A stretch of 64,000 bases of DNA, taken from IMG/VR virus record IMGVR_UViG_3300036760_000522, positions 62,001 to 126,000 of that record; one strand, written 5' to 3'. A program made the position numbers and the translations under genes. Positions 1 through 64,000 of the stretch are shown here, in pieces. Within the stretch, counting starts at the first letter, position 1, and every line of letters begins with the position of its first letter. Under the pieces are notes generated by a model. The model searched no databases, had not been told where the DNA came from, and saw only the letters and a program-made list of their open reading frames with translations.

Positions 1-2
1 TA

Positions 3-293
3 CTGGCTCTGCAATTGTCGGAGGTTCTACACCGCATTGGGAAACGGCCTTTAATACGACAACAACGTAGCAAGGCGTTGACACCTAAAGGCAATCCACG
101 CAAATTGGCCTACTGTGTGAATTGGGAGGGTTCAGAGTTTACCAATGCCAGTCGAAAAGGTCGGTGGTCTTTCGAAGGACAGGAACTGTCTAGGATCAAG
201 GGGATCACAAAAGTTCCATACGAAGGACCAGTATACAATTTGGAGGTCGAAGGGGATCACACGTATGTTGTGCAGGGTGTAGTGGTGCACAAT
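3..293 (+). mobile_element. Intein, C-terminal part (probable LAGLIDADG-type remnant)
   Basis: Block F/G VYNLEVEGDHTYVVQGVVVHN followed by Cys+1 (TGT at 294-296). Confidence 0.9.
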
Positions 294-737
294 TGTTACG
301 GCACCTCAATAGTTGGTGGGTACGAAGGACCGTTCGATGTCGTCATGGCCCCCGACGACGCTGAACGAAAGCATTCACAACGTGACACGGGACGTACGAT
401 CGAACATGGGTACGAGGTTTGGACGGGTCCTAGTCCACTCCTCAGTCAACGTGACTTTGTCGTCAAGATCACAGGGGACCGCTACAGCGTAGGTGCTGTC
501 CGAATGCCGACGAATCGCGGCATGGTGCTCCAACAACACTTCATGTTGGGGCATTTGGACGAGAAAGACATCAGGTATCGTGTTCCGATCGATCTCTGCA
601 ATCACGTGGTGTCTAGGTATGTAGACCGGTTGGTTCCTCCTCTCAACTCACCTGCACAAATAACGGACAAGTCAAACATACCTAGTGAGCGTCAGATTCG
701 TGGCCGCACTATTACGTGGGAAAATATCGTCTGGTGA
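3..737 (+). CDS. Putative head-completion/neck protein, 5'-partial, interrupted by an intein
   Basis: Frame is open to the window edge. After the intein end the extein begins CYGTSIVGGYEGP, resembling CxxC-x-GT-x-x-GGY zinc-knuckle neck proteins. Lies upstream of the tail genes. Confidence 0.55.
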   Translation: MALQLSEVLHRIGKRPLIRQQRSKALTPKGNPRKLAYCVNWEGSEFTNASRKGRWSFEGQELSRIKGITKVPYEGPVYNLEVEGDHTYVVQGVVVHNCYGTSIVGGYEGPFDVVMAPDDAERKHSQRDTGRTIEHGYEVWTGPSPLLSQRDFVVKITGDRYSVGAVRMPTNRGMVLQQHFMLGHLDEKDIRYRVPIDLCNHVVSRYVDRLVPPLNSPAQITDKSNIPSERQIRGRTITWENIVW

Positions 738-738
738 C

Positions 739-1218
739 ATGATCTCTCCTCCACAATTTCGAATCAACGTGAAGTCGTTGCTACCCAAGCGACGGAAGGT
801 CGAACCACGACGTGTGTTGCGAGAAGCCCAGAAGGAGATCCTCCGACAGCTTCGACGGGAGATCCAGGACACTGCATTCTCGACTCGAGCCAAGCGGGCC
901 TTGAGTCAGGGAATGACGACTCGGATCGGAAACCGAAGTCTCAAGGTTATTGCGAAGCATCCTGCCTTCTTCCCGCTTCTACGTGGACAGAAGAGCGAAC
1001 AGATGACTTGGCTTACGAAAGCGAAACGGCCTATCCCGATCATCCTAGATGATGGTACTCTGATTTTCCGGAATGCGACTCCTCGAAGCATGCAAAACGG
1101 TAGTTGGATCCATCCTGGGCGTTCTCCGACGACCGTCATCGAACGGGCACGAAAGAAGACCCGAGAGATCATTCAACGACGCGTCGTGGAGTCTTTGCGG
1201 AAGGGTCTCGGAGTTTGA
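739..1218 (+). CDS. Basic virion morphogenesis/neck-type protein
   Basis: ATG at 739 just after the upstream stop. Arg/Lys-rich with a WIHPG motif near the C-terminus. Neck-module position. Confidence 0.45.
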   Translation: MISPPQFRINVKSLLPKRRKVEPRRVLREAQKEILRQLRREIQDTAFSTRAKRALSQGMTTRIGNRSLKVIAKHPAFFPLLRGQKSEQMTWLTKAKRPIPIILDDGTLIFRNATPRSMQNGSWIHPGRSPTTVIERARKKTREIIQRRVVESLRKGLGV

Positions 1219-1219
1219 C

Positions 1220-1780
1220 ATGTCGGACGGAGGAATCACTGTTTCGAAGACAACGACGGGGGCCTTTCTAATACAAGATATCCGTGTTTATGTCGAACAC
1301 GGCAAGGCGACTTTTATACCGGCTGACAAGGTTGTGTCGTCACGGGACCTGCACCGGGCTCTCTCAGACAAACAGCTCTTTCACTTGACGAGCAGCATGT
1401 TGCAACAACAGGCACAAGATCCTCGAGTAGCTGATCTGACTCGTACAAATGAGGATCTGCGACGTCAACTCGCCGAGCAGCAAGGCCAATGGCAACGGTC
1501 TGTAGAATCGTTGGAGAAGAAATTGGACAACGTCTTGGTAGCGGTGTCTCAACAACCGAAGGTCATTACCGTTCAGGCACCTGCGGCTGAGACAGCAGTA
1601 AAGATCGATTGGGAATTGAAGGAAGGAGCTAACGATATCGTGGACGAGACTGGAACATACGTTCCGAATATCCGGGCCAAAGCGGACAGTGTGAATGTGA
1701 CTGTGACCCCCAAGACCGAAGAAGTCTCTATTGAAGAGACTGCCAAACGCTTGCGACACACTCGCCGCAAACCCTTATGA
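1220..1780 (+). CDS. Hypothetical coiled-coil protein
   Basis: ATG at 1220 follows the upstream stop. Q/E/L-rich heptads. Contains repeat copy C. Confidence 0.6.
   Translation: MSDGGITVSKTTTGAFLIQDIRVYVEHGKATFIPADKVVSSRDLHRALSDKQLFHLTSSMLQQQAQDPRVADLTRTNEDLRRQLAEQQGQWQRSVESLEKKLDNVLVAVSQQPKVITVQAPAAETAVKIDWELKEGANDIVDETGTYVPNIRAKADSVNVTVTPKTEEVSIEETAKRLRHTRRKPL
1592..1622 (+). repeat. Dispersed CRISPR-repeat-like unit, copy C
   Basis: ACAGCAGTAAAGATCGATTGGGAATTGAAGG. Last 21 nt are identical to the reverse complement of 62922-62942; 23/31 ungapped identity to 58596-58626. Confidence 0.7.
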
Positions 1781-1793
1781 ATAGTCGTGTGGT

Positions 1794-2429
1794 ATGGACC
1801 CCGTTTGGCAAGCTGTTTGGCACGATCCGACTTCTTATGACGCCCTGATTCACGGGCCGCCTTACTTGCCAACGCAAAAGCTGAGCAGCGAAGACCGATC
1901 TGAGGTTCGAGCTTTTGCTCGAAAGACTGCGGACGATCTGCGTTACGTTACTTCAGGCACCACACTATTCGGTCTTCTGGCTTGGTTGCACGCAATGAGC
2001 TTCGTACATCAAGCACACCACTGGAACACTCGAGGACAACAGTCGTATCAGGACCATCTCTTGTTCGAACGGATCTACAAGGATTCACAAGCGGGGATCG
2101 ACAGTCTGGCCGAGCGTGCGGTTACGTTGGAAGGTCCTTTGCCTTTGATTTCGCACGTGAAGCGCATCCACGAGATCATCAATGTGAATGAACTCACAGG
2201 TCAGTCCGCGACAGAAATGTTGAAAGCTAGCCTAAACGGCGAGTCCGGCTGCCTGGGTTTATTGGAGCAGTTGATGTCCGTTATGACGTTGTCCCACGGA
2301 ACGTCCAATCTCTTGGAGGGGATTGCAGATCAACACGAGGTCTTCATTTATCTGTTGAAGCAACGTCTCGCTCCCATGCCTGTTTACTCGCCGAAGACTG
2401 CGAGCGCAAAATACACATACCAACGATGA
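1794..2429 (+). CDS. Dps/ferritin-like protein
   Basis: HHWNTRG...DHLLFERIY...IDSLAER matches the Dps ferroxidase-site pattern. Confidence 0.8.
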   Translation: MDPVWQAVWHDPTSYDALIHGPPYLPTQKLSSEDRSEVRAFARKTADDLRYVTSGTTLFGLLAWLHAMSFVHQAHHWNTRGQQSYQDHLLFERIYKDSQAGIDSLAERAVTLEGPLPLISHVKRIHEIINVNELTGQSATEMLKASLNGESGCLGLLEQLMSVMTLSHGTSNLLEGIADQHEVFIYLLKQRLAPMPVYSPKTASAKYTYQR

Positions 2430-2441
2430 GATCAAAATCAA

Positions 2442-3455
2442 ATGAAAGAAGACGAAAATCCCAAATACAAGCGAGGTGTCGGACTAGACATCGGGACCAT
2501 GAACATTGTAGTCGCTCGCCAATCCCTAGCGGGTAAGGTGGTGACGACTCGGATTAGAGATGCTTTCCTCGATCTCGAGAGCGACGCGAAACGGTCTCTC
2601 AAGCTATCCAAAGTCAACTACATCGAGAAAGACGACACACTGTACGTGATCGGCGACTCAGCTTTGACAATGGCCAATTTGTTCAAGCGTGAGGCCCGGC
2701 GCCCATTGAGTCAGGGGATCATCGCTCCAGGAGAACTTGACGCACAAGAAGTTCTGGAGATCTTGATTCATGAAGTCTTGGGTCTAGCAACTGAGCCTGA
2801 CGAGCCTTGTTACTACAGCGTTCCGGCCGACCCTGTGGATCGTCCTGGTGTCGACACTGTGTTTCACACTGAGGTGTTTCGCAAAATTCTCAAAAGAGGC
2901 GGACACGACCCACATCCTACCAATGAGGCACTCGCAATCATCTACAGCCAATGTAGCGAAAACAACTTTTCTGGTTTAGCTGTGAGTCTCGGCAGCGGAA
3001 TGGTAAATGTTGCCCTTGCGTACCAAGCCAACATGGGTTTATCATTTGCACTCTCTCGCGGTGGAGACTACATCGATTCACAATCAGGAAAGTCTGTTGG
3101 CAAGACCGCAAGTCAGATGTGTACGATCAAGGAGAAGGGCCTTGATCTAGCGGCTCCAAAAACTCGCGAGGAAGAAGCGATCACGTTTTATGTCCGGGCT
3201 CTCATCAACTATTCATTGCAGAACATTTCGATCCAGTTTCGCAAGACCGCGAGTGATATCACACTACCTGAGCCAATCCCGTTCATTGTGTCTGGCGGCA
3301 CGAGTCGCGCGACTGGATTCATGGGCCTGTTCGAGGAAGAGTTTGAGTCTGTGCGAAAAAAGTTTCCGATCCAAATCAGTGAGATTCGACAAGCTCGTGA
3401 CCCCATGACAGCTGTGGCGGAAGGCCTTCTCGCGTTGGCAACCGAAGAAGAGTGA
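2442..3455 (+). CDS. Actin-like ATPase (MreB/ParM/FtsA fold)
   Basis: Phosphate-1 GLDIGT, connect-1 NEALA, phosphate-2-like SLGSGM, GGDYID, adenosine IVSGGTS, connect-2 DPMTAVAEG. Confidence 0.85.
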   Translation: MKEDENPKYKRGVGLDIGTMNIVVARQSLAGKVVTTRIRDAFLDLESDAKRSLKLSKVNYIEKDDTLYVIGDSALTMANLFKREARRPLSQGIIAPGELDAQEVLEILIHEVLGLATEPDEPCYYSVPADPVDRPGVDTVFHTEVFRKILKRGGHDPHPTNEALAIIYSQCSENNFSGLAVSLGSGMVNVALAYQANMGLSFALSRGGDYIDSQSGKSVGKTASQMCTIKEKGLDLAAPKTREEEAITFYVRALINYSLQNISIQFRKTASDITLPEPIPFIVSGGTSRATGFMGLFEEEFESVRKKFPIQISEIRQARDPMTAVAEGLLALATEEE

Positions 3456-3474
3456 GGACGTCATCTACTACTAC

Positions 3475-4641
3475 TTGGTCCAGGCGCTTAAACGCCGATT
3501 GATTCTAGAGCTTCAAGACAGTTTCTCGAAGCATCCAGTCTACCAAAAGATCGTTCCATACATCCAGAATCGGTTCTCGTTTACGGAACGCCCTCAGTTT
3601 GGGATTGTAGTCAAAGGGTCGAGCGCCAACAAAGTTGCCCTGTCTGCCGACAACTACGTCGGCACTGTCCAGAGTCACGTGATGTTGGCGTACGTTGGTC
3701 AACCAGCCTATCCTGTTGAATGGGTGCGTGAAGATCTCGCCTGTCTTAACAGCAATGGCGGGAGGATGCCGACGCTTCCAGGGGTTTACTACCTCGAAAT
3801 ATTGGAAGCTCCGACGGCTTCGAACACTCCGGGGTATTTCGTGATCGATCCTCTCTACACAGTAATTGATGAATCTCTTCTGAGATTTCAATCAGGAGTC
3901 GAAAACGATGCACAGCTCGCACAAAAGCCCGTTCAGGGAACGGTCAGGATTTGGGAGAACCGAGACTATCTTTTGCGAGAAGGTACGGACTACACCGTCA
4001 ACTACGACACGGGTGCAGTGTCTCTAGATGTGTCGTTTGGTCCGGGATCAATCCTGACCGCGGACTACCGCAGTGGCGGTACATCAATTGGCCCTGTTGA
4101 GTTCCTTTGGAACTCGAGCAACACAACCATTTTGCCGGGGGTGGTGCTGGCATTCGGTAAACGATCCGAGAAAGGTCAAAAGGTCGCCGTGGTCGTCTAC
4201 CAAGACCGTGTCGATACTGCTGAGGCCTTTGGCGGCAAATTCGAAGTCACATTCGACTTTGACGTGATCGCCCGCGATACAATTCAAATGGAAGAGATCG
4301 CAGATCTCACCATCATGTACCTTTGGGGTCAGAAGAAATCGCGCCTTGGCCTTGAGGGTATCGAGATCATCGATATCTCCATGGGCGGAGAAGCTGAAGA
4401 ACTTGCGGATGAAACAGGCGAGGAGTTCTTCTATCAAGCGAGCCTCTCATTACAGCTACGTGCGGATTGGGAGCTCCACGTGCCCTTGCCTTACGTGATC
4501 AGCAAAGTGACAGCTACGACACCTGAAGGGGACACAGATCCCAGTGCGCCATCCGGGTTACAGCCTGTGGCGAGCCAAATCTTCTTTACGACCCATCCTG
4601 TCTTGGCTGGTCGTAACGACGCGTACGAGCGGATTAGCTAG
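3475..4641 (+). CDS. Putative tail terminator/tail completion protein
   Basis: Position before the sheath gene. Beta-rich insert (EGTDYTVNYDTGAV). C-terminal FDFDVIARD...EEIADL pattern. Confidence 0.5.
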   Translation: MVQALKRRLILELQDSFSKHPVYQKIVPYIQNRFSFTERPQFGIVVKGSSANKVALSADNYVGTVQSHVMLAYVGQPAYPVEWVREDLACLNSNGGRMPTLPGVYYLEILEAPTASNTPGYFVIDPLYTVIDESLLRFQSGVENDAQLAQKPVQGTVRIWENRDYLLREGTDYTVNYDTGAVSLDVSFGPGSILTADYRSGGTSIGPVEFLWNSSNTTILPGVVLAFGKRSEKGQKVAVVVYQDRVDTAEAFGGKFEVTFDFDVIARDTIQMEEIADLTIMYLWGQKKSRLGLEGIEIIDISMGGEAEELADETGEEFFYQASLSLQLRADWELHVPLPYVISKVTATTPEGDTDPSAPSGLQPVASQIFFTTHPVLAGRNDAYERIS

Positions 4642-4721
4642 GAAAAGCTTCGCTTTCCTTCAGCTTTATTGGTAGAGATCAAAATCGTCAGATGTTGAGA
4701 GATGTTGAGAGATTAGCTAGG
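4632..4721 (+). repeat. 11-nt direct repeat GATTAGCTAGG flanking a 68-nt segment that contains a tandem GATGTTGAGA x2
   Basis: Copies at 4632-4642 and 4711-4721; tandem 10-mer at 4691-4710. Confidence 0.85.
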
Positions 4722-5146
4722 TGCCTCGCTACACGTTTCAGTGTTCTTGTGGCTTCAGGCACTCACGAGCACTCCCGATAGGGGACTACCCAACTACCAG
4801 TTGTCCGAAGTGCCAACAGGCTGCCACAAGGGTATTGGACACGTTCGGTTTCCGGTTCAAAGCCTCTAAAACCGCAGCCCCTGCCAATACTGGCGTCGCC
4901 AAGGACGACTTCCCAACGGCCGATACCGCTGTTGGGAGGGATGCCGACGCCCGTTGGGCCGAGCATGAAGCCCGGGAGAAGGTCAAGAATAGGGTCCGAG
5001 AAGTTGGTGGTCATCGAGCAATTGTACGGGAAACCCACGCTGGCTACATCGAGTACAAAGCTGCTGGCGAACCCCTGCTCAAGACTCGCAGGAAGATCAA
5101 CAATGAACTGAAGGAGGTCCTGCGACGCCCTCCTCCGGCGCGATGA
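4721..5146 (+). CDS. FmdB-family zinc-ribbon protein
   Basis: MPRYTFQCSCG...CPKC...TRV N-terminus. Confidence 0.75.
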   Translation: MPRYTFQCSCGFRHSRALPIGDYPTTSCPKCQQAATRVLDTFGFRFKASKTAAPANTGVAKDDFPTADTAVGRDADARWAEHEAREKVKNRVREVGGHRAIVRETHAGYIEYKAAGEPLLKTRRKINNELKEVLRRPPPAR

Positions 5147-5859
5147 CTCCGCACGATCAGCTTCGGCCTTGTATTGTGTACTCCGCCAGGTGTGACGTAA
5201 ACGGTAAGTTGTATTTTGGGATCCGAAAACACATAAACACAGCTAAACGCGGTTCGCATTACATTTTCCATGCGGCTTTACGTAAATACGGAGCTTCCAA
5301 TTTTGTGTGGACCGTTTGTGAAATCACAAATTGGCGTGGAGCTTGTGCGTCAGAGATCCGACTCATTGAAGAACACGACACGTGTAACCAGAACAAAGGT
5401 TACAACACTGCAAAAGGTGGCAACGGCACGTTAGGATTCAGCCTCCCAACGGAAACGCGGCGTAAGATTAGTTCGTCACTGAAAGCGTGGCACGCTTCGG
5501 GAGATCCGAAAGCACAAGCGCTTAGAGCAAAGGTGAGTCATGTGCGCCGCACTATGGAGACTAGCCTAGCCACACGGTTGAAGCGTGCTGAAGTCAGTCG
5601 AGGTCGGGGACTGTCTAAAGAGTCTCGATCCAAACTACGCGCTTCAAAGCGTAAGTATTCGGACGCCATAGTAGCTGAAGCGACCAACTACGCTAAACAG
5701 CACGGTTATCGAGCAGCAGAAAGGGCTTTCAACATCCCGCGACCCACAATTCGCCGCTGGTCCAGAACCCCGGAGGAGCAAGACGAAGCCCGACGCCTAA
5801 TGCGAGAAAACCATCGTAAACGACAGTACGGCTACGCTTTTCCTCTTGTAGGCCCCTGA
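5143..5859 (+). CDS. Free-standing GIY-YIG homing endonuclease with NUMOD3-like repeats and a C-terminal HTH, possibly degenerate
   Basis: IVY...GKLYFG, FHAALRKYG, EIRLI, GYN..KGG, ETRRKISSS. Confidence 0.75.
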   Translation: MTPHDQLRPCIVYSARCDVNGKLYFGIRKHINTAKRGSHYIFHAALRKYGASNFVWTVCEITNWRGACASEIRLIEEHDTCNQNKGYNTAKGGNGTLGFSLPTETRRKISSSLKAWHASGDPKAQALRAKVSHVRRTMETSLATRLKRAEVSRGRGLSKESRSKLRASKRKYSDAIVAEATNYAKQHGYRAAERAFNIPRPTIRRWSRTPEEQDEARRLMRENHRKRQYGYAFPLVGP

Positions 5860-5965
5860 TGGTTAAAAACACTGCCCCGAACCCAATACCACTGTCCCAA
5901 TTTCAATATCCGATCCCAAAACCACATTCGATCCCAAAAACCGCTAGTTCGAAGTGAGGTCATCA

Positions 5966-8900
5966 ATGAGTATTGGTCCATTTTCAACATACGTACCCCC
6001 AGGCGTCTACACCCGCACATTGACTGAAGCCAACGCGGCCAATCTGGTTGCTGGCCTTAGGATCCCGGCCGAAATCGGAGTCGGGCAAGAGGAACTCGAG
6101 CAGTTGGATCTCGAGTTGGTTCGTGGGTCATCATCGAACCTCGACCAACAAATCATCAACGAAGACGTATCTACGCGCTTTGTTGTCGACGAGACCAATC
6201 CGAACAACCCGGTGCTTGGTTCGCCCAACGGGCTCGTAGCTAAGTTCAAAGTACGAAACTACCCGATTGTTGATGGTCAAGGATTCGGCAAAACTACGAA
6301 CAGCGTTCGTAGTGTCACAGTCACGATCAACGGGACCCCGGTTGCTGTTGGTGCAGTCCAAGGCACGCCTGGCTACGTCACCTTGCAGGTTCCTCCACAA
6401 ACAGGGGACAACATCCGGTGCACGTACTACTTCCACCGATCGGATACGAGTTTTCAAGACGACGTTTCAGAGCAAGTGACTGCGGAGCTTGCCGAGCTCA
6501 CGTCACCAGGGTACGCGTCTTTCATCATCGTTACCGGTACAACCGACACGTTCGTCATCGAAGTCGACGGTGTCTCCTTGACTTTGCTCTTTGCAGCCGG
6601 GACCTACACCGCGACTGGTTTGAAGAGCGTCATCGATTCGTACCTGGTTTCCGGACTCGCGACGGCAGTTTATGTCGACGGACAAGGGCGTAGCCATCTC
6701 AAGTTTTCAGCAGCGCGTAGCGTCAAGATCGGCAGCGGGAATGCCAACGGTGCTCTTGGGTTCGCGACTAACACACAGACGAATCGAAATGCTATTTTCC
6801 GTGTTTTTCAGCGGCCAATCGTGGACGGTACAGACGGTGGAATCACGACTACGGATCCCACCAAAGTTGTCGTGACTGTGAACAACGTTCAAGTTGTCGC
6901 AACCGCAGTCGATGGGTCAAATGGGCTTGTCACACTACCGTATGCGCCTGCCAATGGTTCGACAGTCAGGATCCAGTATTTCGCCAACACGTGGCAAGAC
7001 ACGTTCGACTATTTGCCGAATACCTTGGTGACGAGTGTCATTCGATCTGGTTTTGCACCCGGTCGCAACGACTACATCGAAAACCAAGACTTCGTCATCT
7101 CGAATCCGAGCCCTGATGTTTCGATCATGCATTGGGGTGCGAGTTTCGATGTCGCTAGTACTTTGCGATCAGCGGGCGCCACGCTCCTCAATGAAGTACA
7201 GATCCTTCCAACACTTGTTGACGATAGAATCTACCTCGCCGAGGCCGAGCATTTTGTCGATACGACGGTTGTTCCTGCGGTCGCATCGTCAACAGTATTT
7301 CTCTTGCCGGATGTGCCGACTACTGGCAACGGACGAGACACACCACTCAGCTCAGCAACCTTCGGAGCTGTGACGAACGGTCGAATCGGACTCAATACCA
7401 ATCGACCGGATTTGGTGATCGTCTACACGGGCCGCGATTTGCAGGACGCTCTTGGGCGTGGAGCTGTGGCGGTTGTCGAGGTCGATGGTACGACGCGCAA
7501 CATCACACTCAAAGATCCTGTACCGCCCGACCACATCGCGTTTTGCACGTTTTGGTACAATCGATTGCGTGACGATACATACATCCTGACCAACAAAGTG
7601 GCAGGTCCGATTGGTACGGGACAATTCGAAGTCCTCTCGACCTTGACAGGATTGAACGTTCTTCAAGTTCGATTTGGTATCAAGACAGGGTTGCCAGAGA
7701 CAGTGCAATGGCCACGTGGTGTCGAGCAAATCTCAGACGCGTTCCACACTGGAGCCGGTGCCCCTGTTGCTGAAACAGTAACTGTACTTTTCGGTACGAG
7801 TCTTGCGAAAAATGCGGTCTTCACGAATGAAGGCGCAGCTCCCTATTCGTTCTTCACGACGTACTCCAACAACTGGCGAACGACGATCAACGGTACATCA
7901 CTGGTCACCAACCTTGGCACGTCAGCCAGAGGTTTCTTGGTTTCTAGTCGTGTTCCAGTGAGCGGGCTGAACCAAATCAGTATCCCTGTTTCCCCGAACA
8001 ACGTCCTTGAACTCACCATCGACGGCACGGACGTCACGGTGGCGGTGACAGCTGGGCTACGCACACCTGCTCAAATCGTGACAGACATCAACGCAGCAAT
8101 CGACGCAGCAGCGGCCTTCATCGGCACAGCTCCCAACGTCCTTGCTTCGTTTGTCCAGATCGGCGGCTCTGGTGGTGACGCAGTCTTCATCGTTCAGTCG
8201 TACTCAGCGCCTGCGGCACTGCCTGGAGGCTTCGATCACGCGTCTGTGATTTCAGTTCGTCAGGGAACGGTCGAGGCAGTACTTGGCTACGACACGTTCC
8301 AGACCGCGTCCGGGACGCCTACTGCGACGAACAAACCTGCAACCTTGTTGGGAACGGTTGCAGGTCCTTTCACGATCACGGCCGATGTCGACGACGAACT
8401 CATCATCCGAGTCGACGGAATCGACTACACGATCACGTTGCCGGCGGGAGCGGCTGTGACAGCCGCAGCTGTTGTCGCGTCAATCGCGGCTCTCCCAGGG
8501 CTTACCTCAGTTCCAAGCGTCGGGACTTTGGCGAACCTCAACAAGATCCGTTTGACGAGTACGTTGACAGATCCAAGCTCAGGTATTCAGATCCTGAGCG
8601 GGACAGCCAACGCGATCCTCGGCTTCACTGAGGGCGACATTGCAAGCCAAACGCTCGTCACAGCTATCGAAGTCATCGATCGCTTGAACTCGACAGTAGG
8701 GTTCCTCACTGACGGCTTCGCCTACGTGGGCGAGATCGACGGCCAAGAATACGTCACGATCGAGTCGTTGACGACGGGTGCGACAACTTCATCCGTCGCT
8801 TTCGCTGACGGGACCGCGAGTGCCTTCAACGTCTCGACTGGAACTCAAATCGTTCCTGGTACGAGCGGTGACAATGGGGAGAGCTCGTACGGTAACTTTA

Positions 8901-10231
8901 CGGTTTCGAGCAACAACGCGGCAGGTTCCGGAGGTACTGGCGTTCCTGGTCAGACCTACACGGACGAAGTGACAGGACTACGACTCACAGTCTTGCCAGC
9001 TACATCTGGTAGCTACACACCTGGCGGCTCCTTCACGTTGGAAGTCAGCCCGACGTGGAAGGTCAATCCTGCTGTTCCGTACCTCTCCATTCCCGGTATC
9101 GAGACCGTTGTGACGGATACTGTAGGGGTCGGAGTCAACGACACAGCTACGGTCCAGACCTTCAATCCAAGCGGTCTCGAGCCCGCGATTGGGGACTTTT
9201 ACTATGTCTCCTATCGCTTCATGAAGCAGGACTTTTCGACGAGACTCTTTCAGCAATTCAAGACGATCGAGGCCAACTTCGGGCGGTTGTCACCAGAGAA
9301 TCGCGTCACACTTGGGGCCTTCCTCATGATCTTGAATGGAGCTGTTCTGGTAGCCATCAAGCAAGTCTTGAAGGTCCCCAACACGGCTCAAGCTTCAGAC
9401 CTCAGCTTCATCGAGGCTATTGGAGAACTTGCGACGCCTCTTCCTGGGAACGTCAAGCCTGACATTCTGGTGCCCTTGTCGGCCAGTACGTCGGTCTACA
9501 GCGCTTTGATGCAGCACTGTGAGGTCCAGAGCAACATCCGAAATCAAAACGAACGGATGGGCTTCATAGGGGTCGCATCGGGTACGTCACCGATCTCGGC
9601 CCAAACGATCGCCAAGAGCCTGCTTTCGAGTCGGATCCTGCTTTTCTACCCAGACTCAGCAGTCATCACTCTCTCCAACGAACTCGGTGAGAGCTTCGAG
9701 ACTCTGGTCGACGGTACCAACTTCGCAGCGGCAGTAGCAGGTGCAGGGGTCAGTCCCAGTGTCGACGTAGCAACTCCGTACACCCGTCGACGAATCCAAG
9801 GCTTTACCAGGATCCCAAGAATTCTTGATCCTGTGGAAGCCAACCAAACGGCTGTGGCAGGCGTCACCATCCTGGAAGATCTAGATCCCTTGGTCAGAAT
9901 CCGCCAGGGCCTCACAACCGACATGAGCACGATTCTGAGCCGGTTGCCGACCGTGACTCAGATTGCGGACCACACACATCAACAGTCTCGTGGGACACTC
10001 GACGCATTCATTGGGACGAAGTTCTTGGCGGCTCGAACCAACGAAGTCGAAGTTGCCATGACTGCGTTGTTCAAGCAGTTGGTTCAGGCGGAAATCGTCG
10101 GAGCCTTCACAGGTATCACGGCAAATGTTGACGCTGACGATCCTACAATTCTCAGGTTCGAGTGCTTCTACGCACCGGTGTTCCCACTTTTGTACATCGT
10201 CATGACCTTCAACCTCCGAGCGAGGATCTAA
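5966..10231 (+). CDS. Contractile tail sheath protein (1421 aa)
   Basis: N-terminal YVPPGVY, C-terminal sheath domain ending YAPVFPLLYIVMTFNL. RBS GAGGT precedes ATG 5966. Confidence 0.9.
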   Translation: MSIGPFSTYVPPGVYTRTLTEANAANLVAGLRIPAEIGVGQEELEQLDLELVRGSSSNLDQQIINEDVSTRFVVDETNPNNPVLGSPNGLVAKFKVRNYPIVDGQGFGKTTNSVRSVTVTINGTPVAVGAVQGTPGYVTLQVPPQTGDNIRCTYYFHRSDTSFQDDVSEQVTAELAELTSPGYASFIIVTGTTDTFVIEVDGVSLTLLFAAGTYTATGLKSVIDSYLVSGLATAVYVDGQGRSHLKFSAARSVKIGSGNANGALGFATNTQTNRNAIFRVFQRPIVDGTDGGITTTDPTKVVVTVNNVQVVATAVDGSNGLVTLPYAPANGSTVRIQYFANTWQDTFDYLPNTLVTSVIRSGFAPGRNDYIENQDFVISNPSPDVSIMHWGASFDVASTLRSAGATLLNEVQILPTLVDDRIYLAEAEHFVDTTVVPAVASSTVFLLPDVPTTGNGRDTPLSSATFGAVTNGRIGLNTNRPDLVIVYTGRDLQDALGRGAVAVVEVDGTTRNITLKDPVPPDHIAFCTFWYNRLRDDTYILTNKVAGPIGTGQFEVLSTLTGLNVLQVRFGIKTGLPETVQWPRGVEQISDAFHTGAGAPVAETVTVLFGTSLAKNAVFTNEGAAPYSFFTTYSNNWRTTINGTSLVTNLGTSARGFLVSSRVPVSGLNQISIPVSPNNVLELTIDGTDVTVAVTAGLRTPAQIVTDINAAIDAAAAFIGTAPNVLASFVQIGGSGGDAVFIVQSYSAPAALPGGFDHASVISVRQGTVEAVLGYDTFQTASGTPTATNKPATLLGTVAGPFTITADVDDELIIRVDGIDYTITLPAGAAVTAAAVVASIAALPGLTSVPSVGTLANLNKIRLTSTLTDPSSGIQILSGTANAILGFTEGDIASQTLVTAIEVIDRLNSTVGFLTDGFAYVGEIDGQEYVTIESLTTGATTSSVAFADGTASAFNVSTGTQIVPGTSGDNGESSYGNFTVSSNNAAGSGGTGVPGQTYTDEVTGLRLTVLPATSGSYTPGGSFTLEVSPTWKVNPAVPYLSIPGIETVVTDTVGVGVNDTATVQTFNPSGLEPAIGDFYYVSYRFMKQDFSTRLFQQFKTIEANFGRLSPENRVTLGAFLMILNGAVLVAIKQVLKVPNTAQASDLSFIEAIGELATPLPGNVKPDILVPLSASTSVYSALMQHCEVQSNIRNQNERMGFIGVASGTSPISAQTIAKSLLSSRILLFYPDSAVITLSNELGESFETLVDGTNFAAAVAGAGVSPSVDVATPYTRRRIQGFTRIPRILDPVEANQTAVAGVTILEDLDPLVRIRQGLTTDMSTILSRLPTVTQIADHTHQQSRGTLDAFIGTKFLAARTNEVEVAMTALFKQLVQAEIVGAFTGITANVDADDPTILRFECFYAPVFPLLYIVMTFNLRARI

Positions 10232-10266
10232 CCTCGCGAATCTTTTCCTGAAAGGCACAAAAGTAC

Positions 10267-10635
10267 ATGACGTCTATTCAAACCGCTCTGGGAGAGTTCG
10301 TACGAGTCGCCAAGACCTTTCCAACAAATAAAGCGCTCAGGGACTACCTCAGCGAGCATCCAAATGCAGATGCTAACGCACACAAAGTTGTTCGCAGCCC
10401 CGGCCGACTTGACAGAATCAAAGACCCACATGACCGGGCAGAGGCTTGGCTGGAGAAGCAAAGGGAACAGAGAAAAGAGGAGTCCAAGGCTAAGCGCAAG
10501 GAGAAGAAACTTAAGAAGGACGAGGATGCCAAGGCAAACCCCGAGCCGTCCAAGAAGGAGGCCTCGACACTCAAATCAGCCTTAGACGCCTTTCAACACG
10601 TTGTTACTAAGCAAGCGTTGAGGCCCCTCCCGTGA
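10267..10635 (+). CDS. Small charged protein, putative internal head protein
   Basis: FPTNKALRDYLSEHPNADANAHKV module shared with 11806-12663; K/E-rich tail. Confidence 0.6.
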   Translation: MTSIQTALGEFVRVAKTFPTNKALRDYLSEHPNADANAHKVVRSPGRLDRIKDPHDRAEAWLEKQREQRKEESKAKRKEKKLKKDEDAKANPEPSKKEASTLKSALDAFQHVVTKQALRPLP

Positions 10636-11087
10636 ACAACATAGAGACCTCGACAGCACGGATTGTCCGGCGCTTTCTCGTTTTAGCTAGCCGCACGGAC
10701 TCCGGTGACCACAGTCCTGATCCCTACACGTATCGGGCTTTCTTGTCGGAGTTCGAGAAAGGTGAAGAGACAGGCTTAGAGCAGGGCGAAAGCATGATGC
10801 ACCAGGGCAAGGCTCGTGATGTAGACGTCGACATCGACAGTTGCGGCACCATCGTCAGCCAAACAGTTTGGGACCTCATGGAGATGGCCAAGCGCATGAA
10901 CGCGATTACGTCGCGAGGTCAGGTCATGGGTGTCAACGAAAGACGTCTGTCCGCCAAGATGAGTGGGATCCTCTCCACGTTGTTTTACTTCACAGGTCGA
11001 CAGAAGGGTCTCACGAAAGCCTTGAAGGAGACTGCCTATTCACCGACCCTGCCGAGTGCCCCGGAAGCACCTCGTGCTCGCGTTTGA
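10632..11087 (+). CDS. Hypothetical protein with N-terminal STARIVRRF motif
   Basis: GTGA overlap with the upstream gene; motif shared with neighbours. Confidence 0.6.
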   Translation: MNNIETSTARIVRRFLVLASRTDSGDHSPDPYTYRAFLSEFEKGEETGLEQGESMMHQGKARDVDVDIDSCGTIVSQTVWDLMEMAKRMNAITSRGQVMGVNERRLSAKMSGILSTLFYFTGRQKGLTKALKETAYSPTLPSAPEAPRARV

Positions 11088-11107
11088 CCGAAAAGGGACC
11101 TTTCCAA

Positions 11108-11809
11108 ATGAGTCAAGAGTCTGTCCAACGAATTGTAGACCGTGTGGTGGCTGCACGCATTGTGACAGCGCTCAAAGATCCAAATATTGTGTCCTTGAAC
11201 AGGGCACTGAAGACTATTCGAGCTGAGTCAGTCAAGTACTTGAACGACAAGATCAACAATCTGATCTGGAATGCAGGAAGCGTCTACGACTACATCGGTC
11301 GAGGATCACAATTTCGCGTTTTCGGCAGGACGTCGCCCGAGGCTAGCCCAGACTCGGCCACCCTTGAAGTCACCATCGTGTACATCAATCGTGATGCTCC
11401 AGATGACGCCCCCGTTCTCTACGAAGGGTCTGTAAGCGTTTACGGCAAAAATCAACGACAACTTGACGGGTCTCGAGTCGAAAAGGTATCGCTCGAAGAC
11501 TTGAAGAAGAATGCTGGAAAGATCTTGTTCGGCGATGTGATCAAGACGGTCAAAGACCACCTTGAAGGTTCTCTGGAGCGCGAGCTTGATCAAATCCGAG
11601 ACTACGCGTCAGAAGCTGAAACCGCGGCAATGCACGCAGACGAGCACTTGTCCGCGCTCAGGAAGCTGCTCGACAAGACCAAGAGTTTGGATACTGATGC
11701 CGGCGCGATCGCTAGACACGCTTCGGAAGCCTCAGGTTTCTTTAGGGACGCTGAAAGTGAAATGCGATACGTTGCTGATCTGATTCAGAAGATCCAAGCC
11801 ACTCGGTGA
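11108..11809 (+). CDS. Hypothetical protein with N-terminal SVQRIVDR motif
   Basis: ATG at 11108; helical C-terminus. Confidence 0.6.
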   Translation: MSQESVQRIVDRVVAARIVTALKDPNIVSLNRALKTIRAESVKYLNDKINNLIWNAGSVYDYIGRGSQFRVFGRTSPEASPDSATLEVTIVYINRDAPDDAPVLYEGSVSVYGKNQRQLDGSRVEKVSLEDLKKNAGKILFGDVIKTVKDHLEGSLERELDQIRDYASEAETAAMHADEHLSALRKLLDKTKSLDTDAGAIARHASEASGFFRDAESEMRYVADLIQKIQATR

Positions 11810-12663
11810 AGTACTTGGACGCTGATCTACTCCCGTCAGTTTATCAGTTCGAACGTGTGCTTCACCGTGAGAGTGTTCGACGTGTCGCTCGTCGATACGC
11901 AACGGAGTTTCCTTCTGAGTCCGCCAGGAAGCAGTACCTGAAGGAACATCCGAAAGCGGATCCCCACAAGCACACCGTCGCTCCTGAGAGTCGAGAGAAG
12001 CCAACATCAGAGGAAGGCGACAAGCCTGAGGAAGGCAAGAAACAAGAGAAGCCGAAAGGAAAGCCGAAGACCTTCCTCAAAGGCTTGGCCGAGAAAACCA
12101 AATCGTACTTGAGTGAGGCTTCGGAGGCGGTACAGAAATTTGTCTCGGATGGAGAGCACCGGTCCAAACTGCTGAGTGAAGCAGGAAAGTCTGTTCTCAA
12201 ATCGCCCAAAACTTACGCGAAGAGACTCGTAGAAACAGCCAAACACGAGGTGCACGAATTCAAGGAGGCTGGGGAGGCGCTTGCACATTTGGCGAAAGGC
12301 AAGAAACTTGATCCTGCACAAAAGAAGGTCTTGAAAACCGTTGCCATTCACATGGGGATCGCGGTTGCCGCAGCGGCTTTAACGTCAACAGGTGTTTTTG
12401 CAGGTGCTGCTGTATTCAGCAAAGGCCTGGCACAAAAGATCGCTCTCAAAGCCGCATTGAGGGCACTTGAGAACGTGCATCTACTACAAGAAATACACCA
12501 CATCGGCCACGGTGCCATGCATCTCCTGGCATCTGAGGAGGAAGAGGCCAGCCCTGAAGAAGCTTTCGCGGCTTTGGTGATGCAAAGCGTGTCCAAAGAA
12601 CTGGACGATCTGAGCGGCGACGACTTGTCCAAATACCTAGACGAGCTAGCTGACGACGCCTAG
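11806..12663 (+). CDS. Hypothetical protein with SVRRVARRY motif, FPS..YL.EHP.AD module and a hydrophobic segment
   Basis: Alternative GTG start at 11857 lies 12 nt after TTTAT. Hydrophobic AIHMGIAVAAAALTSTGVFAGAAVF stretch. Confidence 0.6.
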   Translation: MKYLDADLLPSVYQFERVLHRESVRRVARRYATEFPSESARKQYLKEHPKADPHKHTVAPESREKPTSEEGDKPEEGKKQEKPKGKPKTFLKGLAEKTKSYLSEASEAVQKFVSDGEHRSKLLSEAGKSVLKSPKTYAKRLVETAKHEVHEFKEAGEALAHLAKGKKLDPAQKKVLKTVAIHMGIAVAAAALTSTGVFAGAAVFSKGLAQKIALKAALRALENVHLLQEIHHIGHGAMHLLASEEEEASPEEAFAALVMQSVSKELDDLSGDDLSKYLDELADDA

Positions 12664-12936
12664 AACATCGTCCTCTTTCAAGATGATCAGGTCTTGTCCG
12701 TCGAGCTTCACTTCCGTGCCGGCGTATTTCGAGAAGAGTACAAGATCGCCTTGTTTTACTTCGAGCGGACGTACTCGTCCGTCTTCTAGGACCTTGCCAC
12801 TCCCTACTGCAAGGACGTCCCCCTCAGACGACTTCTGTTTGGCACTGTCTGGAATGATGATCCCTCCTTCAGACATGGTCTTCTCTTCGATGCGACGAAC
12901 AACTAGGCGGTCGTAAAGTGGCTTGATCGTAGTCAT
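12646..12936 (-). CDS. groES: Co-chaperonin GroES
   Basis: IKPLYDRLVV...GGIIIPDSAK...AVGSG...VKQGDLVLFSKYAGTEVK; full-length Cpn10. Confidence 0.97.
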   Translation of the reverse strand: MTTIKPLYDRLVVRRIEEKTMSEGGIIIPDSAKQKSSEGDVLAVGSGKVLEDGRVRPLEVKQGDLVLFSKYAGTEVKLDGQDLIILKEDDVLGVVS

Positions 12937-13019
12937 ACTCGTCCTCTAATTAACAAGCTGGCACACGTCAAGGGACCGTCTACCTTTACGCCGGTGTCGT
13001 GGTTGTGTAGAGAGCTTGG

Positions 13020-13502
13020 ATGTACGGCGACGCAGTAGAGGAGCTCCAAATCCGGCTGGTCGGCAAGACTGTCGCTAGTGTGGTGAAGTCCAGACGAGCA
13101 GAAACTGTGTGCCTCATCACGACCACCGATGGGGCTCGCTTTCATCTCCATGCGACCGAACTCGGCTCGTGGGTCGAAGACGATGTCGACACCACGGACG
13201 TGTTCACTGATTTGAATTTGTTTTGTACGTGGGTTGGGGAAAACGTGTCATTATCCGACGCGGTTGTCGTGACACGCGAAGCCACAAAGCTGTCTCTCAC
13301 AGTTAGAGGCAAGACGTTTGTGATTGACGCGGCCCTAGTTGCTGACCCTTGGGAGAGATCGGTGCTCTTGCACGAACAAGCGCCATTGTTCCTTGGGCAA
13401 GTTGTCGCTCTTGGGGACTGCTGGCGCATGTGGTTCCGCAAAAAATCAAACCTCGTGGGCGTAGAGGCCACAATCCCTGAGGAACTGAAATTTGATGATT
13501 GA
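13020..13502 (+). CDS. Hypothetical protein
   Basis: 160-aa ORF filling the gap, divergent from groES. Confidence 0.55.
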   Translation: MYGDAVEELQIRLVGKTVASVVKSRRAETVCLITTTDGARFHLHATELGSWVEDDVDTTDVFTDLNLFCTWVGENVSLSDAVVVTREATKLSLTVRGKTFVIDAALVADPWERSVLLHEQAPLFLGQVVALGDCWRMWFRKKSNLVGVEATIPEELKFDD

Positions 13503-13554
13503 CGGGGTCCGTGCTAGTCATCGCTGATTCATTTTTCGACACAGTAGTGCTAGG

Positions 13555-13821
13555 ATGGCTACCTCAGCACAACGGATCGTCACACGGTACAAAGCGGCCA
13601 GATCGTCACCTGCTGGCGTCGGTACAGACCTTTTGACTGTAGCCGTGCGGCAAGTCGACGACGCGTACCGCGCTACCCTCAAGTACGTGATCCGGGATCA
13701 GAATCCAGAAGCGTATTTCGACTCGATCAGCTACCTTCTGGAAGGCCAGATCAAAAAGTACCGACATTGGGTCGACGAATTGAGACGTCTCGAATTTCCT
13801 CTCTCGCAAAGGGGTCGTTGA
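13555..13821 (+). CDS. Small protein with N-terminal SAQRIVTRY motif
   Basis: Motif shared with neighbours. Confidence 0.6.
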   Translation: MATSAQRIVTRYKAARSSPAGVGTDLLTVAVRQVDDAYRATLKYVIRDQNPEAYFDSISYLLEGQIKKYRHWVDELRRLEFPLSQRGR

Positions 13822-14999
13822 AATTGGAAGCCTCAGCTGCTCGCGTTGCAAGCATGTACCGTCGAGGACGTCGCGATCTCAACTACGAGACTGCCAAAGA
13901 GGTCTTGGGCTTCCCTCCGGGTTCGAGTCCGACTGACGACGAAATTCGCCACGTACAGCGCGTAAAAATCGTCGAGCTTGGACACGATAGAGGAGGGGAT
14001 ATTGACGCTATCAAAGAAGTTAATGCTGCGGCAGAGATTCTTCTTGGCAAGTTAAAGCCAGACAGAGGTCCTGACGACATTGCGGAGCCGTACGTGCCTC
14101 GAGGTGGGCCACCACCTCCTGAAGAAAAACCGATCATCATCACCTTCCAGGAAGCTCTCGCCAAAATCAGTCTCCCGTCGTCAGTCACTTGGAAGTTCGT
14201 GACTGACAAGGCTCGCGGTCGGGGTTGGGCATCAGATGAGTCGGAATCAAGACACGTGGGCTACGTAGCCGTGGGGGAGACGCCAAATTTTTGGGTCTTT
14301 GTCGCGGTCGAGGAGCGTTCGTACCAAGCTTTCTTCGTCGGAGGTGGACCCAAGACACACGTCTTCCGGATGAAGGTCTACGAGCAACCAAATAAGGGAA
14401 CGCCAACGCCAGCTTTCTTGTACGGCGGCGTCATGAAGGCTTGGAAGTTTTTCGAGAAGCTCGACAAGCGCTTCAATTCCAAGATCCATCCTCTAGCTGA
14501 GGACTGGACCTTTCTAGATTTCGCGAAACGTTTTCCGCTGAGCCGAGCAACGACGATCAAAAACTGGCTCGTCGACACCGGTGTCGTCGAAGAAGCGACG
14601 CTTGCCAAACCACGCAAGATCAAGGTTGAGATCAAATACGTCAGATTACCTTCACACATGATGCCACCTGACGCGCCTCGCTCAGCAGAGGACCATTTCG
14701 TTTTGATCGTCAACGGCAAAGAGGATAATCTCTCTCCGAAAGATGATGAGGCTCTCTCCAAACTACGGATCGGCGGAAAGCGCTTTGCGGAACGGGTCTT
14801 CGGCGAATACCACTACGGTGGCGAGATTCGAGACTTGACACGCAATCGTGACGGGAAGACCATCATGAGCTGGATGGCAGAACATTTGATCCACCTACCA
14901 GAGTTCTTCAAGAACAGCCTTCTGACTGCTTCGGGCGGTAAGACCGCGACCGAGCGTGTCGCTGAACGTTTCAGGGGATCTTATGTCCACAGCCACTGA
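13818..14999 (+). CDS. Protein with a degenerate J-domain and motif copies at both ends
   Basis: AKEVLG...PTDDEIR...GHDRGGD...VNAAAEIL resembles a DnaJ J-domain (HPD replaced by GHD). TTG start overlaps the upstream stop. Confidence 0.6.
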   Translation: MKLEASAARVASMYRRGRRDLNYETAKEVLGFPPGSSPTDDEIRHVQRVKIVELGHDRGGDIDAIKEVNAAAEILLGKLKPDRGPDDIAEPYVPRGGPPPPEEKPIIITFQEALAKISLPSSVTWKFVTDKARGRGWASDESESRHVGYVAVGETPNFWVFVAVEERSYQAFFVGGGPKTHVFRMKVYEQPNKGTPTPAFLYGGVMKAWKFFEKLDKRFNSKIHPLAEDWTFLDFAKRFPLSRATTIKNWLVDTGVVEEATLAKPRKIKVEIKYVRLPSHMMPPDAPRSAEDHFVLIVNGKEDNLSPKDDEALSKLRIGGKRFAERVFGEYHYGGEIRDLTRNRDGKTIMSWMAEHLIHLPEFFKNSLLTASGGKTATERVAERFRGSYVHSH

Positions 15000-17900
15000 T
15001 GTGATGAGAGTCTTTCATTCTTCGGAAGACGAAGATGAAGTGGTTGGCGAATTCCAAGTCGCTGAGTACATCATTTTCCTGCTCGCCCTCGACACGTACA
15101 TGAGGTACGCTGAGGAATCTTCAGGAGTTGATGACATCGAAGACGCGATTATTCGACGAGGCTTGCAAATTCTGCGTCGGGCCGAAGCCGATCTCGAGAA
15201 CTATGGAAGCTTTCTAGAAGAGCATTTGTCGACTCCCGTCCAGAAACAAATGCTCAAGAGGGCTTTGTCGTTCAAGTCGTTCACCCCTAACGGCATGGCG
15301 CGTCGAGCATTGCAATTTCGGACCTTGCTATCCAGAGGCGGGGCACAAACAGTTCGAGCCGTTTTCGAATCCAACAAATACATCCGGCAGATGCGTGAAG
15401 CGATCGCAGCTTCGATGATGGAGGACGCGGACAAGGCTCTAGACATTTTTGCTGCAATGCCTCTCCGTAATTCACGGTTTCGTGTTTGGGTCGATGAGAG
15501 CGCAAAGCAAGCGGGCTCTGGTGAAAGCGCACCACAACCTGTTGAGGCAGCTTCGAACGAATCGTCGAGCGAAATCCGACAAGAGCTTCTGGTACAACAA
15601 GTCCAAAGCACAGTTGCCGTGGGAGCTGAAGCTGCTCGAGACGCCAAGGACTCACGATCAGCGCTCCTCGAGCAAACCGAGAATGAGGCGAGAGAAGCCG
15701 CCAAGCGGAGCATTGAGGTCAACCAACAGCGTGACGAGCCACTGACAAGATCCGAAGTCGTCGGTGTTGCAGCAGCGGCTGCTATGGCCGCAACAACTGA
15801 TCCGTCGAATCCTCAAAACATACCTGAGTCATTGAGGGCTCTTGACGACGAGCAACGAGCTGCTGCTCTGACCAACGGTCGCGTAGTTGTTGCAGCAGGA
15901 GCCGGCGCGGGAAAAAGTTTTACCTTGGTTCAGCGCGTCACCTACCTTGTGAAGGAACAGCGCGTAGGTCCTAGTCGGATTCTCGTAACGACCTTCAACA
16001 ACAAAGCCGCTGAAGAGTTGAAGGAGAAGATCGGGAAATCCCTTGGTGGACAGGTACTGCAACAAATGTCAGTCGGCACCATGCACTCGCTCTTCAGTCG
16101 GTTCATCTCAGAGCACGGGACACCTGAAGAACGCCAAGCAATGCAGGCTCCCAGGTTCATGCGTGACGGCCTCTCCATCGCAGGGGCCGTCCAAAGGATG
16201 TGGAGCGACTGCTACGGCACAAAGCGACCAACGCCACGCATGAGGACGATGTTGGCCTACAAGTCTCAGTGGTCAGGCAACGGCATCACGCCAGCGGAAG
16301 CTTTGGCCACGGTGCCGCCGAGAAAAGAAGCACAAGACGCCGCGACTTGGTACACCATGTACGAGGGGCTCAAAGGGACACTGCCCGACTGGAGGCCTCC
16401 TTGTCAGTCGAATTCCTATACAAGGTTCATGTCACAGAACCGAGGCGATGGAAGTCGACTCGGAGACTTCTCCGACATGCTCCTCATCTTCCGTGACATT
16501 TTGAAGCGATCGCCTGTCGTACAGTCTGCCGTACAAAAGATGTTTGACCACGTGATCGTGGATGAAGCACAGGACCGAAATACCATCATGGCTGAGATCA
16601 TTGAAATGATCTCAGGACACATCAACGAAGATTCACAAGATAAATCTCTGTGGATTGTTGGAGATGACAAGCAGTGTGTACACGTAGACACATTGGTAGA
16701 CGTTCCTGGGAATCGCAGAGTCAGAGCAGGTGGCTTGAGAGTTGGGGCACAGGTATTGTCTTACCGTAACAGCAAGGTCACACCCCAAATTGTCGAATCT
16801 GTAACGAAGTCAGACTGGGCTTACGGATTCAAGGTGGTTACGGCTTCAGGTAGGTCTCTGACGATGTCCCCCAATCACAGGATTTGGGCAAGCGAGATCA
16901 ATCCTGAGATCGAAGACCGTATTGTGTACTTGATGCACAGGCCCAATTTAGGCTTCCGTGTGGGGGTCACAACTAACGGGAGGACCAAGAAAGGCAGACG
17001 GAGCATTCGCAGTCGAATGGCGATGGAGAATGCCGACAAGTTGTGGATCCTGAAGTTGTGCGGGGACTACGAAGAAGCCCTCCTTGAGGAGAGTTCTTAT
17101 TCGTTGACCTACGGGATCCCGACTGTTGTATTCAACGGCGTGTGGCGAGACCTGAACCAGGACCGCTTAGATGAAGTTTTCCGGAGATTTGGCAAGAATG
17201 GTATGAAATTGTTGGAAGCATCCAACTTGGATTTCGACCACCCGCATGTGACGGCCTACGCCTCGGGTAACGGTCGCGTAGCACGACGTGTCATTCAGAT
17301 GTTGGCACACCACTCTAAGGGCACTTTGGTATCCTTAGAGTGGACGGGAGATGACTTGGATTCTCCTCTCAAAGCCGCGCAGGTGATTTTTCAAAGCACA
17401 GGTCCTCGACGGAGATTGCGCAAACACTGTAACAGCTATCGGGATGCCATTTCCTTTGCAACAACTTTGAAAGGTCTGACAGGAGCTATCATCAACCGTC
17501 GTCTGTCTCGGCATGAGTTGGAGGAGCCCTACCAATTGATCCCTGCTGCCGGGCTATTTCCTGGCATGCGACTAGTGGTTCTAGAAGGGGAGGATGCTGT
17601 GGATTCTGAAGAGATCACTTCTATCGACAGAGTGGAGGGCTCTTTCGTTGACCTGAGTGTCGATGATGCCTCAAACTTTTTCGGTAATGGGATCCTCAGC
17701 CACAACAGCATCAATGCATTCCAAGGTGCACGTGCTGAGTTGTTCACCTCATTGTGGGATCAACCTGGGTGGAAGACTAGAGCCATCACAACCAACTACC
17801 GATGTGAGCCTGAAATCGTTGACGCAGCGAACGCTTTGATCGCAAACAATGAAGATCAGATTCCGATGGAGGCTAGGGCCGATCCCCGCAAAGTTCGCGG

Positions 17901-19173
17901 CGTCGGTAGCATCAAAGTCTTCAATCCACCTGATGAAGCGTCGGCGGCTCTTGATACTGTCGAGGCCATCAAGCAAAATTTGGCTCTCGGAGCCAATGTC
18001 ACAGATCACGCTATTTTGTGTCGAACCAACAAAGAGCTTCACGCGTTTGAAACTGCGTGCATCATTCGTGGCGTTCCCTACGCACGCAAAGGGGCGTCGA
18101 GCTTTTTCGGATCCCCAGAAACCAAAGCAGTCCTTGGTTATGTACAACTCGTGACCGGAACAGATCCCATCAAGATGCAGGGAGCTTTGGCCGATGCCAT
18201 CAACAAACCCAATCGCTTCTTCATTGATCCAAAGAAGGGCGCAGAGGCTGTTGAGAGGGCTATCGTCGACTACGCACGGACAAAGCAACAAGACCCTAAG
18301 ACTATTGATCCTGTCGAAGCGTTGTCTGATCGCGGTTTCGTTAACGGACTTGCTCGTCGCCTTCTCGACTTGAAGGGTGGACGTGGTCGGGATTTTGATC
18401 ACAAGCTCCGTGAGCTGGGAGACGCTCTGAAGGAGATGCGTGCTTTGGCACAGACAGGGGGCTACACGACTCGAGACTTGTTCGATCAAATCTTGGGACT
18501 TGAAGGGACTGCAATCGTTGGCGGGAAGTTCATTGAGCAGACTTTCCGTGAAACACTGCAAGCTGATTTGAAGGATCGTGTCGGCGACGAAACGGATGAC
18601 GATGAAGAAGAGGAAGACGAAACTGATCCGACTCGCGGACTCGGCAACGTCTCATTCCTCTACAAGCTCTCTGAAATTGACCCCACTGACGAAGACGATG
18701 CCCTGACACCTCCCACAACTCCCGCTGGTTTCAAATCCAAGATGGAACGTTACGCGGCTAGAATGCGGGATCTTCGTACCGACGTCACTGCGTGGTACAA
18801 GAAACAGTCAGCTCTTCCACCCGAACAAAGAACGCCTCCACCAGGAACTTACGTAGGGACAGTGCATAGTGTAAAAGGCGCTCAATGGCCCAACACTTAT
18901 GTGTCAATGCCGGCTGGTAAGTTTCCTTTCAACATCCCAAAACGTCCAGGTGAACCGCCGCCTGATCCAGATGAAGTCAAAGACCAAGTCGAGGGAGAGC
19001 GTCGCCTTGCTTACGTCGCCTTGACTCGCGCTGCTAAGAATTTGACCATCATTTGCCCGGGCGAAGTGGGAGGAAAGCCCGCTGGCGTCAGCGTGTTCGT
19101 CGCTGAGGCAAAACTCAAAGTCGGAGAGAATGTCGTGGCGATCGGAACTGAATCACCAACGGCGGAGGGTTGA
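14983..19173 (+). CDS. UvrD/PcrA-like SF1 helicase with N-terminal extension and intein
   Basis: AGAGAGKS, TTFNNKAA, GTMHS, VDEAQD, VGDDKQ|SINAFQGA, TNYRC, LCRTN, TVHSVKG, ERRLAYVALTRA. Confidence 0.93.
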   Translation: MSTATDVMRVFHSSEDEDEVVGEFQVAEYIIFLLALDTYMRYAEESSGVDDIEDAIIRRGLQILRRAEADLENYGSFLEEHLSTPVQKQMLKRALSFKSFTPNGMARRALQFRTLLSRGGAQTVRAVFESNKYIRQMREAIAASMMEDADKALDIFAAMPLRNSRFRVWVDESAKQAGSGESAPQPVEAASNESSSEIRQELLVQQVQSTVAVGAEAARDAKDSRSALLEQTENEAREAAKRSIEVNQQRDEPLTRSEVVGVAAAAAMAATTDPSNPQNIPESLRALDDEQRAAALTNGRVVVAAGAGAGKSFTLVQRVTYLVKEQRVGPSRILVTTFNNKAAEELKEKIGKSLGGQVLQQMSVGTMHSLFSRFISEHGTPEERQAMQAPRFMRDGLSIAGAVQRMWSDCYGTKRPTPRMRTMLAYKSQWSGNGITPAEALATVPPRKEAQDAATWYTMYEGLKGTLPDWRPPCQSNSYTRFMSQNRGDGSRLGDFSDMLLIFRDILKRSPVVQSAVQKMFDHVIVDEAQDRNTIMAEIIEMISGHINEDSQDKSLWIVGDDKQCVHVDTLVDVPGNRRVRAGGLRVGAQVLSYRNSKVTPQIVESVTKSDWAYGFKVVTASGRSLTMSPNHRIWASEINPEIEDRIVYLMHRPNLGFRVGVTTNGRTKKGRRSIRSRMAMENADKLWILKLCGDYEEALLEESSYSLTYGIPTVVFNGVWRDLNQDRLDEVFRRFGKNGMKLLEASNLDFDHPHVTAYASGNGRVARRVIQMLAHHSKGTLVSLEWTGDDLDSPLKAAQVIFQSTGPRRRLRKHCNSYRDAISFATTLKGLTGAIINRRLSRHELEEPYQLIPAAGLFPGMRLVVLEGEDAVDSEEITSIDRVEGSFVDLSVDDASNFFGNGILSHNSINAFQGARAELFTSLWDQPGWKTRAITTNYRCEPEIVDAANALIANNEDQIPMEARADPRKVRGVGSIKVFNPPDEASAALDTVEAIKQNLALGANVTDHAILCRTNKELHAFETACIIRGVPYARKGASSFFGSPETKAVLGYVQLVTGTDPIKMQGALADAINKPNRFFIDPKKGAEAVERAIVDYARTKQQDPKTIDPVEALSDRGFVNGLARRLLDLKGGRGRDFDHKLRELGDALKEMRALAQTGGYTTRDLFDQILGLEGTAIVGGKFIEQTFRETLQADLKDRVGDETDDDEEEEDETDPTRGLGNVSFLYKLSEIDPTDEDDALTPPTTPAGFKSKMERYAARMRDLRTDVTAWYKKQSALPPEQRTPPPGTYVGTVHSVKGAQWPNTYVSMPAGKFPFNIPKRPGEPPPDPDEVKDQVEGERRLAYVALTRAAKNLTIICPGEVGGKPAGVSVFVAEAKLKVGENVVAIGTESPTAEG
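16675..17706 (+). mobile_element. Intein (344 aa) in helicase motif III
   Basis: Starts CVHVDTLV, has block B TMSPNHRIW, ends NFFGNGILSHN before Ser+1. Removal restores GDDKQSINAFQGA. Confidence 0.92.
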
Positions 19174-19177
19174 CCTA

Positions 19178-19840
19178 ATGGCCGCAACTTTCACCTCAAT
19201 CACACTCACAGAGGTGGACACCTTTCTGAAGCGAGGTTTCCGGATTTTGAGACCGAAGCCGGGACAAGACCGCGGTGAGCACTATTACGATCTCGGCTTG
19301 AGCCCATTTGTCATGATCCGGGTCTGGACCAGCGTTCCTGCAAGATCTGAGATAGGGGCTCCTCAAGGAGCTGACGCGATCCGCGTACAACTCTTGAACG
19401 CCAAGACGAAGCGACCACTCCAGTCAGGTAAAGCCCCCATCGTCAAGCGAACACAGAACTGGCGCAACAGTCTACAAGATCAAATCGAGAAACTGATCGA
19501 GGCCTACGAGGGGGACGAAGTACAGCGAGCCTCCTGGGACCGTGAACCAACGCCTGAAGAACAGAAGCGAGGTCCTGGACCAACGACGAAGCAAGTCAAC
19601 TACCTCATTTTTCTCCTGAACAAAGCGTCTCACCACAGCGTGTGGGAGGAAATCACAGAAGACTACGGGCTGACCAAGCCGATTTCGAAGAAGCAAATCG
19701 AGGACAAGTTGACAGGCGGCAGGGACGGTACTGCGAGCAAAGTGATCGATAAGCTCTTGGCTGCCGGTGTTGGAGGTAGTCGGTATGCCTCAGATGACGA
19801 CTGGGACGAAGAACGTGTCATCCCAGATGTTTGGAACTGA
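19178..19840 (+). CDS. Hypothetical protein
   Basis: RBS GGAGG before ATG 19178. RVWTS...DAIRV...KRTQNWR domain plus a TxKQxxYL...ASxxID small domain. Confidence 0.6.
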   Translation: MAATFTSITLTEVDTFLKRGFRILRPKPGQDRGEHYYDLGLSPFVMIRVWTSVPARSEIGAPQGADAIRVQLLNAKTKRPLQSGKAPIVKRTQNWRNSLQDQIEKLIEAYEGDEVQRASWDREPTPEEQKRGPGPTTKQVNYLIFLLNKASHHSVWEEITEDYGLTKPISKKQIEDKLTGGRDGTASKVIDKLLAAGVGGSRYASDDDWDEERVIPDVWN

Positions 19841-20657
19841 CAAGGATCCTGAAGAGCTTCAGTTTCGTGTCACTGTTGATCCAAAATTAGGCCCCAAGGT
19901 ACTTAGCGACACGGTCGCTTTCGGGGAAAACTTCATTGGACAATACTGCTACCGTGATGTGTTTGACGAGCTGTTTCTTGATCTAGCTTTTGGCAAGCCT
20001 CTTCCGCTGTCTCTCGTGATGAGGACTGTCGACGTTGAGGCAGCGGTCGCAATTGCGTTGTTCTTGCATCGGGACCTAGCAATCCATCCGCGAATGCCCG
20101 GACTGCTCGCAGCAGTTCGTCTGAACAGGTTGGGCGCTGCTGGACGTGCCCACATTGATTGTGATCTTTCTAGGTTCTTCCAGCACCTTGAGTCTTACCT
20201 GTCTGGAAATCCTCCGATTGAGAGGATTTTGGGGATCGTGGACGGTTGGATTTGGGACTATGTGCACAACGAGCGGTTGCCTCAACTCACGCCTGACAAG
20301 GGCATCCTCCTCATCGATAAGATTGGAACCAATGGATTTGTTGTTGCCACATTCGGGGACTACGCATCAATCAGATCCAGTTGGGAAAATCTCGTCTGGG
20401 AGCAGTTGTTCCGAGACGGATACCTTCGAGGGATTGTGACTGGCCATGTGAGCGACGACGGCAAGCGGTCTGTCTCAATCGCCCGTAAGAGCCAGTGGGC
20501 ACAGCTTGACCTAGTCAAGGCGCAAGCTGCGTTCGAATCCGCTGAGCGAGCCGCAGGGGGGCAAGGGACGTGGAATCACACAACACCTCTAAGGCTCAGC
20601 TGCGCTGGTACGCTGATCCCACCAGATGCCCTCGTCGAAGTACTGATCCGCGTCTAG
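19767..20657 (+). CDS. Hypothetical protein (start uncertain)
   Basis: Long ORF continuing the operon. Confidence 0.55.
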   Translation: MLEVVGMPQMTTGTKNVSSQMFGTDKDPEELQFRVTVDPKLGPKVLSDTVAFGENFIGQYCYRDVFDELFLDLAFGKPLPLSLVMRTVDVEAAVAIALFLHRDLAIHPRMPGLLAAVRLNRLGAAGRAHIDCDLSRFFQHLESYLSGNPPIERILGIVDGWIWDYVHNERLPQLTPDKGILLIDKIGTNGFVVATFGDYASIRSSWENLVWEQLFRDGYLRGIVTGHVSDDGKRSVSIARKSQWAQLDLVKAQAAFESAERAAGGQGTWNHTTPLRLSCAGTLIPPDALVEVLIRV

Positions 20658-20681
20658 TTTTATCACCCGGCCCACATTTGG

Positions 20682-21488
20682 ATGGGCAGCATTCTCGTTT
20701 CCGCCGGAACTGACGGACACACCCGTTATGTTGTGTGCCCGGACGGCACGCGACTTAATTTGGGGGCAGTATCGGTGTACGAGCTGGTGAAAGCCTCGCT
20801 TGCAAGGGGGTCTGTAAACCGAGTGGTGGCCGAGTACGAGCGGAACCACGAGGTCATGTTCCCGGTCAACGAGGAGCGGTTCTGGGCTGCCTTGATCCCC
20901 CACCCACGCTACCAACGGCGTTCGACGACGCAAAAGCCTTTATCAGCGTTGTCGTATCAGGAGCCTCCCACTATGCCGACTCTTGTTCAAGACACACAAG
21001 TTCTCGCCAAACACGTCGATCTCTTGAGTGACGCCGCATCCAAGAAGGCGTCGAACATCCAAGAAGGTGTCAACATGTTGGTCAAGCTTGTAAACCGCAT
21101 TGCCGGCCAAAACACCGAGTACTACAACGTCGGAAAATCCGACGTCAAGGAAGTCACGGACACACCTCTTAAGGTGCCGACCGTGAATGATGCTCCGCCC
21201 AAGGTCAAAGGTCTCGACAAACTCGCTTTCGATACCTACCAAGCAAACGAGATTCTAGCGCAAGACATCATCGTCAAGGCGGAACAAACCACGGACCGCA
21301 TCGCGAGACTCGAACAAGCAGGGCGAAAGTTCAACGCAAGTCGCGCACGTACGGATGTTCTCGAAGTCACGAGCAAGGTCAGAGGGATCTTGGCAGCTGA
21401 CCTCACAGCGAACTGGGTCCAAAACGATCTACAGAAGCTGTCGAGCCACATGAATCAGCTACACGGGCTCTTCGTGAAAAACAGCTGA
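20682..21488 (+). CDS. Hypothetical helical protein, possible internal start at 20973
   Basis: Internal TTTAT, AGGAG and ATG (MPTLVQ); KKAS and KLA motifs. Confidence 0.55.
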   Translation: MGSILVSAGTDGHTRYVVCPDGTRLNLGAVSVYELVKASLARGSVNRVVAEYERNHEVMFPVNEERFWAALIPHPRYQRRSTTQKPLSALSYQEPPTMPTLVQDTQVLAKHVDLLSDAASKKASNIQEGVNMLVKLVNRIAGQNTEYYNVGKSDVKEVTDTPLKVPTVNDAPPKVKGLDKLAFDTYQANEILAQDIIVKAEQTTDRIARLEQAGRKFNASRARTDVLEVTSKVRGILAADLTANWVQNDLQKLSSHMNQLHGLFVKNS

Positions 21489-21540
21489 CGCGCCAAGGAC
21501 CTCCAGAAGTTTCTAGGCGTCTAAATAATCAAGGAGAATC

Positions 21541-22266
21541 ATGGCCCAGCCTACAGACGTTTCCAACTACATCTACCGCAGCGGGACGGCACCGAATACT
21601 CGTGCCGCCATCAGTCAGAAAAACAAGGTTTTCTCCTACGCTGTCGGAACCAAAGAGTTCCGCCAGATTGGCGTCGTCTCCGAGTTTGGACACGACGAGT
21701 CAAGGACCATTGATCCTGCTCGCGGTGTAGGCTACGGAGATCAGATCGCAGAACTCATTCCTGGAGTCACCGAGCCGATGACTCTGACGTTGAACCGAAC
21801 TCTGCTCTACGTCATGAACTTGTTCCAAGCGGTAGGTTACAAGGGCGGCGTTTCAGGACTCGTACGAAGTCTCAAGCATCATCGTTGGCCGTTCGACATC
21901 AAACAGGAGCTTGTTTTCTCGGAGATCGCAGGAAAGACTGACATAGACAACGTCACGATCCAACAAGCTCCGAAGGCCAGCGTACAAGCTGAGGGACAAG
22001 AATTTCTGACGCCGACAGGAATTCGAGCCCTGTTCACCTTCTTCGAAGGCTGCTGGTTCAACTCCTACTCGGCTTCCTACACCTCGGATGCCGCCATGGT
22101 GACTGAGAACTCAAGCGTCACTGTGACGGACATCATCGACGGACGAAGCGAATACGGAGAATTCATCGACACCGGGCTCGCACCGATCGACAGCAATGGT
22201 GTGGCTGGTACAGGTTTCTCGCTTCGCTTCGCAGGGAACAGCGCACAAGTAGGAGCCCTCACCTAA
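21541..22266 (+). CDS. Tail tube protein
   Basis: QIGVVSEF...ESRTIDPARGVG...ELIPG...TLTLNRTLLY. Strong RBS AAGGAG. Precedes chaperones and tape measure. Confidence 0.8.
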   Translation: MAQPTDVSNYIYRSGTAPNTRAAISQKNKVFSYAVGTKEFRQIGVVSEFGHDESRTIDPARGVGYGDQIAELIPGVTEPMTLTLNRTLLYVMNLFQAVGYKGGVSGLVRSLKHHRWPFDIKQELVFSEIAGKTDIDNVTIQQAPKASVQAEGQEFLTPTGIRALFTFFEGCWFNSYSASYTSDAAMVTENSSVTVTDIIDGRSEYGEFIDTGLAPIDSNGVAGTGFSLRFAGNSAQVGALT

Positions 22267-22319
22267 ATAATTCGCTAGCTCGTCCGCAAAATACCGATCC
22301 CGATCAAAAATGAAAACAC

Positions 22320-23360
22320 ATGGCTACAACACTGAAGGCACAACGCCTGACGGACGCGCTCAAACGTGCTCGTCAGGTAGGCCGCATTGAAGAAGCGATC
22401 ACCGTCGAAGGTTGTCCCGTCATATTGCAGAACTTGACGCCCGAGCAACACATCGACATCGATCAAGAGATCCGAGATCTCGACGGCATGGAGTACATGC
22501 AAGCGATGGCAATGGCCAACGTTTGTCGGGCCATCGTCTCTGTCGACGGCGTTGACTTGCGTGGCGTTGAATACGTTGAGGACACTGCACCAACAGGTTC
22601 GTTCGTTTTGAACGCAGCAGTTTCTGACGCTTCAACGGTCCAGAAGGCGCTTCAAGCGCTATCGGAGATAGGGGTCAACGAGGTATCTCTGATTCCTCCT
22701 GATGCTGAAGACGGAACCAGAAATGTTGTGTTCCCTCGTCACGAGTGGGTACGAGACTTGATCCGTAACTGGAGTCGTGAGGCGATCAATGTCACCAACC
22801 TCAAGGTTCTCGAACTACTGGTTGAATCCGATCGGAGAGCCCGTGACGGGATCAAGTTCCAAAGCGAGAACGAAACAGTAGAGGACAGGTTTCGAAAAGC
22901 TTTAGCTGAGGCGAAGGTTCTCGAGGAAACTCTGCCAAAGGAACTCGTCGAAAAGGTTTTGGGGGACGTTGGATATGCGGCTAAAACACAAGCGGCAGAG
23001 TTCGCAAAAGCCGATGAGCGTTTGCGATCAGTTGCACAGCCGCCACCTACGGAGGCAACGGAAGAAGACGCTAAGACTCGTGCTACTGAAGCCGTAAAGT
23101 CGCGAACACCGTTGAACCGAGAACCTATCGCAGTAGCCCCGATTGTAGCTCCAACTCGACGTGGAGCAGAGATAGCAGAGCTTGAAGCCTCTGTTACACC
23201 TCCTGGACTCACAGAACAACAGATGGCACCGAGAACATCGCAACAAGAAGTTCCGGAACTCATACGAAAGCAGCCAACCGTTGATGGATTGCAGGTTTCG
23301 CAAATATTGGATCGCCCACCAACCGCTGGACTCAATCCTAGATACCGACGCCCGACTTGA
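22320..23360 (+). CDS. Putative tail assembly chaperone
   Basis: Synteny between tube and tape measure; VILQNLT and RAIVSVDGVDL motifs. Confidence 0.6.
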   Translation: MATTLKAQRLTDALKRARQVGRIEEAITVEGCPVILQNLTPEQHIDIDQEIRDLDGMEYMQAMAMANVCRAIVSVDGVDLRGVEYVEDTAPTGSFVLNAAVSDASTVQKALQALSEIGVNEVSLIPPDAEDGTRNVVFPRHEWVRDLIRNWSREAINVTNLKVLELLVESDRRARDGIKFQSENETVEDRFRKALAEAKVLEETLPKELVEKVLGDVGYAAKTQAAEFAKADERLRSVAQPPPTEATEEDAKTRATEAVKSRTPLNREPIAVAPIVAPTRRGAEIAELEASVTPPGLTEQQMAPRTSQQEVPELIRKQPTVDGLQVSQILDRPPTAGLNPRYRRPT

Positions 23361-23362
23361 TC

Positions 23363-24541
23363 ATGTCCGACGTCTCGTACCAAGCTGAGCAGGAAAAACT
23401 CGCTCAGGAACGGGACGGTCAAAGACTGATCGACATTCCAAGTAGTGCGCCAGAGGTCAACCCAGAGCTTTACAAGGACATAGAGCCCATACTGTTTCGT
23501 GGGTTTCTTCACACGACGACCACTATCAACGGGGTCAGGTTCGTGTTCAAGTCCGTGAACCACCACGAACTTGCTAGGCTGCGTTTCGAGGAGCCGCAAG
23601 GGTTTTCGACAGAACAGTCTCAGCGTTTCAACGCACTGTTTTTGGCCTACGGCGTTCTCATGATCGACGGTCAAAGCGTTCTTCGTGTGCGTGAACACTG
23701 GATGTCACAAGTTGCGGATCTGTTCTACGATCTTGGGGAAGCAATTCAAAAACGGGTTGTCATTGAACTAGGAGATCTCAACCGACGAGCGAATCGAGCC
23801 ACAACACTGACAGAAGCCTACGCGATGGAAAATGCATCGCGGCTTCGTTGGGCACAGCTCCGAGGCCTGGACTTGGCAAGCTCATCAGTAACCGGCATTG
23901 AGGGAACCGACAAGCTGGGGCTCAATTGGGCACAGCTCACTTGGCGGGCCATCAACTATTATGAAGACCAGCGTGACAATGCAGAACGAGAATGGGAGAA
24001 CGCGAAGTTCGTTGCCAGCGCCATGGCTGGGAAGGGCATGCAAAAAGTCCACAACGACGATCGTCGTCGCAAGGAACAAGAACGGAATGCGAAACAAGAA
24101 AGGAAGGACCGGCTCTTTCGCTATGCCCTCTTAGGCGAGTCTCTTGACGTGACCGTTGAAAAAGGAACTCCAATTCGAGTCGCACGCAGCGTCGAGGAAC
24201 TGGCTACCCAGCTCGAACGTGATTTGAAAGGCGAGAAGGATTGGCACGATCGTGTCGTTGACGAGCACGATCGAAAAGTACGTGAAGCCCAAGAACGGCG
24301 TAGTCAACAGCTTCAAGCGTTCCAGCAAAGTTACGAAGAACAGTACGGATCGAAATCAGTTATCGGCTCGTCTGATATGCAAGGGCTCACGCCTGAAGAG
24401 GTCAAGTACCAAATCACGAGACGGAAACAAATCACAGCTCAACGCTTAGCGTCGCTCCAAGTACACCCAGAATTTGCTGATCAGAAACAAGCTGAGTTTG
24501 CCAACAAATGGCGAAACGTAATCACGAGAGTTGACCGATAA
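23363..24541 (+). CDS. Putative second tail assembly chaperone
   Basis: Directly precedes tape measure; related LAYGVLMIDG motif; charged C-terminus. Confidence 0.55.
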   Translation: MSDVSYQAEQEKLAQERDGQRLIDIPSSAPEVNPELYKDIEPILFRGFLHTTTTINGVRFVFKSVNHHELARLRFEEPQGFSTEQSQRFNALFLAYGVLMIDGQSVLRVREHWMSQVADLFYDLGEAIQKRVVIELGDLNRRANRATTLTEAYAMENASRLRWAQLRGLDLASSSVTGIEGTDKLGLNWAQLTWRAINYYEDQRDNAEREWENAKFVASAMAGKGMQKVHNDDRRRKEQERNAKQERKDRLFRYALLGESLDVTVEKGTPIRVARSVEELATQLERDLKGEKDWHDRVVDEHDRKVREAQERRSQQLQAFQQSYEEQYGSKSVIGSSDMQGLTPEEVKYQITRRKQITAQRLASLQVHPEFADQKQAEFANKWRNVITRVDR

Positions 24542-27500
24542 TGGCGGGCGAGACTGAAGTCCTAGACCTTACTGTCAACACCAAGAAGGCCTTGGCCGAG
24601 ATGGAGCGGTGGCAGCGAGAGACTGTCGACGCACTCCAGAAGATCATGAAGGTCACGTCGGAGCTTGGCTTCGACACACAGAAGGTTGCCAAGAAAGCCA
24701 TTGACGCTCAAACCGATTGGGCCGACAGTGCTCGCGACCTCTTCAAAGTCTACCGCCAAGAGGGGAAAGAAATCGACGACATCAAAAGACAGGTGACAGA
24801 ACTTGCCAGCAAGTTTGATGACGCAAGCGAGACAGAGCAGAAGGCCATCGCGAAACAGGTCAAAGAATATCAGAAACTTGGCAAGGTCAAAGTAGAAGCA
24901 CTCAAGGAGCGTGGAGAGCTAGGCAAGGGTCTTCGAGACACCTCTGCGGCAGCTGCTGACGCCTTCAAGGAGTCCCTACGGAGTGTCTTCGGTCGAGACC
25001 TCAAAGGGCTCGTAGAGAGCGGTAGCAAGGCAGCAGCGAAGAGCTTCAAGATCCTGCCCGCTGCGTGGAAGGTCTTCAAAGGAGGGGCCAAGGGAGGTGC
25101 AGCTGGCGGAGCTAAGGGTGCAGCTGCGTCAGCTGGCGGAGCTGGCAATGCTCTCAAAGGCGTCGGTGACCTCGTTAAAGCGATCAAACCAATGATTAGC
25201 ATGGCGACAGCAGTCGGCGCTATCGCAGGTTCTGTGGTCATGCTCATCAAGTTGTTTCTGGATCTCGATTCGGCTGCAAAGGAGTTCAACAAGAGCTTGT
25301 TACAGTCTGCTGGTACAAGCGGGTTCCTTGCTCAACGTGGAGGGGATGTTGACGCAGCATACCAGGATGTGGAAACCACACTGCGAGGCGTTCGAGACGC
25401 GGCGAACAGCTCCGAAAACATGCAGTGGGGGATCACGCCCGCCGATCACCAAAACCTCATGAACAATCTGAATCAGGAGGGAATCACACTAAACAGTATT
25501 GGCAAACAAGGTGGCGACTCCGCAGAGGGTGTCCAGAAGCTTGCCACAAGTTTGGTCCACACTGGCGTTGCGTACTCGAGAGCGTTTGGAGTTCCATTAC
25601 AAGAAATCGGTCAGCTTCAAGCCGAGATGGCTCACGAGATGGGGATCTCTCTGAACAATACGAGTCATGAGTTCGAGAGAATCGCACAAACGGCTGATGA
25701 GGCTGGGATCGGAGCTGTCAAGTTCTTCGGCATGATTCGAGGTGTTTCACAGGACTTGTCGTTGTGGGGTTTGCGCATGGAGGACGCGACGACCATTCTC
25801 GGAAAACTGATGAAGAACATGACGCCGAGAGAAGCACAGAAGTTCTTCCAAACTCTTACGCAGGGCTTCAAGGGAATGGGTCGCATGGATCTCGTCCGAA
25901 AGGCGTTCATGGGGGACCTGAAAAAGACGCGCGTGACCATGGAGTCAGAGATCCAACGAATGTCTCGCAATACCGCAGAGGAACTTGGCGCGGGCCTCGG
26001 ATACAATGAAGATCAGATCCGCGACCTGCAACAAAAGATCACAGCTGGTGGCGCCAGCGCGATTACTGATCTTTTGCCGAAGGTGTCTGAGGAGGTGCGA
26101 TCTTCGGTTTCAAGTGCTGTCTCACATCTCGAGACACAACAAAGAAGGCTCTCGAGAGGTACCGTGATGGGGTTGGCTGAAGCTATGGCTGATGCTGGAC
26201 CTGCGGCAGCCGCTGAAATTCGACGACAAACCATGTTATCTCGGACTGGTTTCAAGTCACTCAAGGAAGCTGAAGGAGCTAAAGGCGGTGACGCTGTTGC
26301 TTTCATTGCAGAAGCATTGGGAGAGAGCGTCGAGGCTGTTCGTGAATTAGGAATGTTTGAAGAACACGTTCAGACACAACAACAAAAGTTGATATCTGAA
26401 CTGGCAGATCCCAAGACGATGGAGGCTACTCAGAAGAAGTTGTCCAAAGCCGGGATCAAAGGATCCAAAGAAGCGATCGAAAACGCCAGCTGGTCGGCAA
26501 TCTGGGAAACCATGTCAAAGGATCAGCAAAAGCTGATCAAAGGTGAAAAAGAAACGATAGATTACGCCAAGAGAACAGCTGATTTTCAGACCAGTTTTAT
26601 CCAGAAATTCGAAGCCTTGATGGGCTTCGTCATGAACCAGATCTACAACATCATGATCGATGTTTGGGACGCCATCACGTCCTTAACAAATTGGGGTGGG
26701 GGTATTGAGAAGACTCTCAAGAGAGCCGTGATGGCGTCCAAGAGTCAAGAGACAGCTAAGATTTACGAAGAAACTAAAGGCGATCCAGGTAAATTCAAGG
26801 ACGCGCTTCGCGATCAAACGGACTACGCTGCGAATCTTGGCAACGCTTTGAAAGGTGAAAACTCCGCCGAGATAGAAGACATGATCACCAAGTCACTTTC
26901 GCTGTTGTCCACAAAGGAGGCTGCTAGCGCAGCTGGAATCACGAATGTCGGAGGTAAAACAAACATCGATGAAATCATCGACAATCTGCAAGGCGAAGAA
27001 CGTTCCAAGTTTTTCGAGAAAGCAGGTACGTGGTTCGTAGACGCAGCCAAAATGGTCGAGCTGCAAAGCAAATTTGAGAGCGTTGCAAAAACTGCTGGTG
27101 ACACGGCTAAAGGAGCAACAGAGGGTGCAACAAGGACAGGTGTCACGACTGTTGAACGTGCTGGGGCTCCTGCTGCAACAAGGACAGGTGTCACGACTGT
27201 TGAACGTGCAGCACCAGTTGCTCCCGCGGTCAGCGAGGCAACTGGTGAAGCTTTAGGACTGTCTAGTGAACAAACGTCTTCGTTGCAGTCGATCGACAAC
27301 CAGTTGGATCGACTGAAAATGGACACAGGCTTCCTGAGCGGACCTTACGCTAACACACTCGAGAACTCGATGCTGGCGGCGCTTAGAACCGCCTTGTTTG
27401 AGTACTACCTCTACAAGGACATGAACCAAGCGGACGTACTTGGTACCATGGTTAGCGGAGGTTTCACTGGGCGATCGTTTTCACAAGCTGTTGGAGCTCA

Positions 27501-27789
27501 GGCCCAAACGGGACAAATCAACTTGAACGATTTGCCTGTGGCTGGGGCTAACGCAACGGGAGGTGTCGTCTCGAACGTTAGCGGTGGACTAGCTTTGGTG
27601 AGGGCCGCAGCCGGTGAGGGCCTCGCTTCGGTTGGACGGGGTGAAACAATTGCGCCAAGAGGAGGTGGCAGTACGGGTGGGATTTCGATACAAGTTAACG
27701 GCGTAGGCGGCCAAGACCTGGCTAGAATCATCGAGACCAAGGTCATCGACGGGATCCACGAATACAAGCGTCGTGAGAGGTTCACGTAA
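24541..27789 (+). CDS. Tape measure protein
   Basis: 1082-aa Ala/Gly-rich helical protein in canonical position; C-terminal ATGG and ISIQVNG motifs. Confidence 0.8.
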   Translation: MAGETEVLDLTVNTKKALAEMERWQRETVDALQKIMKVTSELGFDTQKVAKKAIDAQTDWADSARDLFKVYRQEGKEIDDIKRQVTELASKFDDASETEQKAIAKQVKEYQKLGKVKVEALKERGELGKGLRDTSAAAADAFKESLRSVFGRDLKGLVESGSKAAAKSFKILPAAWKVFKGGAKGGAAGGAKGAAASAGGAGNALKGVGDLVKAIKPMISMATAVGAIAGSVVMLIKLFLDLDSAAKEFNKSLLQSAGTSGFLAQRGGDVDAAYQDVETTLRGVRDAANSSENMQWGITPADHQNLMNNLNQEGITLNSIGKQGGDSAEGVQKLATSLVHTGVAYSRAFGVPLQEIGQLQAEMAHEMGISLNNTSHEFERIAQTADEAGIGAVKFFGMIRGVSQDLSLWGLRMEDATTILGKLMKNMTPREAQKFFQTLTQGFKGMGRMDLVRKAFMGDLKKTRVTMESEIQRMSRNTAEELGAGLGYNEDQIRDLQQKITAGGASAITDLLPKVSEEVRSSVSSAVSHLETQQRRLSRGTVMGLAEAMADAGPAAAAEIRRQTMLSRTGFKSLKEAEGAKGGDAVAFIAEALGESVEAVRELGMFEEHVQTQQQKLISELADPKTMEATQKKLSKAGIKGSKEAIENASWSAIWETMSKDQQKLIKGEKETIDYAKRTADFQTSFIQKFEALMGFVMNQIYNIMIDVWDAITSLTNWGGGIEKTLKRAVMASKSQETAKIYEETKGDPGKFKDALRDQTDYAANLGNALKGENSAEIEDMITKSLSLLSTKEAASAAGITNVGGKTNIDEIIDNLQGEERSKFFEKAGTWFVDAAKMVELQSKFESVAKTAGDTAKGATEGATRTGVTTVERAGAPAATRTGVTTVERAAPVAPAVSEATGEALGLSSEQTSSLQSIDNQLDRLKMDTGFLSGPYANTLENSMLAALRTALFEYYLYKDMNQADVLGTMVSGGFTGRSFSQAVGAQAQTGQINLNDLPVAGANATGGVVSNVSGGLALVRAAAGEGLASVGRGETIAPRGGGSTGGISIQVNGVGGQDLARIIETKVIDGIHEYKRRERFT
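27126..27209 (+). repeat. Exact 36-nt direct repeat with 48-nt period in the tape measure gene
   Basis: TGCAACAAGGACAGGTGTCACGACTGTTGAACGTGC at 27126-27161 and 27174-27209. Confidence 0.95.
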
Positions 27790-28400
27790 TGGCGAGGATC
27801 CCTTCTGCCAATCCGGACTTCGCTAAAATCGAAGTCCCGTCAGATGGCAGCGGAGTTTATCCGCATCCTGCGATCAATCGTAGAGGCGCTATCCCCATGG
27901 CGTTCCAGATCGTCTCACCTTTCAACGCATCCAAAATGCTGTTGCCTCACGCTTTGGTCATGCACGTCAACCCGGCTAGCTTGACGGAGAACCACCAGCA
28001 AACAGTCGAGAGGATCCAGACACGCGGAGGATGGGTCGAACAACATTGGGAACCAAAACTGCTCGAGATTAGTGCCGACGGCACTACAGGTGCTTTCGTC
28101 AACATCTACACGGGTCTTTCGAGTGTCCTCAGACAACAGACCATTGCCTGGGACCGGTACCGAGATCTGCACGACCTCTATTTGAACAACGGATCAGTTT
28201 ACGATCCGTACGGCAACATCGTTCTCCAGGGCTTTGTGATGCTCATGTACGATCGCGGTACGTACCTTGGTTCATTTCGATCTTTCGAAGTCGATGAGAC
28301 CGACGACGCGCCGTTCGCTTTCAAGCTCACTTGGACGTTCAAGGTCGAGCGAACGATCTTGGCAGTAGTGTCTTCTGCTAGATACCAAAAGGTAGCGTGA
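27789..28400 (+). CDS. Baseplate tube-initiator-like protein
   Basis: MHVNPASL...IQTRGGWVEQHW...ISADG tube-like fold; follows tape measure. Confidence 0.6.
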   Translation: MARIPSANPDFAKIEVPSDGSGVYPHPAINRRGAIPMAFQIVSPFNASKMLLPHALVMHVNPASLTENHQQTVERIQTRGGWVEQHWEPKLLEISADGTTGAFVNIYTGLSSVLRQQTIAWDRYRDLHDLYLNNGSVYDPYGNIVLQGFVMLMYDRGTYLGSFRSFEVDETDDAPFAFKLTWTFKVERTILAVVSSARYQKVA

Positions 28401-28403
28401 CAC

Positions 28404-30224
28404 TTGGCGACTAGACGCAGAGTTGCACGAAGCAACAGCTATTCACAGAAGGCTGCTCAAATTGAGCAGGATGCCGCGTACTACCCGTCCTCTGTCTATG
28501 GTGGCTTAGGAAACAACGGACCACTCAGTCCACATCTGACATTCCCGAGCGCGCTGGACTTGCAAGTCGACGCACTCTCTGAGGAGTTTGTCCCGCTTTC
28601 AACTGTTGCACAGAGATCCAGAAACCCAAAGATTTTCGTGATCGGGATCATTCCGCCAAGCGTCAAAATATCGGGGCGTCTTCTCGACCGATCTGCAACG
28701 GTGAACCCTTTGGTTCCGGCGAGTGCTGACACTGTACAAATTCCAACGGATCCTTCTCGTGAAGGCGCTCCGAATGCCACCATCAGCGTCACGGGTAATC
28801 TTTTGGCAGTTGAGGGATTGGCCTCCACGACTGACGAGTTTCGGCAGGCCGTCATCGCCATGGCTCAGCGGCACGGATGGGATCCAAATATCCTCGTCAC
28901 TATCATGGCGTTCGAGACTGGAAAGACTTTCAGAGCTGATGCTGGGATTGATGCGTGGAACCCTAGTCGCACTGCGACAGGTCTCATTCAGTTCACAGAA
29001 GAAACTGCGAGAACACTGGGAATCCCTCCTGGTCCGCCTCCGGATCCCAAACTTCGCAATAGACGATCTTCGTCGGGAAGCCTTCCACGGTCAGAGTACC
29101 GAACCTGGACATTGATGGGGATGACAGCGGAGGAACAACTCCCCTACGTAGAACAGTACTTTGTTTCAGGGTTCGGGAATCGAGACCCCAGCAAGCTTCG
29201 GTTGATCGACTACTATGCCGTCGTTTTTGGTCAACCAAAGATCGGTGCCTCTAAGGACGCGGTTCTCTACCGTGCAACGGACATCTTCGGATTGCCCGTC
29301 AAAGCATACAAAGACAACATTGGTCTTGACAGGGTAGCTGGGGATCGAAGTACCCCTCCCATGCGAAAGGGTTACATTAACGTCAACGACTTGCAACGCA
29401 ACCTTGACGGAATACAACGCAGCGCTCACGGAGAAACCATCGCAGTCGGCTCTGTACCTAGGATGATTTTTGTAGGAACTGCCGAAACCATCGCTGCCGA
29501 CTCCAACAATGGCAATTGGAAGGAAACAGGAGCCCAAAGTTCAGCACAAGCTCAAAGCGAAATGGGCAAGCTTGCAGACACTCCTTTGAGTGGACAAGAC
29601 CTGTTGAATGCTTTCACAACGCAACAGACAGCTCAAATCCTCAGCACACAACTTGAGCGGGATGCTATGGCTAACATACCTCCGCTTCGCATGCTCATCA
29701 ATCCAAAGCAGTTCACAGTCAAGCCCGAGAAGATTGTCGCTGATGGTAGCCAGTCACGAGAAGGCGTCATCGTCGAACATTGGGGAAACCAGCAAGACAA
29801 GATTTCAGCCTCAGGTAAAGTGGCGGGGTTCTACGCGATCGACGCCAAGAACGCAGTAGGTCCAGGCGTGACGCGCATGGCCCGCAACTTCAGTCAAGCG
29901 TGGCAGAACTTCCAAAGCATGGTGTTGCTGTATGCGAACAACGGAGGACTCCGCACGCCGGATTTCGCCGCAGCAACGTCACGGAGAAATCTCTCTTTGA
30001 TGGGGTCAATCTACATCTACTACGACTCGACCCTGTACATCGGCAGCTTTGATTCCTTGTCTGTGACAGAGTCCGACACAGCACCATTTACGGTCGAGTA
30101 CTCCTGGGAGTTCACAGCTCGTGCGACTTTCCTGCTCGACACCCCTGACTTGCAACGCAACTACGGCTCAAGCGCGTCTTTGACAGCTCAACCGACAGTT
30201 TCTCGTGCTTTCATAGGCTATTAG
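28404..30224 (+). CDS. Baseplate protein: lytic transglycosylase-like domain fused to a tube-initiator-like domain
   Basis: IMAFETG...ATGLIQF...EQLPYVEQYF; the C-terminal LINPKQF...EHWG domain parallels 27789-28400. Confidence 0.75.
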   Translation: MATRRRVARSNSYSQKAAQIEQDAAYYPSSVYGGLGNNGPLSPHLTFPSALDLQVDALSEEFVPLSTVAQRSRNPKIFVIGIIPPSVKISGRLLDRSATVNPLVPASADTVQIPTDPSREGAPNATISVTGNLLAVEGLASTTDEFRQAVIAMAQRHGWDPNILVTIMAFETGKTFRADAGIDAWNPSRTATGLIQFTEETARTLGIPPGPPPDPKLRNRRSSSGSLPRSEYRTWTLMGMTAEEQLPYVEQYFVSGFGNRDPSKLRLIDYYAVVFGQPKIGASKDAVLYRATDIFGLPVKAYKDNIGLDRVAGDRSTPPMRKGYINVNDLQRNLDGIQRSAHGETIAVGSVPRMIFVGTAETIAADSNNGNWKETGAQSSAQAQSEMGKLADTPLSGQDLLNAFTTQQTAQILSTQLERDAMANIPPLRMLINPKQFTVKPEKIVADGSQSREGVIVEHWGNQQDKISASGKVAGFYAIDAKNAVGPGVTRMARNFSQAWQNFQSMVLLYANNGGLRTPDFAAATSRRNLSLMGSIYIYYDSTLYIGSFDSLSVTESDTAPFTVEYSWEFTARATFLLDTPDLQRNYGSSASLTAQPTVSRAFIGY

Positions 30225-30225
30225 T

Positions 30226-33200
30226 GTGGCACGAGGACCCTTTCAAGGCACGTATCAGGCGGGCGTTCGTCCGACTGTAGTCACGGCACCTGACGCACTC
30301 GTCTACGTCAACGGAGAAGTCGACATTCTTGGGTGTCCTCAGTGCCGGCGTCGTTTCGACTGGAATAAATACATCACGAGTATCCAGGTCGATTTAAATA
30401 TCGACAGTCCGCCCGGCTCAGCGTCCATCAACTTGTCCGTTCCTCGACACTCGGTAGACGATTTCTACTTCGAGGGACAGCCTCTCATCACCAGCATGAT
30501 GGAGATCGAGATCTACGCGAAAGGCTACTACCTTCTCGAGGGCGTCCCTCAATACTATCCGATTTTTTGGGGACTTGTGACCGAAGTCACTGAGGCTTAC
30601 TCCGGTGGAGAACACACCTTTTCAATCAATTGCTCTGACATCTTGAAATGGTGGGAACTGTGCAAGATGAATGTGAATCCAGCGTTCACAGCGGCTGCCG
30701 GTCAGCAAGGACGCTCGAATTTCGGCAATGTGTTTCATGGCATGAACCCTTATGATGTGATTTGGTCTTTGGCCCACGCATCGTTCGGTGACATTGTGAT
30801 TGGAACTGGCTCGTTGAACACAATTCAGAATGAGAGGAACCCTGCTCTTGCCTCGACATTCAAAAATGCGATGGGCGATCTCATGCAGTACTGGAATCGT
30901 AGGTTCAGCAAGATCCGATCGAACTTGCTGCTCTACGGAACGACAGGCACAGCGGTCAGAGGTGATCAGCTCCAGGCGGCGTATGAAAATCTAAAACCAG
31001 GGGTGAACAAACCTTTCGCATCACAACTCGTGCGTCAAGCCAACGGCGGCAACACACAGCAGATGGACTTCGACCCAACTGATCCTAACGTTGTTGCATT
31101 TCGCGTCCAAGGTACACAAGCTGGTCAGACTAGTCTTTGGCAAACGGAGTTTCAAACTAAGCTCGAGATCGCGAACTCGTCGAAGCAAGCCATTGGCTTT
31201 GAATTCTACATGGACGTGACAGGGGACATCGTTTTCAAACCGCCTTTCTTCAATCTCGATGTACTCTCGAACAAGCCTGTAAGTTGGATCCAAGACATCG
31301 ACATCATCGACTTCAATATTGCGGACTCTGAGGCAGAGGTTGTGACTCAACTTCAGGTGCAAGGAAACTATACAGGCAACATCGATTGGGGGATTGGAGA
31401 AGAGGCGACTCCATACACGAGTGTCACTGACTACCATCTCCTGCGACGATATGGCTGGAGGGTACAGAACTACAACTCTGAGTTTCTAGCGGATCCGCGA
31501 GCCATGTTTTATGTTGGGCTCGATGTCTTGGATCAACACAACGCGAAACGATTCAAGGCCACCTGCAACATACCGCTTCGTCCTGAGTTGCGACTCGGAT
31601 TCCCAATCTACCTCGCGCCCAAAGATCAGTTTTGGTATGTGACTGGGATCAGTCATAACATTTCGTTCGGAGGTCGAGCACAAACGACTCTCAATCTGAC
31701 GTCACGCCGCGGAAAATTCATGGCACCGAAAGGGATCGGCACCATTGAATTGACAGGAACGACAGCGAACCCCCAAACGCTGACACCTCGACAACTGGCT
31801 GAGAAAGGTCACTTCAAGGTCAACGTCGGGGAAGCCGCTCAGATCCCGCCCACCAACGCTCCAAGTCAAGCCGGGGACTCGGACCCCTACGAGCCTCTTG
31901 TGCTTCGCCACCCAAAGACAGGTCGCATCGTCGGTTACCCAAACGTCGTCATGGCTTACACAGGGCCATTTACTGCGACCGCCGACCAACTGGCTACGTT
32001 GAAAGGTGAGAAGAAGCCAACGAGCCAGAAGACGGACGGACGAACAGCGCAATCCAGAATCAAGGAAGCTCAAGACGCCGCACTCGAACAAATCGCTCAG
32101 ATCAGCGAGGCTTCATTCACGGTGCAAGAGCAAGATCGTGTGCGCGAAAAACACATGACGAATCGTTACAGCTACGGGCTGAACAGCGCAGGTGTCTACA
32201 CTTATTTGCACGACAAATCCCAAGTCATCCGAGAAATGATTGTCCTCCCTGCGAACCGAGTCTCGTTCAACAATTCCCAGATCCAGTTCACAGGTAAGAG
32301 TGGCATGATCCGTCCCGTGTCTGATGATCGTGGCTACGAAGTCATCGGCCACCATCGCTACGGACGGAACGTCCTTTTGCGTGACGGTGCTCTCGTTCTT
32401 AACGATGGGAATCCGAATGAGCGGACCAACCCAGGACTTCAATTGGCACTCTCTGGTGGACTTCTCGAGACGCTACAAGCTCAGTCACAGGGTTTGACCA
32501 CGGTGTCGACGCCCTACGTCAATGCAGCTGATGCGATCACCAAGCTTCAACCAGAGGATCTACAGACCGCCGCGACCATCGTGCCTGAACTCAACGAGCC
32601 GAGAATCATCGAAGGCGAAACAACATTCGTGAAAACAGCTCCTCTGAATTCACCTGAACGTATTGGAGCGACAACACCAGCCAACGTCGAAGCGACCCAA
32701 CTCTCTCGGGCTCTGACTTTAGCAGAAATGACAGTTCGAGAAGGCCTTGCCGCAGGTGGAACGATAGACCCAAATTGTCTGTGTGTTTCAGGGAGAGCTG
32801 ACTTGGCTTTCATCAGCGTTGGGTATCAAGTCAAAACTTTGCGACCAACAACTTCTGACGTTAATCTAAGTGAGCAAGCCCGAGCTATCATCGAACAAGC
32901 CCAATCTGCTGAGATACCCGCGGAAGCAATCGCACAAGCTATTGAGCAGTACCGGAGCACGGATCCAGACCTGTCACAGGCTATTGCAGCTCAAGGGCTT
33001 TCAGGAATAATCGACGACACCTCAGACGACTTGAATCCCAAACGTGGTGTACGTTCACACCAAGACACGATCGGTGTTGTCGAAGCCTTTTTAGCTAACC
33101 TCTACACCGCGCTTGATGTCCCTCATCAGGAGCGTGAAAAAGAACTTCGCGGGGAACACATTCAACTACCGGCACGCAAACCGGAAACCATACGATTTGG

Positions 33201-33618
33201 AGAAACAGCACCAGAGCTGAGTCCTTTTGCACCGCCGTACTCAACGCCGAATCGCGCACTCGGTGGAGATCCAGAGGCTTTGGCGATTCAAGCCAGAACC
33301 TCAATCAACCAAATTCCCAAGGCATGGAGCAAGTTCAGTACTGATTTGAAAGCCAATACGGCTCGACGAACGTTAGAGGTCCAGATCTCCCAGGAGCGGG
33401 CCCGAGTGCAACGCTTGGAACAAGAAAAGCAGGATCTCGAGAGGAAGCTTCAAAGCAAGGGAACTACAAGTGGAGATATTCCGAAGAACGTGAGAGACCT
33501 TCAGACAGAAATCGATGCCTTGCAAAAAGACATCGATGACAAGCAAACGGAACTCCGACAACTCAATCTGTCGTCACCTCCACCGCCACAAGACGGCCCG
33601 GAGGAAGTCACACCCTAA
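30226..33618 (+). CDS. Baseplate hub-like protein
   Basis: ITSIQVDL...SASINL, FEFYMDVTGDIVFKPP, LRPELRLGFP, YVTGISHNI. Confidence 0.7.
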   Translation: MARGPFQGTYQAGVRPTVVTAPDALVYVNGEVDILGCPQCRRRFDWNKYITSIQVDLNIDSPPGSASINLSVPRHSVDDFYFEGQPLITSMMEIEIYAKGYYLLEGVPQYYPIFWGLVTEVTEAYSGGEHTFSINCSDILKWWELCKMNVNPAFTAAAGQQGRSNFGNVFHGMNPYDVIWSLAHASFGDIVIGTGSLNTIQNERNPALASTFKNAMGDLMQYWNRRFSKIRSNLLLYGTTGTAVRGDQLQAAYENLKPGVNKPFASQLVRQANGGNTQQMDFDPTDPNVVAFRVQGTQAGQTSLWQTEFQTKLEIANSSKQAIGFEFYMDVTGDIVFKPPFFNLDVLSNKPVSWIQDIDIIDFNIADSEAEVVTQLQVQGNYTGNIDWGIGEEATPYTSVTDYHLLRRYGWRVQNYNSEFLADPRAMFYVGLDVLDQHNAKRFKATCNIPLRPELRLGFPIYLAPKDQFWYVTGISHNISFGGRAQTTLNLTSRRGKFMAPKGIGTIELTGTTANPQTLTPRQLAEKGHFKVNVGEAAQIPPTNAPSQAGDSDPYEPLVLRHPKTGRIVGYPNVVMAYTGPFTATADQLATLKGEKKPTSQKTDGRTAQSRIKEAQDAALEQIAQISEASFTVQEQDRVREKHMTNRYSYGLNSAGVYTYLHDKSQVIREMIVLPANRVSFNNSQIQFTGKSGMIRPVSDDRGYEVIGHHRYGRNVLLRDGALVLNDGNPNERTNPGLQLALSGGLLETLQAQSQGLTTVSTPYVNAADAITKLQPEDLQTAATIVPELNEPRIIEGETTFVKTAPLNSPERIGATTPANVEATQLSRALTLAEMTVREGLAAGGTIDPNCLCVSGRADLAFISVGYQVKTLRPTTSDVNLSEQARAIIEQAQSAEIPAEAIAQAIEQYRSTDPDLSQAIAAQGLSGIIDDTSDDLNPKRGVRSHQDTIGVVEAFLANLYTALDVPHQEREKELRGEHIQLPARKPETIRFGETAPELSPFAPPYSTPNRALGGDPEALAIQARTSINQIPKAWSKFSTDLKANTARRTLEVQISQERARVQRLEQEKQDLERKLQSKGTTSGDIPKNVRDLQTEIDALQKDIDDKQTELRQLNLSSPPPPQDGPEEVTP

Positions 33619-35793
33619 ATGCGCACACTGCCAAAAAACCCTAGCGGCACGATCCCAGGCAAGGACTTCGTTGATACAGGAGACCTCTCTGGCATCAAGG
33701 TCGGCATCGTCACACGCGTCGATGAAGTCAATCTCAAGGCAGATCTGCGGATTATCACAGGTGGTGGTGACAGGTTCGAGGTTGACCTCACGCAAGGGTT
33801 AGCAGGGCCGAGAAGCTTTTTGGGAGGGATCCCGGAAGTCAACTCGGTTGCACTTGTCGGTTACCGTCGAATCCACAAAAATCTCTACGACGCAGTCATC
33901 ATCGGCTATCTCCCAACTGGGGTTCGTAGCGGCGCAAGATTTGACCCGTTCTATGCTCTTGATCCGTCAGAAGTCACTCCTGACGAACAAGAAGCCGTCA
34001 ACCAAATTGCGGCCCCTGTTCTACGATACAAACGACCGCCCATTCTACGACCGGGTGATGTCGGAGGGATGGCGGCTGGCGGAGCTGAATTTGCCATCAA
34101 CCAAAACTACACTGCGGTCAACCGATCTGGGGACACGTTTCAACTTCGAGATGTTGATCGCACCATCGTTCAACAAGCCGTCCACCGAATCGAAAGTGAG
34201 TCAGGCGTCAAAAGGTTGTCAGGTCCGATCCGTCGAGGTGGTCTCTACCTGTCTCCGGACATCTTGAAAGCTGGCGGCACGACTCTTCGTGACGATGCCG
34301 ATTATTTTGGCAAGAATGCTGTTCAAGCCACAGGTCCCGGGATCGGGATTGGCACCGACGTGAAGTTCGCCAATACAGAGGGGACCATTCTTTCGGTATT
34401 CAACGACGCAACGAACTTCGCTCCAACAACCTACTCAAATGGTCGTCGTGTGCATTACCCGCCGACGGCTCCGGGCGTCGGCGTCGATGATCCAGACAGT
34501 ATCGCGGATGCGTTCGTTGAGGACCGGCTAGAGCTCCGACATACGAGCGATCTCACACTCGACGTACTTGAAGAGATTGACGGGTACGCGACCGATACAC
34601 GATCTCCGTACATCGAACGTGTTCTCGGGACGATCGTCGGAAACGATCTTGGATCAACGCGAGGCTTGCGAGGTTACGCACGAATCCTGAAGCCAAGATT
34701 GTTTCCAGACTTCGTTTCACGACTGCCGGGGAAGTTCACCCTCGAGGAGGTCGATCGCCAACCGACAACTCCTGACCTAGAAGTCAACACGAGTGCTGGC
34801 GCCATGTTGTTCCGCATCCGTCCCCCACGGAGCGTCGGCGAGAGGTCCTTTGTAGCTGCTGTCTCGAAGCAAGGCAAGCTTTTTGTTGAGATACCTGCAT
34901 CGACTGTCGAGGACTATCCGAGCGGGTCCAAACGAGTCTCGGCCGAGTTCATGTTGGAAGGGGCTCTCAAGGCCTACATTGGAGCCTCAAATCCTGACCG
35001 GATCTCTGTCCACGCGACACTCGAAGGCGGTCTTCACCTGGACATCGGTCGCGATGCCAAGGGCAACGCGGTCACCACGCGCTTCCACAGCGCGACCAAG
35101 ACCGTTTACGAAGGCAACCCCAACGACGACGACGTAGCGACCTCAATCGAGGTCAGAGGGGTCAAGGAGAGCGTCATCTCTGGTGCCGAGCAGAAGACCA
35201 TCGACGGCTCAAAAGCTACTACCGTCAGCGGCAACTATCGGATCAATGCAGATCGCTACAACGTCAACGCGTTCCAAGGCGCCTCGCTAAACTACGGTGA
35301 GCTGAACCAACTGGTCTCTGGCAAGACTCAGCTGCGGTACGCACTTCAGGTCCTAGAGGACATCATCGCGGGCGGCAAGATACTGACTATATTGGCCGGC
35401 GGGCTGACTGAGACTGTTGCTGCGGGGGCTGTGACGACCAACGTCCTGGCAGGAGCTCACTCAACAAACGTCAGTGCTGGGGCTTATTCCGTGATTGTCG
35501 GGGCGGGGGCTGTGAGCATTACTACAGGGGCGGGGGCTGTCACCATGACGACCTCTGCGGGGGCCTTCTCGATTTCCGCGGTTGCTGGTGCCATGAGCCT
35601 CACTGCTGGGTTGGCGCTCAACCTGACGGCAGCAGTCGCCTGTTCCATCGTCGCCCCTCAAATCCTCTTAGGAGGTCCAGCAGCTGTGCTCGGCCTCTGT
35701 CGAGGATTGCCGGCTCTCCCTCCAGGGACACCTACCCTGGATTTAATCACCGGGACTCCTCTATTGGGATCGGCATTAGTGCGGTCAATCTGA
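33619..35793 (+). CDS. Baseplate central spike (gpV/gp5-like)
   Basis: N-terminal OB-like GIVTRVDE...GIPEVNS; C-terminal ~9-residue periodic AGA repeats (beta-helix). Confidence 0.7.
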   Translation: MRTLPKNPSGTIPGKDFVDTGDLSGIKVGIVTRVDEVNLKADLRIITGGGDRFEVDLTQGLAGPRSFLGGIPEVNSVALVGYRRIHKNLYDAVIIGYLPTGVRSGARFDPFYALDPSEVTPDEQEAVNQIAAPVLRYKRPPILRPGDVGGMAAGGAEFAINQNYTAVNRSGDTFQLRDVDRTIVQQAVHRIESESGVKRLSGPIRRGGLYLSPDILKAGGTTLRDDADYFGKNAVQATGPGIGIGTDVKFANTEGTILSVFNDATNFAPTTYSNGRRVHYPPTAPGVGVDDPDSIADAFVEDRLELRHTSDLTLDVLEEIDGYATDTRSPYIERVLGTIVGNDLGSTRGLRGYARILKPRLFPDFVSRLPGKFTLEEVDRQPTTPDLEVNTSAGAMLFRIRPPRSVGERSFVAAVSKQGKLFVEIPASTVEDYPSGSKRVSAEFMLEGALKAYIGASNPDRISVHATLEGGLHLDIGRDAKGNAVTTRFHSATKTVYEGNPNDDDVATSIEVRGVKESVISGAEQKTIDGSKATTVSGNYRINADRYNVNAFQGASLNYGELNQLVSGKTQLRYALQVLEDIIAGGKILTILAGGLTETVAAGAVTTNVLAGAHSTNVSAGAYSVIVGAGAVSITTGAGAVTMTTSAGAFSISAVAGAMSLTAGLALNLTAAVACSIVAPQILLGGPAAVLGLCRGLPALPPGTPTLDLITGTPLLGSALVRSI

Positions 35794-35836
35794 ATTCCGT
35801 ACGTTGACAGTCAACCTGTCGGTGTTTTAGTTTTGA

Positions 35837-36604
35837 ATGCCACGTAGCCGTAACCCAAAAGGTTTGCGTCCATTTTTTAGTTACTACGGGGGTAAATGGC
35901 GAGAGACGCCGAATCTTTATCCTGAGCCTGTCCACGAAACCGTTGTGGAACCTTTTGCTGGTTCTGCTGGGTACGCGACTAGATATGCTTCACACAAAGT
36001 TATTTTGTGTGAAGTCGATCCCGTTCTTGCCGCAGTCTGGCAGTATTTGATTCTGGTGAAGGCCGAGGAGATTTTGTCAATCCCGGACTTGTCACCAGAC
36101 GAGTCCGTTGAGGACCTACAAATCAACCAAGAAGCCAAATGGCTGGTGGGGTTGTGGTTGAACCGGGGTGTCTCTAGTCCGCGCAAGAACCCTTCACAGT
36201 GGATGCGGTCGAAGATCCGTCCAGGATCATTCTGGGGGGCTAGAGTACGACGAACTATTGCATTGCAAGTCGACCTGATACGTCACTGGAAAATCTACCA
36301 TTGTAGCTACGTCGATTGTCCGACACCACGTACAGCTACGTGGTTCATTGACCCGCCATACATAGAAGCTGGGCGGCACTACCGGTATGGGGCTCAGCAA
36401 CTGGACTATGTTGCTCTTGCTGAGTGGTGTAGATCCAGGTCTGGACAAGTCATTGTCTGTGAGAACGAGGGAGCGACGTGGTTACCTTTTTGTGAGTTGG
36501 CAAGCGTGAAGACGTCGCGGACACAACGGTCCAAAGAAGTCTGCTGGTTGAACTGCGAGAAGAAAGTTGATGAGTACGGTTTCGTGTTCAGTTTGGAGAC
36601 GTAG
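35837..36604 (+). CDS. Orphan DNA adenine methyltransferase (D12/Dam-like)
   Basis: FSYYGGK, EPFAGSA, FIDPPY. Confidence 0.88.
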   Translation: MPRSRNPKGLRPFFSYYGGKWRETPNLYPEPVHETVVEPFAGSAGYATRYASHKVILCEVDPVLAAVWQYLILVKAEEILSIPDLSPDESVEDLQINQEAKWLVGLWLNRGVSSPRKNPSQWMRSKIRPGSFWGARVRRTIALQVDLIRHWKIYHCSYVDCPTPRTATWFIDPPYIEAGRHYRYGAQQLDYVALAEWCRSRSGQVIVCENEGATWLPFCELASVKTSRTQRSKEVCWLNCEKKVDEYGFVFSLET

Positions 36605-36935
36605 CGCTATGTCGGATCACACACAAGAAGAGGACCGGCTTCCAGGCTTTGTTAGAGGTAGCGACACGAGTGAAGCCGCGGCCAGAAGCATGAGAGGGGA
36701 TCAGCGGAAGCAACAAGGCCTCATGGTCCTACAATTCTATCGCTTTGACGGTAAGGACTATACGTCGGACGACGTATTGAGTGACACGTCAGAAAACTTG
36801 TCGCTTTTGGGCGCTGCCGCCAAAGACGGAGCTCCAGTTGCTGTGCTGCGCCAGCTTCCAGCTCAGCGTGTACCGGATGAGTCAGTTGACTGGACCACTA
36901 CTGATGTTTTGGCGGACATGGGCTTAGATTGGTAG
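36567..36935 (+). CDS. Hypothetical protein, possibly a chimeric fragment
   Basis: Short ORF with a DTSEAAA motif; likely start near 36609. Confidence 0.35.
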   Translation: MMSTVSCSVWRRSAMSDHTQEEDRLPGFVRGSDTSEAAARSMRGDQRKQQGLMVLQFYRFDGKDYTSDDVLSDTSENLSLLGAAAKDGAPVAVLRQLPAQRVPDESVDWTTTDVLADMGLDW

Positions 36936-36986
36936 TGAAGCACCCTCTTACATCCAATGTCTCTAGACAAGAATCGGTCGCTCTAA

Positions 36987-37559
36987 TTGCCGGTTGTACC
37001 CACAGGTATCGTCGGGGCCTTGATCCCTAATTTGGTCGCCTCTGCGATGATCGGCACGGGTGTTCCCAAATACTCGCGAGGAGTTGCTGAGGGCCTGGTG
37101 AGGTGGATTCCCAAAATCAGGGTCAACACGATTGACACAGGCACGGTCGGGGCTGGAACCAACGTACCTCTACCTCTGATTGTGCCGACTCCGTTGCTTT
37201 ACGCTGCTCTGGTGACAGGCCATATCGCTGAAGGCTTGCGAGGTGTGTTCATGCCCATCTTGGCGAACGGCTTAGCGAACGGTCTCACCGTAGCGTTTTT
37301 CCAAATGCTGATCCGGACCAACCATCCAAGCGTCGGCGTCGGTGGTGGCGTAGCTCGTTTTTCAGCTCCCCCGGCTCGCAGCGACATGGTGGCTGGATTC
37401 AATGCAGTCGGCCTGAACGGTCCAGCTTCAAGTCGAGGAGCACGAGCAATAGCACGCGGACTAGACACTGTTTTTTCCGCTTTGGTGTTACCGTTGGTGA
37501 TCGTCGGCCCTGCGGCTCCCGCACCTTCGGCGGGGTCAGGTTTCGGACAAATCATCTGA
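36987..37559 (+). CDS. Gly/Ala/Pro-rich structural protein, possible spike tip
   Basis: Two internally similar halves; lies downstream of the spike gene. Confidence 0.45.
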   Translation: MPVVPTGIVGALIPNLVASAMIGTGVPKYSRGVAEGLVRWIPKIRVNTIDTGTVGAGTNVPLPLIVPTPLLYAALVTGHIAEGLRGVFMPILANGLANGLTVAFFQMLIRTNHPSVGVGGGVARFSAPPARSDMVAGFNAVGLNGPASSRGARAIARGLDTVFSALVLPLVIVGPAAPAPSAGSGFGQII

Positions 37560-37569
37560 GAGGAAAGAA

Positions 37570-37866
37570 ATGGACTACACACTAGGCACACTCATAAAAT
37601 TCGAACACGACGTCGTGACACTGAATTGTATCAACACGCTTGGACGTGAACTGTTGATACAGGTCAAGGCACCACATTTCTCAGAACTTTTCGACGAAGG
37701 TCCTCCGGTTTCCGGTTTCGTCTGTGAAGTTGTCGAAAATGAAAGCCGACAAGTGAACCTCAAACTCATCTGCCGGAACCAGCACGGTGGTACCAAAGAC
37801 GTTTGGCTCAGTGTGCCTGACATCTTGGATGGATTTTACAGTCCTGAGATTCCCAAAGCCGTCTGA
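37570..37866 (+). CDS. Hypothetical protein
   Basis: Purine-rich RBS and tight packing. Confidence 0.5.
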   Translation: MDYTLGTLIKFEHDVVTLNCINTLGRELLIQVKAPHFSELFDEGPPVSGFVCEVVENESRQVNLKLICRNQHGGTKDVWLSVPDILDGFYSPEIPKAV

Positions 37867-37877
37867 GGATCTCGTCA

Positions 37878-40800
37878 ATGGGTCTTTCGATCACAGGATT
37901 TGTCCTTGAAGGGCCTCGCGTCGGACAGTCTAACTCGCCTTTCACGCTGACGCCCAACAACTACGTCAGCAATCAAGTAGCTTTCGATGCCGCGTATCCT
38001 GCGGACGAATCTGCACCAAGGACAGAGTACCTCGTTCTAGTGCGAGATGACTTCGTAGCACCGGGTACGGGTCCCGGCGCTACGCGATCATTTGCAGACG
38101 CTTCTTTCGGTTGGACAAAAAACGAAGTCGTTCAACGTTTCGACTACCTTGGCCGAGACGGGATTTTCTGGCCACTGCCAGGCTCAACGCTCGAAGTCGT
38201 TGGTGCTGTTTCGCCTAACATCAACGTGACCAGGATCCAGGTCACGATACCTGTCAGCGCCAACTTAGTCCTGTACCCATTGCGGGTTTCGGTCGGAACA
38301 AGCAGCGGCACGACGCTCACGATCTCAATCGTTCTCGACGACTCTTCGTTCGGCACACCGCCGATCGGCACAGTCGAACTCTCTCTGAGTACAGGGAACC
38401 TGAACTGGAATGTGACGGACCTCACGACCTACGACGGACAGTCGGTACGATTTCAGAGACAGACATTTTTCACCTACGATTTGTCAACAGGTTTGATCGG
38501 AACCATTGACGACAACCTGTTACTGAATCCTTTGCCCGCGACGGGACAGTTTCCGTTAGTCAAGATTGGGTTCGGACAACACCTGACCCCAATAGAGCGC
38601 GCCAATGAGGCCGCGTTTTCACCGAATCCTGTCGCTAGTACTGTCGAGTGGGCACGGAACACAGGGCGGTTGAAACTCAATTCTGGGGACATCGCGGCGA
38701 ACACTGGTCGATCGATCTATTACGACGGTGTGCTGCTCGGGTTCGATCTTCGAATCAAAACACAGACGCTCGGAACGGTCGCTTCCCCGGGAAGCGTTTC
38801 ACCAATCCCCCCAGAAGAGAGTGACTTGTTCTTTCGAGTTTCTGGCGTTGTTCAGTTCCCGACAACTTCGTGGGTCGACACTCTAACAACTCCTGGAGAG
38901 CGAGGCGTCGTACAAGTTCGGCGATCCACAGGTCAAGTTCGGTTCTCTGACTCGGACCAAGTCACGTACGGTGCGATGACAGCCCAAGCGCTTGTCGCGG
39001 ATCTTGACATCGACCACGGAATCACGCTTCGCTTATTTCGAACACCGGTCAACCTCGACGACGCGGATTCGACGATCAAGGATGTGTCCGCGTTCTACAC
39101 GACGATTGATGCTACTTGGGCAGACCCTATCATTGCGTCCCCAACAGTTGTGCTTCCGGCTGTGCCTGTCGATACAGAGCCTTTGTTGGTGACAGTCGCA
39201 CAAGGGATAGGATCCTTTACAGGTCCTCTGCCGAGACTTGACGTACCTGCGCCCCCTGACGGGCTTGGTTACATTTTGAATTTCGAGACACGAGAGTTGC
39301 TCTTCGCTGAACACAAGACCAATGTTGTGATCCCCGCACCTGTCCCTTACGGCGCCGTTCAGTTGCCGGACCCTTTGGTCCAATCAGCGAACTTGGTTTT
39401 GGAACTAGAGACTTCACCTGGAAGCGGGATCTACGTACCACTTATCCCAGGCGAAGACGCTCTCTTTGACGCCTTGTCGGGCACAGCTACTCTGACCTCG
39501 ACGGCAGGAACCTTGATCGCACAAGGTGTAGGGGATTTCTCATTTACAACGTTCGCTGACAGCTCAGCGGACTTCGTCACAGCAGGTGTTCTTGTCGACG
39601 ACTATTTGATTGTTCTGTCTGGAGCGTCCAAAGGCATCTATCGAGTTGACTTTGTTACGAGCCCGACGTCACTTTTGACGGACGTACCTGGAGTAGTCGA
39701 AGCAGGTCTCACTTACGAGATCCGTCGAGGCGCTGAGATCTTAGCTGATCGGTTTTTGAGGTCGATCCCCCGTATTGATCCACTGACCAGTGTCGAGCGG
39801 TTACGTGAGCTGGGCGTTTGTACGAACTCCCCCCGGCTTGCCGTCGACCCTGTTTTCATCAACGTCTCGCGTTTCCGCTTCGGCACTACCACTTTTTCAA
39901 CCACAGTCACCGTTCCCAATGACGGGAGTTTCACAGCACCGACAAGCCTTCCGACGGGAACAGTGGAGGTTTCTCTCACAACAGGGAATCTGAACTTCAG
40001 TCAGGTCGATGTTGTGTCAGCGGCTGCCATATTTTGGTCGCGAGAGCTGACGTTCGACACGGATTACCTGTTACAACCTGAGACCGGTTTCATTCAGTTC
40101 ACGGAACGGATGTTATCTGAAGAGGAAGCCTTCATCACTTACCGCGACTCGGACGGAAATCTCATTCAAGAGCGCGGCGTATTCCTGGTTCGCAAGGAAT
40201 TGGTGCAAGCCCATCCAGCACCAACGAGTGTTTTGTCATTCAATCCACTTGGGCGCGAAGTCGCAAGCAATCCAGCTCCAAGAGCTTTTCGTGGTGGACG
40301 CCCTCAAACGAGTGAAGTGGCGTTCGACGTTTCGACATCAACTGTCACCTTTCAAGGATCGACAACTGTTACGGATGCACTACCTTCTGGTCCGACAATT
40401 GATCCGTCGGAAAATGTCTACATCGATTACTACGTCTATGACGCGATCGGCGGAGAGCAGAGTCTTTCGGTTCTTTCGTCGCCAATGCAGTCGTTCGCGA
40501 TAACAGTCACTGAAGGGACGACGTCCTTCGATTTAGCCGGAGATCAAACAGGCAATTTCTACCTGGACGGCTTACTGGTTATCGCTGCGTCCGAAGCCTA
40601 CTTGATCGGAACGACTGTCTACAACGCCGGTCCAAATACCACGACAATCACGCTCTTAGCGCCACAGAGTTTCCGATCTGACTTTCGCAATCCGTCAATT
40701 CAAACAAGCTCTGGGGAGTTGCCGGATCCGTACTTCATCGTTGAGTTGGGAACCTACGATCCTGTGCCCAGAGGATCGAACATCGTCCAATTCGTGAGCG

Positions 40801-43727
40801 ACGTAACAACCAACTACAAACCTGGAACGGTGACGATCTTCATAGGATCAGAACTTGACTACAACATCGTACAAAGTGCTGTTTACGATGAAGTCCTCAA
40901 TCGAACCACGGTCACAGTTTTGAGCGGTGCAAGAGAGGAGTACACATCGCAGGTTGTCGAGCGGAGTGTGCGACCTGTGTTCTCGAGTTCCACATCCCAG
41001 CTTCAGACTTCATTGAGTCCTGAGCTTTCTCAGCCGTACACGGTCTACCGTCGGGTCACAGGACAAGAGGGCACGATCTTGGTGTCTCCTGACGACTACA
41101 CGATCGACGGTGCGGGATCAATTCGCTTGGCTTCTCCTCTTGCTCTTCAAGAAGAAGTCGGGATCTTCTACACGGGCGATACCATCATCGCCGCTGGGCG
41201 TCGTTTTCGCGCTTCTTACACGTTCGCAACGACACCATCTCAACAGAATGGGTTACTCGGGCAAGTTTTGCTAGCAACGTACACAGCCTACTCTCCTGAC
41301 ACGTTCTTCTACCGCGTCGAGACGTACACCAACTTTCGAGGCGAGCTTGCGGAGCAGTATCGTGAAGACGCGACGGCTTCGGTACCGACAGGTGGTCCGG
41401 TCCTTGAAAACATGTCTTCACCTCAGCTATTCGAGCAAGGACGTGAGTCGGTTTTCTTCGAAGAGACTTACCTCACGAACGAGGACACAGTCGCTCGGCC
41501 CACACTCAAGTATTACAACGACGCGATCAACTACCTTGAGGACGTTCTGCAAGATCTGGACGGAAGAGTTGTCGGTGATCACGACGGGCGGTTCCTCTTT
41601 GACGGCCTCATCACGAACCCGCTTCGTTTGGTATTTGCCGATGTCACGAACCAAATCGACGACTTGTTCCGTGTGAGCCCTGCTCCATACTCGGTAGCGG
41701 GGCCACCATTTGTTGCAACACCTCTGGGAACGTTTCAAGAGGTGTACAAAGCCGCGCCGTTGAGTCGCTTCTACCCCACGAAACAGTCTCGGTTCGGCGT
41801 CACGGTTGTTTCAGGTTCGCCAGTGACTGGTGATCCACTACTTGACGTCGGTATCGCCAACCTACGCTCTGTCACACTGATTGAGCGCCGATCTCCGTGG
41901 GCTGTGACGACCTCGTACGCACCACTCGGGACAGCGACTTTGATCGTGGATGACGCCAACGGCGACGATACCTTGATTCGTCCGGCATTCGTGTTAGGCA
42001 TGAAAGTCGCGATCATCAGACAAGACGGGGCTGTCTTGGTTTCAGACGGCGCAGCTTTGACGGTCACAAGTGTTATTGCGACCTCGCTCGGAGTTTCCCC
42101 AGGAGTACCTGTCCCAATTCCCATCGGTTCAACGATTCGACTTTCGACGACCGACACTGTCTACCGAAAGCAATATCGACTCGGAGTTGATTTGAATGTC
42201 GATCTCGAACAAGGGCTCCTGACTTACCAAGAGGTTCTACCTGCATGGGCAGCTCTTGCACCGTCACCTCCTCTCAACGGGGAAGCTTTGGACGTTGTCG
42301 TGTCTGTCAACAACGCGTCGACTTCTCCGGACAGGTTTCCTGCACTGGACGGCAACACAGAAGACGATGACCACAACCGACAATTTCCAATCCTGACTCC
42401 GTGGGCGGACTCAGAAAACGCTCTCAACGGTTTTCTCCCAACCGAACTCAGCGTCATTCAGTCACCAAGCGGGACACTACGGTCCGCAACAACCGATCCA
42501 CTCGTTGGTACCGGAAGCCTTGACGCGACGGGCACAATCATCACCAATCTTGGGGGCCCGTGGGTCGGAACCATACCAAGTGTTCACGATCTCACTGAAA
42601 TTAGGACCGGACCCAACGGACCTTCGACGTTCCGTAGGATCACGGCTGTAGGTGGCTCTACAGTGACCGTAGCCGATGCTTTCGCTTCGGCTCCTGACAC
42701 GGGTTTCACCTTCTCCGTAACCGTCTCAGTGACCCTCGAGACAGGCACGGGCACGGTATCTCCTGTGACCACACTGACCGATGTGCTTGCGACCTTCATC
42801 ACCAACGGCGTCTTGCCAGGGCACACGGTTGTCGTCACATCAGGTGCCAACGTAGGGCTCCGGAGACAGGTCACAGTAGTCACTAGTGAAACGGTTTTGC
42901 AAGTCGCGGCTTTTCCAACTACCGATGTCGGAACCTACCGTGTGGAAAACCCTCTCGAAACCTTTGGCGGGGTCAACTCGCTTGTCACCACGACGCTCAT
43001 TCCTGCACTGTCAGGAGAAACAGCTGTTCTGAGCACCAACCTATCCCCGTTGGCCGAGATCCCTGCAACGGACGCGTTCTTCAACTCTGTGTTCCTGGAC
43101 ATTGTGACCGGAGTCAACGGGGTAAGCAGTACATCGACGTTCACTTCAGCCGGATCGCTGTTTGTCTCGTCTGATGTTCTGACGACTGACTATCTGTTCG
43201 TGAGATCAGGACCGGTAGCAGGTGTCTACCAAATTCAATCCGTCACTTCAGAAACGACTCTCGTGATTACCGGCACCTTTCCGGTCAATACGTCTGGGAT
43301 TGTGTTTCGAATCGTACGAACCGTGAACGTGTCTCGAGGACCGCTTCAAAGTATCCTCGATTCCGTTCTGGCGGCCGAAGCCTTCCTCGCTACTATTTCT
43401 CCGTTTCAATCGCTCGTCACGACACTGGTGGCCGTGGCAGGGGATTCCGGCGCACGTGCGACTCGTCTTTTGACTACAGATCTTGATGCCAGAGAAGCAG
43501 CTATCGTGATCAGACAAGCACAAGTTGCGACTTCTGTAACAGAAATCCAAGAAGAGCTCACTTCAGTGGATAGGCTCTACGATACTCGATTCGTGTGGAT
43601 CGACGCTAGAATCAACCTAGCAACAGGTGTCTTAGCCGAACGCGACATGGCACGAAATCGTCGAGTCCAAAATCAAATCGAAGTCGTAAACTCTTTGCGC
43701 AAGCTTCTATCTGTGGAGTCACTATGA
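37878..43727 (+). CDS. Large baseplate/tail structural protein (1949 aa)
   Basis: T/V/S-rich beta composition; recurring GTVExSxxTGxLxF and Fxx.GV..GD...SG...G.Y modules. Confidence 0.7.
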   Translation: MGLSITGFVLEGPRVGQSNSPFTLTPNNYVSNQVAFDAAYPADESAPRTEYLVLVRDDFVAPGTGPGATRSFADASFGWTKNEVVQRFDYLGRDGIFWPLPGSTLEVVGAVSPNINVTRIQVTIPVSANLVLYPLRVSVGTSSGTTLTISIVLDDSSFGTPPIGTVELSLSTGNLNWNVTDLTTYDGQSVRFQRQTFFTYDLSTGLIGTIDDNLLLNPLPATGQFPLVKIGFGQHLTPIERANEAAFSPNPVASTVEWARNTGRLKLNSGDIAANTGRSIYYDGVLLGFDLRIKTQTLGTVASPGSVSPIPPEESDLFFRVSGVVQFPTTSWVDTLTTPGERGVVQVRRSTGQVRFSDSDQVTYGAMTAQALVADLDIDHGITLRLFRTPVNLDDADSTIKDVSAFYTTIDATWADPIIASPTVVLPAVPVDTEPLLVTVAQGIGSFTGPLPRLDVPAPPDGLGYILNFETRELLFAEHKTNVVIPAPVPYGAVQLPDPLVQSANLVLELETSPGSGIYVPLIPGEDALFDALSGTATLTSTAGTLIAQGVGDFSFTTFADSSADFVTAGVLVDDYLIVLSGASKGIYRVDFVTSPTSLLTDVPGVVEAGLTYEIRRGAEILADRFLRSIPRIDPLTSVERLRELGVCTNSPRLAVDPVFINVSRFRFGTTTFSTTVTVPNDGSFTAPTSLPTGTVEVSLTTGNLNFSQVDVVSAAAIFWSRELTFDTDYLLQPETGFIQFTERMLSEEEAFITYRDSDGNLIQERGVFLVRKELVQAHPAPTSVLSFNPLGREVASNPAPRAFRGGRPQTSEVAFDVSTSTVTFQGSTTVTDALPSGPTIDPSENVYIDYYVYDAIGGEQSLSVLSSPMQSFAITVTEGTTSFDLAGDQTGNFYLDGLLVIAASEAYLIGTTVYNAGPNTTTITLLAPQSFRSDFRNPSIQTSSGELPDPYFIVELGTYDPVPRGSNIVQFVSDVTTNYKPGTVTIFIGSELDYNIVQSAVYDEVLNRTTVTVLSGAREEYTSQVVERSVRPVFSSSTSQLQTSLSPELSQPYTVYRRVTGQEGTILVSPDDYTIDGAGSIRLASPLALQEEVGIFYTGDTIIAAGRRFRASYTFATTPSQQNGLLGQVLLATYTAYSPDTFFYRVETYTNFRGELAEQYREDATASVPTGGPVLENMSSPQLFEQGRESVFFEETYLTNEDTVARPTLKYYNDAINYLEDVLQDLDGRVVGDHDGRFLFDGLITNPLRLVFADVTNQIDDLFRVSPAPYSVAGPPFVATPLGTFQEVYKAAPLSRFYPTKQSRFGVTVVSGSPVTGDPLLDVGIANLRSVTLIERRSPWAVTTSYAPLGTATLIVDDANGDDTLIRPAFVLGMKVAIIRQDGAVLVSDGAALTVTSVIATSLGVSPGVPVPIPIGSTIRLSTTDTVYRKQYRLGVDLNVDLEQGLLTYQEVLPAWAALAPSPPLNGEALDVVVSVNNASTSPDRFPALDGNTEDDDHNRQFPILTPWADSENALNGFLPTELSVIQSPSGTLRSATTDPLVGTGSLDATGTIITNLGGPWVGTIPSVHDLTEIRTGPNGPSTFRRITAVGGSTVTVADAFASAPDTGFTFSVTVSVTLETGTGTVSPVTTLTDVLATFITNGVLPGHTVVVTSGANVGLRRQVTVVTSETVLQVAAFPTTDVGTYRVENPLETFGGVNSLVTTTLIPALSGETAVLSTNLSPLAEIPATDAFFNSVFLDIVTGVNGVSSTSTFTSAGSLFVSSDVLTTDYLFVRSGPVAGVYQIQSVTSETTLVITGTFPVNTSGIVFRIVRTVNVSRGPLQSILDSVLAAEAFLATISPFQSLVTTLVAVAGDSGARATRLLTTDLDAREAAIVIRQAQVATSVTEIQEELTSVDRLYDTRFVWIDARINLATGVLAERDMARNRRVQNQIEVVNSLRKLLSVESL

Positions 43728-43746
43728 CCAAACACAGCCCGGATGC

Positions 43747-43974
43747 GTGGGTGAAGCTTGGAGGGGTGAACATCTTCTTTCTGGTGCAACAGGTGATCGG
43801 TTGACTGTACCAGAAAGTAAAGACCCTCCCAAGGCCAAGACTGCTTGGGAATACAAGGAACGGCTACGTGTCCAAGCCGAAATGGCGAAAGTCATCCGGG
43901 CAGCAATTGGTGCTACCAAGGCAGAACTCGAGTCAACTAGGCGTAAACTACGAAAGATGACGTACGGCGCTTAA
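43747..43974 (+). CDS. Small coiled-coil protein
   Basis: Stop abuts the next ATG. Confidence 0.45.
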   Translation: MGEAWRGEHLLSGATGDRLTVPESKDPPKAKTAWEYKERLRVQAEMAKVIRAAIGATKAELESTRRKLRKMTYGA

Positions 43975-46188
43975 ATGGCCGATTGGCAACCACTCGAATT
44001 CAAGCTGCCAGCCAAGGATCTCCTTGAGCCGACACGCGAAGCGCTTGAGATTTTACTGCTCTACCTCGAGGTCCTCAAGGCCATCCTCGACACTGTCAAA
44101 GTCTTACTGGTTGATTTCGGAAATCCTGTAAAAGCGCTTGTCGAAGCACTGATCCGTCTCATCGAAGAGTTGTTCCTGTCCCTGAAGACAGCCGGGGTCT
44201 TTGCCTACTTCGATATCCCTGATCCTACAACTGATCCGAATTTCAACCGCTTCCACGGCGGGTTTGAGGCCTTTGTCGAACGCTTCAAAGCGAGTCTCTA
44301 CGATTCCAAAGACTTCAATCGTCCACAACCAAGAGCGGGCTCGTCAAGCGGTTTCGTTCTCCTGGTCGTCGATGCATCTTCGCCTTTCGCACTAATTGCC
44401 AGGATCAAGCAACTTCTGCGCTTCTTTGGGCGGGAGTTCACTTGTCCAAGATATGAAGCCCCCGGCAACCTAAGGGCGATACCTGTCGGCACATCAGGTG
44501 ATCCGATCTTGGCGGTAGCTAAGATCTTCACCGATGGACCCATTGAAGCAATTGAGCTTCAATGGTCGTTGCCGACAAATATCGAAACCCCAGACCCTGG
44601 GTTCACTGACGTTGTTACCAAAGTAGCGAGAGAATTCGTTCCACCCAAATGGTTGGTCGAACGTTCAACCTCCAACCCAGCTTCACAGTCGAAACTAGAC
44701 ATCACTGATCTCGGGGCACCAAACAAAGTCGGGTTAGTAGAGTTCAAACGACAGCTTTTCATCGCTGTCGAGTCCGAGGCATTCAATACGCCAGTCACAC
44801 GCGTCGAGCCTCTTCGCGACGAGTATGGGGACCAGGTCATCAAGTTTGAGACTTATCAGATACTGGATGTTTTCTCCTTTCCGTCGCTCCTAGGTCAACT
44901 GGGAAGATTTCGTTGGATCGACTCAAACGTTAAAGAAAACACCACTTACTACTACCGTGTGCGAGCCTTGTCAGGAGACTTGAAGGTCATCGGTGATCAG
45001 ATGGCCTTTCCGCTAAGTGTCGGGCAGCTGACTTTCTCGTTTGAAACTGACGGGCCTATCATGGCTTGGCCGTCTTCCTCTGGGGACTCGGTCGTGATGG
45101 GCAAGCCCTCCGGAATCATTTCCGCAACCGTCCCACGGCACATTGATCCCGCAACGTTCGATGTCGTAGGCAACCTACAAAACCTGTTCTTGTCGGCGTT
45201 CACGCTTGATTTTCATCTCGAGCTGTCAGAGCTGGCTACGTTCGATACAAACGGCAATCCTACGGGAGATACAACCGCTGAGGAAGTTGGACGCGGATCC
45301 TTAGTCGACCAAGCTAGCTCCTTGGCTTACCGGTCTGAATCCGTCAATCAAGCCTTGCGAGCTACTCCGACCGTCAACGAAGCTTTTCAGCCAAGTGGGA
45401 TCACTAACCTCTATCCGGAACTGCCTTGGCAAAATTCGTCTTTGCGTCGGCTAGCAAAGCGACTCGCCAATGTATGTGCAAGCGCGCTTTTGGAATCAGG
45501 TTTCGACGCCCTCACTGGGTTTCGAAGCATCATGCAAGGGTCGTTACCTAGAGGCCCAGTTACGACCTATCCGTTTGATACCAATCTTGAGTCTATCACC
45601 AAACAGTTCACGGCCGTGAGTGAGCTTGAAGTGACAGTCGGCAATACGGTTACACCAGAAGGCACAGTTACGCTCAACAGTGCTGAGAACTTTACCAAGG
45701 GGTACGTCGACACAACGCTTCGACACAACGTTATTGCCGCAGTTGAATACGTGAAGGTCTTCACGCTGGGCGGTTCCCCTGTCGACTGGATCTCGGTCGT
45801 GCCACTCCGGGATATCGTACCGTGGAGCGGGCAATTGATCTACGATTTGCTAGCCAAGGTACAAGCGCTCCTCGACGCATTCAAAGGAGTGTTCGACGAG
45901 ATCAACGCCTTCATCGCGCTCCTAGAGAGGAAGATCCAAGCACTCGAACGGTTCCTTGAGTTTCTGATCAACATCTTGAACCTCATCGAGAGTTTGCAGA
46001 TCGGGGCCTACATGTTGTTCGTCGTAGACGTGTCTGATACGACTTCGTGGGTCAACGCAATCGATTCTGCTGGAGGCACCCCGCCACCAAAAAACCCTGG
46101 AGGGTATTCAGCCGGGATCTCATTCGCCTATTCTGGAACAGACGTTGTGGCGTTCAAAACCGCGTTCTCTCTGATTTTTGGTGCGTAG
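43975..46188 (+). CDS. Structural protein with an FN3-like domain between helical termini
   Basis: APGNL...IELQWSLP...TTYYYRVRA. Confidence 0.6.
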   Translation: MADWQPLEFKLPAKDLLEPTREALEILLLYLEVLKAILDTVKVLLVDFGNPVKALVEALIRLIEELFLSLKTAGVFAYFDIPDPTTDPNFNRFHGGFEAFVERFKASLYDSKDFNRPQPRAGSSSGFVLLVVDASSPFALIARIKQLLRFFGREFTCPRYEAPGNLRAIPVGTSGDPILAVAKIFTDGPIEAIELQWSLPTNIETPDPGFTDVVTKVAREFVPPKWLVERSTSNPASQSKLDITDLGAPNKVGLVEFKRQLFIAVESEAFNTPVTRVEPLRDEYGDQVIKFETYQILDVFSFPSLLGQLGRFRWIDSNVKENTTYYYRVRALSGDLKVIGDQMAFPLSVGQLTFSFETDGPIMAWPSSSGDSVVMGKPSGIISATVPRHIDPATFDVVGNLQNLFLSAFTLDFHLELSELATFDTNGNPTGDTTAEEVGRGSLVDQASSLAYRSESVNQALRATPTVNEAFQPSGITNLYPELPWQNSSLRRLAKRLANVCASALLESGFDALTGFRSIMQGSLPRGPVTTYPFDTNLESITKQFTAVSELEVTVGNTVTPEGTVTLNSAENFTKGYVDTTLRHNVIAAVEYVKVFTLGGSPVDWISVVPLRDIVPWSGQLIYDLLAKVQALLDAFKGVFDEINAFIALLERKIQALERFLEFLINILNLIESLQIGAYMLFVVDVSDTTSWVNAIDSAGGTPPPKNPGGYSAGISFAYSGTDVVAFKTAFSLIFGA

Positions 46189-46215
46189 TATTTGACATTT
46201 TAGGTGCGATCTGCG

Positions 46216-46410
46216 ATGGCCCATCTTCGTGAACTCCCGAAGCCTGAGTGTCGCAAGTGCAAGCGTGGCGCCCGCTACGCCTTGTACAACTACGTCAACG
46301 CTTGCCAAGGCGAGTACTGTTCGAGTTGTGCAAAAAAGGCTCTCAAAGAACACCAAGAATTTGAGAGGGTAGCGGCGGAGCTTCGGAGGAAGGGTACACA
46401 TGACTTTTAG
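46216..46410 (+). CDS. Small zinc-finger protein
   Basis: CRKC and CSSC pairs. Confidence 0.5.
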   Translation: MAHLRELPKPECRKCKRGARYALYNYVNACQGEYCSSCAKKALKEHQEFERVAAELRRKGTHDF

Positions 46411-47551
46411 TGCCGTCATTTCCAAGTCATCGATCTTAGTTTTCACAGTTCTGCTGGCCTGTACTACGAAGGTCGCAACTAAGACCCCCGCAACGCCAAA
46501 GAATCTGTCTGTCAAAGACGTGGCGGCACAATCTCAGAGTGCCGTTGTCTTGATCATCGCACGCAAACCTAACGGATCATCTTCAGTTGGTAGTGGTTTT
46601 CATATAGGGGGCGGATTTGTCGCGACAAACTATCACGTGATTTCCGGGTGTGATGTAGTTGCCCTTGTCAAAGGCGAGGATGAACCTGTAGGCGCTGAAA
46701 GTGTAGTTGCTTACAATCAGGTCGCTGACCTCGCACTCTTGGGAGTCGAAGCCGCACGTGAATGGCCAGCGCTCAAACTAGGAGAGACAAACGATCTCCA
46801 TCCTGGAGATCGTTTGGTTGTTCTAGGCAACCCGCAGGGGTTGGTCGCGTCTGTGTCCGACGGCATTCTGAGCGCACAACGTGACACCAACGGTGTGTCC
46901 CTATTACAACTGACGGCACCCATTTCTCACGGCTCTTCTGGAGGACCTGTTTTAGACCTACGTGGCGAAGTCGTGGGAGTAACCACCTTCTATTTGACCG
47001 GTGGTCAGTCTTTGAATTTCGCAGTTTCCGTGGATGAATTACGGGGACTCACCTACGACCCTGTATCCATCGAAGACTTCGGGACTCGCACTTCTGAGCC
47101 AGCCGAAACCACAACAGTCGCAAGTCAAGAAGTTGTGAAGTCCTCAACACCTACTTGGTTAGAAACCTACCTTCCAGCAGTGCTGCTCAACGCAGCAAGT
47201 CAGAACAAGTCAGAAGCCAAACGGCTCTGCACGTACTTCGTTGGTGCTGAGGACAAGACTAACGTCTTCAAGAAGTCAACAGGAAGATCCGGGTGCTACT
47301 ACTACGTGGACGACCGAAAACATCACATAGTTTTCGCGTACAAGAAGGACATCATCACAGAAGTCGCACACATTTGGCAATGCCTCGATCCCGAACAAGT
47401 AGCTACAAACCTGACGTCTGAGCTGAACCAAAGACCTGAGGTTGGCACCAATTCCGACCACAATAACGTGTGGCAATGGACTTACAATGACGGGTACTTG
47501 TGGGTGTCAACTGACGAAAATGGTTGTGGGGTTCATTGGGAAATTAGATAG
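46400..47551 (+). CDS. Trypsin-like (HtrA-type, no PDZ) serine protease lipoprotein
   Basis: Lipobox-like LLAC; GSGF, TNYHV, DLALL, ISHGSSGGP catalytic motifs. Confidence 0.88.
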   Translation: MTFSAVISKSSILVFTVLLACTTKVATKTPATPKNLSVKDVAAQSQSAVVLIIARKPNGSSSVGSGFHIGGGFVATNYHVISGCDVVALVKGEDEPVGAESVVAYNQVADLALLGVEAAREWPALKLGETNDLHPGDRLVVLGNPQGLVASVSDGILSAQRDTNGVSLLQLTAPISHGSSGGPVLDLRGEVVGVTTFYLTGGQSLNFAVSVDELRGLTYDPVSIEDFGTRTSEPAETTTVASQEVVKSSTPTWLETYLPAVLLNAASQNKSEAKRLCTYFVGAEDKTNVFKKSTGRSGCYYYVDDRKHHIVFAYKKDIITEVAHIWQCLDPEQVATNLTSELNQRPEVGTNSDHNNVWQWTYNDGYLWVSTDENGCGVHWEIR

Positions 47552-47583
47552 CACTGCCCCGTGATCTCGGAGAAAAGGAACAC

Positions 47584-47802
47584 ATGACTTCTAGAGGCGT
47601 GATCAGAATCAAACAGCACGGTGTCGTCACCGAAACTGAAACCCGATACGCCCCAGCCAACTCGGTATGGCTTCTGGATCGGGACGAACCTGAACCTGTC
47701 GTGAAGAAGTTGGTTGGTGACGAGTTCGTTTCAGTGCGTGAATTGTGGCCTTGGCTGTTTGAGGATGAGAATGTTCCGATCGAACTACTAAAAATCGGCT
47801 GA
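47584..47802 (+). CDS. Hypothetical protein
   Basis: RBS-like AAGGAA before ATG. Confidence 0.45.
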   Translation: MTSRGVIRIKQHGVVTETETRYAPANSVWLLDRDEPEPVVKKLVGDEFVSVRELWPWLFEDENVPIELLKIG

Positions 47803-48597
47803 GTGATCTTCGCCAACAATCGGCTGATTGGTTTTTTTGCCGAGCCGGTCGCGATCCTGGACGCCGTCCCAATACGATCGGTAGTCCTCGTAGTAGTATG
47901 TGGACAGCTTCCACTTCATCGTGTCGAGGATCCGATTGATGGGATCATTGGGCCGATAGTCGTCACGGAAAATGAATCGGATCTGAAACAACGTGTGTGC
48001 GGGTCTGATGACGTCGAGGATGATCCGCAGGCTCGACTGAAGATCAAAGATCTCTGGAGGGAACCCGCCCGTCAACTCGATGTTGATCTGGAACCCGAAC
48101 TGATCTGAGATGTCGAGGCCTGACGCTCCGGCTCGAACCAGTAGGAAGTTCTCGAGGATCGTGAAGTCTTCTTGGATGAAAAGAGCTGTCGCGTCCGCCA
48201 TCGACTTGGGAATGGAGCCTTGAAAATAGATCCGGATCAGATTCAGCAGAAAGGTGCGGAAAGCTTGGTCGTCGAACTCGATTGGGGGCAGTTGGTTGTT
48301 GAGGAAAACGAGGTACCCGATCATGCTGTAGAGGAACTCGCTTCGCGTTCTCGTGTAGTCACGATCTGTATCAACGTCTTCTAGTGCAAGCTCGATTCGC
48401 GCGATCTCGACAGCAACAGCCTTGAGCTCTATCGTGTAATTCGGTCCGGCCACAGCAGAAATGTAATTGCTGGGCAATAAATCTAGTAGGGCCGAGAAGA
48501 CAGCTTGTGCCCGTTGGAGTAGACGTAAATTGTACTCTTTTCCGCGCCTAACCACTGAATAATTAACACGGTTTTTGTCAATAGTAAAGCGAGCCAC
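47788..48597 (-). CDS. Baseplate wedge protein (P2 gpI-like)
   Basis: LDLLPSNY...ILDVIRPAHT; downstream of the J-like gene. Confidence 0.7.
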   Translation of the reverse strand: MARFTIDKNRVNYSVVRRGKEYNLRLLQRAQAVFSALLDLLPSNYISAVAGPNYTIELKAVAVEIARIELALEDVDTDRDYTRTRSEFLYSMIGYLVFLNNQLPPIEFDDQAFRTFLLNLIRIYFQGSIPKSMADATALFIQEDFTILENFLLVRAGASGLDISDQFGFQINIELTGGFPPEIFDLQSSLRIILDVIRPAHTLFQIRFIFRDDYRPNDPINRILDTMKWKLSTYYYEDYRSYWDGVQDRDRLGKKTNQPIVGEDHSADF

Positions 48598-49136
48598 TAG
48601 AAAAGCGCCTCCTCTCTGGCTCGTCTCAATCTGAATGCTATGCCGGCCATCGACAGACCAAGCTCTGAAGCGATTTGTTTTTTGGTTTTTCCGTTCGCAC
48701 GCAGCACCAAAATCGCAGAGGTAGCTACAGACCTTTTTGAAGCAGGAACGCCTAGCGTCCTCATCCTCTGGGACACTTTGCGTCCAAACTCTTCCCCTAA
48801 ACGGTATCCGCTTGAACTCTTACCGCCGTCCGCCAGGTTGGTCAACCGGTCCCCTCGTATCCGGGCATCACGAATCAACTGGATCTCCAACGCGTCTAAC
48901 TCCTCGTGCGTGGAAGCTGTTCCTAAAATCTTGACTGTGGGTTTCAACTGCAACTGACGTAGAGACGCTAACCAACACTTACAATGAGATTTGGATACAC
49001 GAAGGTTATGGGCTGAAAGATGGTACCCGATTCGGTTCTTTAGCAGTTGTACAGTCTGACCGACGTACCTAAGTTCATCTGTACGCGGATCACACAGACC
49101 GTAGACCGTTCCGCATAATGCTTTTTCGCGTGCCAA
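48597..49136 (-). CDS. Free-standing GIY-YIG homing endonuclease
   Basis: VYGLCDPR...RYVGQT...R...H, LEIQLI, LTNLADGG, C-terminal HTH. Confidence 0.85.
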   Translation of the reverse strand: MAREKALCGTVYGLCDPRTDELRYVGQTVQLLKNRIGYHLSAHNLRVSKSHCKCWLASLRQLQLKPTVKILGTASTHEELDALEIQLIRDARIRGDRLTNLADGGKSSSGYRLGEEFGRKVSQRMRTLGVPASKRSVATSAILVLRANGKTKKQIASELGLSMAGIAFRLRRAREEALF

Positions 49137-49140
49137 AACT

Positions 49141-52100
49141 TCAGCTCCTCAATGTCAATGTCAAATTGCCGAGTTCTAGAAACTCCACCTGTTGAGCTTC
49201 GATGTCGTGTGGCCCGATGTCGTTCCGAACGATGTAGCTGGCCCTATACTGGTGATCAGTGGGGTTGTCGGGAGGGATCCCGCTGGCTGAGAGGCTCAAA
49301 AAGACACGGTTAGCTGTTCTCCGCAGACGTTCCTTGGCGATATCGGTTGCTGTGATGAAGCCTTCGACTATCAAGGTGGCGTCATCGCTGTAGCCGGCGA
49401 TTACAGCGCCGTCCGCTCCAACGATGTACGCTTGTCGATGGACTAGTCCGACGTTCGCCAGGGTGGCACTGAGCCCCATGGCGACATCGTCCTGAAAGAC
49501 CCCGCGGTGCTCAGTCTGGAGCCCTCCTCCATCGGTCGTAGGGTACTCCAAGGCACTCGACAACACGTAGACGCGGTTTCCGCCGATATCGAGGGAGGGA
49601 ACCCGCTGATTGGTATTCGTGATAGCTTCCCGAACTCGTCGGGACCCGTCTGCGTACCCCATTCTGGCGAGGGGTATGACCTGGAAGTCGACTCCAGGAG
49701 TTGAGTCGACGGCGTTGATGATGTCGCTCTGAGCCGTTCCTTGTCCAATGAGATGTTGGTTCAGCTCGAGACTGACGGCGTCGCGAGTCGCAGGGTCGAC
49801 TTTCGCGCGCGCTGCGCCGTTCTTGAGCTGCACGGTCGTTTCAATGTCGACCTCGTTCTGGATTGCTTGTTTCGCGAGAACGTCGGCAGTGACGTGCCGT
49901 TGCGTGTCCAACGATCGTTGCATCTGTTGCAACAAATCGTTGATCACGTAAGTCACTGTGAAGTTCTCGTCATGGTCGTAATCGACGGACACGGTTTGAC
50001 CACTCACAATGGTGCTCGGGTTGGTCCGCACAATCTTAGATGGTGTCGTTGCTGTTCCCGACAAGATGTCGAAGTCGGGGGTTGGTGAGGATGGCCCCAA
50101 GTACTCAATGGTTCGAGCCTCGTTGAAAACTCGAATCGTCGCTGTGTTGATACCGATGCTGAGAAGAGGCTCTTCAAAAAAGCCGATCAGGACATGCTGT
50201 TCGTCATTGACGGTAATAATGGCTCCGCTCGGAACGCCCAAGATTTGGTTGATGACGAGGTAGTCGTTCGCGATGGTCGACTCTCCGTCGAGTAGTGGAT
50301 CATCTGTTTTGAAGAGCGTAAACCCCGTCGTGATGTTGAGTGCTCCTGAAGCTTCTCCTACAACGGAGACAACCCGACGAACCGGTTGCAACGTGAACCT
50401 GAACTGATTCACAGATCGGAACCGATAGTCCGCGGTGACAATGTCGTCGAGTGCTGTAGCAGGCTGCGGGATCAGGTTGTTGACTTGAAACGTTTGGTAG
50501 TCGATCAACGTGACACCCGTGAGGTCGTAGTCGGCACCAACGGTCGCATTTCGGACACCAAGGCTTTGAATTGGGTTGTTGAGAATTTCGATGATCGGCG
50601 TCGTCGGCGTAACTCGACTGTCGAGGACCCTGAAAATGAGGTTCACAGCATCAATGATTTGACAGCGAACATCTCTTGCGATCTCGAACGTGAACGAGAA
50701 GTTCTCGGTGACGGTGCGTTCACGTAAGCCTTGAATCCAAACATCGACCTTTCCACCGATGTGTTTCATTCGGATTTCATCGAAGTCCCGCATCATCAGG
50801 GGGTCGCCGGACTTCACGATCTTGGTTTTGATGACGCCGATCTGTTTCGCTGCCGTGGCCGCGTACCCACCTTCTGTGCCTGTATCGACAGACACGAATC
50901 CGAGCATGGCACGAGCTGCAAGATCTGCGTTACTCTCCACGTCAGTGCCGAAGACGGTGCGTTCATTTTGAACGACACTGAGGCCGCCGGACACGGAGGA
51001 ACCGATATTGACAATGCCTGACGGTCCAGCGGGTCGATTGCCGTTCGAACCCGGACTCTCCGCAACAACATCAACGGTTATTTCATACCTCCGAGTTGTG
51101 AAGTTGTAAAAGGCGTCGGCTTGAGCGGCAGGAAGAACGAAAGTACCGCCGGACAGAAACCGAACAGCTGGAAGGCCATTCTCTGTGTCCACATTGGTCG
51201 AAACGATCGTACCCGACGGTATGGTGATATCCGTTGCTGGACGTGTCGTCGTGAAGAACACAACTTGCCCGACAGAGGGACGTCCTGGTAGTCTCGTTCG
51301 CTGGAAGTTAGCGGCCAACTTGTCGAACTGTGTGTCGATGAGTGTTTGGACTGCCGTGTCCGAGCGGAGACCTAACGCTGCTCGGAGCGCTGTCTTGTAT
51401 GCGCTGCCCGAAACCGGATCTGACGCACCGTCGCCGTCAGCGTCATCGATAGCGAGCAGTGTGAGAAAACTGCTTGATCGATGAACGAAGTCAACAATGA
51501 ACCAGACACGTTCGATCTCGCTCGAAAATGGATCGATGGCGACATCGCGTGTTGTAGATCCAGGAACAAGGGAGATCTCTCGATTGACGCGTTGTATGGC
51601 CGCAACGTAGTCGAGTACGACTTGGATTTGCGTCTTACCTGGTAGATCCCGAATCGCAGTATCGACGGTAAGCGGCGTTCCCAAAACCTCTTGGCTGTAT
51701 GGTGATTCGAACTCGGAGCCTTGAAGGGGATCAAAATAGATCCCTGTGACTACGTAGTAGAGCGGGGAAGTTACATCGACATCAAGGAACTGATCCGCGT
51801 TGAGCCCTGTACCTCGAACGTGCTGAAAGGTAATGAACTCGGTCAGTGCCCGAGCTTCGAATTGCCCGGTGAACTTCAAATCCCCGCCGTATGAAATAAC
51901 ACCAATCGTTGAATCGATGACTTGTCCGATCTCTGCCCCAAACTCGTCTTCCTGCGTGATACGAATCCGCAAGTTGTTCTCGAGAGAAGCGAAAACTGCA
52001 TTGTAAGATGCAGTAGGGAGCTCTTGGACATCTTCTTCGAATTCCGTTGACTCCACCGTAACCGGCTGGTCGTTGATCTTGAAGTACCCTGTCGTACCTG

Positions 52101-52596
52101 CGGGGACTGCGGAAGCGTAGAAATTGAATCCACGAAACTCAAAGTTCTGTGGGTTGTCGATGGGCCCTGTCAACGTCGACAAATCGGGCTTCTCGGCCAA
52201 GATGTTGACAGCGTCTCTTGACCGACGAACACGTACACCTGTTGGGATCAGGAGATCCAAATTCCCTGCCTGAGACACACGAGTGATCCTGGCAACCGAA
52301 GCCGCCGAAACTCCACCTACGATGTCGATGGACCTCAACGCAATCGTGTTCTGTCCAAGTGCCAGTGGTAGGCCGTCCGGCAAAGATGACGGGTTCGGAA
52401 CTTCAAAGTTCAGACCGTTCAAAAAGACGAGAGTCGAATCCGAAATGAACGCACCCCCATTGACTGAGACCTGAACGTCGACAGTGTTGATGTCGATCGT
52501 ACCGGTTAAGCTGAGGGCCTCGAGATTGGTCGAGAGGATCAACTCTTGGGTGTACCCTGTACCGTCTCTGAGCGCGATCTGCGGAGCTGTGGCCAT
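49141..52596 (-). CDS. Baseplate J-like wedge protein
   Basis: PGSTTRD, DKLAANF, ITIPSGT, GSNGN, GTDVESNADLAAR, GGKVDVW. Confidence 0.85.
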   Translation of the reverse strand: MATAPQIALRDGTGYTQELILSTNLEALSLTGTIDINTVDVQVSVNGGAFISDSTLVFLNGLNFEVPNPSSLPDGLPLALGQNTIALRSIDIVGGVSAASVARITRVSQAGNLDLLIPTGVRVRRSRDAVNILAEKPDLSTLTGPIDNPQNFEFRGFNFYASAVPAGTTGYFKINDQPVTVESTEFEEDVQELPTASYNAVFASLENNLRIRITQEDEFGAEIGQVIDSTIGVISYGGDLKFTGQFEARALTEFITFQHVRGTGLNADQFLDVDVTSPLYYVVTGIYFDPLQGSEFESPYSQEVLGTPLTVDTAIRDLPGKTQIQVVLDYVAAIQRVNREISLVPGSTTRDVAIDPFSSEIERVWFIVDFVHRSSSFLTLLAIDDADGDGASDPVSGSAYKTALRAALGLRSDTAVQTLIDTQFDKLAANFQRTRLPGRPSVGQVVFFTTTRPATDITIPSGTIVSTNVDTENGLPAVRFLSGGTFVLPAAQADAFYNFTTRRYEITVDVVAESPGSNGNRPAGPSGIVNIGSSVSGGLSVVQNERTVFGTDVESNADLAARAMLGFVSVDTGTEGGYAATAAKQIGVIKTKIVKSGDPLMMRDFDEIRMKHIGGKVDVWIQGLRERTVTENFSFTFEIARDVRCQIIDAVNLIFRVLDSRVTPTTPIIEILNNPIQSLGVRNATVGADYDLTGVTLIDYQTFQVNNLIPQPATALDDIVTADYRFRSVNQFRFTLQPVRRVVSVVGEASGALNITTGFTLFKTDDPLLDGESTIANDYLVINQILGVPSGAIITVNDEQHVLIGFFEEPLLSIGINTATIRVFNEARTIEYLGPSSPTPDFDILSGTATTPSKIVRTNPSTIVSGQTVSVDYDHDENFTVTYVINDLLQQMQRSLDTQRHVTADVLAKQAIQNEVDIETTVQLKNGAARAKVDPATRDAVSLELNQHLIGQGTAQSDIINAVDSTPGVDFQVIPLARMGYADGSRRVREAITNTNQRVPSLDIGGNRVYVLSSALEYPTTDGGGLQTEHRGVFQDDVAMGLSATLANVGLVHRQAYIVGADGAVIAGYSDDATLIVEGFITATDIAKERLRRTANRVFLSLSASGIPPDNPTDHQYRASYIVRNDIGPHDIEAQQVEFLELGNLTLTLRS

Positions 52597-52599
52597 AGG

Positions 52600-53739
52600 T
52601 TAGCTAACGAGTTGGTAGTTGGGGAGAGACGCTTGAACGAGTTCTCGCTGTTGTGTGGATCCAAGTAGATCAACTGGTAGAGGAGCACGTATTCCCCGAG
52701 AAAGCTGTATGGACTTCTGCGAACGATTTTGAACGACAGAGTTGATCATGATGACGGTCGGATCTTCGTCACTCTGTTCGAGCGTTACAGAGAGGAGACG
52801 GAATGGGTATTCCTCGTCCGTCACGATTTGTCCGACGTTCTCTTCTTGTTGGCGCTTGATACTCTGCCATCGACGAAACGATTCGTGTATGTCAGAGACG
52901 ATGAGGTTTTGAATGAGCCCTGTTTGCTTTCGTCCCACGCTTTCCGTGATCCGCGTACCGTACCACGTGTGGAAAACGTTGGATCCTTGAACGGTCCAAA
53001 GAGCCTTGGTGAATTCTTGTAATAGTAGGTCTTCGTTGACGAGCGTAACGATCTCTCCGGATGAGTCGTAGCGCCAATCATTCTCGACTCCGAGCCCGCC
53101 ACAACGTCGACACTCTTGTCTGATCGTGATGTAGTCCATCTCGACGTAGTCGCGATAGCCTTGCAAAGGTTCGTCAAAGATCACAAGTCGTGTGGGCCGG
53201 TCACTCAAGGTATTGGGATCGTTGACCAACGTCCAAGCAGGTATGATGGTTTTCCCGCGCCAAAACCGATTCGTGTAAAGTCCGACGGTCGCAGCTAAAG
53301 TACTACCCGTCGTCTTCACGAAGATTGTGGAGGACTCCCCGTCTCGTGCAGTCAAGAGTCTAAGCCGTTGATGTGGCGCGATCACAAAGTAGGCGTCACG
53401 GATTTGTGTGTTCAACACATCTATGACCTGTTGTGACGAGACGCGGTTGCCTGAAGGTGCCGTCAATGCCTGCTCGAGACCTCCGTTGATCTTGACGACG
53501 AGTGTGTCGTTGGCGCCGCCTTGGATTTGAAATGGTCCAGAGATCGAACCAGAAGCAGTTGCCGCTGTAAATAGCCCGGTCGGATTTGCTTCAGCTTCCC
53601 CATTGACTCGAACGCGAACGGACCTTGAACTGGCAATTGGTCGTAGGGGTCTAACCGTTTGACGGTCCGACGACAGAAACAAGGGCTCCTCGACGACGCC
53701 GTGAGGACAAACTTGTTCAATGGCCCGATCGTAACTCAT
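52600..53739 (-). CDS. Baseplate wedge protein with a gp25-like C-terminal domain
   Basis: LLQEFTKALWT..GSNVFHTWYGT and QSDEDPT motifs. Confidence 0.65.
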   Translation of the reverse strand: MSYDRAIEQVCPHGVVEEPLFLSSDRQTVRPLRPIASSRSVRVRVNGEAEANPTGLFTAATASGSISGPFQIQGGANDTLVVKINGGLEQALTAPSGNRVSSQQVIDVLNTQIRDAYFVIAPHQRLRLLTARDGESSTIFVKTTGSTLAATVGLYTNRFWRGKTIIPAWTLVNDPNTLSDRPTRLVIFDEPLQGYRDYVEMDYITIRQECRRCGGLGVENDWRYDSSGEIVTLVNEDLLLQEFTKALWTVQGSNVFHTWYGTRITESVGRKQTGLIQNLIVSDIHESFRRWQSIKRQQEENVGQIVTDEEYPFRLLSVTLEQSDEDPTVIMINSVVQNRSQKSIQLSRGIRAPLPVDLLGSTQQRELVQASLPNYQLVS

Positions 53740-54464
53740 GCGGAGCTCGGAGGAACAAAGCCTGTGTTTTGACGCTGTGCCGATTCGTTGGTACGCCCGG
53801 AGCCTGAGTCATAGGAACTGAAGGGAGCGTACACGGTCTGACCCAACGGATCAGCCCCGTGGTCGTCGAAGATGGCCCTGTAATTGGGATCGGCAATAAA
53901 CTGTTGGATCTGTTGCGCTACGTTCTCGAGGGAGTTGGCAGACGAGACAGCCTCCCGAATCGTCAGTAAGTTGGACTTTTCGAGATTCAGTTGGTCCGCA
54001 TAGTCGGTTGCGCGTCGAATCTTGCGTTCAAGGACATCGAATCGGTAGTCCAGCGTAGGTTCGAGCCAGGATCTGGCTTGGCGCACTAAAGCCCCCGTAG
54101 GAGCGTCAGAGAGGCCTTTTGCCCCGACGACTTCCCCGTTGCTCATGTACTGCGGGGAAACTGTCTCCGTGCCTCTGACAAGGAATACAGGGTCTTCGAA
54201 GAGGCGAAGCCGAAGATCGATGTTCGGGTTGCCTCCGAGAACCACGTACGTCTGAAACAGCTTCCCAAGGTAAGAGTCAGTCGGATCCGCAGAGTAACCT
54301 TGCGAGATCCCGTTCTTGTATTGGAATGTGATCCGACCGACTCTTCTCAGCTCAGCGTCTAGGTGCTGAATCCGCCCGTCGATGAGTGTCAGCTGACTTC
54401 GAGCAAAACTGAGAAACCTATCGAACTGGCTCTTGTTGAAAGTGCCAAGCCATGTAAACGACAT
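53736..54464 (-). CDS. Putative structural protein
   Basis: First gene of the minus-strand baseplate block; preceded by TTTTAT. Confidence 0.5.
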   Translation of the reverse strand: MSFTWLGTFNKSQFDRFLSFARSQLTLIDGRIQHLDAELRRVGRITFQYKNGISQGYSADPTDSYLGKLFQTYVVLGGNPNIDLRLRLFEDPVFLVRGTETVSPQYMSNGEVVGAKGLSDAPTGALVRQARSWLEPTLDYRFDVLERKIRRATDYADQLNLEKSNLLTIREAVSSANSLENVAQQIQQFIADPNYRAIFDDHGADPLGQTVYAPFSSYDSGSGRTNESAQRQNTGFVPPSSA

Positions 54465-54502
54465 CCTGATTCAGACACCTCATAAAAGGACGTGTCAGCT
54501 AA

Positions 54503-55090
54503 TCAGGCGGCTTCGAGATACGGACGCCATTCAAGCGGAGCGTTCCCGATGTCGACTCGAGGCCCGTGAAGAGGCAGAACTCTGGGTCGGTGAGGAACAA
54601 CAAGAAGCACCATTCCCGACTCCTCTAACGACAAGTCGGCCTTCTTCTCATTACACGAGCGGCAGGCAGTCACGATATTCTCCCAGACCGTTTTTCCGCC
54701 TCTCGCACGAGGCACGACGTGGTCATAGTTCAGCTCCGACATCGGGAGCTTCTTGTCGCAGTAAGAACACTTGAACCCGTCGCGTTGAAAGACGTTGATT
54801 TTCGAAAATTTGATCCCCGACTTCATCGCTTGAACCTTGCGGCGCAAGACGGCAACCGCAGGAACCTTGATCACGAGGCTCTCAGCGTCGGTCCCAATCA
54901 CGTGACTGAGAGCACGTTTCAACTCCGGAAAAGTGCGAAGCGTCTGTCGATCAATGTGCGCAAGGACTTCGTCGTACTGTGCGAGGACAGTGACAGTTCC
55001 CTTGAACATCTTGGTGACGGCGTCTTTCCAGTCAACGATCTCGTGTGGCCGATAATGCTGGTTCAGTACTAGTGTTTGTGCGTAGGACAT
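54503..55090 (-). CDS. HNH endonuclease
   Basis: RDGFKCSYC...DHVVPRARGG...WENIVTACRSCNEKK. Confidence 0.92.
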   Translation of the reverse strand: MSYAQTLVLNQHYRPHEIVDWKDAVTKMFKGTVTVLAQYDEVLAHIDRQTLRTFPELKRALSHVIGTDAESLVIKVPAVAVLRRKVQAMKSGIKFSKINVFQRDGFKCSYCDKKLPMSELNYDHVVPRARGGKTVWENIVTACRSCNEKKADLSLEESGMVLLVVPHRPRVLPLHGPRVDIGNAPLEWRPYLEAA

Positions 55091-55092
55091 GA

Positions 55093-55121
55093 CGATCCTC
55101 CTTTCGGTTTTTGGAGGATCG
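55093..55121 (-). promoter_or_regulatory. 9-bp hairpin occluding the Shine-Dalgarno of the HNH gene
   Basis: Minus strand: CGATCCTCC-AAAAACCGAAA-GGAGGATCG-TC-ATG. Confidence 0.65.
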
Positions 55122-56360
55122 CTACTTCAGGACCTCCTCGAAGTCAGCTACCTGTTCCTCCGACAGTTTGTTCAAACAGTAAAAAGACCCCATCTCGCAG
55201 AAGTTTTCTTCCGGGTTCTTGGATGCGTACTGGGTGACAAACCCTGATGATTTGTCGCCGACGATGTCATCAGTTGTGACACCGAGGTAGTTCTTTGCGT
55301 AGGTTTCAATGGGGACCTTGAGTATGAATTTCGGTGCTTCATCCTTCAAAACAAGGTGTACGGTGCGAGACCTGAGGTCGACCATTCTGACCACGAGTGC
55401 CTCTCCCTTGTACACGATCTCGTCACCTTTTGACGGTACAGGCAAACGCTCTCGCTTAGCGTCTTCGACGCTTTCCGAAGCTCGGCGACATTTTCTGTAA
55501 AGCTCATCGATCTTCCTGTCCTTTCCAGACAAGAACTTCCGTTGTAAACGGTGAAAGAGCTCGTGAAGCACTACCTGTAGGGTGTCAACAGAAACTCGAA
55601 TCCCAGCTCGAACAAAGATCTCGTCGCTCGAGTGCAGATAGAACGCAAGCACGTTGCTTTTTCCAACTTTGCGACTGACCTGGACGTTCCCATAGCAAAC
55701 CTTGCCGAAGCCTTTACTCGTGATGAGGGTCGCGGCTTTCTGAACTGTTTCCGCCGCTGCCGACATAATGGCTTCGTTGAATCCACCTGTGTTGACGAGA
55801 GAGAAGGGCCCTGCTTTGATCTTGTGTGATTCGTCTAGAGGCTTACCTTTGGACAACGCCTCAAGGATCACTGCGTGCTGTCCACGGATCTCGGACAGCT
55901 GTCTCAAATAGTTAGTGGCTGCGGCGTCGTATTGGTCTAGAGGATTGCCGCGCAACCGTATGTTTTTTGACTTTTGTTTGGAGGCCCAGTACCGACTCAC
56001 CTGTTCGACTTTGCGACGAAGAGCCGTGGGCAAACTGAACTGCTGGAGAATAGCTAGCGTCAGGTCCCAAATGTCGCGAAACCAAACGTAGTAACGGTAA
56101 GCCGAAAGCCCGAGCATCTCGCGGAAAACACGCTCCATCGAGAAAACTTCATTCCAAAGAGGCTTCTGCTCCTCTGAGTTCGCGTCTCGCGCCCGGATCG
56201 CTTTAATCTCGGAAGTCAGTTGCTGGAGTTTCTGGGCATCCCGCTCCAACTTGGCGAAGTCGTTTAGATGCTGACCTATCGTGTTGGACAGTTGCGTGGG
56301 GTCAGCGATTGCGTCCCCACGCTTGTACCGCACAATGATGGCGTCGATGATGTCTGTCAC
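55122..56360 (-). CDS. Zincin-like metallopeptidase domain protein
   Basis: HELFH plus distal VTQYASKNPEENFCE. Confidence 0.7.
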   Translation of the reverse strand: MTDIIDAIIVRYKRGDAIADPTQLSNTIGQHLNDFAKLERDAQKLQQLTSEIKAIRARDANSEEQKPLWNEVFSMERVFREMLGLSAYRYYVWFRDIWDLTLAILQQFSLPTALRRKVEQVSRYWASKQKSKNIRLRGNPLDQYDAAATNYLRQLSEIRGQHAVILEALSKGKPLDESHKIKAGPFSLVNTGGFNEAIMSAAAETVQKAATLITSKGFGKVCYGNVQVSRKVGKSNVLAFYLHSSDEIFVRAGIRVSVDTLQVVLHELFHRLQRKFLSGKDRKIDELYRKCRRASESVEDAKRERLPVPSKGDEIVYKGEALVVRMVDLRSRTVHLVLKDEAPKFILKVPIETYAKNYLGVTTDDIVGDKSSGFVTQYASKNPEENFCEMGSFYCLNKLSEEQVADFEEVLK

Positions 56361-56425
56361 GACGGATCCAGTTCAATAAAAGGAAAGGACTTGTTACCTG
56401 ATCCCCTCGTAAGAGGGACCCTACT

Positions 56426-56797
56426 ATGACGACTGTTGTATTAATCGTTGATGACGAGCACTTCGCGCTCCACGCTCTAGTGAAAAGTCTGGCTTGTGAT
56501 CACTACAAAGTCATGACGGCAAAGAGTGGTGAGGCAGCACTCAAACTGATCCGAAGCCACTTGGGCGAATCCATCAAACTCCTACTACTCGATTGGTCAC
56601 TGCGGGACATGAGCGGTCTGACTCTAGCAGAGGAAGCCAAGAAATTGATCCCCGACGTGAAAATCCTCTACGTCTCGGGCTACGCCGCAAGTGACAAGTC
56701 GCTAGAAAGTTGTTGGATCACCAAACCGTTCGACCAAAAGGAGCTACGTGCCCGCGTTTTGCGGGAGCTGAAAATTGGGGTGAGCGACGGGAATTGA
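56426..56797 (+). CDS. Stand-alone CheY-like response regulator
   Basis: LIVDDE, LLLLDW, VSGY, TKPF. Confidence 0.9.
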   Translation: MTTVVLIVDDEHFALHALVKSLACDHYKVMTAKSGEAALKLIRSHLGESIKLLLLDWSLRDMSGLTLAEEAKKLIPDVKILYVSGYAASDKSLESCWITKPFDQKELRARVLRELKIGVSDGN

Positions 56798-56847
56798 ACC
56801 CGCCTGAAACTTGGTCCACATCCAAGCGCCCTCACCAGAAGGCTCAC
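56776..56847 (-). pseudogene. tRNA-His(GTG), 5' acceptor strand lost
   Basis: D, anticodon and T arms, C73 and CCA present; the 5' end is fused to a truncated HNH ORF. Confidence 0.75.
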
Positions 56848-57118
56848 ACTTGCCACCCAAAAGGCTTATAGCAAACTCCTTGAAAAGGTAACGTCTAACC
56901 TTTTGTCTACATGACATGCAGAGTTTGTATAGGTTAGGCCTTGCACAGACCGCGCACAGTTTGGTTGAGGCTGTCTGACGTTGCGGGTATTCTACCTTGT
57001 GCCCCCGCCGAAATGGGGAGCACGTGAGACATTTTTTCCGACTACCGAGATTTCTCAACTTGCCGTCCACACGCACCATAAACGGGAACTTATTACCGCA
57101 ATCCAAACAGGTGAGCAC
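56844..57118 (-). pseudogene. Truncated zinc-finger/HNH endonuclease
   Basis: Several CxxC pairs, then AISLLGGKC, where the HNH core would start, runs straight into tRNA-His. Confidence 0.6.
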
Positions 57119-57144
57119 ACATGTGCACGACACCGAGAATCATT

Positions 57145-57221
57145 TGGCATCCCAGGATGGATTCGAACCACCAGCCGTCGAGTTAGAAGCTCGCCGCACG
57201 GTCCAATCGTGCTGCTGGGAC
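57145..57221 (-). tRNA. tRNA-Arg(TCT)
   Basis: Cloverleaf, loop CTTCTAA, CCA encoded. Confidence 0.9.
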
Positions 57222-57254
57222 AAATTCATTTATGGTCCTTCAAGGGCAAGGCTT

Positions 57255-57566
57255 ATGTATTCCTACGACCGACGCAAGACTGCGGCTGTGGACAAGGTTC
57301 CTATCTTCAACAAGTTTTCCTTGCAACTCACGACCGGTCAGGTCGAAAAGATGATACAGAAGCACTACGAGATCGAGGAAGGATCCCTAGAGTTCAGACC
57401 TGCCACAACGCATCGTGACACCGTTCATGTGGACTTCTTCTACAAACTGGCCGGCAAAGATGTCCAAAGAAGTAACGGCGTAGGATCAGGTACTGTGGTC
57501 CTACGGGCAGAGCATCAAGGGAAGCAGATCCAGATCACAGCATTTGTGAACATCGACGACAACTGA
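57255..57566 (+). CDS. Small protein beginning MYSYDRRKTAA, inserted antisense in the tRNA array
   Basis: ATG at 57255; TTTAT upstream. Confidence 0.6.
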   Translation: MYSYDRRKTAAVDKVPIFNKFSLQLTTGQVEKMIQKHYEIEEGSLEFRPATTHRDTVHVDFFYKLAGKDVQRSNGVGSGTVVLRAEHQGKQIQITAFVNIDDN

Positions 57567-57572
57567 ACGTTG

Positions 57573-57643
57573 TAGCGAGCGAGGGACTCGAACCCTCTCC
57601 GGCGCCGTATGAAAGCACTGGTCCTCCCTGGACCGAGCTCGCC
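57573..57643 (-). tRNA. tRNA-Met or Ile2 (CAT)
   Basis: Cloverleaf, loop TTCATAC, no encoded CCA. Confidence 0.8.
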
Positions 57644-57654
57644 AATTTGGTGTT

Positions 57655-57728
57655 TGGCTGGGGCGCCAGGGATCGAACCTGGATCAACTGGTCCAAAGCC
57701 AGCCGTCCTACCTTTAGACGACACCCCA
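57655..57728 (-). tRNA. tRNA-Gln(TTG)
   Basis: Cloverleaf, loop CTTTGGA, CCA. Confidence 0.92.
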
Positions 57729-57733
57729 AAAAT

Positions 57734-57815
57734 TGGCGGAGGTCGAATCGAACGCCACACCCGAAAGTGCCATCAGTTTAGCAAACTGCGGATCACCCAG
57801 TGATCGTCAACCTCC
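57734..57815 (-). pseudogene. tRNA-Ser(GCT) with about 4 nt missing from the T-stem 3' strand
   Basis: Loop TTGCTAA, long variable arm; TGGCG-TTCGATT-C lacks its pairing partner. Confidence 0.7.
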
Positions 57816-57822
57816 ATTAATT

Positions 57823-57905
57823 TGGCGGAGAGGACAGGAATCGAACCCGCTACGGAATTACCGCGACCGTTTTCAAGACGGTTTGCCACCATTAGCCACC
57901 TCTCC
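57823..57905 (-). tRNA. tRNA-Ser(TGA)
   Basis: Loop CTTGAAA, long variable arm, GCCA end. Confidence 0.88.
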
Positions 57906-58227
57906 AAAAGACCTTGAGCTGTTCGCTCATTGAGACACGAGACCGTTGTTCTTGTCTCGTCTGATGATTCCACGAGTCTTTCGACCCGGTTGCCTTGTGA
58001 GGCTTACAAAACAGACAACCGCCTCGAGCGTTTTTTCGTTTCTTGCGTTTGTGGTGCACAGGATCTCCTTGCCGCCGTCAGCGGCTTGTTAGTGATCCTG
58101 CGATGCTTCATCATTTCGACTTTTGGTTGTTGTAGGAAGGGCAGCCTGGTCTCTTGCATTTCAATTTCTCCACCTGTCTTCAGACGGGTGGAGACTTCAG
58201 GGTACCACAGTTTACAAGGACCGGGTC

Positions 58228-58548
58228 CTAGTTTCGCTTGAGAGCTTCTCTGAGAAACTCTTTTGTTGCGTTGATTAGCTCAACGTCACTGACTAGCGCA
58301 TCGACAAATTCAGGAGCCCGCAAGTGCAGCACACGGGTCGTGATAGCCGGTAGCCCGCGCTCCTTCACGTATTCGTACATAGCAAGCACCAACATCATGG
58401 CGACGCCACGAGGAGCAGATTTTTCTTGACCGGCACTAGCCAACAACAGAGGATAAAGGTACTGACGAAAATGCGATTGATCGTTGATCTTCAGTAGTCG
58501 CTCAAGCATCTCTTCACGGCTCGGTAGCGTGATGTCAGTTTCGATCAT
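58228..58548 (-). CDS. Hypothetical protein
   Basis: Likely start MIETD at 58548; the longer ORF call overlaps tRNA-Ala. Confidence 0.55.
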   Translation of the reverse strand: MIETDITLPSREEMLERLLKINDQSHFRQYLYPLLLASAGQEKSAPRGVAMMLVLAMYEYVKERGLPAITTRVLHLRAPEFVDALVSDVELINATKEFLREALKRN

Positions 58549-58595
58549 TACGCAAACAACACCAAACTTCAGATTTTTGTTGATCACCCGGACAA

Positions 58596-58626
58596 GTAAC
58601 AGTAGAAAACGGTCGGGAATTGAAGG
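58596..58626 (+). repeat. Dispersed CRISPR-repeat-like unit, copy B
   Basis: GTAACAGTAGAAAACGGTCGGGAATTGAAGG, preceded by an AT-rich flank and abutting a tRNA 5' fragment. Confidence 0.65.
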
Positions 58627-58638
58627 TGCTACAGGGAC
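58627..58638 (-). pseudogene. 5' stub of a tRNA (GTCCCTG-TA-GCA)
   Basis: Starts 3 nt after the CCA of tRNA-Ala and resembles the 5' end of tRNA-Arg in this window. Confidence 0.5.
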
Positions 58639-58641
58639 ATT

Positions 58642-58717
58642 TGGTGGAACCGAAGGGAATTGAACCCTCAACCTCTTGTGTGCAGGACAAGCGCTCTCCC
58701 AATTGAGCTACGGCCCC
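58642..58717 (-). tRNA. tRNA-Ala(TGC)
   Basis: G3:U70, loop CCTGCAC (C33), CCA. Confidence 0.9.
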
Positions 58718-58727
58718 AAGATTTGTT

Positions 58728-58805
58728 TGGTGCTCCCACGGGGCGACGATCCCCGTTTTCCGCCTTGAAAGGGCAGTGTCCTAACCAAACGTAGACGATG
58801 AGAGC
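58728..58805 (-). tRNA. tRNA-Glu(TTC)
   Basis: Loop CTTTCAA; atypical T-loop ATCGTCG; CCA. Confidence 0.85.
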
Positions 58806-59057
58806 AGTGGTGTGTTTGGCGTCCAATGGCCTCTAGGAGGCGTAGAGATCCCAATTTTTCTGCACCGCTTTTTGACAGCTGAAGAAGAAACTCCGAACTC
58901 CTTGGTTGGACACGCAGCATGTGGCCGAACAAGCCAGGAGTAATGTCGCGAGCATCACATTCTATGACAAGGCACTACTCGACACGGAGCACAAGGATAT
59001 CTACTTGCAAGCTCTCGGGGACTTCTATCACCCCGAGACGCCCGCCCTGTGAGACAG

Positions 59058-59130
59058 TAGTGCTCCAGAGACTCGAACTCTGCACGATCCGCTTATCAGA
59101 CGAACCAGGTCAACCCGACCGTCGAGCACC
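59058..59130 (-). tRNA. tRNA-Ile(GAT), atypical D arm
   Basis: Loop CTGATAA; T arm CAGAG-TTCGAGT-CTCTG. Confidence 0.75.
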
Positions 59131-59175
59131 AAAACTCAATTCATGCTAAAATCACGAAATGGTCACACTTACAAG

Positions 59176-59248
59176 CAGGGGTGAACGGAATCGAACCGTC
59201 TCGACAAGGGTTTTGGAGGCCCTCCGGCTTACCCACAGCCACACCCCT
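59176..59248 (-). tRNA. tRNA-Trp(CCA)
   Basis: Loop CTCCAAA; acceptor AGGGGTG/CACCCCT. Confidence 0.85.
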
Positions 59249-59419
59249 AGACCGTCAATTTACATCTTTGTTGCTCTTCTCGTTGCAGCCAACGCAGCCA
59301 TTTTTTGGTACGGGTGGCGCCAGTATCAAAAGCAAGAGGAAGGTGTCGTCATCCAATGCACTGTGCGAGCGGCACAATTCCACTATCGTTTGTCCGACGT
59401 CTGTACGGGCCCGTACAGC

Positions 59420-59857
59420 TCAGATAGAACCTGTGCCGAGAAGTTGGATCTTTGTCAGCAGCAGTAACAAGTACTTGATCGCCAGCCCATTGCACAAAAT
59501 GTGCATGAGGTTGTCAGTGATGATGAGCAACCAAGTGCTCAACCAAGGTGGGAGATTGGCGGGATAACCTGTACCCGAGCAATCCTTCCAAGAAGGATTG
59601 CTACCTGGAGGCGCCAAAAAGTTCTTGAACCAACAAACGTGCCGGGCGAGTCGCCAACGATCAATCACGAAATGTGTACCGGCAATCGTGAGGAGCACTT
59701 CGACGCTCTGACTCAACACTAAAAACGGCAACGTGTACAGCGCGACATGCGCGAGTGCGGCTCGGGTCTTAGTGACTTTTTCCGTTGCCATCCACTGGCT
59801 TTGGAGGACGTAGTCACCGATCACGTGCAGCACAAGTTGGTCGGCAGTTACAAGCAT
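59420..59857 (-). CDS. DUF3307-like membrane protein
   Basis: HVIGDYVLQSQWMA...H...HFVIDRW...DNLMH. Confidence 0.8.
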   Translation of the reverse strand: MLVTADQLVLHVIGDYVLQSQWMATEKVTKTRAALAHVALYTLPFLVLSQSVEVLLTIAGTHFVIDRWRLARHVCWFKNFLAPPGSNPSWKDCSGTGYPANLPPWLSTWLLIITDNLMHILCNGLAIKYLLLLLTKIQLLGTGSI

Positions 59858-59941
59858 GATTAGACAACACCGAAAGGAGAGGCCTCCCCTCAAGGCCCTT
59901 TACTCAGAAAATCATCAACACCATAGGTACCTCCTTTCGAT

Positions 59942-60015
59942 TGGCGCTGCGTACGGGAATCGAACCCGTTTCGCCTCTTAGACAGAGAGGTCGCGATCCA
60001 ATCGCGTCACGCAGC
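59942..60015 (-). tRNA. tRNA-Asp(GTC)
   Basis: Loop CTGTCTA (U37), GCCA end. Confidence 0.88.
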
Positions 60016-60049
60016 ATTTGAAACACGGTGTTACACCTGACGATATCGC

Positions 60050-60646
60050 ATGATCGGACTCACCAGGCGACAAGAAATGGTCCTGAACGTCGTTCGGGAT
60101 CGTATCAGGAAATTCGGTTACCCGCCTTCCCTGCGAGAACTTTGTGTCGCTTTAGATTTACACTCCACGCACGGCATCAGTCAACACCTGGACGCACTCG
60201 AACGCAAAGGCCACATCCAGCGTACACGTCAAGGCGCGAGTCGCGGGATCAAGCTCATTGAAAGCACCACAGTGTCAGAAACTCAAACGGTCAAAGTTTA
60301 TTCGCGAACTTTCGAAGAAGGGAACGTTGTCGACACCATCCAAGTCGGTTCCTCAATGATCAACAAGCCTGTCGTCGGGTTCCTGATGCGCGGAGACGCA
60401 CTCGAAAGATCAGGGATTCTAGATGGAGACTATTTGCTCGTTCAACGCGGTGCCTTCATTACTTCTGGGAGCTTGGTTTGCTTGCACGTTGGCGATGAGG
60501 TCTGCGCCAGGTACTACCACAAGGAGAGCGACTACGTGCGATTCGATGCCGCTCACCCAGAAAAGTCCTCCATACTTGTCCGGAACGCAGACTTCAAGGC
60601 GTCGATGCTTGAGGGCCTCGTCCATAGTGTTTATCGGAAGTGCTAG
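60050..60646 (+). CDS. lexA: LexA-like repressor lacking autoproteolysis residues
   Basis: LTRRQ...GYPPSLREL...HLDALERKG winged HTH; S24-like domain with GDAL instead of GDSM. Confidence 0.85.
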   Translation: MIGLTRRQEMVLNVVRDRIRKFGYPPSLRELCVALDLHSTHGISQHLDALERKGHIQRTRQGASRGIKLIESTTVSETQTVKVYSRTFEEGNVVDTIQVGSSMINKPVVGFLMRGDALERSGILDGDYLLVQRGAFITSGSLVCLHVGDEVCARYYHKESDYVRFDAAHPEKSSILVRNADFKASMLEGLVHSVYRKC

Positions 60647-60648
60647 GT

Positions 60649-60939
60649 ATGGAAGCTAAACGAGTCGTAGCCCGGTTCCGTTCCTTGAAGGAAGCAGCGA
60701 AGCCGTCGACCGAAGCTGTCTCGGAGATTCAAGCAGCGATCGAAGCTCTCAAGAGGATCGCTAAAGGTAGCGGCAACCCGAAGCGTCTCTTGTTTTCAGC
60801 AGTTTGGAGTCTTGGAGCCGCTGCGGAGAAGATGGGGCAAGAAACGAGGGTATCCTCAGCGCTCTATCACGCTGCTGGCATCGTTAACCAGACTTGGTCG
60901 GTCCAAGACACCCGCGACTACTTCTCGAAAGGCGCCTAA
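60649..60939 (+). CDS. Small protein with N-terminal AKRVVARF motif
   Basis: ATG at 60649; TTTAT 14 nt upstream. Confidence 0.6.
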   Translation: MEAKRVVARFRSLKEAAKPSTEAVSEIQAAIEALKRIAKGSGNPKRLLFSAVWSLGAAAEKMGQETRVSSALYHAAGIVNQTWSVQDTRDYFSKGA

Positions 60940-60978
60940 GCTACCCGGTCCACGCTAAACCCGGGTTGGTGGGAGAAA

Positions 60979-61341
60979 TTGAGACACGACAACATTTTCG
61001 AACTCCTGGAAGCTGTGCGCCAACACAAGCTCGAAACCAGAGAGTGCTTCCTGCCCATCAACTCCGTCAAGGACCGTGACGTCGGCTTCACCACTGCTGA
61101 CGGGGACGGGCCTGCCGTGACTTGGACGATGCCGACCAAGTTGGCGAAAGAGAGTGCCATCGAACGCGGAACACCAGAGGCGCGGAGAATCAAAGATCTT
61201 CTCGGCAACCACATGGGGAGAATTCAACTCCTCACGGAGCTGAGAGCCGGAACCTTGGACTATGGGATCCCAAACACTCAGCCTGTGATTGTTGTCGAGG
61301 AGTCGGAAGAGGAAGCTTTCCTGATGGGGATCGTCGACTAG
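60979..61341 (+). CDS. Hypothetical protein
   Basis: GGGAG RBS and TTG start; hairpin at 61351-61366 downstream. Confidence 0.5.
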   Translation: MRHDNIFELLEAVRQHKLETRECFLPINSVKDRDVGFTTADGDGPAVTWTMPTKLAKESAIERGTPEARRIKDLLGNHMGRIQLLTELRAGTLDYGIPNTQPVIVVEESEEEAFLMGIVD

Positions 61342-61394
61342 GGTCAATTAGCCCTAACGGTAGGGCAACCTGGTAGCCTCTCAACGTCTGACGG

Positions 61395-62651
61395 TTAAAA
61401 AACTGTCGATGCCCAAATAGCAAAGGGAACGTCTGCGAGCAAGAAGCGATGTGGATTGAAGAAGCGATCGCTCTCGCCGAAGTCCTCGTTCACGAACACG
61501 TCGTAGTCCGCGTTTTCGTAAGCGGCTTCCGTGAACTCAAGCTCAGCACCGAACCCGCCATGCGCACCAAGCGCCAAGACTTTGCCCTCGAAGGCCGCTA
61601 GGTTGTCCGTGTACGTCGTATCGCCTGCCAGGCCGCACGTAATGTCCCTGATTGTGGTCAGGCTGGCGTAGGAGTCGACGATGCCACCAATCTTGAGGTA
61701 ACGAGGTTCTGAGGCGAAGTCGACACCGGTTGAGTCTCCTGCGAGGAAGTGGAAGCTTGGCGTCGGCCAGTTGGGATTGTCGAGATGTTGTGTGCTGACC
61801 ACGTAGAAGACCTGGTCATTCGTCGCGTTCACGATCCCAAGCTCAGCAAGCTTGGCCGCCAAGAACTCAAGCCCTGGGATCCCCGGCACTGGCGAGATCC
61901 CTGTTGGGTCAGCTTGCTTCAGTTGAAACAGCAACGCGAAGATTTGCGGAGTTGGGTCGAAGTAGATCCCGAGAGAGGTGACGAACTGTAGGAGCCCACA
62001 GTTGGGTGCCGAGAACGCCTGCTGTGTTGCGTCGGCGACCATCGAACCCTCCCAAAGGAACAAGCCCGCATAGTGGTCAGGGAACGCGTTGACGGTCGCT
62101 TGTGCGAACATGGCGCCACCGACGTAGCCTCCAATCACGACCTTCTGGCTGGGGTTGTAGGCGGCAAGGACAAGGCCCCTCACGAACTCAGCGTCGTCGA
62201 TCCTGGTCTGAACGGTCCAACTGCCCATCGCGAGACATCCGGTTGACTCACACGTCCCTGGGGCTTGCTTCGACAGCCTGTCGTCGATCACCCAGACATC
62301 GAACCCTAGCGTTGCGAGGGAGCCCAGAAAGGACTTCCGGTAGTTGGTCGTCTCTGTGAGCTCGTACCATCGGACGTCGTATCCAAATGGTCCGTGAAGA
62401 ATGACCGGCTTGTGTGAGTACGAAGACTTGACGCGAGTCACCCCAAACACGTTCAGAGGATCTGTCCCCTGCTGGACGGTGTGCTTGGTTCGTGTGAGAC
62501 CCGTCGCAGGGTTGTCGATCACCGTGGCAGTGACAGAGTAGTCGCTGAGTGCTTGTGTGACCACCTCGACATCTTGTGAGGCTTGTTGATCAGGTGCGCC
62601 TGAGCACGCAAAAAGTAGGGCAACGGCGAGTGTGATTTGGATGGTTTTCAT
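61395..62651 (-). CDS. Alpha/beta-hydrolase-fold lipoprotein, probably inactive
   Basis: Lipobox-like LFAC, VILHG, GFDVWVIDDR; elbow GYVGG lacks Ser. Confidence 0.7.
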   Translation of the reverse strand: MKTIQITLAVALLFACSGAPDQQASQDVEVVTQALSDYSVTATVIDNPATGLTRTKHTVQQGTDPLNVFGVTRVKSSYSHKPVILHGPFGYDVRWYELTETTNYRKSFLGSLATLGFDVWVIDDRLSKQAPGTCESTGCLAMGSWTVQTRIDDAEFVRGLVLAAYNPSQKVVIGGYVGGAMFAQATVNAFPDHYAGLFLWEGSMVADATQQAFSAPNCGLLQFVTSLGIYFDPTPQIFALLFQLKQADPTGISPVPGIPGLEFLAAKLAELGIVNATNDQVFYVVSTQHLDNPNWPTPSFHFLAGDSTGVDFASEPRYLKIGGIVDSYASLTTIRDITCGLAGDTTYTDNLAAFEGKVLALGAHGGFGAELEFTEAAYENADYDVFVNEDFGESDRFFNPHRFLLADVPFAIWASTVF

Positions 62652-62697
62652 GATGTGGGGAAACCTACGATCCAAAATACGATCAAGTCAATATTTA

Positions 62698-62773
62698 TGG
62701 AGCGGGTGACCGGAATCGAACCGGCCGACATTTGCTTGGAAGGCAACGACCTCGCCATTGAGGTGACACCCGC
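62698..62773 (-). tRNA. tRNA-Gly(TCC)
   Basis: Loop CTTCCAA, U73, CCA. Confidence 0.9.
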
Positions 62774-62781
62774 GAGAATAG

Positions 62782-62853
62782 CTGTAGGGGAGGGATTCGA
62801 ACCCCCGATCTGTCGGTTAACAGCCGACCGCTTTACCGCTTAGCCACCCTACA
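62782..62853 (-). tRNA. tRNA-Asn(GTT)
   Basis: Loop CTGTTAA, G73. Confidence 0.9.
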
Positions 62854-62854
62854 A

Positions 62855-62921
62855 TGGCGTCCCATGACGGATTCGAACCGTCGCTACCTGCGTGAGAAGC
62901 AAACGTCCTGAGCCACTAGAC
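62855..62921 (-). pseudogene. tRNA-Glu(CTC), positions 1-9 missing
   Basis: Begins at D-stem GTC immediately after repeat copy A; loop TTCTCAC; CCA present. Confidence 0.75.
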
Positions 62922-62951
62922 CCTTCAATTCCCAATCGATCTGATCCCTAC
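62922..62951 (-). repeat. Dispersed CRISPR-repeat-like unit, copy A
   Basis: GTAGGGATCAGATCGATTGGGAATTGAAGG, with an AT-rich upstream flank similar to copy B. Confidence 0.7.
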
Positions 62952-63093
62952 TTACGCGGATCACAAAACAAAGAAACAAGTTTGTGGGCAGATCGGTACC
63001 TTGGTGGGCACCGATCTGCCACACGAGTGAAAAACACGAATTGTCAAAAAGCAAGGTCCTCGAAAGGACTTTTGAAGAGACCTGAAGTCTCAG

Positions 63094-63165
63094 TTCCAGG
63101 AGCTGGAATCGAACCAGCGTTCCGTCGTTCAGAGCGACGTGGCCTACCAATTAGCCGATCCTGGA
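63094..63165 (-). tRNA. tRNA-Gln(CTG)
   Basis: Loop CTCTGAA; full cloverleaf. Confidence 0.9.
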
Positions 63166-63181
63166 ATACGAACTTCTTCTG

Positions 63182-63254
63182 TGGGCTGCCCGAGAATCGA
63201 ACTCGGAACTTTCAGGTTAAGAACCTGCTACTCTACCTGTTGAGTTAGCAACCC
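63182..63254 (-). tRNA. tRNA-Lys(CTT)
   Basis: Loop TTCTTAA. Confidence 0.9.
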
Positions 63255-63260
63255 ATCAAG

Positions 63261-63333
63261 TGGAGGTGACAGGGATCGAACCTGCAATCTACGTGTTAAA
63301 AGCACGTTGCATTACCAATTTAGCTACACCTCC
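63261..63333 (-). tRNA. tRNA-Lys(TTT)
   Basis: Loop CTTTTAA. Confidence 0.88.
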
Positions 63334-63398
63334 ATTCGTTGTGTGCCCGCCTTCACGGGCTTGTGTTTCACTGTTTTCATGATCGTGTCTTTCTTTTG

Positions 63399-63481
63399 TG
63401 GGTCCGTGAAGAGTTGAACTTCTTAGCCAATGGCCCCACGTTTACAGCGTGAGTCGCGTTCCGACGACGAACCCCGGACCC
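63399..63481 (-). tRNA. tRNA-Tyr(GTA), atypical D region
   Basis: Loop CTGTAAA, variable arm, acceptor GGGTCCG/CGGACCC. Confidence 0.75.
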
Positions 63482-63490
63482 AGAAATGTC

Positions 63491-63520
63491 AAAAGCCGCC
63501 TCGGATTTCCCGGGCGGCTT
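63491..63520 (-). terminator. Intrinsic terminator-like hairpin directly upstream of the tRNA array
   Basis: AAGCCGCC-CGGGAAATCCGA-GGCGGCTTTT on the minus strand. Confidence 0.75.
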
Positions 63521-63548
63521 CAAAGAACAAAGTTTGGTGAGTTCTTTC

Positions 63549-63791
63549 TCAGCCGCCTCGACAATACGTCTCCGAATTCATATACCGCTTCGCTGCTTCT
63601 CGTAGGCGTTGACTTGGCTGCGGGGGATTTTCGATGAGTCCCATTACTGTCGTAAACGCCTCAGCAGACAACGTGATGACAGTGTCGCTATCCAAACCAC
63701 GCGGGACATCTGACGCTCGGAGATCCGTGAGCGGTTTCCTGGGACCGTCAAGGTAGGTCACCGCTGGTGTGGGCCACAATTCACGAGGCAT
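63549..63791 (-). CDS. DUF1778 (TacA/AtaR-type antitoxin) C-terminal-like protein
   Basis: ITLSAEAF...LIENPPQPSQRLREAAKRY; no recognisable N-terminal RHH. Confidence 0.65.
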   Translation of the reverse strand: MPRELWPTPAVTYLDGPRKPLTDLRASDVPRGLDSDTVITLSAEAFTTVMGLIENPPQPSQRLREAAKRYMNSETYCRGG

Positions 63792-64000
63792 GACGGATCG
63801 AACCTGACAGGAACTAACTAGCCCGTCAAGTGAAATCGTTCATCGGCACAGCTCCCCGAAATGATAGACTCTTATGTGATCGATCCCGGCACGCTCCTCA
63901 AGGAGTAAGGGTCTGTTTATGGAGTCCACGCTTGTCGGTCCGTAGACGACAAGCGTGTTGGCGTTTTCCGGCCAGTGCGCCAAGACTTCCCGTTTTGACA

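What the first reader, a model, noticed from the sequence alone, without database searches (positions are those of the whole stretch)
58561..62986. Dispersed solitary CRISPR-repeat-like units sitting at tRNA breakpoints
Seen: three ~31-nt units share the 3' end GGGAATTGAAGG, at 1592-1622 (+, copy C), 58596-58626 (+, copy B) and 62951-62922 (-, copy A). A and C share 21 identical nt; B and C match 23/31 without gaps. A and B start with GTA and have similar AT-rich upstream flanks (CAAACTT...TTTTGT(T)GATC...CG...AA). A is joined directly to tRNA-Glu(CTC) lacking nt 1-9. B is joined to a 12-nt tRNA 5' stub. Known: GT...AATTGAA(A/G)G of about 30 nt is a common CRISPR repeat form, and phages carry mini-arrays and solitary repeat units that act as RNA anti-CRISPRs. 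Inference: these are either leader-plus-repeat units fused to the phage's own DNA by integration-type events, solitary-repeat RNAs expressed from the tRNA region, or ends of an unrecognised mobile element. No cas gene is visible in the window.
Basis: partly seen in the sequence, partly recalled or inferred. Interest (0 to 1): 0.85.

Follow-up and report, generated by a model that had tools for sequence, protein, structure and literature searches.

The report
CRISPR-repeat-ended insertion scars in phage
A 301-kb phage and its one known sister each carry four copies of a short sequence ending in the same 12 letters that end some real CRISPR repeats; several copies are recent small insertions, two of which broke tRNA genes, so they may be scars of phage-CRISPR encounters, although no matching host array was found.

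Summary
GGGAATTGAAGG occurs exactly at all three stated places, and the tRNA breaks are genuine.

The only known sister phage shows how each copy arose:
- Copy A is a 54-nt insertion that replaced nt 3-9 of a tRNA-Glu(CTC) that is intact in the sister.
- Copy B is ancestral. In the window a 630-bp deletion starts right after it. It removed one ORF and four tRNAs and left a 12-nt tRNA-Arg stub.
- Copy C is an in-frame 21-nt insertion in a gene, identical to the last 21 nt of A.

Three further loci exist: D (32 nt plus an 8-bp duplication), E and F. Each phage holds four copies. No other IMG/VR contig holds more than one.

At A, B and D the polymorphic breakpoint lies exactly at the 3' end of the 12-mer. 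At C and F it lies there too, but flanking AAGG/GAAG repeats blur it by up to 4 nt.

At least four unrelated CRISPR repeat families end in this 12-mer. None matches the units further upstream. I found no array, no cas gene and no matching spacer.

Verdict: these are not an array and not solitary repeat units by the published criteria. My best guess (0.35) is leader/repeat ends captured from host CRISPR arrays next to protospacers. A non-CRISPR mini mobile element is nearly as likely.

The parts
62922..62975 (-). Copy A: a 54-nt insertion (TTCTTTG...GGGAATTGAAGG).
   Evidence: The sister phage has TAATGGG here instead, which is tRNA-Glu nt 3-9 read on the + strand. The last 21 nt equal copy C.
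62855..62921 (-). tRNA-Glu(CTC) remnant, nt 10-76: a pseudogene with no 5' acceptor strand.
   Evidence: ARAGORN nt with the anticodon at position 26. Rfam matches model positions 9-63. No cloverleaf forms and the fold z-score is +0.59. The gene is intact in L004 13692-13767.
58570..58626 (+). Copy B with its T-rich upstream part. It is orthologous to B' in the sister phage.
   Evidence: L004 6118-6185 is about 90% identical. In L004 it lies between a tRNA-Arg-like 5' fragment and a possible acceptor 3' strand plus CCA.
58627..58638 (-). The 12-nt stub of tRNA-Arg(TCG). 58626|58627 is the junction of a 630-bp deletion.
   Evidence: L004 carries 630 nt here: an 82-aa ORF, tRNA-Cys, tRNA-Val, tRNA-Leu and the rest of tRNA-Arg(TCG).
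1602..1622 (+). Copy C: an in-frame 21-nt (7-codon) insertion in the gene at about 1220-1780. The 12-mer is 1611-1622.
   Evidence: The sister's ortholog (P0004, L022 6001-6540, 83% aa identity) is 7 residues shorter and lacks these 21 nt.
62987..63020 (.). An 11-bp-stem hairpin just upstream (on the minus strand) of the A insertion. It is conserved in the sister and forms part of the near-identical left flank.
   Evidence: Read. The 125-nt flank shows only 2 differences from L004.

Best explanation
The units are short patches of foreign DNA (17 to about 66 nt). They look like 5'-truncated copies of one or a few donor sequences that share a fixed 3' end, (CGATT)GGGAATTGAAGG. They entered unrelated sites in this phage lineage several times.

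Shown:
- Copy A entered as an insertion in the window's lineage. Copy C is best read the same way; its polarity is inferred only from its 21-nt identity with A. Copies D and F differ between the sisters with polarity unresolved.
- Copies B and E predate the split of the two phages.
- At A, B and D the breakpoint between the two genomes falls exactly after GAAGG. At C and F it also falls there, with up to 4 nt of ambiguity from flanking AAGG/GAAG repeats.
- A and the ancestral B event each destroyed a tRNA gene.
- A later 630-bp deletion starting at B removed four more tRNAs.

Inferred mechanism:
- The donor was the leader-proximal end of a host CRISPR array, meaning the leader end plus the first repeat.
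- The phage was broken at, or recombined with, a site that matched a spacer.
- Repair copied leftwards from the spacer into the repeat, and sometimes into the leader, before rejoining by microhomology.
- This would place the repeat terminus exactly where the PAM had been, which explains a junction fixed at the repeat|protospacer boundary and copy lengths of 17, 18, 21, 32, 54 and 66 nt.

Under this reading the units are scars, possibly escape alleles, and not working genes.
For: - Insertion status of each copy: A, C, D, F, B deletion.
- All polymorphic breakpoints lie at the 12-mer's 3' end (same calls). For C and F this holds within the ambiguity caused by flanking AAGG/GAAG repeats.
- A, C, E and F share the 17-mer CGATTGGGAATTGAAGG. 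D has 16 of 17. They differ upstream of it.
- There are four copies in each of the two sister phages. Every other contig among the 82 loci hit has one copy, which my own estimate (not a computed control) puts at chance level.
- A's donor is not elsewhere in the 301-kb contig.
- The exact 12-mer ends at least four unrelated real CRISPR repeat families. One sits next to Csa3 and Cas3, another next to Cas7 and a Cas6e-like protein.
- In the alleles without the unit, the three letters just 5' of the junction are TTA (A) and TTC (D), which is PAM-like.
- A's and B's long copies have a T-rich stretch upstream of a roughly 30-nt unit, as a leader would (weak).
- D is 32 nt with a small hairpin, a typical repeat size.
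Against: - No CRISPR array with a repeat matching the units beyond 12-14 nt turned up in GTDB species genomes, JGI metagenome contigs or IMG/VR.
- No spacer from the arrays that end in the 12-mer hits the phage.
- The host is unknown.
- Upstream parts differ between A/C, D and B, so several donor variants are needed.
- E spans a stop codon.
- F may be native coding sequence, because the sister's allele has the length seen in distant homologs.
- B and F share a second 12-mer, CGGACAAGTAAC, which hints at a donor inside the phage.
- C's left flank is TAA, not TTN.
- Patch capture of this kind has not, to my knowledge, been described.
- Only two genomes of the lineage exist.
Confidence: 0.35

Rival explanations
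1. A non-CRISPR miniature mobile sequence with a defined 3' end. Candidates are 5'-truncated retro-copies made by target-primed reverse transcription of a small RNA, or the end of a non-autonomous transposon. The match to CRISPR repeat ends would then be coincidence.
For: - Fixed 3' end with variable 5' extent (54, 32, 21, 18, 17 nt).
- An 8-bp target duplication at D.
- A 7-nt target deletion with 2-nt microhomology at A.
- The family is restricted to this lineage.
- Insertions occur in either orientation and in all kinds of site.
Against: - No terminal inverted repeats and no consistent target duplication.
- No RT or transposase among the genes with Pfam hits in the roughly 70 kb examined.
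- No full-length master copy in the 301-kb contig.
- The 12-mer would have to equal a recurrent CRISPR repeat terminus by chance. My rough estimate for that is 1e-4 to 1e-3, not computed.
Confidence: 0.3
2. Functional solitary repeat RNAs (RNA anti-CRISPRs), or crRNA-like guides expressed from the tRNA island, that bind host Cas proteins.
For: - The last 8 nt, ATTGAAGG, resemble the type I/III 5' handle (ATTGAAAG/C) as I recall it, and the full 12-mer ends real repeat families.
- B is conserved in both phages, with a weak TTGATC-17-TAGAAA promoter-like pair just upstream (read).
- D lies 28 nt upstream of an ORF.
Against: - Fails the published solitary-repeat-unit criteria, which are at least 90% identity over at least 90% of a repeat and an intergenic position.
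- Only 12-17 nt are conserved between copies.
- C, E and F lie in or overlap coding sequence.
- The promoter scan finds nothing at A or B.
- No fold signal.
- No expression data. The run search was made with kind 'any', not an RNA-specific search, and it listed only DNA runs.
Confidence: 0.1
3. A phage-native regulatory or recombination motif, similar to the promoter/stem-loop cassettes (PeSLs) that shuffle genes in T4-type phages, or a nicking site. Ordinary recombination with unsampled relatives would have produced the mosaic.
For: - The tRNA island is hyperplastic, with more than 15 indels between the two phages in 20 kb.
- B' and D lie upstream of small ORFs on the same strand.
- E and perhaps F are native.
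- B and F share a second 12-mer.
Against: - There are only four copies per genome, against about 50 for PeSLs, and no shared sigma-70 promoter plus stem-loop.
- A, C and D are tiny insertions that brought no ORF with them.
- An in-frame 21-nt copy inside a gene is not what a promoter cassette predicts.
- This does not explain why breakpoints fall at the same nucleotide.
Confidence: 0.15
4. Chance similarity with no common origin.
For: The shared core is short.
Against: - Three exact 12-mers against 0.37 expected hits when 1 mismatch is allowed.
- A 21-nt identity between A and C.
- Four copies per genome in two phages, against one per contig in all other IMG/VR contigs hit.
- Repeated coincidence with indel breakpoints.
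Confidence: 0.02

Closest known systems
Solitary repeat units / RNA anti-CRISPRs (Camara-Wilpert et al. 2023, PMC10651486; first catalogued by Faure et al. 2019)
   Same: Single CRISPR-repeat-like sequences in a phage genome, with no cas genes and not in an array. The 3' end is identical to real repeat termini.
   Different: Only 12 of about 30 nt match any repeat found. Copies agree with each other only over 12-21 nt. Half of them lie in or overlap coding sequence. No promoter or expression evidence. They sit at insertion/deletion junctions.
Recombination between phages and CRISPR loci through spacer-protospacer homology (Varble et al. 2019, recalled from memory), and phage integration into CRISPR repeats (Varble et al., bioRxiv 10.1101/2020.10.09.333658)
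   Same: The proposed mechanism uses spacer-protospacer homology to join phage DNA to array DNA, which puts a repeat end directly against phage sequence.
   Different: The known cases give large phage-CRISPR hybrids or prophages inside arrays. Here the products would be 17-66-nt patches fixed in a lytic-type jumbo phage. No donor array is known.
PeSL mobile regulatory cassettes of T4-type phages (Arbiol et al. 2010, PMC2839356)
   Same: Short dispersed repeats concentrated in a hyperplastic region, at the boundaries of differences between two sister phages.
   Different: PeSLs are about 100 bp with about 50 copies per genome. They are sigma-70 promoter plus stem-loop units and flank whole ORFs. 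Here there are four copies, no common promoter or stem-loop, and the repeat itself is what got inserted.
5'-truncated retro-copies made by target-primed reverse transcription (LINE-like behaviour; established knowledge)
   Same: A constant 3' end, variable 5' truncation, and variable target duplication or deletion with microhomology at the 5' junction.
   Different: No RT was seen, no source RNA gene is known, and I know of no precedent in phages.

Membership tests
CRISPR array | Two or more near-identical repeats at regular spacing of about 55-80 nt, separated by unique spacers | tested here: not met
   Copies lie 4.3 kb, 57 kb and more than 100 kb apart. A periodic 12-mer search of IMG/VR finds no array in either phage contig.
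CRISPR array | Repeat terminus of the ATTGAA(A/G)(G/C) type, as in type I/III repeats | tested here: met
   The exact 12-mer ends the repeats of at least four unrelated real arrays. Two of these are next to type I cas genes.
Solitary repeat unit / Racr | At least 90% identity over at least 90% of a known CRISPR repeat (SRUFinder rule, PMC10651486) | tested here: not met
   The best repeats found share 12-14 nt of about 30. No curated repeat database was available, so a closer repeat could exist.
Solitary repeat unit / Racr | Intergenic position, downstream of a promoter, expressed as a small RNA | tested here: inconclusive
   A, B and D are intergenic. C, E and F are in or overlap coding sequence. 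The promoter scan is negative at A and B. No RNA data; the one run search used kind 'any' and listed only DNA runs.
Solitary repeat unit / Racr | Host carries a Cas system of the matching subtype | not testable with these tools
   The host is unknown. Only two genomes of the lineage exist.
PeSL-type regulatory cassette | Many copies, each with a sigma-70 promoter plus a stem-loop, upstream of ORFans | tested here: not met
   Four copies per genome. No shared promoter or stem-loop. Definition taken.
Split tRNA gene (Nanoarchaeum type) | The 5' piece is followed by a sequence complementary to the leader of the 3' piece, and the two pieces rebuild one tRNA | tested here: not met
   The complementary 12-mers are present. 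However, the stub is tRNA-Arg(TCG) by synteny, and it pairs with the tRNA-Glu 3' acceptor strand at only 5 of 7 positions (read). The sister phage has both genes intact.
Transposon / MITE | Terminal inverted repeats and a target duplication of constant length | tested here: not met
   No inverted ends. The duplication is 8 bp at D only. A has a 7-nt deletion and C has none.

The most novel reading that the evidence does not exclude
Each unit plus the phage sequence to its right works as a ready-made crRNA-like gene: a repeat handle followed by a 'spacer' made of the phage's own DNA. Host Cas complexes loaded with it would spare the carrier, whose target is flanked by the repeat end instead of a PAM. 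They would attack sister phages that still have the uninterrupted allele, for example the intact tRNA-Glu preceded by TTA. The insertions would then be weapons in conflicts between phages as well as escape marks.
Probability: 0.07. Interest if true: 0.95.

Novelty: new variant of a known kind. Interest (0 to 1): 0.65.

Why it matters
If the patches come from host CRISPR arrays, phage genomes would carry a readable record of past CRISPR hits. It would also reveal a new escape route: replacing the PAM side of a target with the repeat's own end. That would let the host and the CRISPR type be inferred from the phage sequence alone. If the patches do not come from CRISPR, this is an unusually small insertion element that is active in a jumbo phage, breaks tRNA genes and slips in-frame into proteins. 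In either case it explains how this phage lost tRNA-Glu(CTC) function and four of the tRNAs its sister keeps.

Tried and rejected
- Split or trans-spliced tRNA. The stub is followed by the reverse complement of the leader of the truncated tRNA-Glu. Rejected because the stub is tRNA-Arg(TCG) by synteny and the acceptor strands do not pair.
- Inversion between A and B rebuilding a tRNA. The geometry only swaps equivalent junctions.
- Origin from a tRNA T-arm. The 12-mer is 10/12 identical to the reverse complement of the tRNA-Ala and tRNA-His T-arms. Rejected because every copy has CC where G52-G53 must be, and no T-stem pairing exists.
- A as a copy of B, D, E or F. Flank alignments are not significant.
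- A's left 33 nt as patchwork from elsewhere in the window. Only chance-level 11-13-mers were found.
- Sigma-70 promoter or terminator at the units, and a shared upstream motif in the window. Nothing found.
- Rfam match for the tRNA-Arg-like fragment in L004. None. An in-register alignment to tRNA-Arg(TCG) supports it instead.
- Spacers of the Bdellovibrionales array and of ten arrays ending in the 12-mer, searched against the phage. No hits.
- More relatives. The LexA query found nothing in metagenome contigs. The flanking proteins have only one relative among 5.8 billion proteins. There is no close phage in GenBank.
- The cluster of six differences in the tRNA-Glu anticodon stem within 32 nt of junction A. 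I first read this as a spacer-length import. I downgraded it because the neighbouring tRNA-Asn is even more diverged, so stem changes are common here.
- TTA at F as a third PAM-like flank. Dropped because the polarity of F is unresolved.


Full report
**What the window is.** It is part of IMGVR_UViG_3300036760_000522, a 301,550-bp phage contig. The contig carries a baseplate J-like protein, a LexA-like repressor, a UvrD-type helicase with an intein, an HNH endonuclease and a tRNA island. Only one relative exists in all the collections searched. It is IMGVR_UViG_3300037424_001177, plus a 12-kb contig from the same sample, at about 90% nucleotide and 79-94% protein identity. No GenBank phage is close.

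**Check of the observation.**
- The 12-mer GGGAATTGAAGG is exact at the three stated places. Allowing 1 mismatch gives 4 hits against 0.37 expected.
- A and C share 21 nt. B and C match 23/31.
- tRNA-Glu(CTC) lacks its first nine nucleotides.
- A 12-nt tRNA 5' stub follows B on the other strand.
- An independent Logan assembly is identical over 20 kb.
- Contigs from two further samples cover both junctions without a difference. A fourth sample holds the sister's alleles.

The sequence is therefore real and exists as two alleles in nature.

**What the sister phage shows at each locus.**
- *A.* The sister has an intact 76-nt tRNA-Glu(CTC). The window has 54 nt (62922-62975) in place of tRNA nt 3-9. 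A GT could belong to either side at the left junction. The 125 nt to the left differ at only two positions. The remnant does not fold as a tRNA.
- *B.* The unit is present in both phages at the same place (about 90% identity). In the sister it is followed by AAGG and then the reverse complement of a tRNA-Arg-like 5' fragment (nt 1-35). That fragment aligns in register to tRNA-Arg(TCG), a score reached by 0.7% of random 40-mers. After it come an 82-aa ORF and tRNA-Cys, Val, Leu and Arg(TCG). On the other side of the unit the sister has CGAGGGGGACACCA, which could be the matching acceptor 3' strand plus CCA. The ancestral B event therefore looks like a 66-nt insertion that replaced the middle of a tRNA gene. 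In the window, a 630-bp deletion runs from the last G of the 12-mer to nt 12 of tRNA-Arg(TCG).
- *C.* The sister's ortholog is exactly 7 codons shorter. The extra 21 nt in the window are the 21 nt shared with A.

**Further copies.**
- *D* (sister only). It is 32 nt, ATCAGGCGTATTCGCCGACTGGGAATTGAAGG, flanked by an 8-bp direct repeat GTAGTAAG, 28 nt upstream of an ORF. The source phage has a single GTAGTAAG there.
- *E* (both phages). The 12-mer spans the stop codon of a 126-aa ORF that follows a GroEL-like gene.
- *F* (sister only). It lies antisense inside a 473-aa gene. A patch of about 18-22 nt differs from the source allele and is 3 nt longer, and identity resumes right after GAAGG. Which F allele is ancestral is unresolved.
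- A, C, E and F share the 17-mer CGATTGGGAATTGAAGG. D has CGACT, B has CGGTC and B' has CGGGC.
- A search of all 2.9 million IMG/VR contigs for CGRNY plus the 12-mer gave 82 loci. Four are in the source contig and four are in the sister contig. Every other contig has one, which by my estimate (not a control) is about the number expected by chance.
- In roughly 33 kb of aligned sequence, six small indels of 15-60 nt were listed, and A, C and D are three of them (with D).

**The central regularity.** At A, B and D the breakpoint between the two genomes lies exactly at the 3' end of GGGAATTGAAGG. At C and F it lies there too, but the next letters are AAGG (also after B') or GAAG, so the true junction could be up to 4 nt further right. 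The length of unit sequence to the left varies: 17, 18, 21, 32, 54 and about 66 nt. That is the signature of a donor with a fixed end. The end could be physical (a transposon or RNA terminus) or defined by homology that begins there. The donor of A is not elsewhere in the 301-kb contig.

**The CRISPR question.**
- I searched for the 12-mer recurring at 40-70-nt gaps.
- In 185,579 species genomes this found one array, a Bdellovibrionales type II-B locus. There the 12-mer sits in the middle of a 36-nt repeat.
- In JGI metagenome contigs it found at least four unrelated repeat families in which the 12-mer is the exact end of the repeat:
  - ...CGCGCAGTAT[12-mer];
  - GAACCCAATATA[12-mer], next to Csa3 and Cas3;
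  - ...CCCTTTTATA[12-mer], next to Cas7 and a Cas6e-like protein;
  - GAAGAGTCTCAAGA[12-mer].
I estimate roughly, without a computation, that a random 12-mer would be one with a probability of 1e-4 to 1e-3.
- Against a CRISPR link: none of these repeats resembles the units upstream of the 12-mer, none of their spacers hits the phage, and neither phage contig holds an array.
- The source metagenome does not seem to be in the metagenome collection, because the phage's own LexA was not found there. The absence of the host's array is therefore weak evidence.
- By the published rule for solitary repeat units the units do not qualify.

**Mechanism.** I favour, at about 0.35, capture from the leader-proximal end of host arrays. 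Spacer-protospacer homology would define the right junction. Copying would run leftwards into the repeat, and in A and B into the leader. The left junction would be illegitimate: 2-nt microhomology and a 7-nt loss at A, and an 8-nt duplication at D.

Points in favour:
- It accounts for the fixed junction, the variable length and the CRISPR terminus.
- It accounts for the T-rich stretch upstream of a roughly 30-nt unit in the two long copies (weak).
- It accounts for TTA and TTC immediately 5' of the junction in the unit-free alleles of A and D. That is where a 5' PAM would lie, and the insertion replaces it with AGG.

Points that remain unshown or count against it:
- No donor array, spacer match or host is known.
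- Several donor variants are needed.
- E and perhaps F look native.
- B and F share a second exact 12-mer, CGGACAAGTAAC.

A non-CRISPR mini-element with a defined 3' end, such as a 5'-truncated retro-copy or a transposon end, explains the anatomy almost as well (0.3). Its weakness is that the CRISPR terminus would be coincidence and that no enzyme or master copy was seen. Functional RNA anti-CRISPRs (0.1) and a native regulatory or recombination motif (0.15) fit less well.

**Consequences for the phage.**
- tRNA-Glu(CTC) is a pseudogene.
- tRNA-Arg(TCG), Leu(TAG), Val(TAC) and Cys(GCA) were lost at B.
- An older tRNA-Arg-like gene was destroyed by the ancestral B event.
- tRNA genes are not a special target, since C, D, E and F lie elsewhere. 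Orientation relative to transcription is mixed, which argues against an RNA-level (type III anti-tag) role.

Noticed in passing
window 56,800-63,400 versus L004 4,300-14,200: The tRNA island is highly plastic. ARAGORN tRNAs in the sister's 20.6-kb stretch against 14 in the window. His, Phe, Thr, Pro, Cys, Val, Leu and Arg(TCG) are missing from the window, and more than 15 indels separate the two. tRNA-Asn differs at many stem positions and carries a 12-nt extra arm in the sister.
   Followed up: partly
window 62701-62773 (-): A tRNA found by Rfam (40.4 bits) but missed by ARAGORN. By eye it is tRNA-Gly(TCC). Weaker tRNA-like Rfam hits lie at 56782-56849 and 57738-57815.
   Followed up: no
window 60050-60646 (+): A LexA-like repressor (LexA DNA-binding domain plus S24 peptidase domain) is encoded in the middle of the tRNA island of a 301-kb phage. 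It is 94% identical in the sister.
   Followed up: no
window 14956-19173 (+): A UvrD-type helicase of 1405 aa with a weak, below-threshold intein splicing-domain hit between its helicase halves.
   Followed up: no
window 54503-55090 (-): An HNH endonuclease gene (precomputed Pfam hits HNH and HNH_5 on the 195-aa product in L065) lies 3.5 kb from copy B. The sister has an extra 540 bp next to it.
   Followed up: no
window 58587-58598 and L066 about 4253-4264 (-): B and F share a second exact 12-mer, CGGACAAGTAAC, 14 and 20 nt upstream of the main 12-mer. Zero or one of 400 shuffles reach this score. In F it is native coding sequence. Unexplained.
   Followed up: partly
window 49082-49094 (-) and 52946-52958 (+): GTGATCCGCGTAC occurs at two places in the baseplate genes, and its first 12 nt also occur inside the A insertion. 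This is probably chance.
   Followed up: partly
L004 6110-6128: The sister has 19 extra nt (GATTTGGTGTCCCCCTCGG) just left of B'. On the other strand these read like a tRNA acceptor 3' strand plus CCA. They are absent from the window.
   Followed up: partly
L015 (Bdellovibrionales MAG JAWLHR010000011.1): A type II-B CRISPR locus (Csx12-type Cas9, Cas1, Cas4). Its 36-nt repeat contains two imperfect copies of GGAATTG(A/G)AAG in tandem.
   Followed up: no

What the first reader, a model, noticed from the sequence alone, without database searches (positions are those of the whole stretch)
60050..60646. Phage-encoded non-cleavable LexA: possible SOS super-repressor
The DNA-binding domain looks intact, but all three autocleavage elements are altered: the Ala-Gly site region reads YSRTFEEG, the catalytic Ser motif reads GDAL (normally GDSM), and the catalytic Lys motif reads VCARY (normally T[VL]KR). 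Non-cleavable LexA alleles are known to repress SOS dominantly. Loss of all three in an intact ORF suggests selection to keep host SOS, prophage induction or SOS-linked defence off. Overlapping palindromes AACAC-G-GTGTT and GGTGT-T-ACACC at 60022-60037 could be an operator.
Basis: partly seen in the sequence, partly recalled or inferred. Interest (0 to 1): 0.75.

Follow-up and report, generated by a model that had tools for sequence, protein, structure and literature searches.

The report
Phage LexA copy that cannot self-cleave
A 300-kb phage from sediment carries an intact copy of the bacterial DNA-damage repressor LexA that has lost all three parts of its self-cutting machinery. It belongs to an apparently undescribed group of such "damage-blind" LexA copies on phage-like DNA, and the DNA it controls is still unknown.

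Summary
ORF 60050-60646 (+), 198 aa, is a full-length LexA homologue (PF01726 + PF00717) with a confident LexA fold. Aligned to E. coli LexA, Ala84-Gly85 is Val83-Tyr84, Ser119 is Ala117 and Lys156 is Arg154.

The window lies in a 301.5-kb virus record with terminal repeats, so "phage-encoded" holds. The gene is not a one-off wreck. It groups with about 17 divergent LexA-like proteins (at most 40% identical to each other). In almost all of them the Lys is Arg, and the Ser is usually Ala, Gly or Thr. Their nearest cellular relatives are Polyangiaceae (Myxococcota) LexA proteins, all catalytically intact. All eight genomic contexts inspected look like phage or mobile DNA. Three show tmRNA, then dead lexA, then radC. 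One sits directly behind a recA.

The DNA-binding domain is the best conserved part, and a homodimer is predicted. I therefore read it as a RecA*-insensitive dimeric repressor.

The "SOS super-repressor" reading is only partly supported for this copy. Its recognition helix differs from every cellular LexA sampled. No Polyangiaceae-type SOS boxes occur in the phage genome. The upstream palindromes are unique and not statistically compelling. The target DNA and the host remain unknown.

The parts
60050..60646 (+). lexA-like gene, 198 codons plus stop. Full-length LexA homologue without a catalytic dyad or scissile bond.
   Evidence: ORF list; Pfam PF01726 + PF00717; PDB LexA hits at E 5e-19; AF2 pLDDT 90.7; Foldseek top hits are full-length LexA structures.
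60050..60265 (+). Winged-helix DNA-binding domain (residues 1-72). Helices 6-22, 28-34 and 40-52, wing strands 56-58 and 67-69. Recognition helix reads STHGISQHLDALERKG.
   Evidence: Pfam 1-66; DSSP on the model; TM 0.88 to the 1lea DBD. Nine of the 11 invariant columns of the dead clade lie here. Only 1 of 16 differences from the sister phage lies here.
60281..60643 (+). S24-peptidase-like beta domain (residues 78-198), catalytically dead. Predicted dimer interface at residues 78, 95-103, 119, 122-124, 142 and 191-198.
   Evidence: Pfam PF00717; TM about 0.8 and rmsd 2.2-2.5 A to LexA C-terminal domains; homodimer score 0.46 against best control 0.00; 40-46% identity to Polyangiaceae LexA C-domains.
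60296..60301 (+). Val83-Tyr84 at the position of the scissile Ala84-Gly85 of E. coli LexA.
   Evidence: Alignments.
60398..60400 (+). Ala117 (GCA) at the position of the nucleophile Ser119. Motif is GDAL instead of G[DEM]SM.
   Evidence: Alignments; codon read.
60509..60511 (+). Arg154 (AGG) at the position of the general base Lys156. This Arg is nearly invariant across the dead clade.
   Evidence: Alignments; A4 summary lists R154 as at least 90% conserved.
60022..60037 (.). Overlapping 5-1-5 palindromes AACACGGTGTT and GGTGTTACACC in the 34-bp spacer between tRNA-Asp and the ATG. Candidate autoregulatory operator, unproven.
   Evidence: Sequence; unique in the genome; no enriched dyad family elsewhere; identical in the sister phage, but so is the whole surrounding block.
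59942..60015 (-). tRNA-Asp(GTC), divergent neighbour. Its 5' end lies 34 bp from the lexA-like start codon, and it is part of a 14-15 gene tRNA island.
   Evidence: ARAGORN; also present next to the gene in the sister phage L002.
60649..60939 (+). Small co-oriented ORF starting 3 nt after the lexA-like stop; no family hit. It may be co-transcribed. Shown as context.
   Evidence: ORF list; no Pfam hit; conserved at 92% in L002.
60979..61341 (+). Second small co-oriented ORF (120 aa); no family hit. Shown as context.
   Evidence: ORF list; no Pfam hit.

Best explanation
The gene encodes a working but catalytically dead descendant of LexA, carried by a huge, probably lytic phage. It keeps the winged-helix DNA-binding head and uses the former S24 protease domain only as a dimerisation module. 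With Val-Tyr for Ala-Gly, Ala for Ser119 and Arg for Lys156, it cannot be inactivated by RecA*-stimulated self-cleavage. It would therefore be a damage-blind dimeric repressor whose occupancy of its operators is uncoupled from the DNA-damage signal. That signal includes RecA filaments made by the phage's own RecA. It descends from a lineage of such proteins that branched next to Polyangia (Myxococcota) LexA and spread on phage-like DNA. In this copy the recognition helix has moved away from the ancestral one. Its operator is therefore most likely not the Polyangiaceae-type SOS box but a different sequence. One candidate is the palindromic element directly in front of its own start codon (autoregulation, as in cellular lexA).

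Shown here: the domain architecture, the three substitutions, the fold, the clade, the phage context and the predicted dimer. Inferred: non-cleavability, DNA binding, repressor action and the identity of the operator.
For: Architecture and substitutions. Fold: pLDDT 90.7, with full-length LexA structures as top Foldseek hits. Dimer: ipSAE 0.46 against best control 0.00. That mark was reached by 21 of 30 solved one-chain pairs and 0 of 23 single chains, and the interface lies on the C-domain. Maintained function: an all-dead clade of 18 representatives in the quick tree (SH-aLRT 91). In the careful tree 14 dead rows including the query sit behind a starred branch (96/97), and all 17 dead rows fall on one side in 72% of bootstraps. 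Nine of the clade's 11 invariant columns lie in the DNA-binding domain, and Arg154 is at least 90% conserved. Against the sister phage there is 1 non-synonymous and no synonymous change in the DBD, and 9 non-synonymous plus 6 synonymous in the C-domain. The gene is near-identical in contigs from at least five sediment or soil metagenomes. Origin: the dead-clade profile scores about 300 bits on Polyangiaceae LexA, and all 120 top hits have Ser and Lys. The query C-domain is 40-46% identical to them. Phage context: a virus record with terminal repeats; no tyrosine integrase found; an own RecA homologue. All eight contexts of clade members look phage- or MGE-like. Changed specificity: the reading head is unlike all sampled LexAs, and there are no Polyangiaceae-type SOS boxes in the genome. 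Precedents: GIL01 gp6, a phage LexA-DBD homologue with its own operator (PMC6182141), and the naturally non-cleavable Synechocystis LexA with non-SOS roles (PMC3091678).
Against: There is no experimental evidence of any kind. Non-cleavability is inferred from E. coli mutant behaviour (S119A, K156A, G85D; from established knowledge, not tested here). No recurring operator was found in the 301-kb genome, so a phage regulon is not visible. The single upstream palindrome is statistically weak and no sigma-70-type promoter is called there. dN/dS against the only close relative is about 0.5 on 16 changes, which does not by itself prove purifying selection. The dimer prediction may reflect the model's memory of solved LexA dimers. 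Grouping of the fast-evolving dead sequences could partly be long-branch attraction (branches 0.9-1.8 against 0.005-0.2).
Confidence: 0.5

Rival explanations
1. SOS super-repressor. The protein binds the host's SOS boxes and, being uncleavable, holds the host SOS regulon off while the phage replicates and its RecA forms filaments. This would block SOS-linked prophage induction, bacteriocin or tailocin lysis, and SOS-linked defence.
For: The family is derived from cellular LexA, and its DBD is its most conserved part. Several clade members keep the exact Polyangiaceae recognition helix RSTNGVNDHLRALERKG. The sampled 8-20 kb of their contigs show no SOS box, so their targets would be on the host chromosome. 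Link to RecA: one clade member sits 16 nt behind a recA in a replication/recombination operon, and this phage encodes a RecA. Uncleavable LexA alleles are dominant SOS repressors in E. coli (established knowledge; also noted in PMC3091678). The tRNA set reads mostly A-ending codons, which fits a high-GC host such as Myxococcota (inference).
Against: This copy's recognition helix differs at N41H, V43I, N44S, D45Q and R48D from the Polyangiaceae helix and matches no cellular LexA sampled. Asn41 contacts operator bases in E. coli LexA (PMC5999292). The exhaustive search found no cellular LexA closer than about 42% overall or about 56% in the DBD. The host is unknown, and the phage's CRISPR repeat was not found in 401 Polyangia genomes. 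Phage GC is 53%, against 65-70% for the other clade members' contigs.
Confidence: 0.3
2. RecA* decoy or RecA modulator. The dead C-domain still docks in the groove of RecA filaments, as LexA S119A does. It would then compete with host LexA or prophage repressors for the co-protease, or tune the phage's own RecA. DNA binding would be secondary.
For: Uncleavable LexA mutants form stable complexes with RecA filaments; the solved complexes 8gms, 8trg and 8s7g are among the structural matches. There is recA-lexA* adjacency in L211, and this phage has a RecA. Arg at the Lys156 position is itself conserved, which suggests a retained structural role for the former active site.
Against: The DBD, not the C-domain, is the most conserved part of the family. 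A pure decoy would not need it. No RecA-contact residues were checked, and no complex with RecA was modelled.
Confidence: 0.1
3. Subunit poison. Through its conserved C-domain interface it heterodimerises with host LexA. This would produce dimers with mismatched heads that bind SOS boxes poorly, so SOS would be de-repressed rather than repressed.
For: The C-domain is 40-46% identical to Polyangiaceae LexA while the head is diverged. The predicted interface uses the same C-terminal strand and loops as LexA dimers.
Against: Purely inferential. No heterodimer was modelled and the host is unknown. The strong conservation of the DBD argues that the protein reads DNA itself.
Confidence: 0.05
4. Decaying relic. 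A captured host lexA that lost activity and drifts without function.
For: dN/dS is about 0.5 against the only close relative. Branches in the dead clade are long.
Against: The frame is open and the fold confident. The same substitutions persist in a clade whose members are at most 40% identical. The DBD is almost invariant between the sister phages and across metagenomes sampled between 2016 and 2025. Synteny is conserved in relatives.
Confidence: 0.05

Closest known systems
Cellular LexA (E. coli LexA; nearest cellular relatives here are Polyangiaceae/Polyangiales LexA)
   Same: Same two-domain architecture (PF01726 wHTH + PF00717), same fold and same predicted C-domain dimer. Overall identity is up to 45% to Polyangiaceae LexA.
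   Different: No Ala-Gly bond, no Ser nucleophile and no Lys base. Encoded by a phage. The recognition helix differs from all sampled cellular LexAs. No SOS box stands in front of the gene.
Laboratory non-inducible LexA alleles (Ind-: S119A, K156A, G85D)
   Same: The same three functional positions are hit. The structures of these mutants (1jhh, 1jhe, 1jhf) are among the best matches. The expected consequence is the same: a repressor blind to RecA*.
   Different: Here the state is natural, all three elements are changed at once, it is fixed in a diversified clade, and it is carried by phages.
Synechocystis sp. PCC 6803 LexA (naturally non-cleavable; Gly-Gly and Ser->Asp)
   Same: A natural LexA that lost the cleavage site and nucleophile and is thought to have taken non-SOS regulatory roles (PMC3091678).
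   Different: That protein is chromosomal and is the only LexA of its cell. The substitutions differ. It has no phage context and no Lys->Arg signature.
Phage GIL01 gp6, and the LexA-DBD-only proteins of lambdoid and Bacillus phages
   Same: Phage-encoded LexA homologues that bind their own operator rather than the host SOS box. gp6 recognises GaCACAn nTGTGaC and activates a late promoter (PMC6182141). DBD-only hits are common in GenBank phages.
   Different: Those proteins are truncated to the DNA-binding domain. The present protein keeps a full, folded but dead S24 domain. No full-length relative of this kind was found in 50,697 GenBank phage records. The full-length hits listed there were host lexA or unannotated fragments, and their catalytic residues were not inspected.
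Phage GIL01 gp7
   Same: A phage factor that dampens SOS by keeping LexA on DNA and blocking RecA-mediated cleavage (PMC4551915). It is a functional analogue of the super-repressor idea.
   Different: A small, unrelated protein that acts on host LexA. It is not a LexA homologue itself.
CI/C2-type S24 phage repressors
   Same: Phage-encoded repressors with an S24 C-domain (structural hits 2hnf, 3bdn, 1f39).
   Different: They have a different (lambda-type HTH) DNA-binding domain and are catalytically active and RecA*-inducible. This phage shows no integrase, so a lysogeny switch is not evident.

Membership tests
LexA family (PF01726 + PF00717 two-domain repressors) | N-terminal LexA-type winged helix-turn-helix domain | tested here: met
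   PF01726 at E 8e-20, 70.8 bits against cut-off 23.7. TM 0.88 and rmsd 1.4 A to the 1lea DBD.
LexA family (PF01726 + PF00717 two-domain repressors) | C-terminal S24 beta-fold domain | tested here: met
   PF00717 at 36.8 bits against cut-off 23.3. TM about 0.8 and rmsd 2.2-2.5 A to LexA C-domains.
LexA family (PF01726 + PF00717 two-domain repressors) | Dimerisation through the C-domain | tested here: inconclusive
   The model supports a homodimer: score 0.46 against best control 0.00, a mark reached by 21 of 30 solved one-chain pairs and 0 of 23 single chains. This is a prediction only and may come from memory of solved LexA dimers.
Self-cleaving S24 peptidases (functional LexA, UmuD, CI) | Scissile Ala-Gly (or Cys-Gly) bond in the cleavage-site region | tested here: not met
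   Val83-Tyr84 align with Ala84-Gly85. There is no Ala-Gly anywhere in linker residues 72-97.
Self-cleaving S24 peptidases (functional LexA, UmuD, CI) | Nucleophilic Ser (E. coli Ser119) | tested here: not met
   Ala117 in GDAL.
Self-cleaving S24 peptidases (functional LexA, UmuD, CI) | General-base Lys (E. coli Lys156) | tested here: not met
   Arg154 in VCARY. This Arg is conserved across the clade.
Self-cleaving S24 peptidases (functional LexA, UmuD, CI) | RecA*- or alkali-induced autocleavage | not testable with these tools
   Needs purified protein.
SOS regulator / SOS super-repressor | Recognition helix matching that of the host's LexA | tested here: inconclusive
   It does not match Polyangiaceae LexA (5 changes) or any sampled cellular LexA (best 8 of 14). 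The true host is unknown.
SOS regulator / SOS super-repressor | SOS box in its own promoter (autoregulation) or in the element's genome | tested here: not met
   A Polyangiaceae SOS-box matrix built from 51 lexA promoters gives 6 hits of at least 10 bits in the phage genome, against 3-10 in shuffles. No site scores above 0 bits in 60000-60060, directly upstream of the gene. Only this one box type was tested.
SOS regulator / SOS super-repressor | Binding to host SOS boxes and repression of SOS genes in vivo | not testable with these tools
   Needs the host, or EMSA and reporter assays.
Phage LexA-DBD regulators (GIL01 gp6 type) | [quoted passage not shown] | tested here: not met
   The protein is full length, with a folded S24-like domain.

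The most novel reading that the evidence does not exclude
Phages of Myxococcota-like soil and sediment bacteria carry a diversified family of pseudo-protease LexA proteins captured from host LexA. Early in this family the catalytic Lys became Arg, and the Ser and the Ala-Gly bond were lost later. They would act as RecA*-proof SOS super-repressors or RecA-filament decoys, letting phages run their own RecA-dependent replication and recombination without triggering the host SOS response. The family is embedded in conserved tmRNA/tRNA-lexA*-radC or recA-lexA* modules. The copy in this window would be a member that has additionally evolved a new DNA specificity.
Probability: 0.3. Interest if true: 0.8.

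Novelty: new variant of a known kind. Interest (0 to 1): 0.62.

Why it matters
Phages are known to read or manipulate the host SOS switch in three ways: through cleavable CI-type repressors, through anti-repressors, and through small LexA-binding proteins such as GIL01 gp7. A phage that brings its own full-length LexA which cannot be switched off by RecA* would be a fourth and very direct way to uncouple gene control from DNA damage. That control could be exerted on host SOS genes or on phage genes.

The recurrence of the same substitutions in a divergent clade is a further point. So are the conserved Arg at the old Lys position and the repeated placement next to tmRNA, tRNA, radC or recA genes. 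Together these suggest a selected function rather than decay.

The idea is easy to test with cleavage assays, DAP-seq and SOS reporters. The protein would also be a natural, compact, damage-insensitive LexA-type repressor with a possibly new operator specificity.

In six searches of the paper library I found no description of full-length, catalytically dead LexA homologues in phages. That is not proof that none exists.

Tried and rejected
1. Operator regulon. Nothing recurs except a CRISPR-like array. No phage regulon is visible.

2. Host-type SOS boxes. I derived the Polyangiaceae box (ACACCYGTTCAGTA, between a TTGAC -35 and a TAnnnT -10) from 51 lexA promoters. Scanning the phage genome and eight contigs carrying dead-LexA relatives gave nothing above shuffled controls.

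3. Promoter call. No sigma-70-like plus-strand promoter is found in front of the gene. My hand reading (TTGAAA as -35, weak -10, near-leaderless start) is not good enough to claim.

4. Host assignment.
- The phage CRISPR repeat was not found in 401 Polyangia genomes.
- The phage RecA belongs to a huge-phage RecA clade and carries no host signal.
- Runs holding the gene are sediment and soil metagenomes only, and no RNA run was found.
- The host stays unknown.

5. Chromosomal paralogue idea. In 301 Polyangia-class genomes, 288 have a LexA match and most list a single one. The extra matches were not inspected. The dead clade does not look like a standard chromosomal paralogue.

6. Selection test. 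Only one distinct close relative exists (L002 and L009 are identical). It differs by 16 substitutions, giving dN/dS of about 0.5, which is not decisive. Reads from other runs added only one variant.

7. IMG/VR scan with the clade alignment found mostly DBD-only proteins and no other close relative.

8. ARAGORN missed the tmRNAs that Rfam later confirmed.

9. A shared AACACG half-site upstream of P0146, the other member with the H41/Q45 head, was looked for by eye. The resemblance is too weak to use.

10. No heterodimer or RecA complex was modelled.
Full report
**What is there**

Window 60050-60646 (+) is an uninterrupted 198-codon ORF.

- Pfam finds the LexA DNA-binding domain at residues 1-66 (E 8e-20) and Peptidase_S24 at residues 90-179 (E 3.5e-9). 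Both are above the curated cut-offs.
- Against PDB sequences the best matches are full-length LexA proteins (E. coli 1jhh/1jhf/3jso, Thermotoga 3k2z; E 5e-19 to 6e-17), aligned end to end.
- An AlphaFold2 model built on 21 homologues has mean pLDDT 90.7. It shows a three-helix winged-helix head, a low-confidence hinge at residues 73-75 and a beta-rich C-domain.
- Foldseek returns LexA structures first. C-domains superpose at TM about 0.8 and 2.2-2.5 A, and the DNA-binding domain of 1lea at TM 0.88.

**The three cleavage elements**

In the HMMER alignment to E. coli LexA, and in MAFFT alignments with 15, 150 and 20 homologues, the substitutions are consistent:

| E. coli LexA | This protein | Motif | Window codons |
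|---|---|---|---|
| Ala84-Gly85 (scissile bond) | Val83-Tyr84 | TVKVYSR under GRVAAGE | 60296-60301 |
| Ser119 (nucleophile) | Ala117 | GDAL under GMSM | 60398-60400 |
| Lys156 (general base) | Arg154 | DEVCARY under DEVTVKR | 60509-60511 |

By established knowledge of E. coli LexA (S119A, K156A and G85D are non-inducible alleles), any one of these changes blocks or cripples cleavage. I did not test this.

**It is a phage gene**

- The window is bases 62001-126000 of a 301,550-bp IMG/VR virus record with direct terminal repeats.
- The window has a long co-oriented block of large ORFs, with baseplate-hub and protease PHROG hits.
- It has 14 tRNA genes by ARAGORN plus one more by Rfam, all on the minus strand at 57145-63333.
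- The lexA-like gene sits inside this tRNA island. Its ATG is 34 bp from the 5' end of tRNA-Asp.
- No tyrosine integrase was found in the genome. A 486-aa RecA homologue is present. That RecA belongs to a group of long RecAs found on very large contigs.
- This is the only S24-domain gene and the only LexA-type DNA-binding domain in the genome.

**Close relatives**

One other phage carries the gene at 94% protein identity. It is seen as a 7.9-kb Logan contig (L002) and a 159-kb IMG/VR contig (L003/L009), and the gene is identical in the two records.

- The two lineages differ by 16 substitutions and one codon insertion in the gene.
- One non-synonymous and no synonymous change falls in the DNA-binding domain.
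- Nine non-synonymous and six synonymous changes fall in the C-domain. Overall dN/dS is about 0.5, which is too few changes to be decisive.
- The block from tRNA-Asp through the first 345 nt or so of the ORF has a single difference, while flanking DNA is 88-94% identical.
- Contigs from three further sediment or soil metagenomes match the window exactly over the parts they cover, except 60110 A>G (Lys21Glu). All four other runs examined carry that variant.

**A clade of dead LexA proteins**

The exhaustive phmmer search (1.84 billion representatives) gave 7,729 hits. Apart from the sister phage, the best are about 40% identical.

- Of the 150 best, 114 keep Ser and Lys.
- About 25 have Arg at the Lys position, together with Ala, Gly, Thr, Asp or Ser at the nucleophile position.
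- In a quick ML tree of 134 sequences the query falls in a group of 18 representatives that are all catalytically altered (SH-aLRT 91). This group is sister (92) to three intact proteins.
- In a careful tree of 48 sequences, 14 altered sequences including the query are separated from everything else by a well-supported branch (96/97). All 17 altered sequences lie on one side of a branch in 72% of bootstrap trees.
- Their branches are long (0.9-1.8 against 0.005-0.2 for the cellular relatives), so some long-branch attraction cannot be excluded.
- Within the group, nine of the 11 invariant columns lie in the DNA-binding domain (Gln8, Pro26, Arg29, Glu30, Ser39, His46, Lys53, Gly54, Arg65). The other two are Gly126 and Arg196. 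Arg154 itself is at least 90% conserved.
- Two members (P0092, P0094) still have Val-Ala-Gly and Ser but already have Arg. This suggests Lys->Arg came first. That is an inference, because the tree is unrooted.

**Origin**

- The intact sister proteins are LexA of Polyangiaceae/Polyangiales (Myxococcota), 65-78% identical to LexA of many such MAGs.
- A profile of the dead clade scores about 300 bits (E about 1e-84) on Polyangiaceae LexA, and all 120 top hits keep Ser and Lys.
- The query's C-domain is 40-46% identical to them. Its DNA-binding domain is about equally far (48-56%) from Polyangiaceae-type and Desulfuromonadales-type LexA.
- In 301 genomes of the Polyangia class, 288 have a LexA match and most list one. 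The dead proteins therefore do not look like a routine chromosomal paralogue.

**Contexts**

Eight genomic contexts of clade members were inspected. All are dominated by short unannotated ORFs together with phage- or MGE-typical replication and recombination genes.

| Locus (contig) | Context |
|---|---|
| L002 | Sister phage of the window |
| L004 (166 kb) | SSB, NUDIX, RadC, DEAD helicase |
| L005 | YqaJ, DnaA_C, DUF5131, Dam-type methylase, sigma70_r4 |
| L007 | Ligase, NUDIX, RadC, GrpE |
| L203 | Mostly hypothetical ORFs, Phage_ProQ_C_like |
| L209 | RadC |
| L210 | Mostly hypothetical ORFs, Mg_chelatase |
| L211 | RecD2-like helicase, DnaA_C, and a RecA gene ending 16 nt before the dead lexA |

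- In L004, L007 and L209 a tmRNA gene (Rfam RF00023; 107.7, 77.2 and 81.6 bits) ends 11-23 nt before the dead lexA. A radC follows within one to four genes.
- These contigs have 65-70% GC. The window's phage has 52-55%.

**Other phage collections**

- GenBank phages contain many LexA-DBD-only proteins. Among the listed hits I saw no full-length relative of this kind. The full-length hits were host lexA or unannotated fragments, and I did not inspect their catalytic residues.
- Ten full-length LexA-like genes in IMG/VR are mostly intact. A few are also degenerate: L010, L018, L012 and L015.

**What it binds**

Polyangiaceae LexA proteins have an almost invariant head (IRSTNGVNDHLRALERKGY). Several dead-clade members keep it exactly. 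For those members, binding to host SOS boxes is the simplest inference. This is supported by the absence of any such box in the sampled 8-20 kb of their contigs.

The protein in the window reads LHSTHGISQHLDALERKGH.

- It differs at N41H, V43I, N44S, D45Q and R48D.
- Asn41 contacts operator bases in the E. coli complex (PMC5999292).
- No LexA among those collected shares this head (best 8 of 14).
- One dead-clade member (P0146) shares H41, I43, Q45 and D48.

I derived the Polyangiaceae lexA promoter and box from 51 loci. It reads AATTTGAC, 6-8 nt, ACACCYGTTCAGTA with an embedded TAnnnT, and the start codon lies about 21 nt after GTTCAG.

- A matrix of this box finds nothing above shuffled controls in the 301-kb phage genome.
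- No site scores above 0 bits in 60000-60060, directly upstream of the gene.

- They share TnACACCTG with the left part of the Polyangiaceae box, but in a different register. I treat that as a weak, post-hoc resemblance.
- They occur once in the genome.
- No other dyad family is enriched.
- No sigma-70-type promoter is called there.

An autoregulatory operator remains possible but is not shown.

**Mechanism**

A homodimer is supported by the complex model (score 0.46, best control 0.00). That mark was reached by 21 of 30 solved one-chain pairs and 0 of 23 single chains. The interface is on residues 95-103, 119-124 and 191-198. The pass may reflect the model's memory of solved LexA dimers.

Four lines of evidence bear on function: the conserved head, the folded but dead C-domain, the conserved Arg, and the persistence of the type through deep divergence. 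From these I conclude that the protein is a functional, RecA*-insensitive, dimeric LexA-type DNA-binding regulator (about 0.8 for this general statement).

Whether its operators are host SOS boxes or something new is open.

| Reading | Probability |
|---|---|
| New or own operator specificity | about 0.5 |
| SOS super-repressor | about 0.3 |
| RecA* decoy or RecA modulator | about 0.1 |
| Subunit poison of host LexA | about 0.05 |
| Decaying relic | about 0.05 |

I favour a new specificity for this copy because of its diverged head. The super-repressor reading is more plausible for the head-conserving relatives.

**Known comparators**

- Natural non-cleavable LexA is known in Synechocystis 6803 (PMC3091678).
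- A phage LexA homologue with its own operator is known in GIL01 gp6, but it is truncated to the DNA-binding domain (PMC6182141).
- GIL01 gp7 dampens SOS by holding host LexA on DNA (PMC4551915).
- In six searches of the paper library I found nothing on full-length catalytically dead LexA homologues in phages.
- I therefore rate the finding a new variant of a known kind, of moderate to good interest.

Noticed in passing
Outside the window, same virus genome: G000:C1:8520-10880: A CRISPR-like array. The 36-nt repeat is GTCGAGACAGGGACCAAGGTCCCTGATGATTTCAAC with a period of about 72 bp. There are 11 near-perfect copies, followed by about 14 degenerate copies whose palindromic stem changes in a compensatory way (CAGGGACC..GGTCCCTG to CAGGAGCC..GGCTCCTG). 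The repeat was not found in 401 Polyangia genomes. No cas genes were looked for.
   Followed up: partly
Outside the window: G000:C1:242153-243613 (-), which is L206:1135-2595: The phage encodes a 486-aa RecA homologue (PF00154, E 2.9e-51). Its nearest relatives (43-51% identity) are similarly long RecAs on contigs of up to 475 kb. Cellular RecAs are only 35-40% identical. This looks like a huge-phage RecA lineage.
   Followed up: partly
L004:9658-10034, L007:9631-9982, L209:1244-1598: Three divergent phage-like contigs carry a tmRNA gene (Rfam RF00023; 108, 77 and 82 bits) that ends 11-23 nt before a catalytically dead lexA. A radC follows one to four genes later. This synteny is conserved across proteins that are at most 40% identical. 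ARAGORN missed these tmRNAs.
   Followed up: partly
L211:7071-8735: In another phage-like contig the dead lexA (P0154) starts 16 nt after a 304-aa RecA gene. Both lie in an operon with a RecD2-like helicase and a DnaA_C-domain protein.
   Followed up: no
window 57145-63333 (-): A tRNA island of 14 genes by ARAGORN, plus one more found only by Rfam at 62701-62773. Many anticodons read A-ending codons (TCT, TTG, TGA, TGC, TTC, TTT), as expected for a 53%-GC phage in a higher-GC host (the host inference is mine).
   Followed up: partly
window 59943-60395: An ultra-conserved block covering tRNA-Asp, the 34-bp spacer and the first 345 nt or so of the lexA-like ORF. It differs at one base from the sister phage L002, whereas flanking DNA is 88-94% identical (one neighbouring ORF only 73%). 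Recent recombination or extra constraint could explain this. A minus-strand promoter-like site, TTGAAC-18-TAGAAT, lies at 60445-60416 inside the ORF and points toward the tRNA. Unexplained.
   Followed up: no
window 60110: The window's A (Lys21) is the minority allele. All four other metagenome runs examined have G (Glu21), as does the sister phage.
   Followed up: yes
L002:3218-3541 against window 60649: The sister phage has an extra gene of about 300 bp between the lexA-like gene and the next ORF. It starts with the same eight codons as that ORF, which suggests a local duplication or insertion.
   Followed up: no
window 56426-56797 (+), 54503-55090 (-), 59420-59893 (-), 61395-62675 (-): Neighbouring genes: a stand-alone response-regulator receiver domain (PF00072, E 2.7e-15), an HNH endonuclease, and a DUF3307 membrane-like protein. 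There is also a 426-aa ORF with a lipoprotein-like N-terminus (…LLFACSG) and no family hit.
   Followed up: no
L089-L151 (Polyangiaceae lexA loci), 200 bp upstream of the gene: 51 of 54 Polyangiaceae lexA promoters share AATTTGAC, 6-8 nt, ACACCYGTTCAGTA, nnnT, with the start codon about 21 nt after GTTCAG. This is a Myxococcus-type SOS box lying between the -35 and -10 elements, and it implies a near-leaderless lexA mRNA.
   Followed up: partly
L010, L012, L015, L018 (IMG/VR contigs): Other, unrelated full-length LexA-like genes on viral contigs also have degenerate cleavage elements. L010 has Gly at the nucleophile position and has lost the Lys. L018 has Arg for Lys and no Ala-Gly. L012 and L015 have no Ala-Gly. 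Loss of LexA self-cleavage in phage-borne copies may be recurrent.
   Followed up: partly
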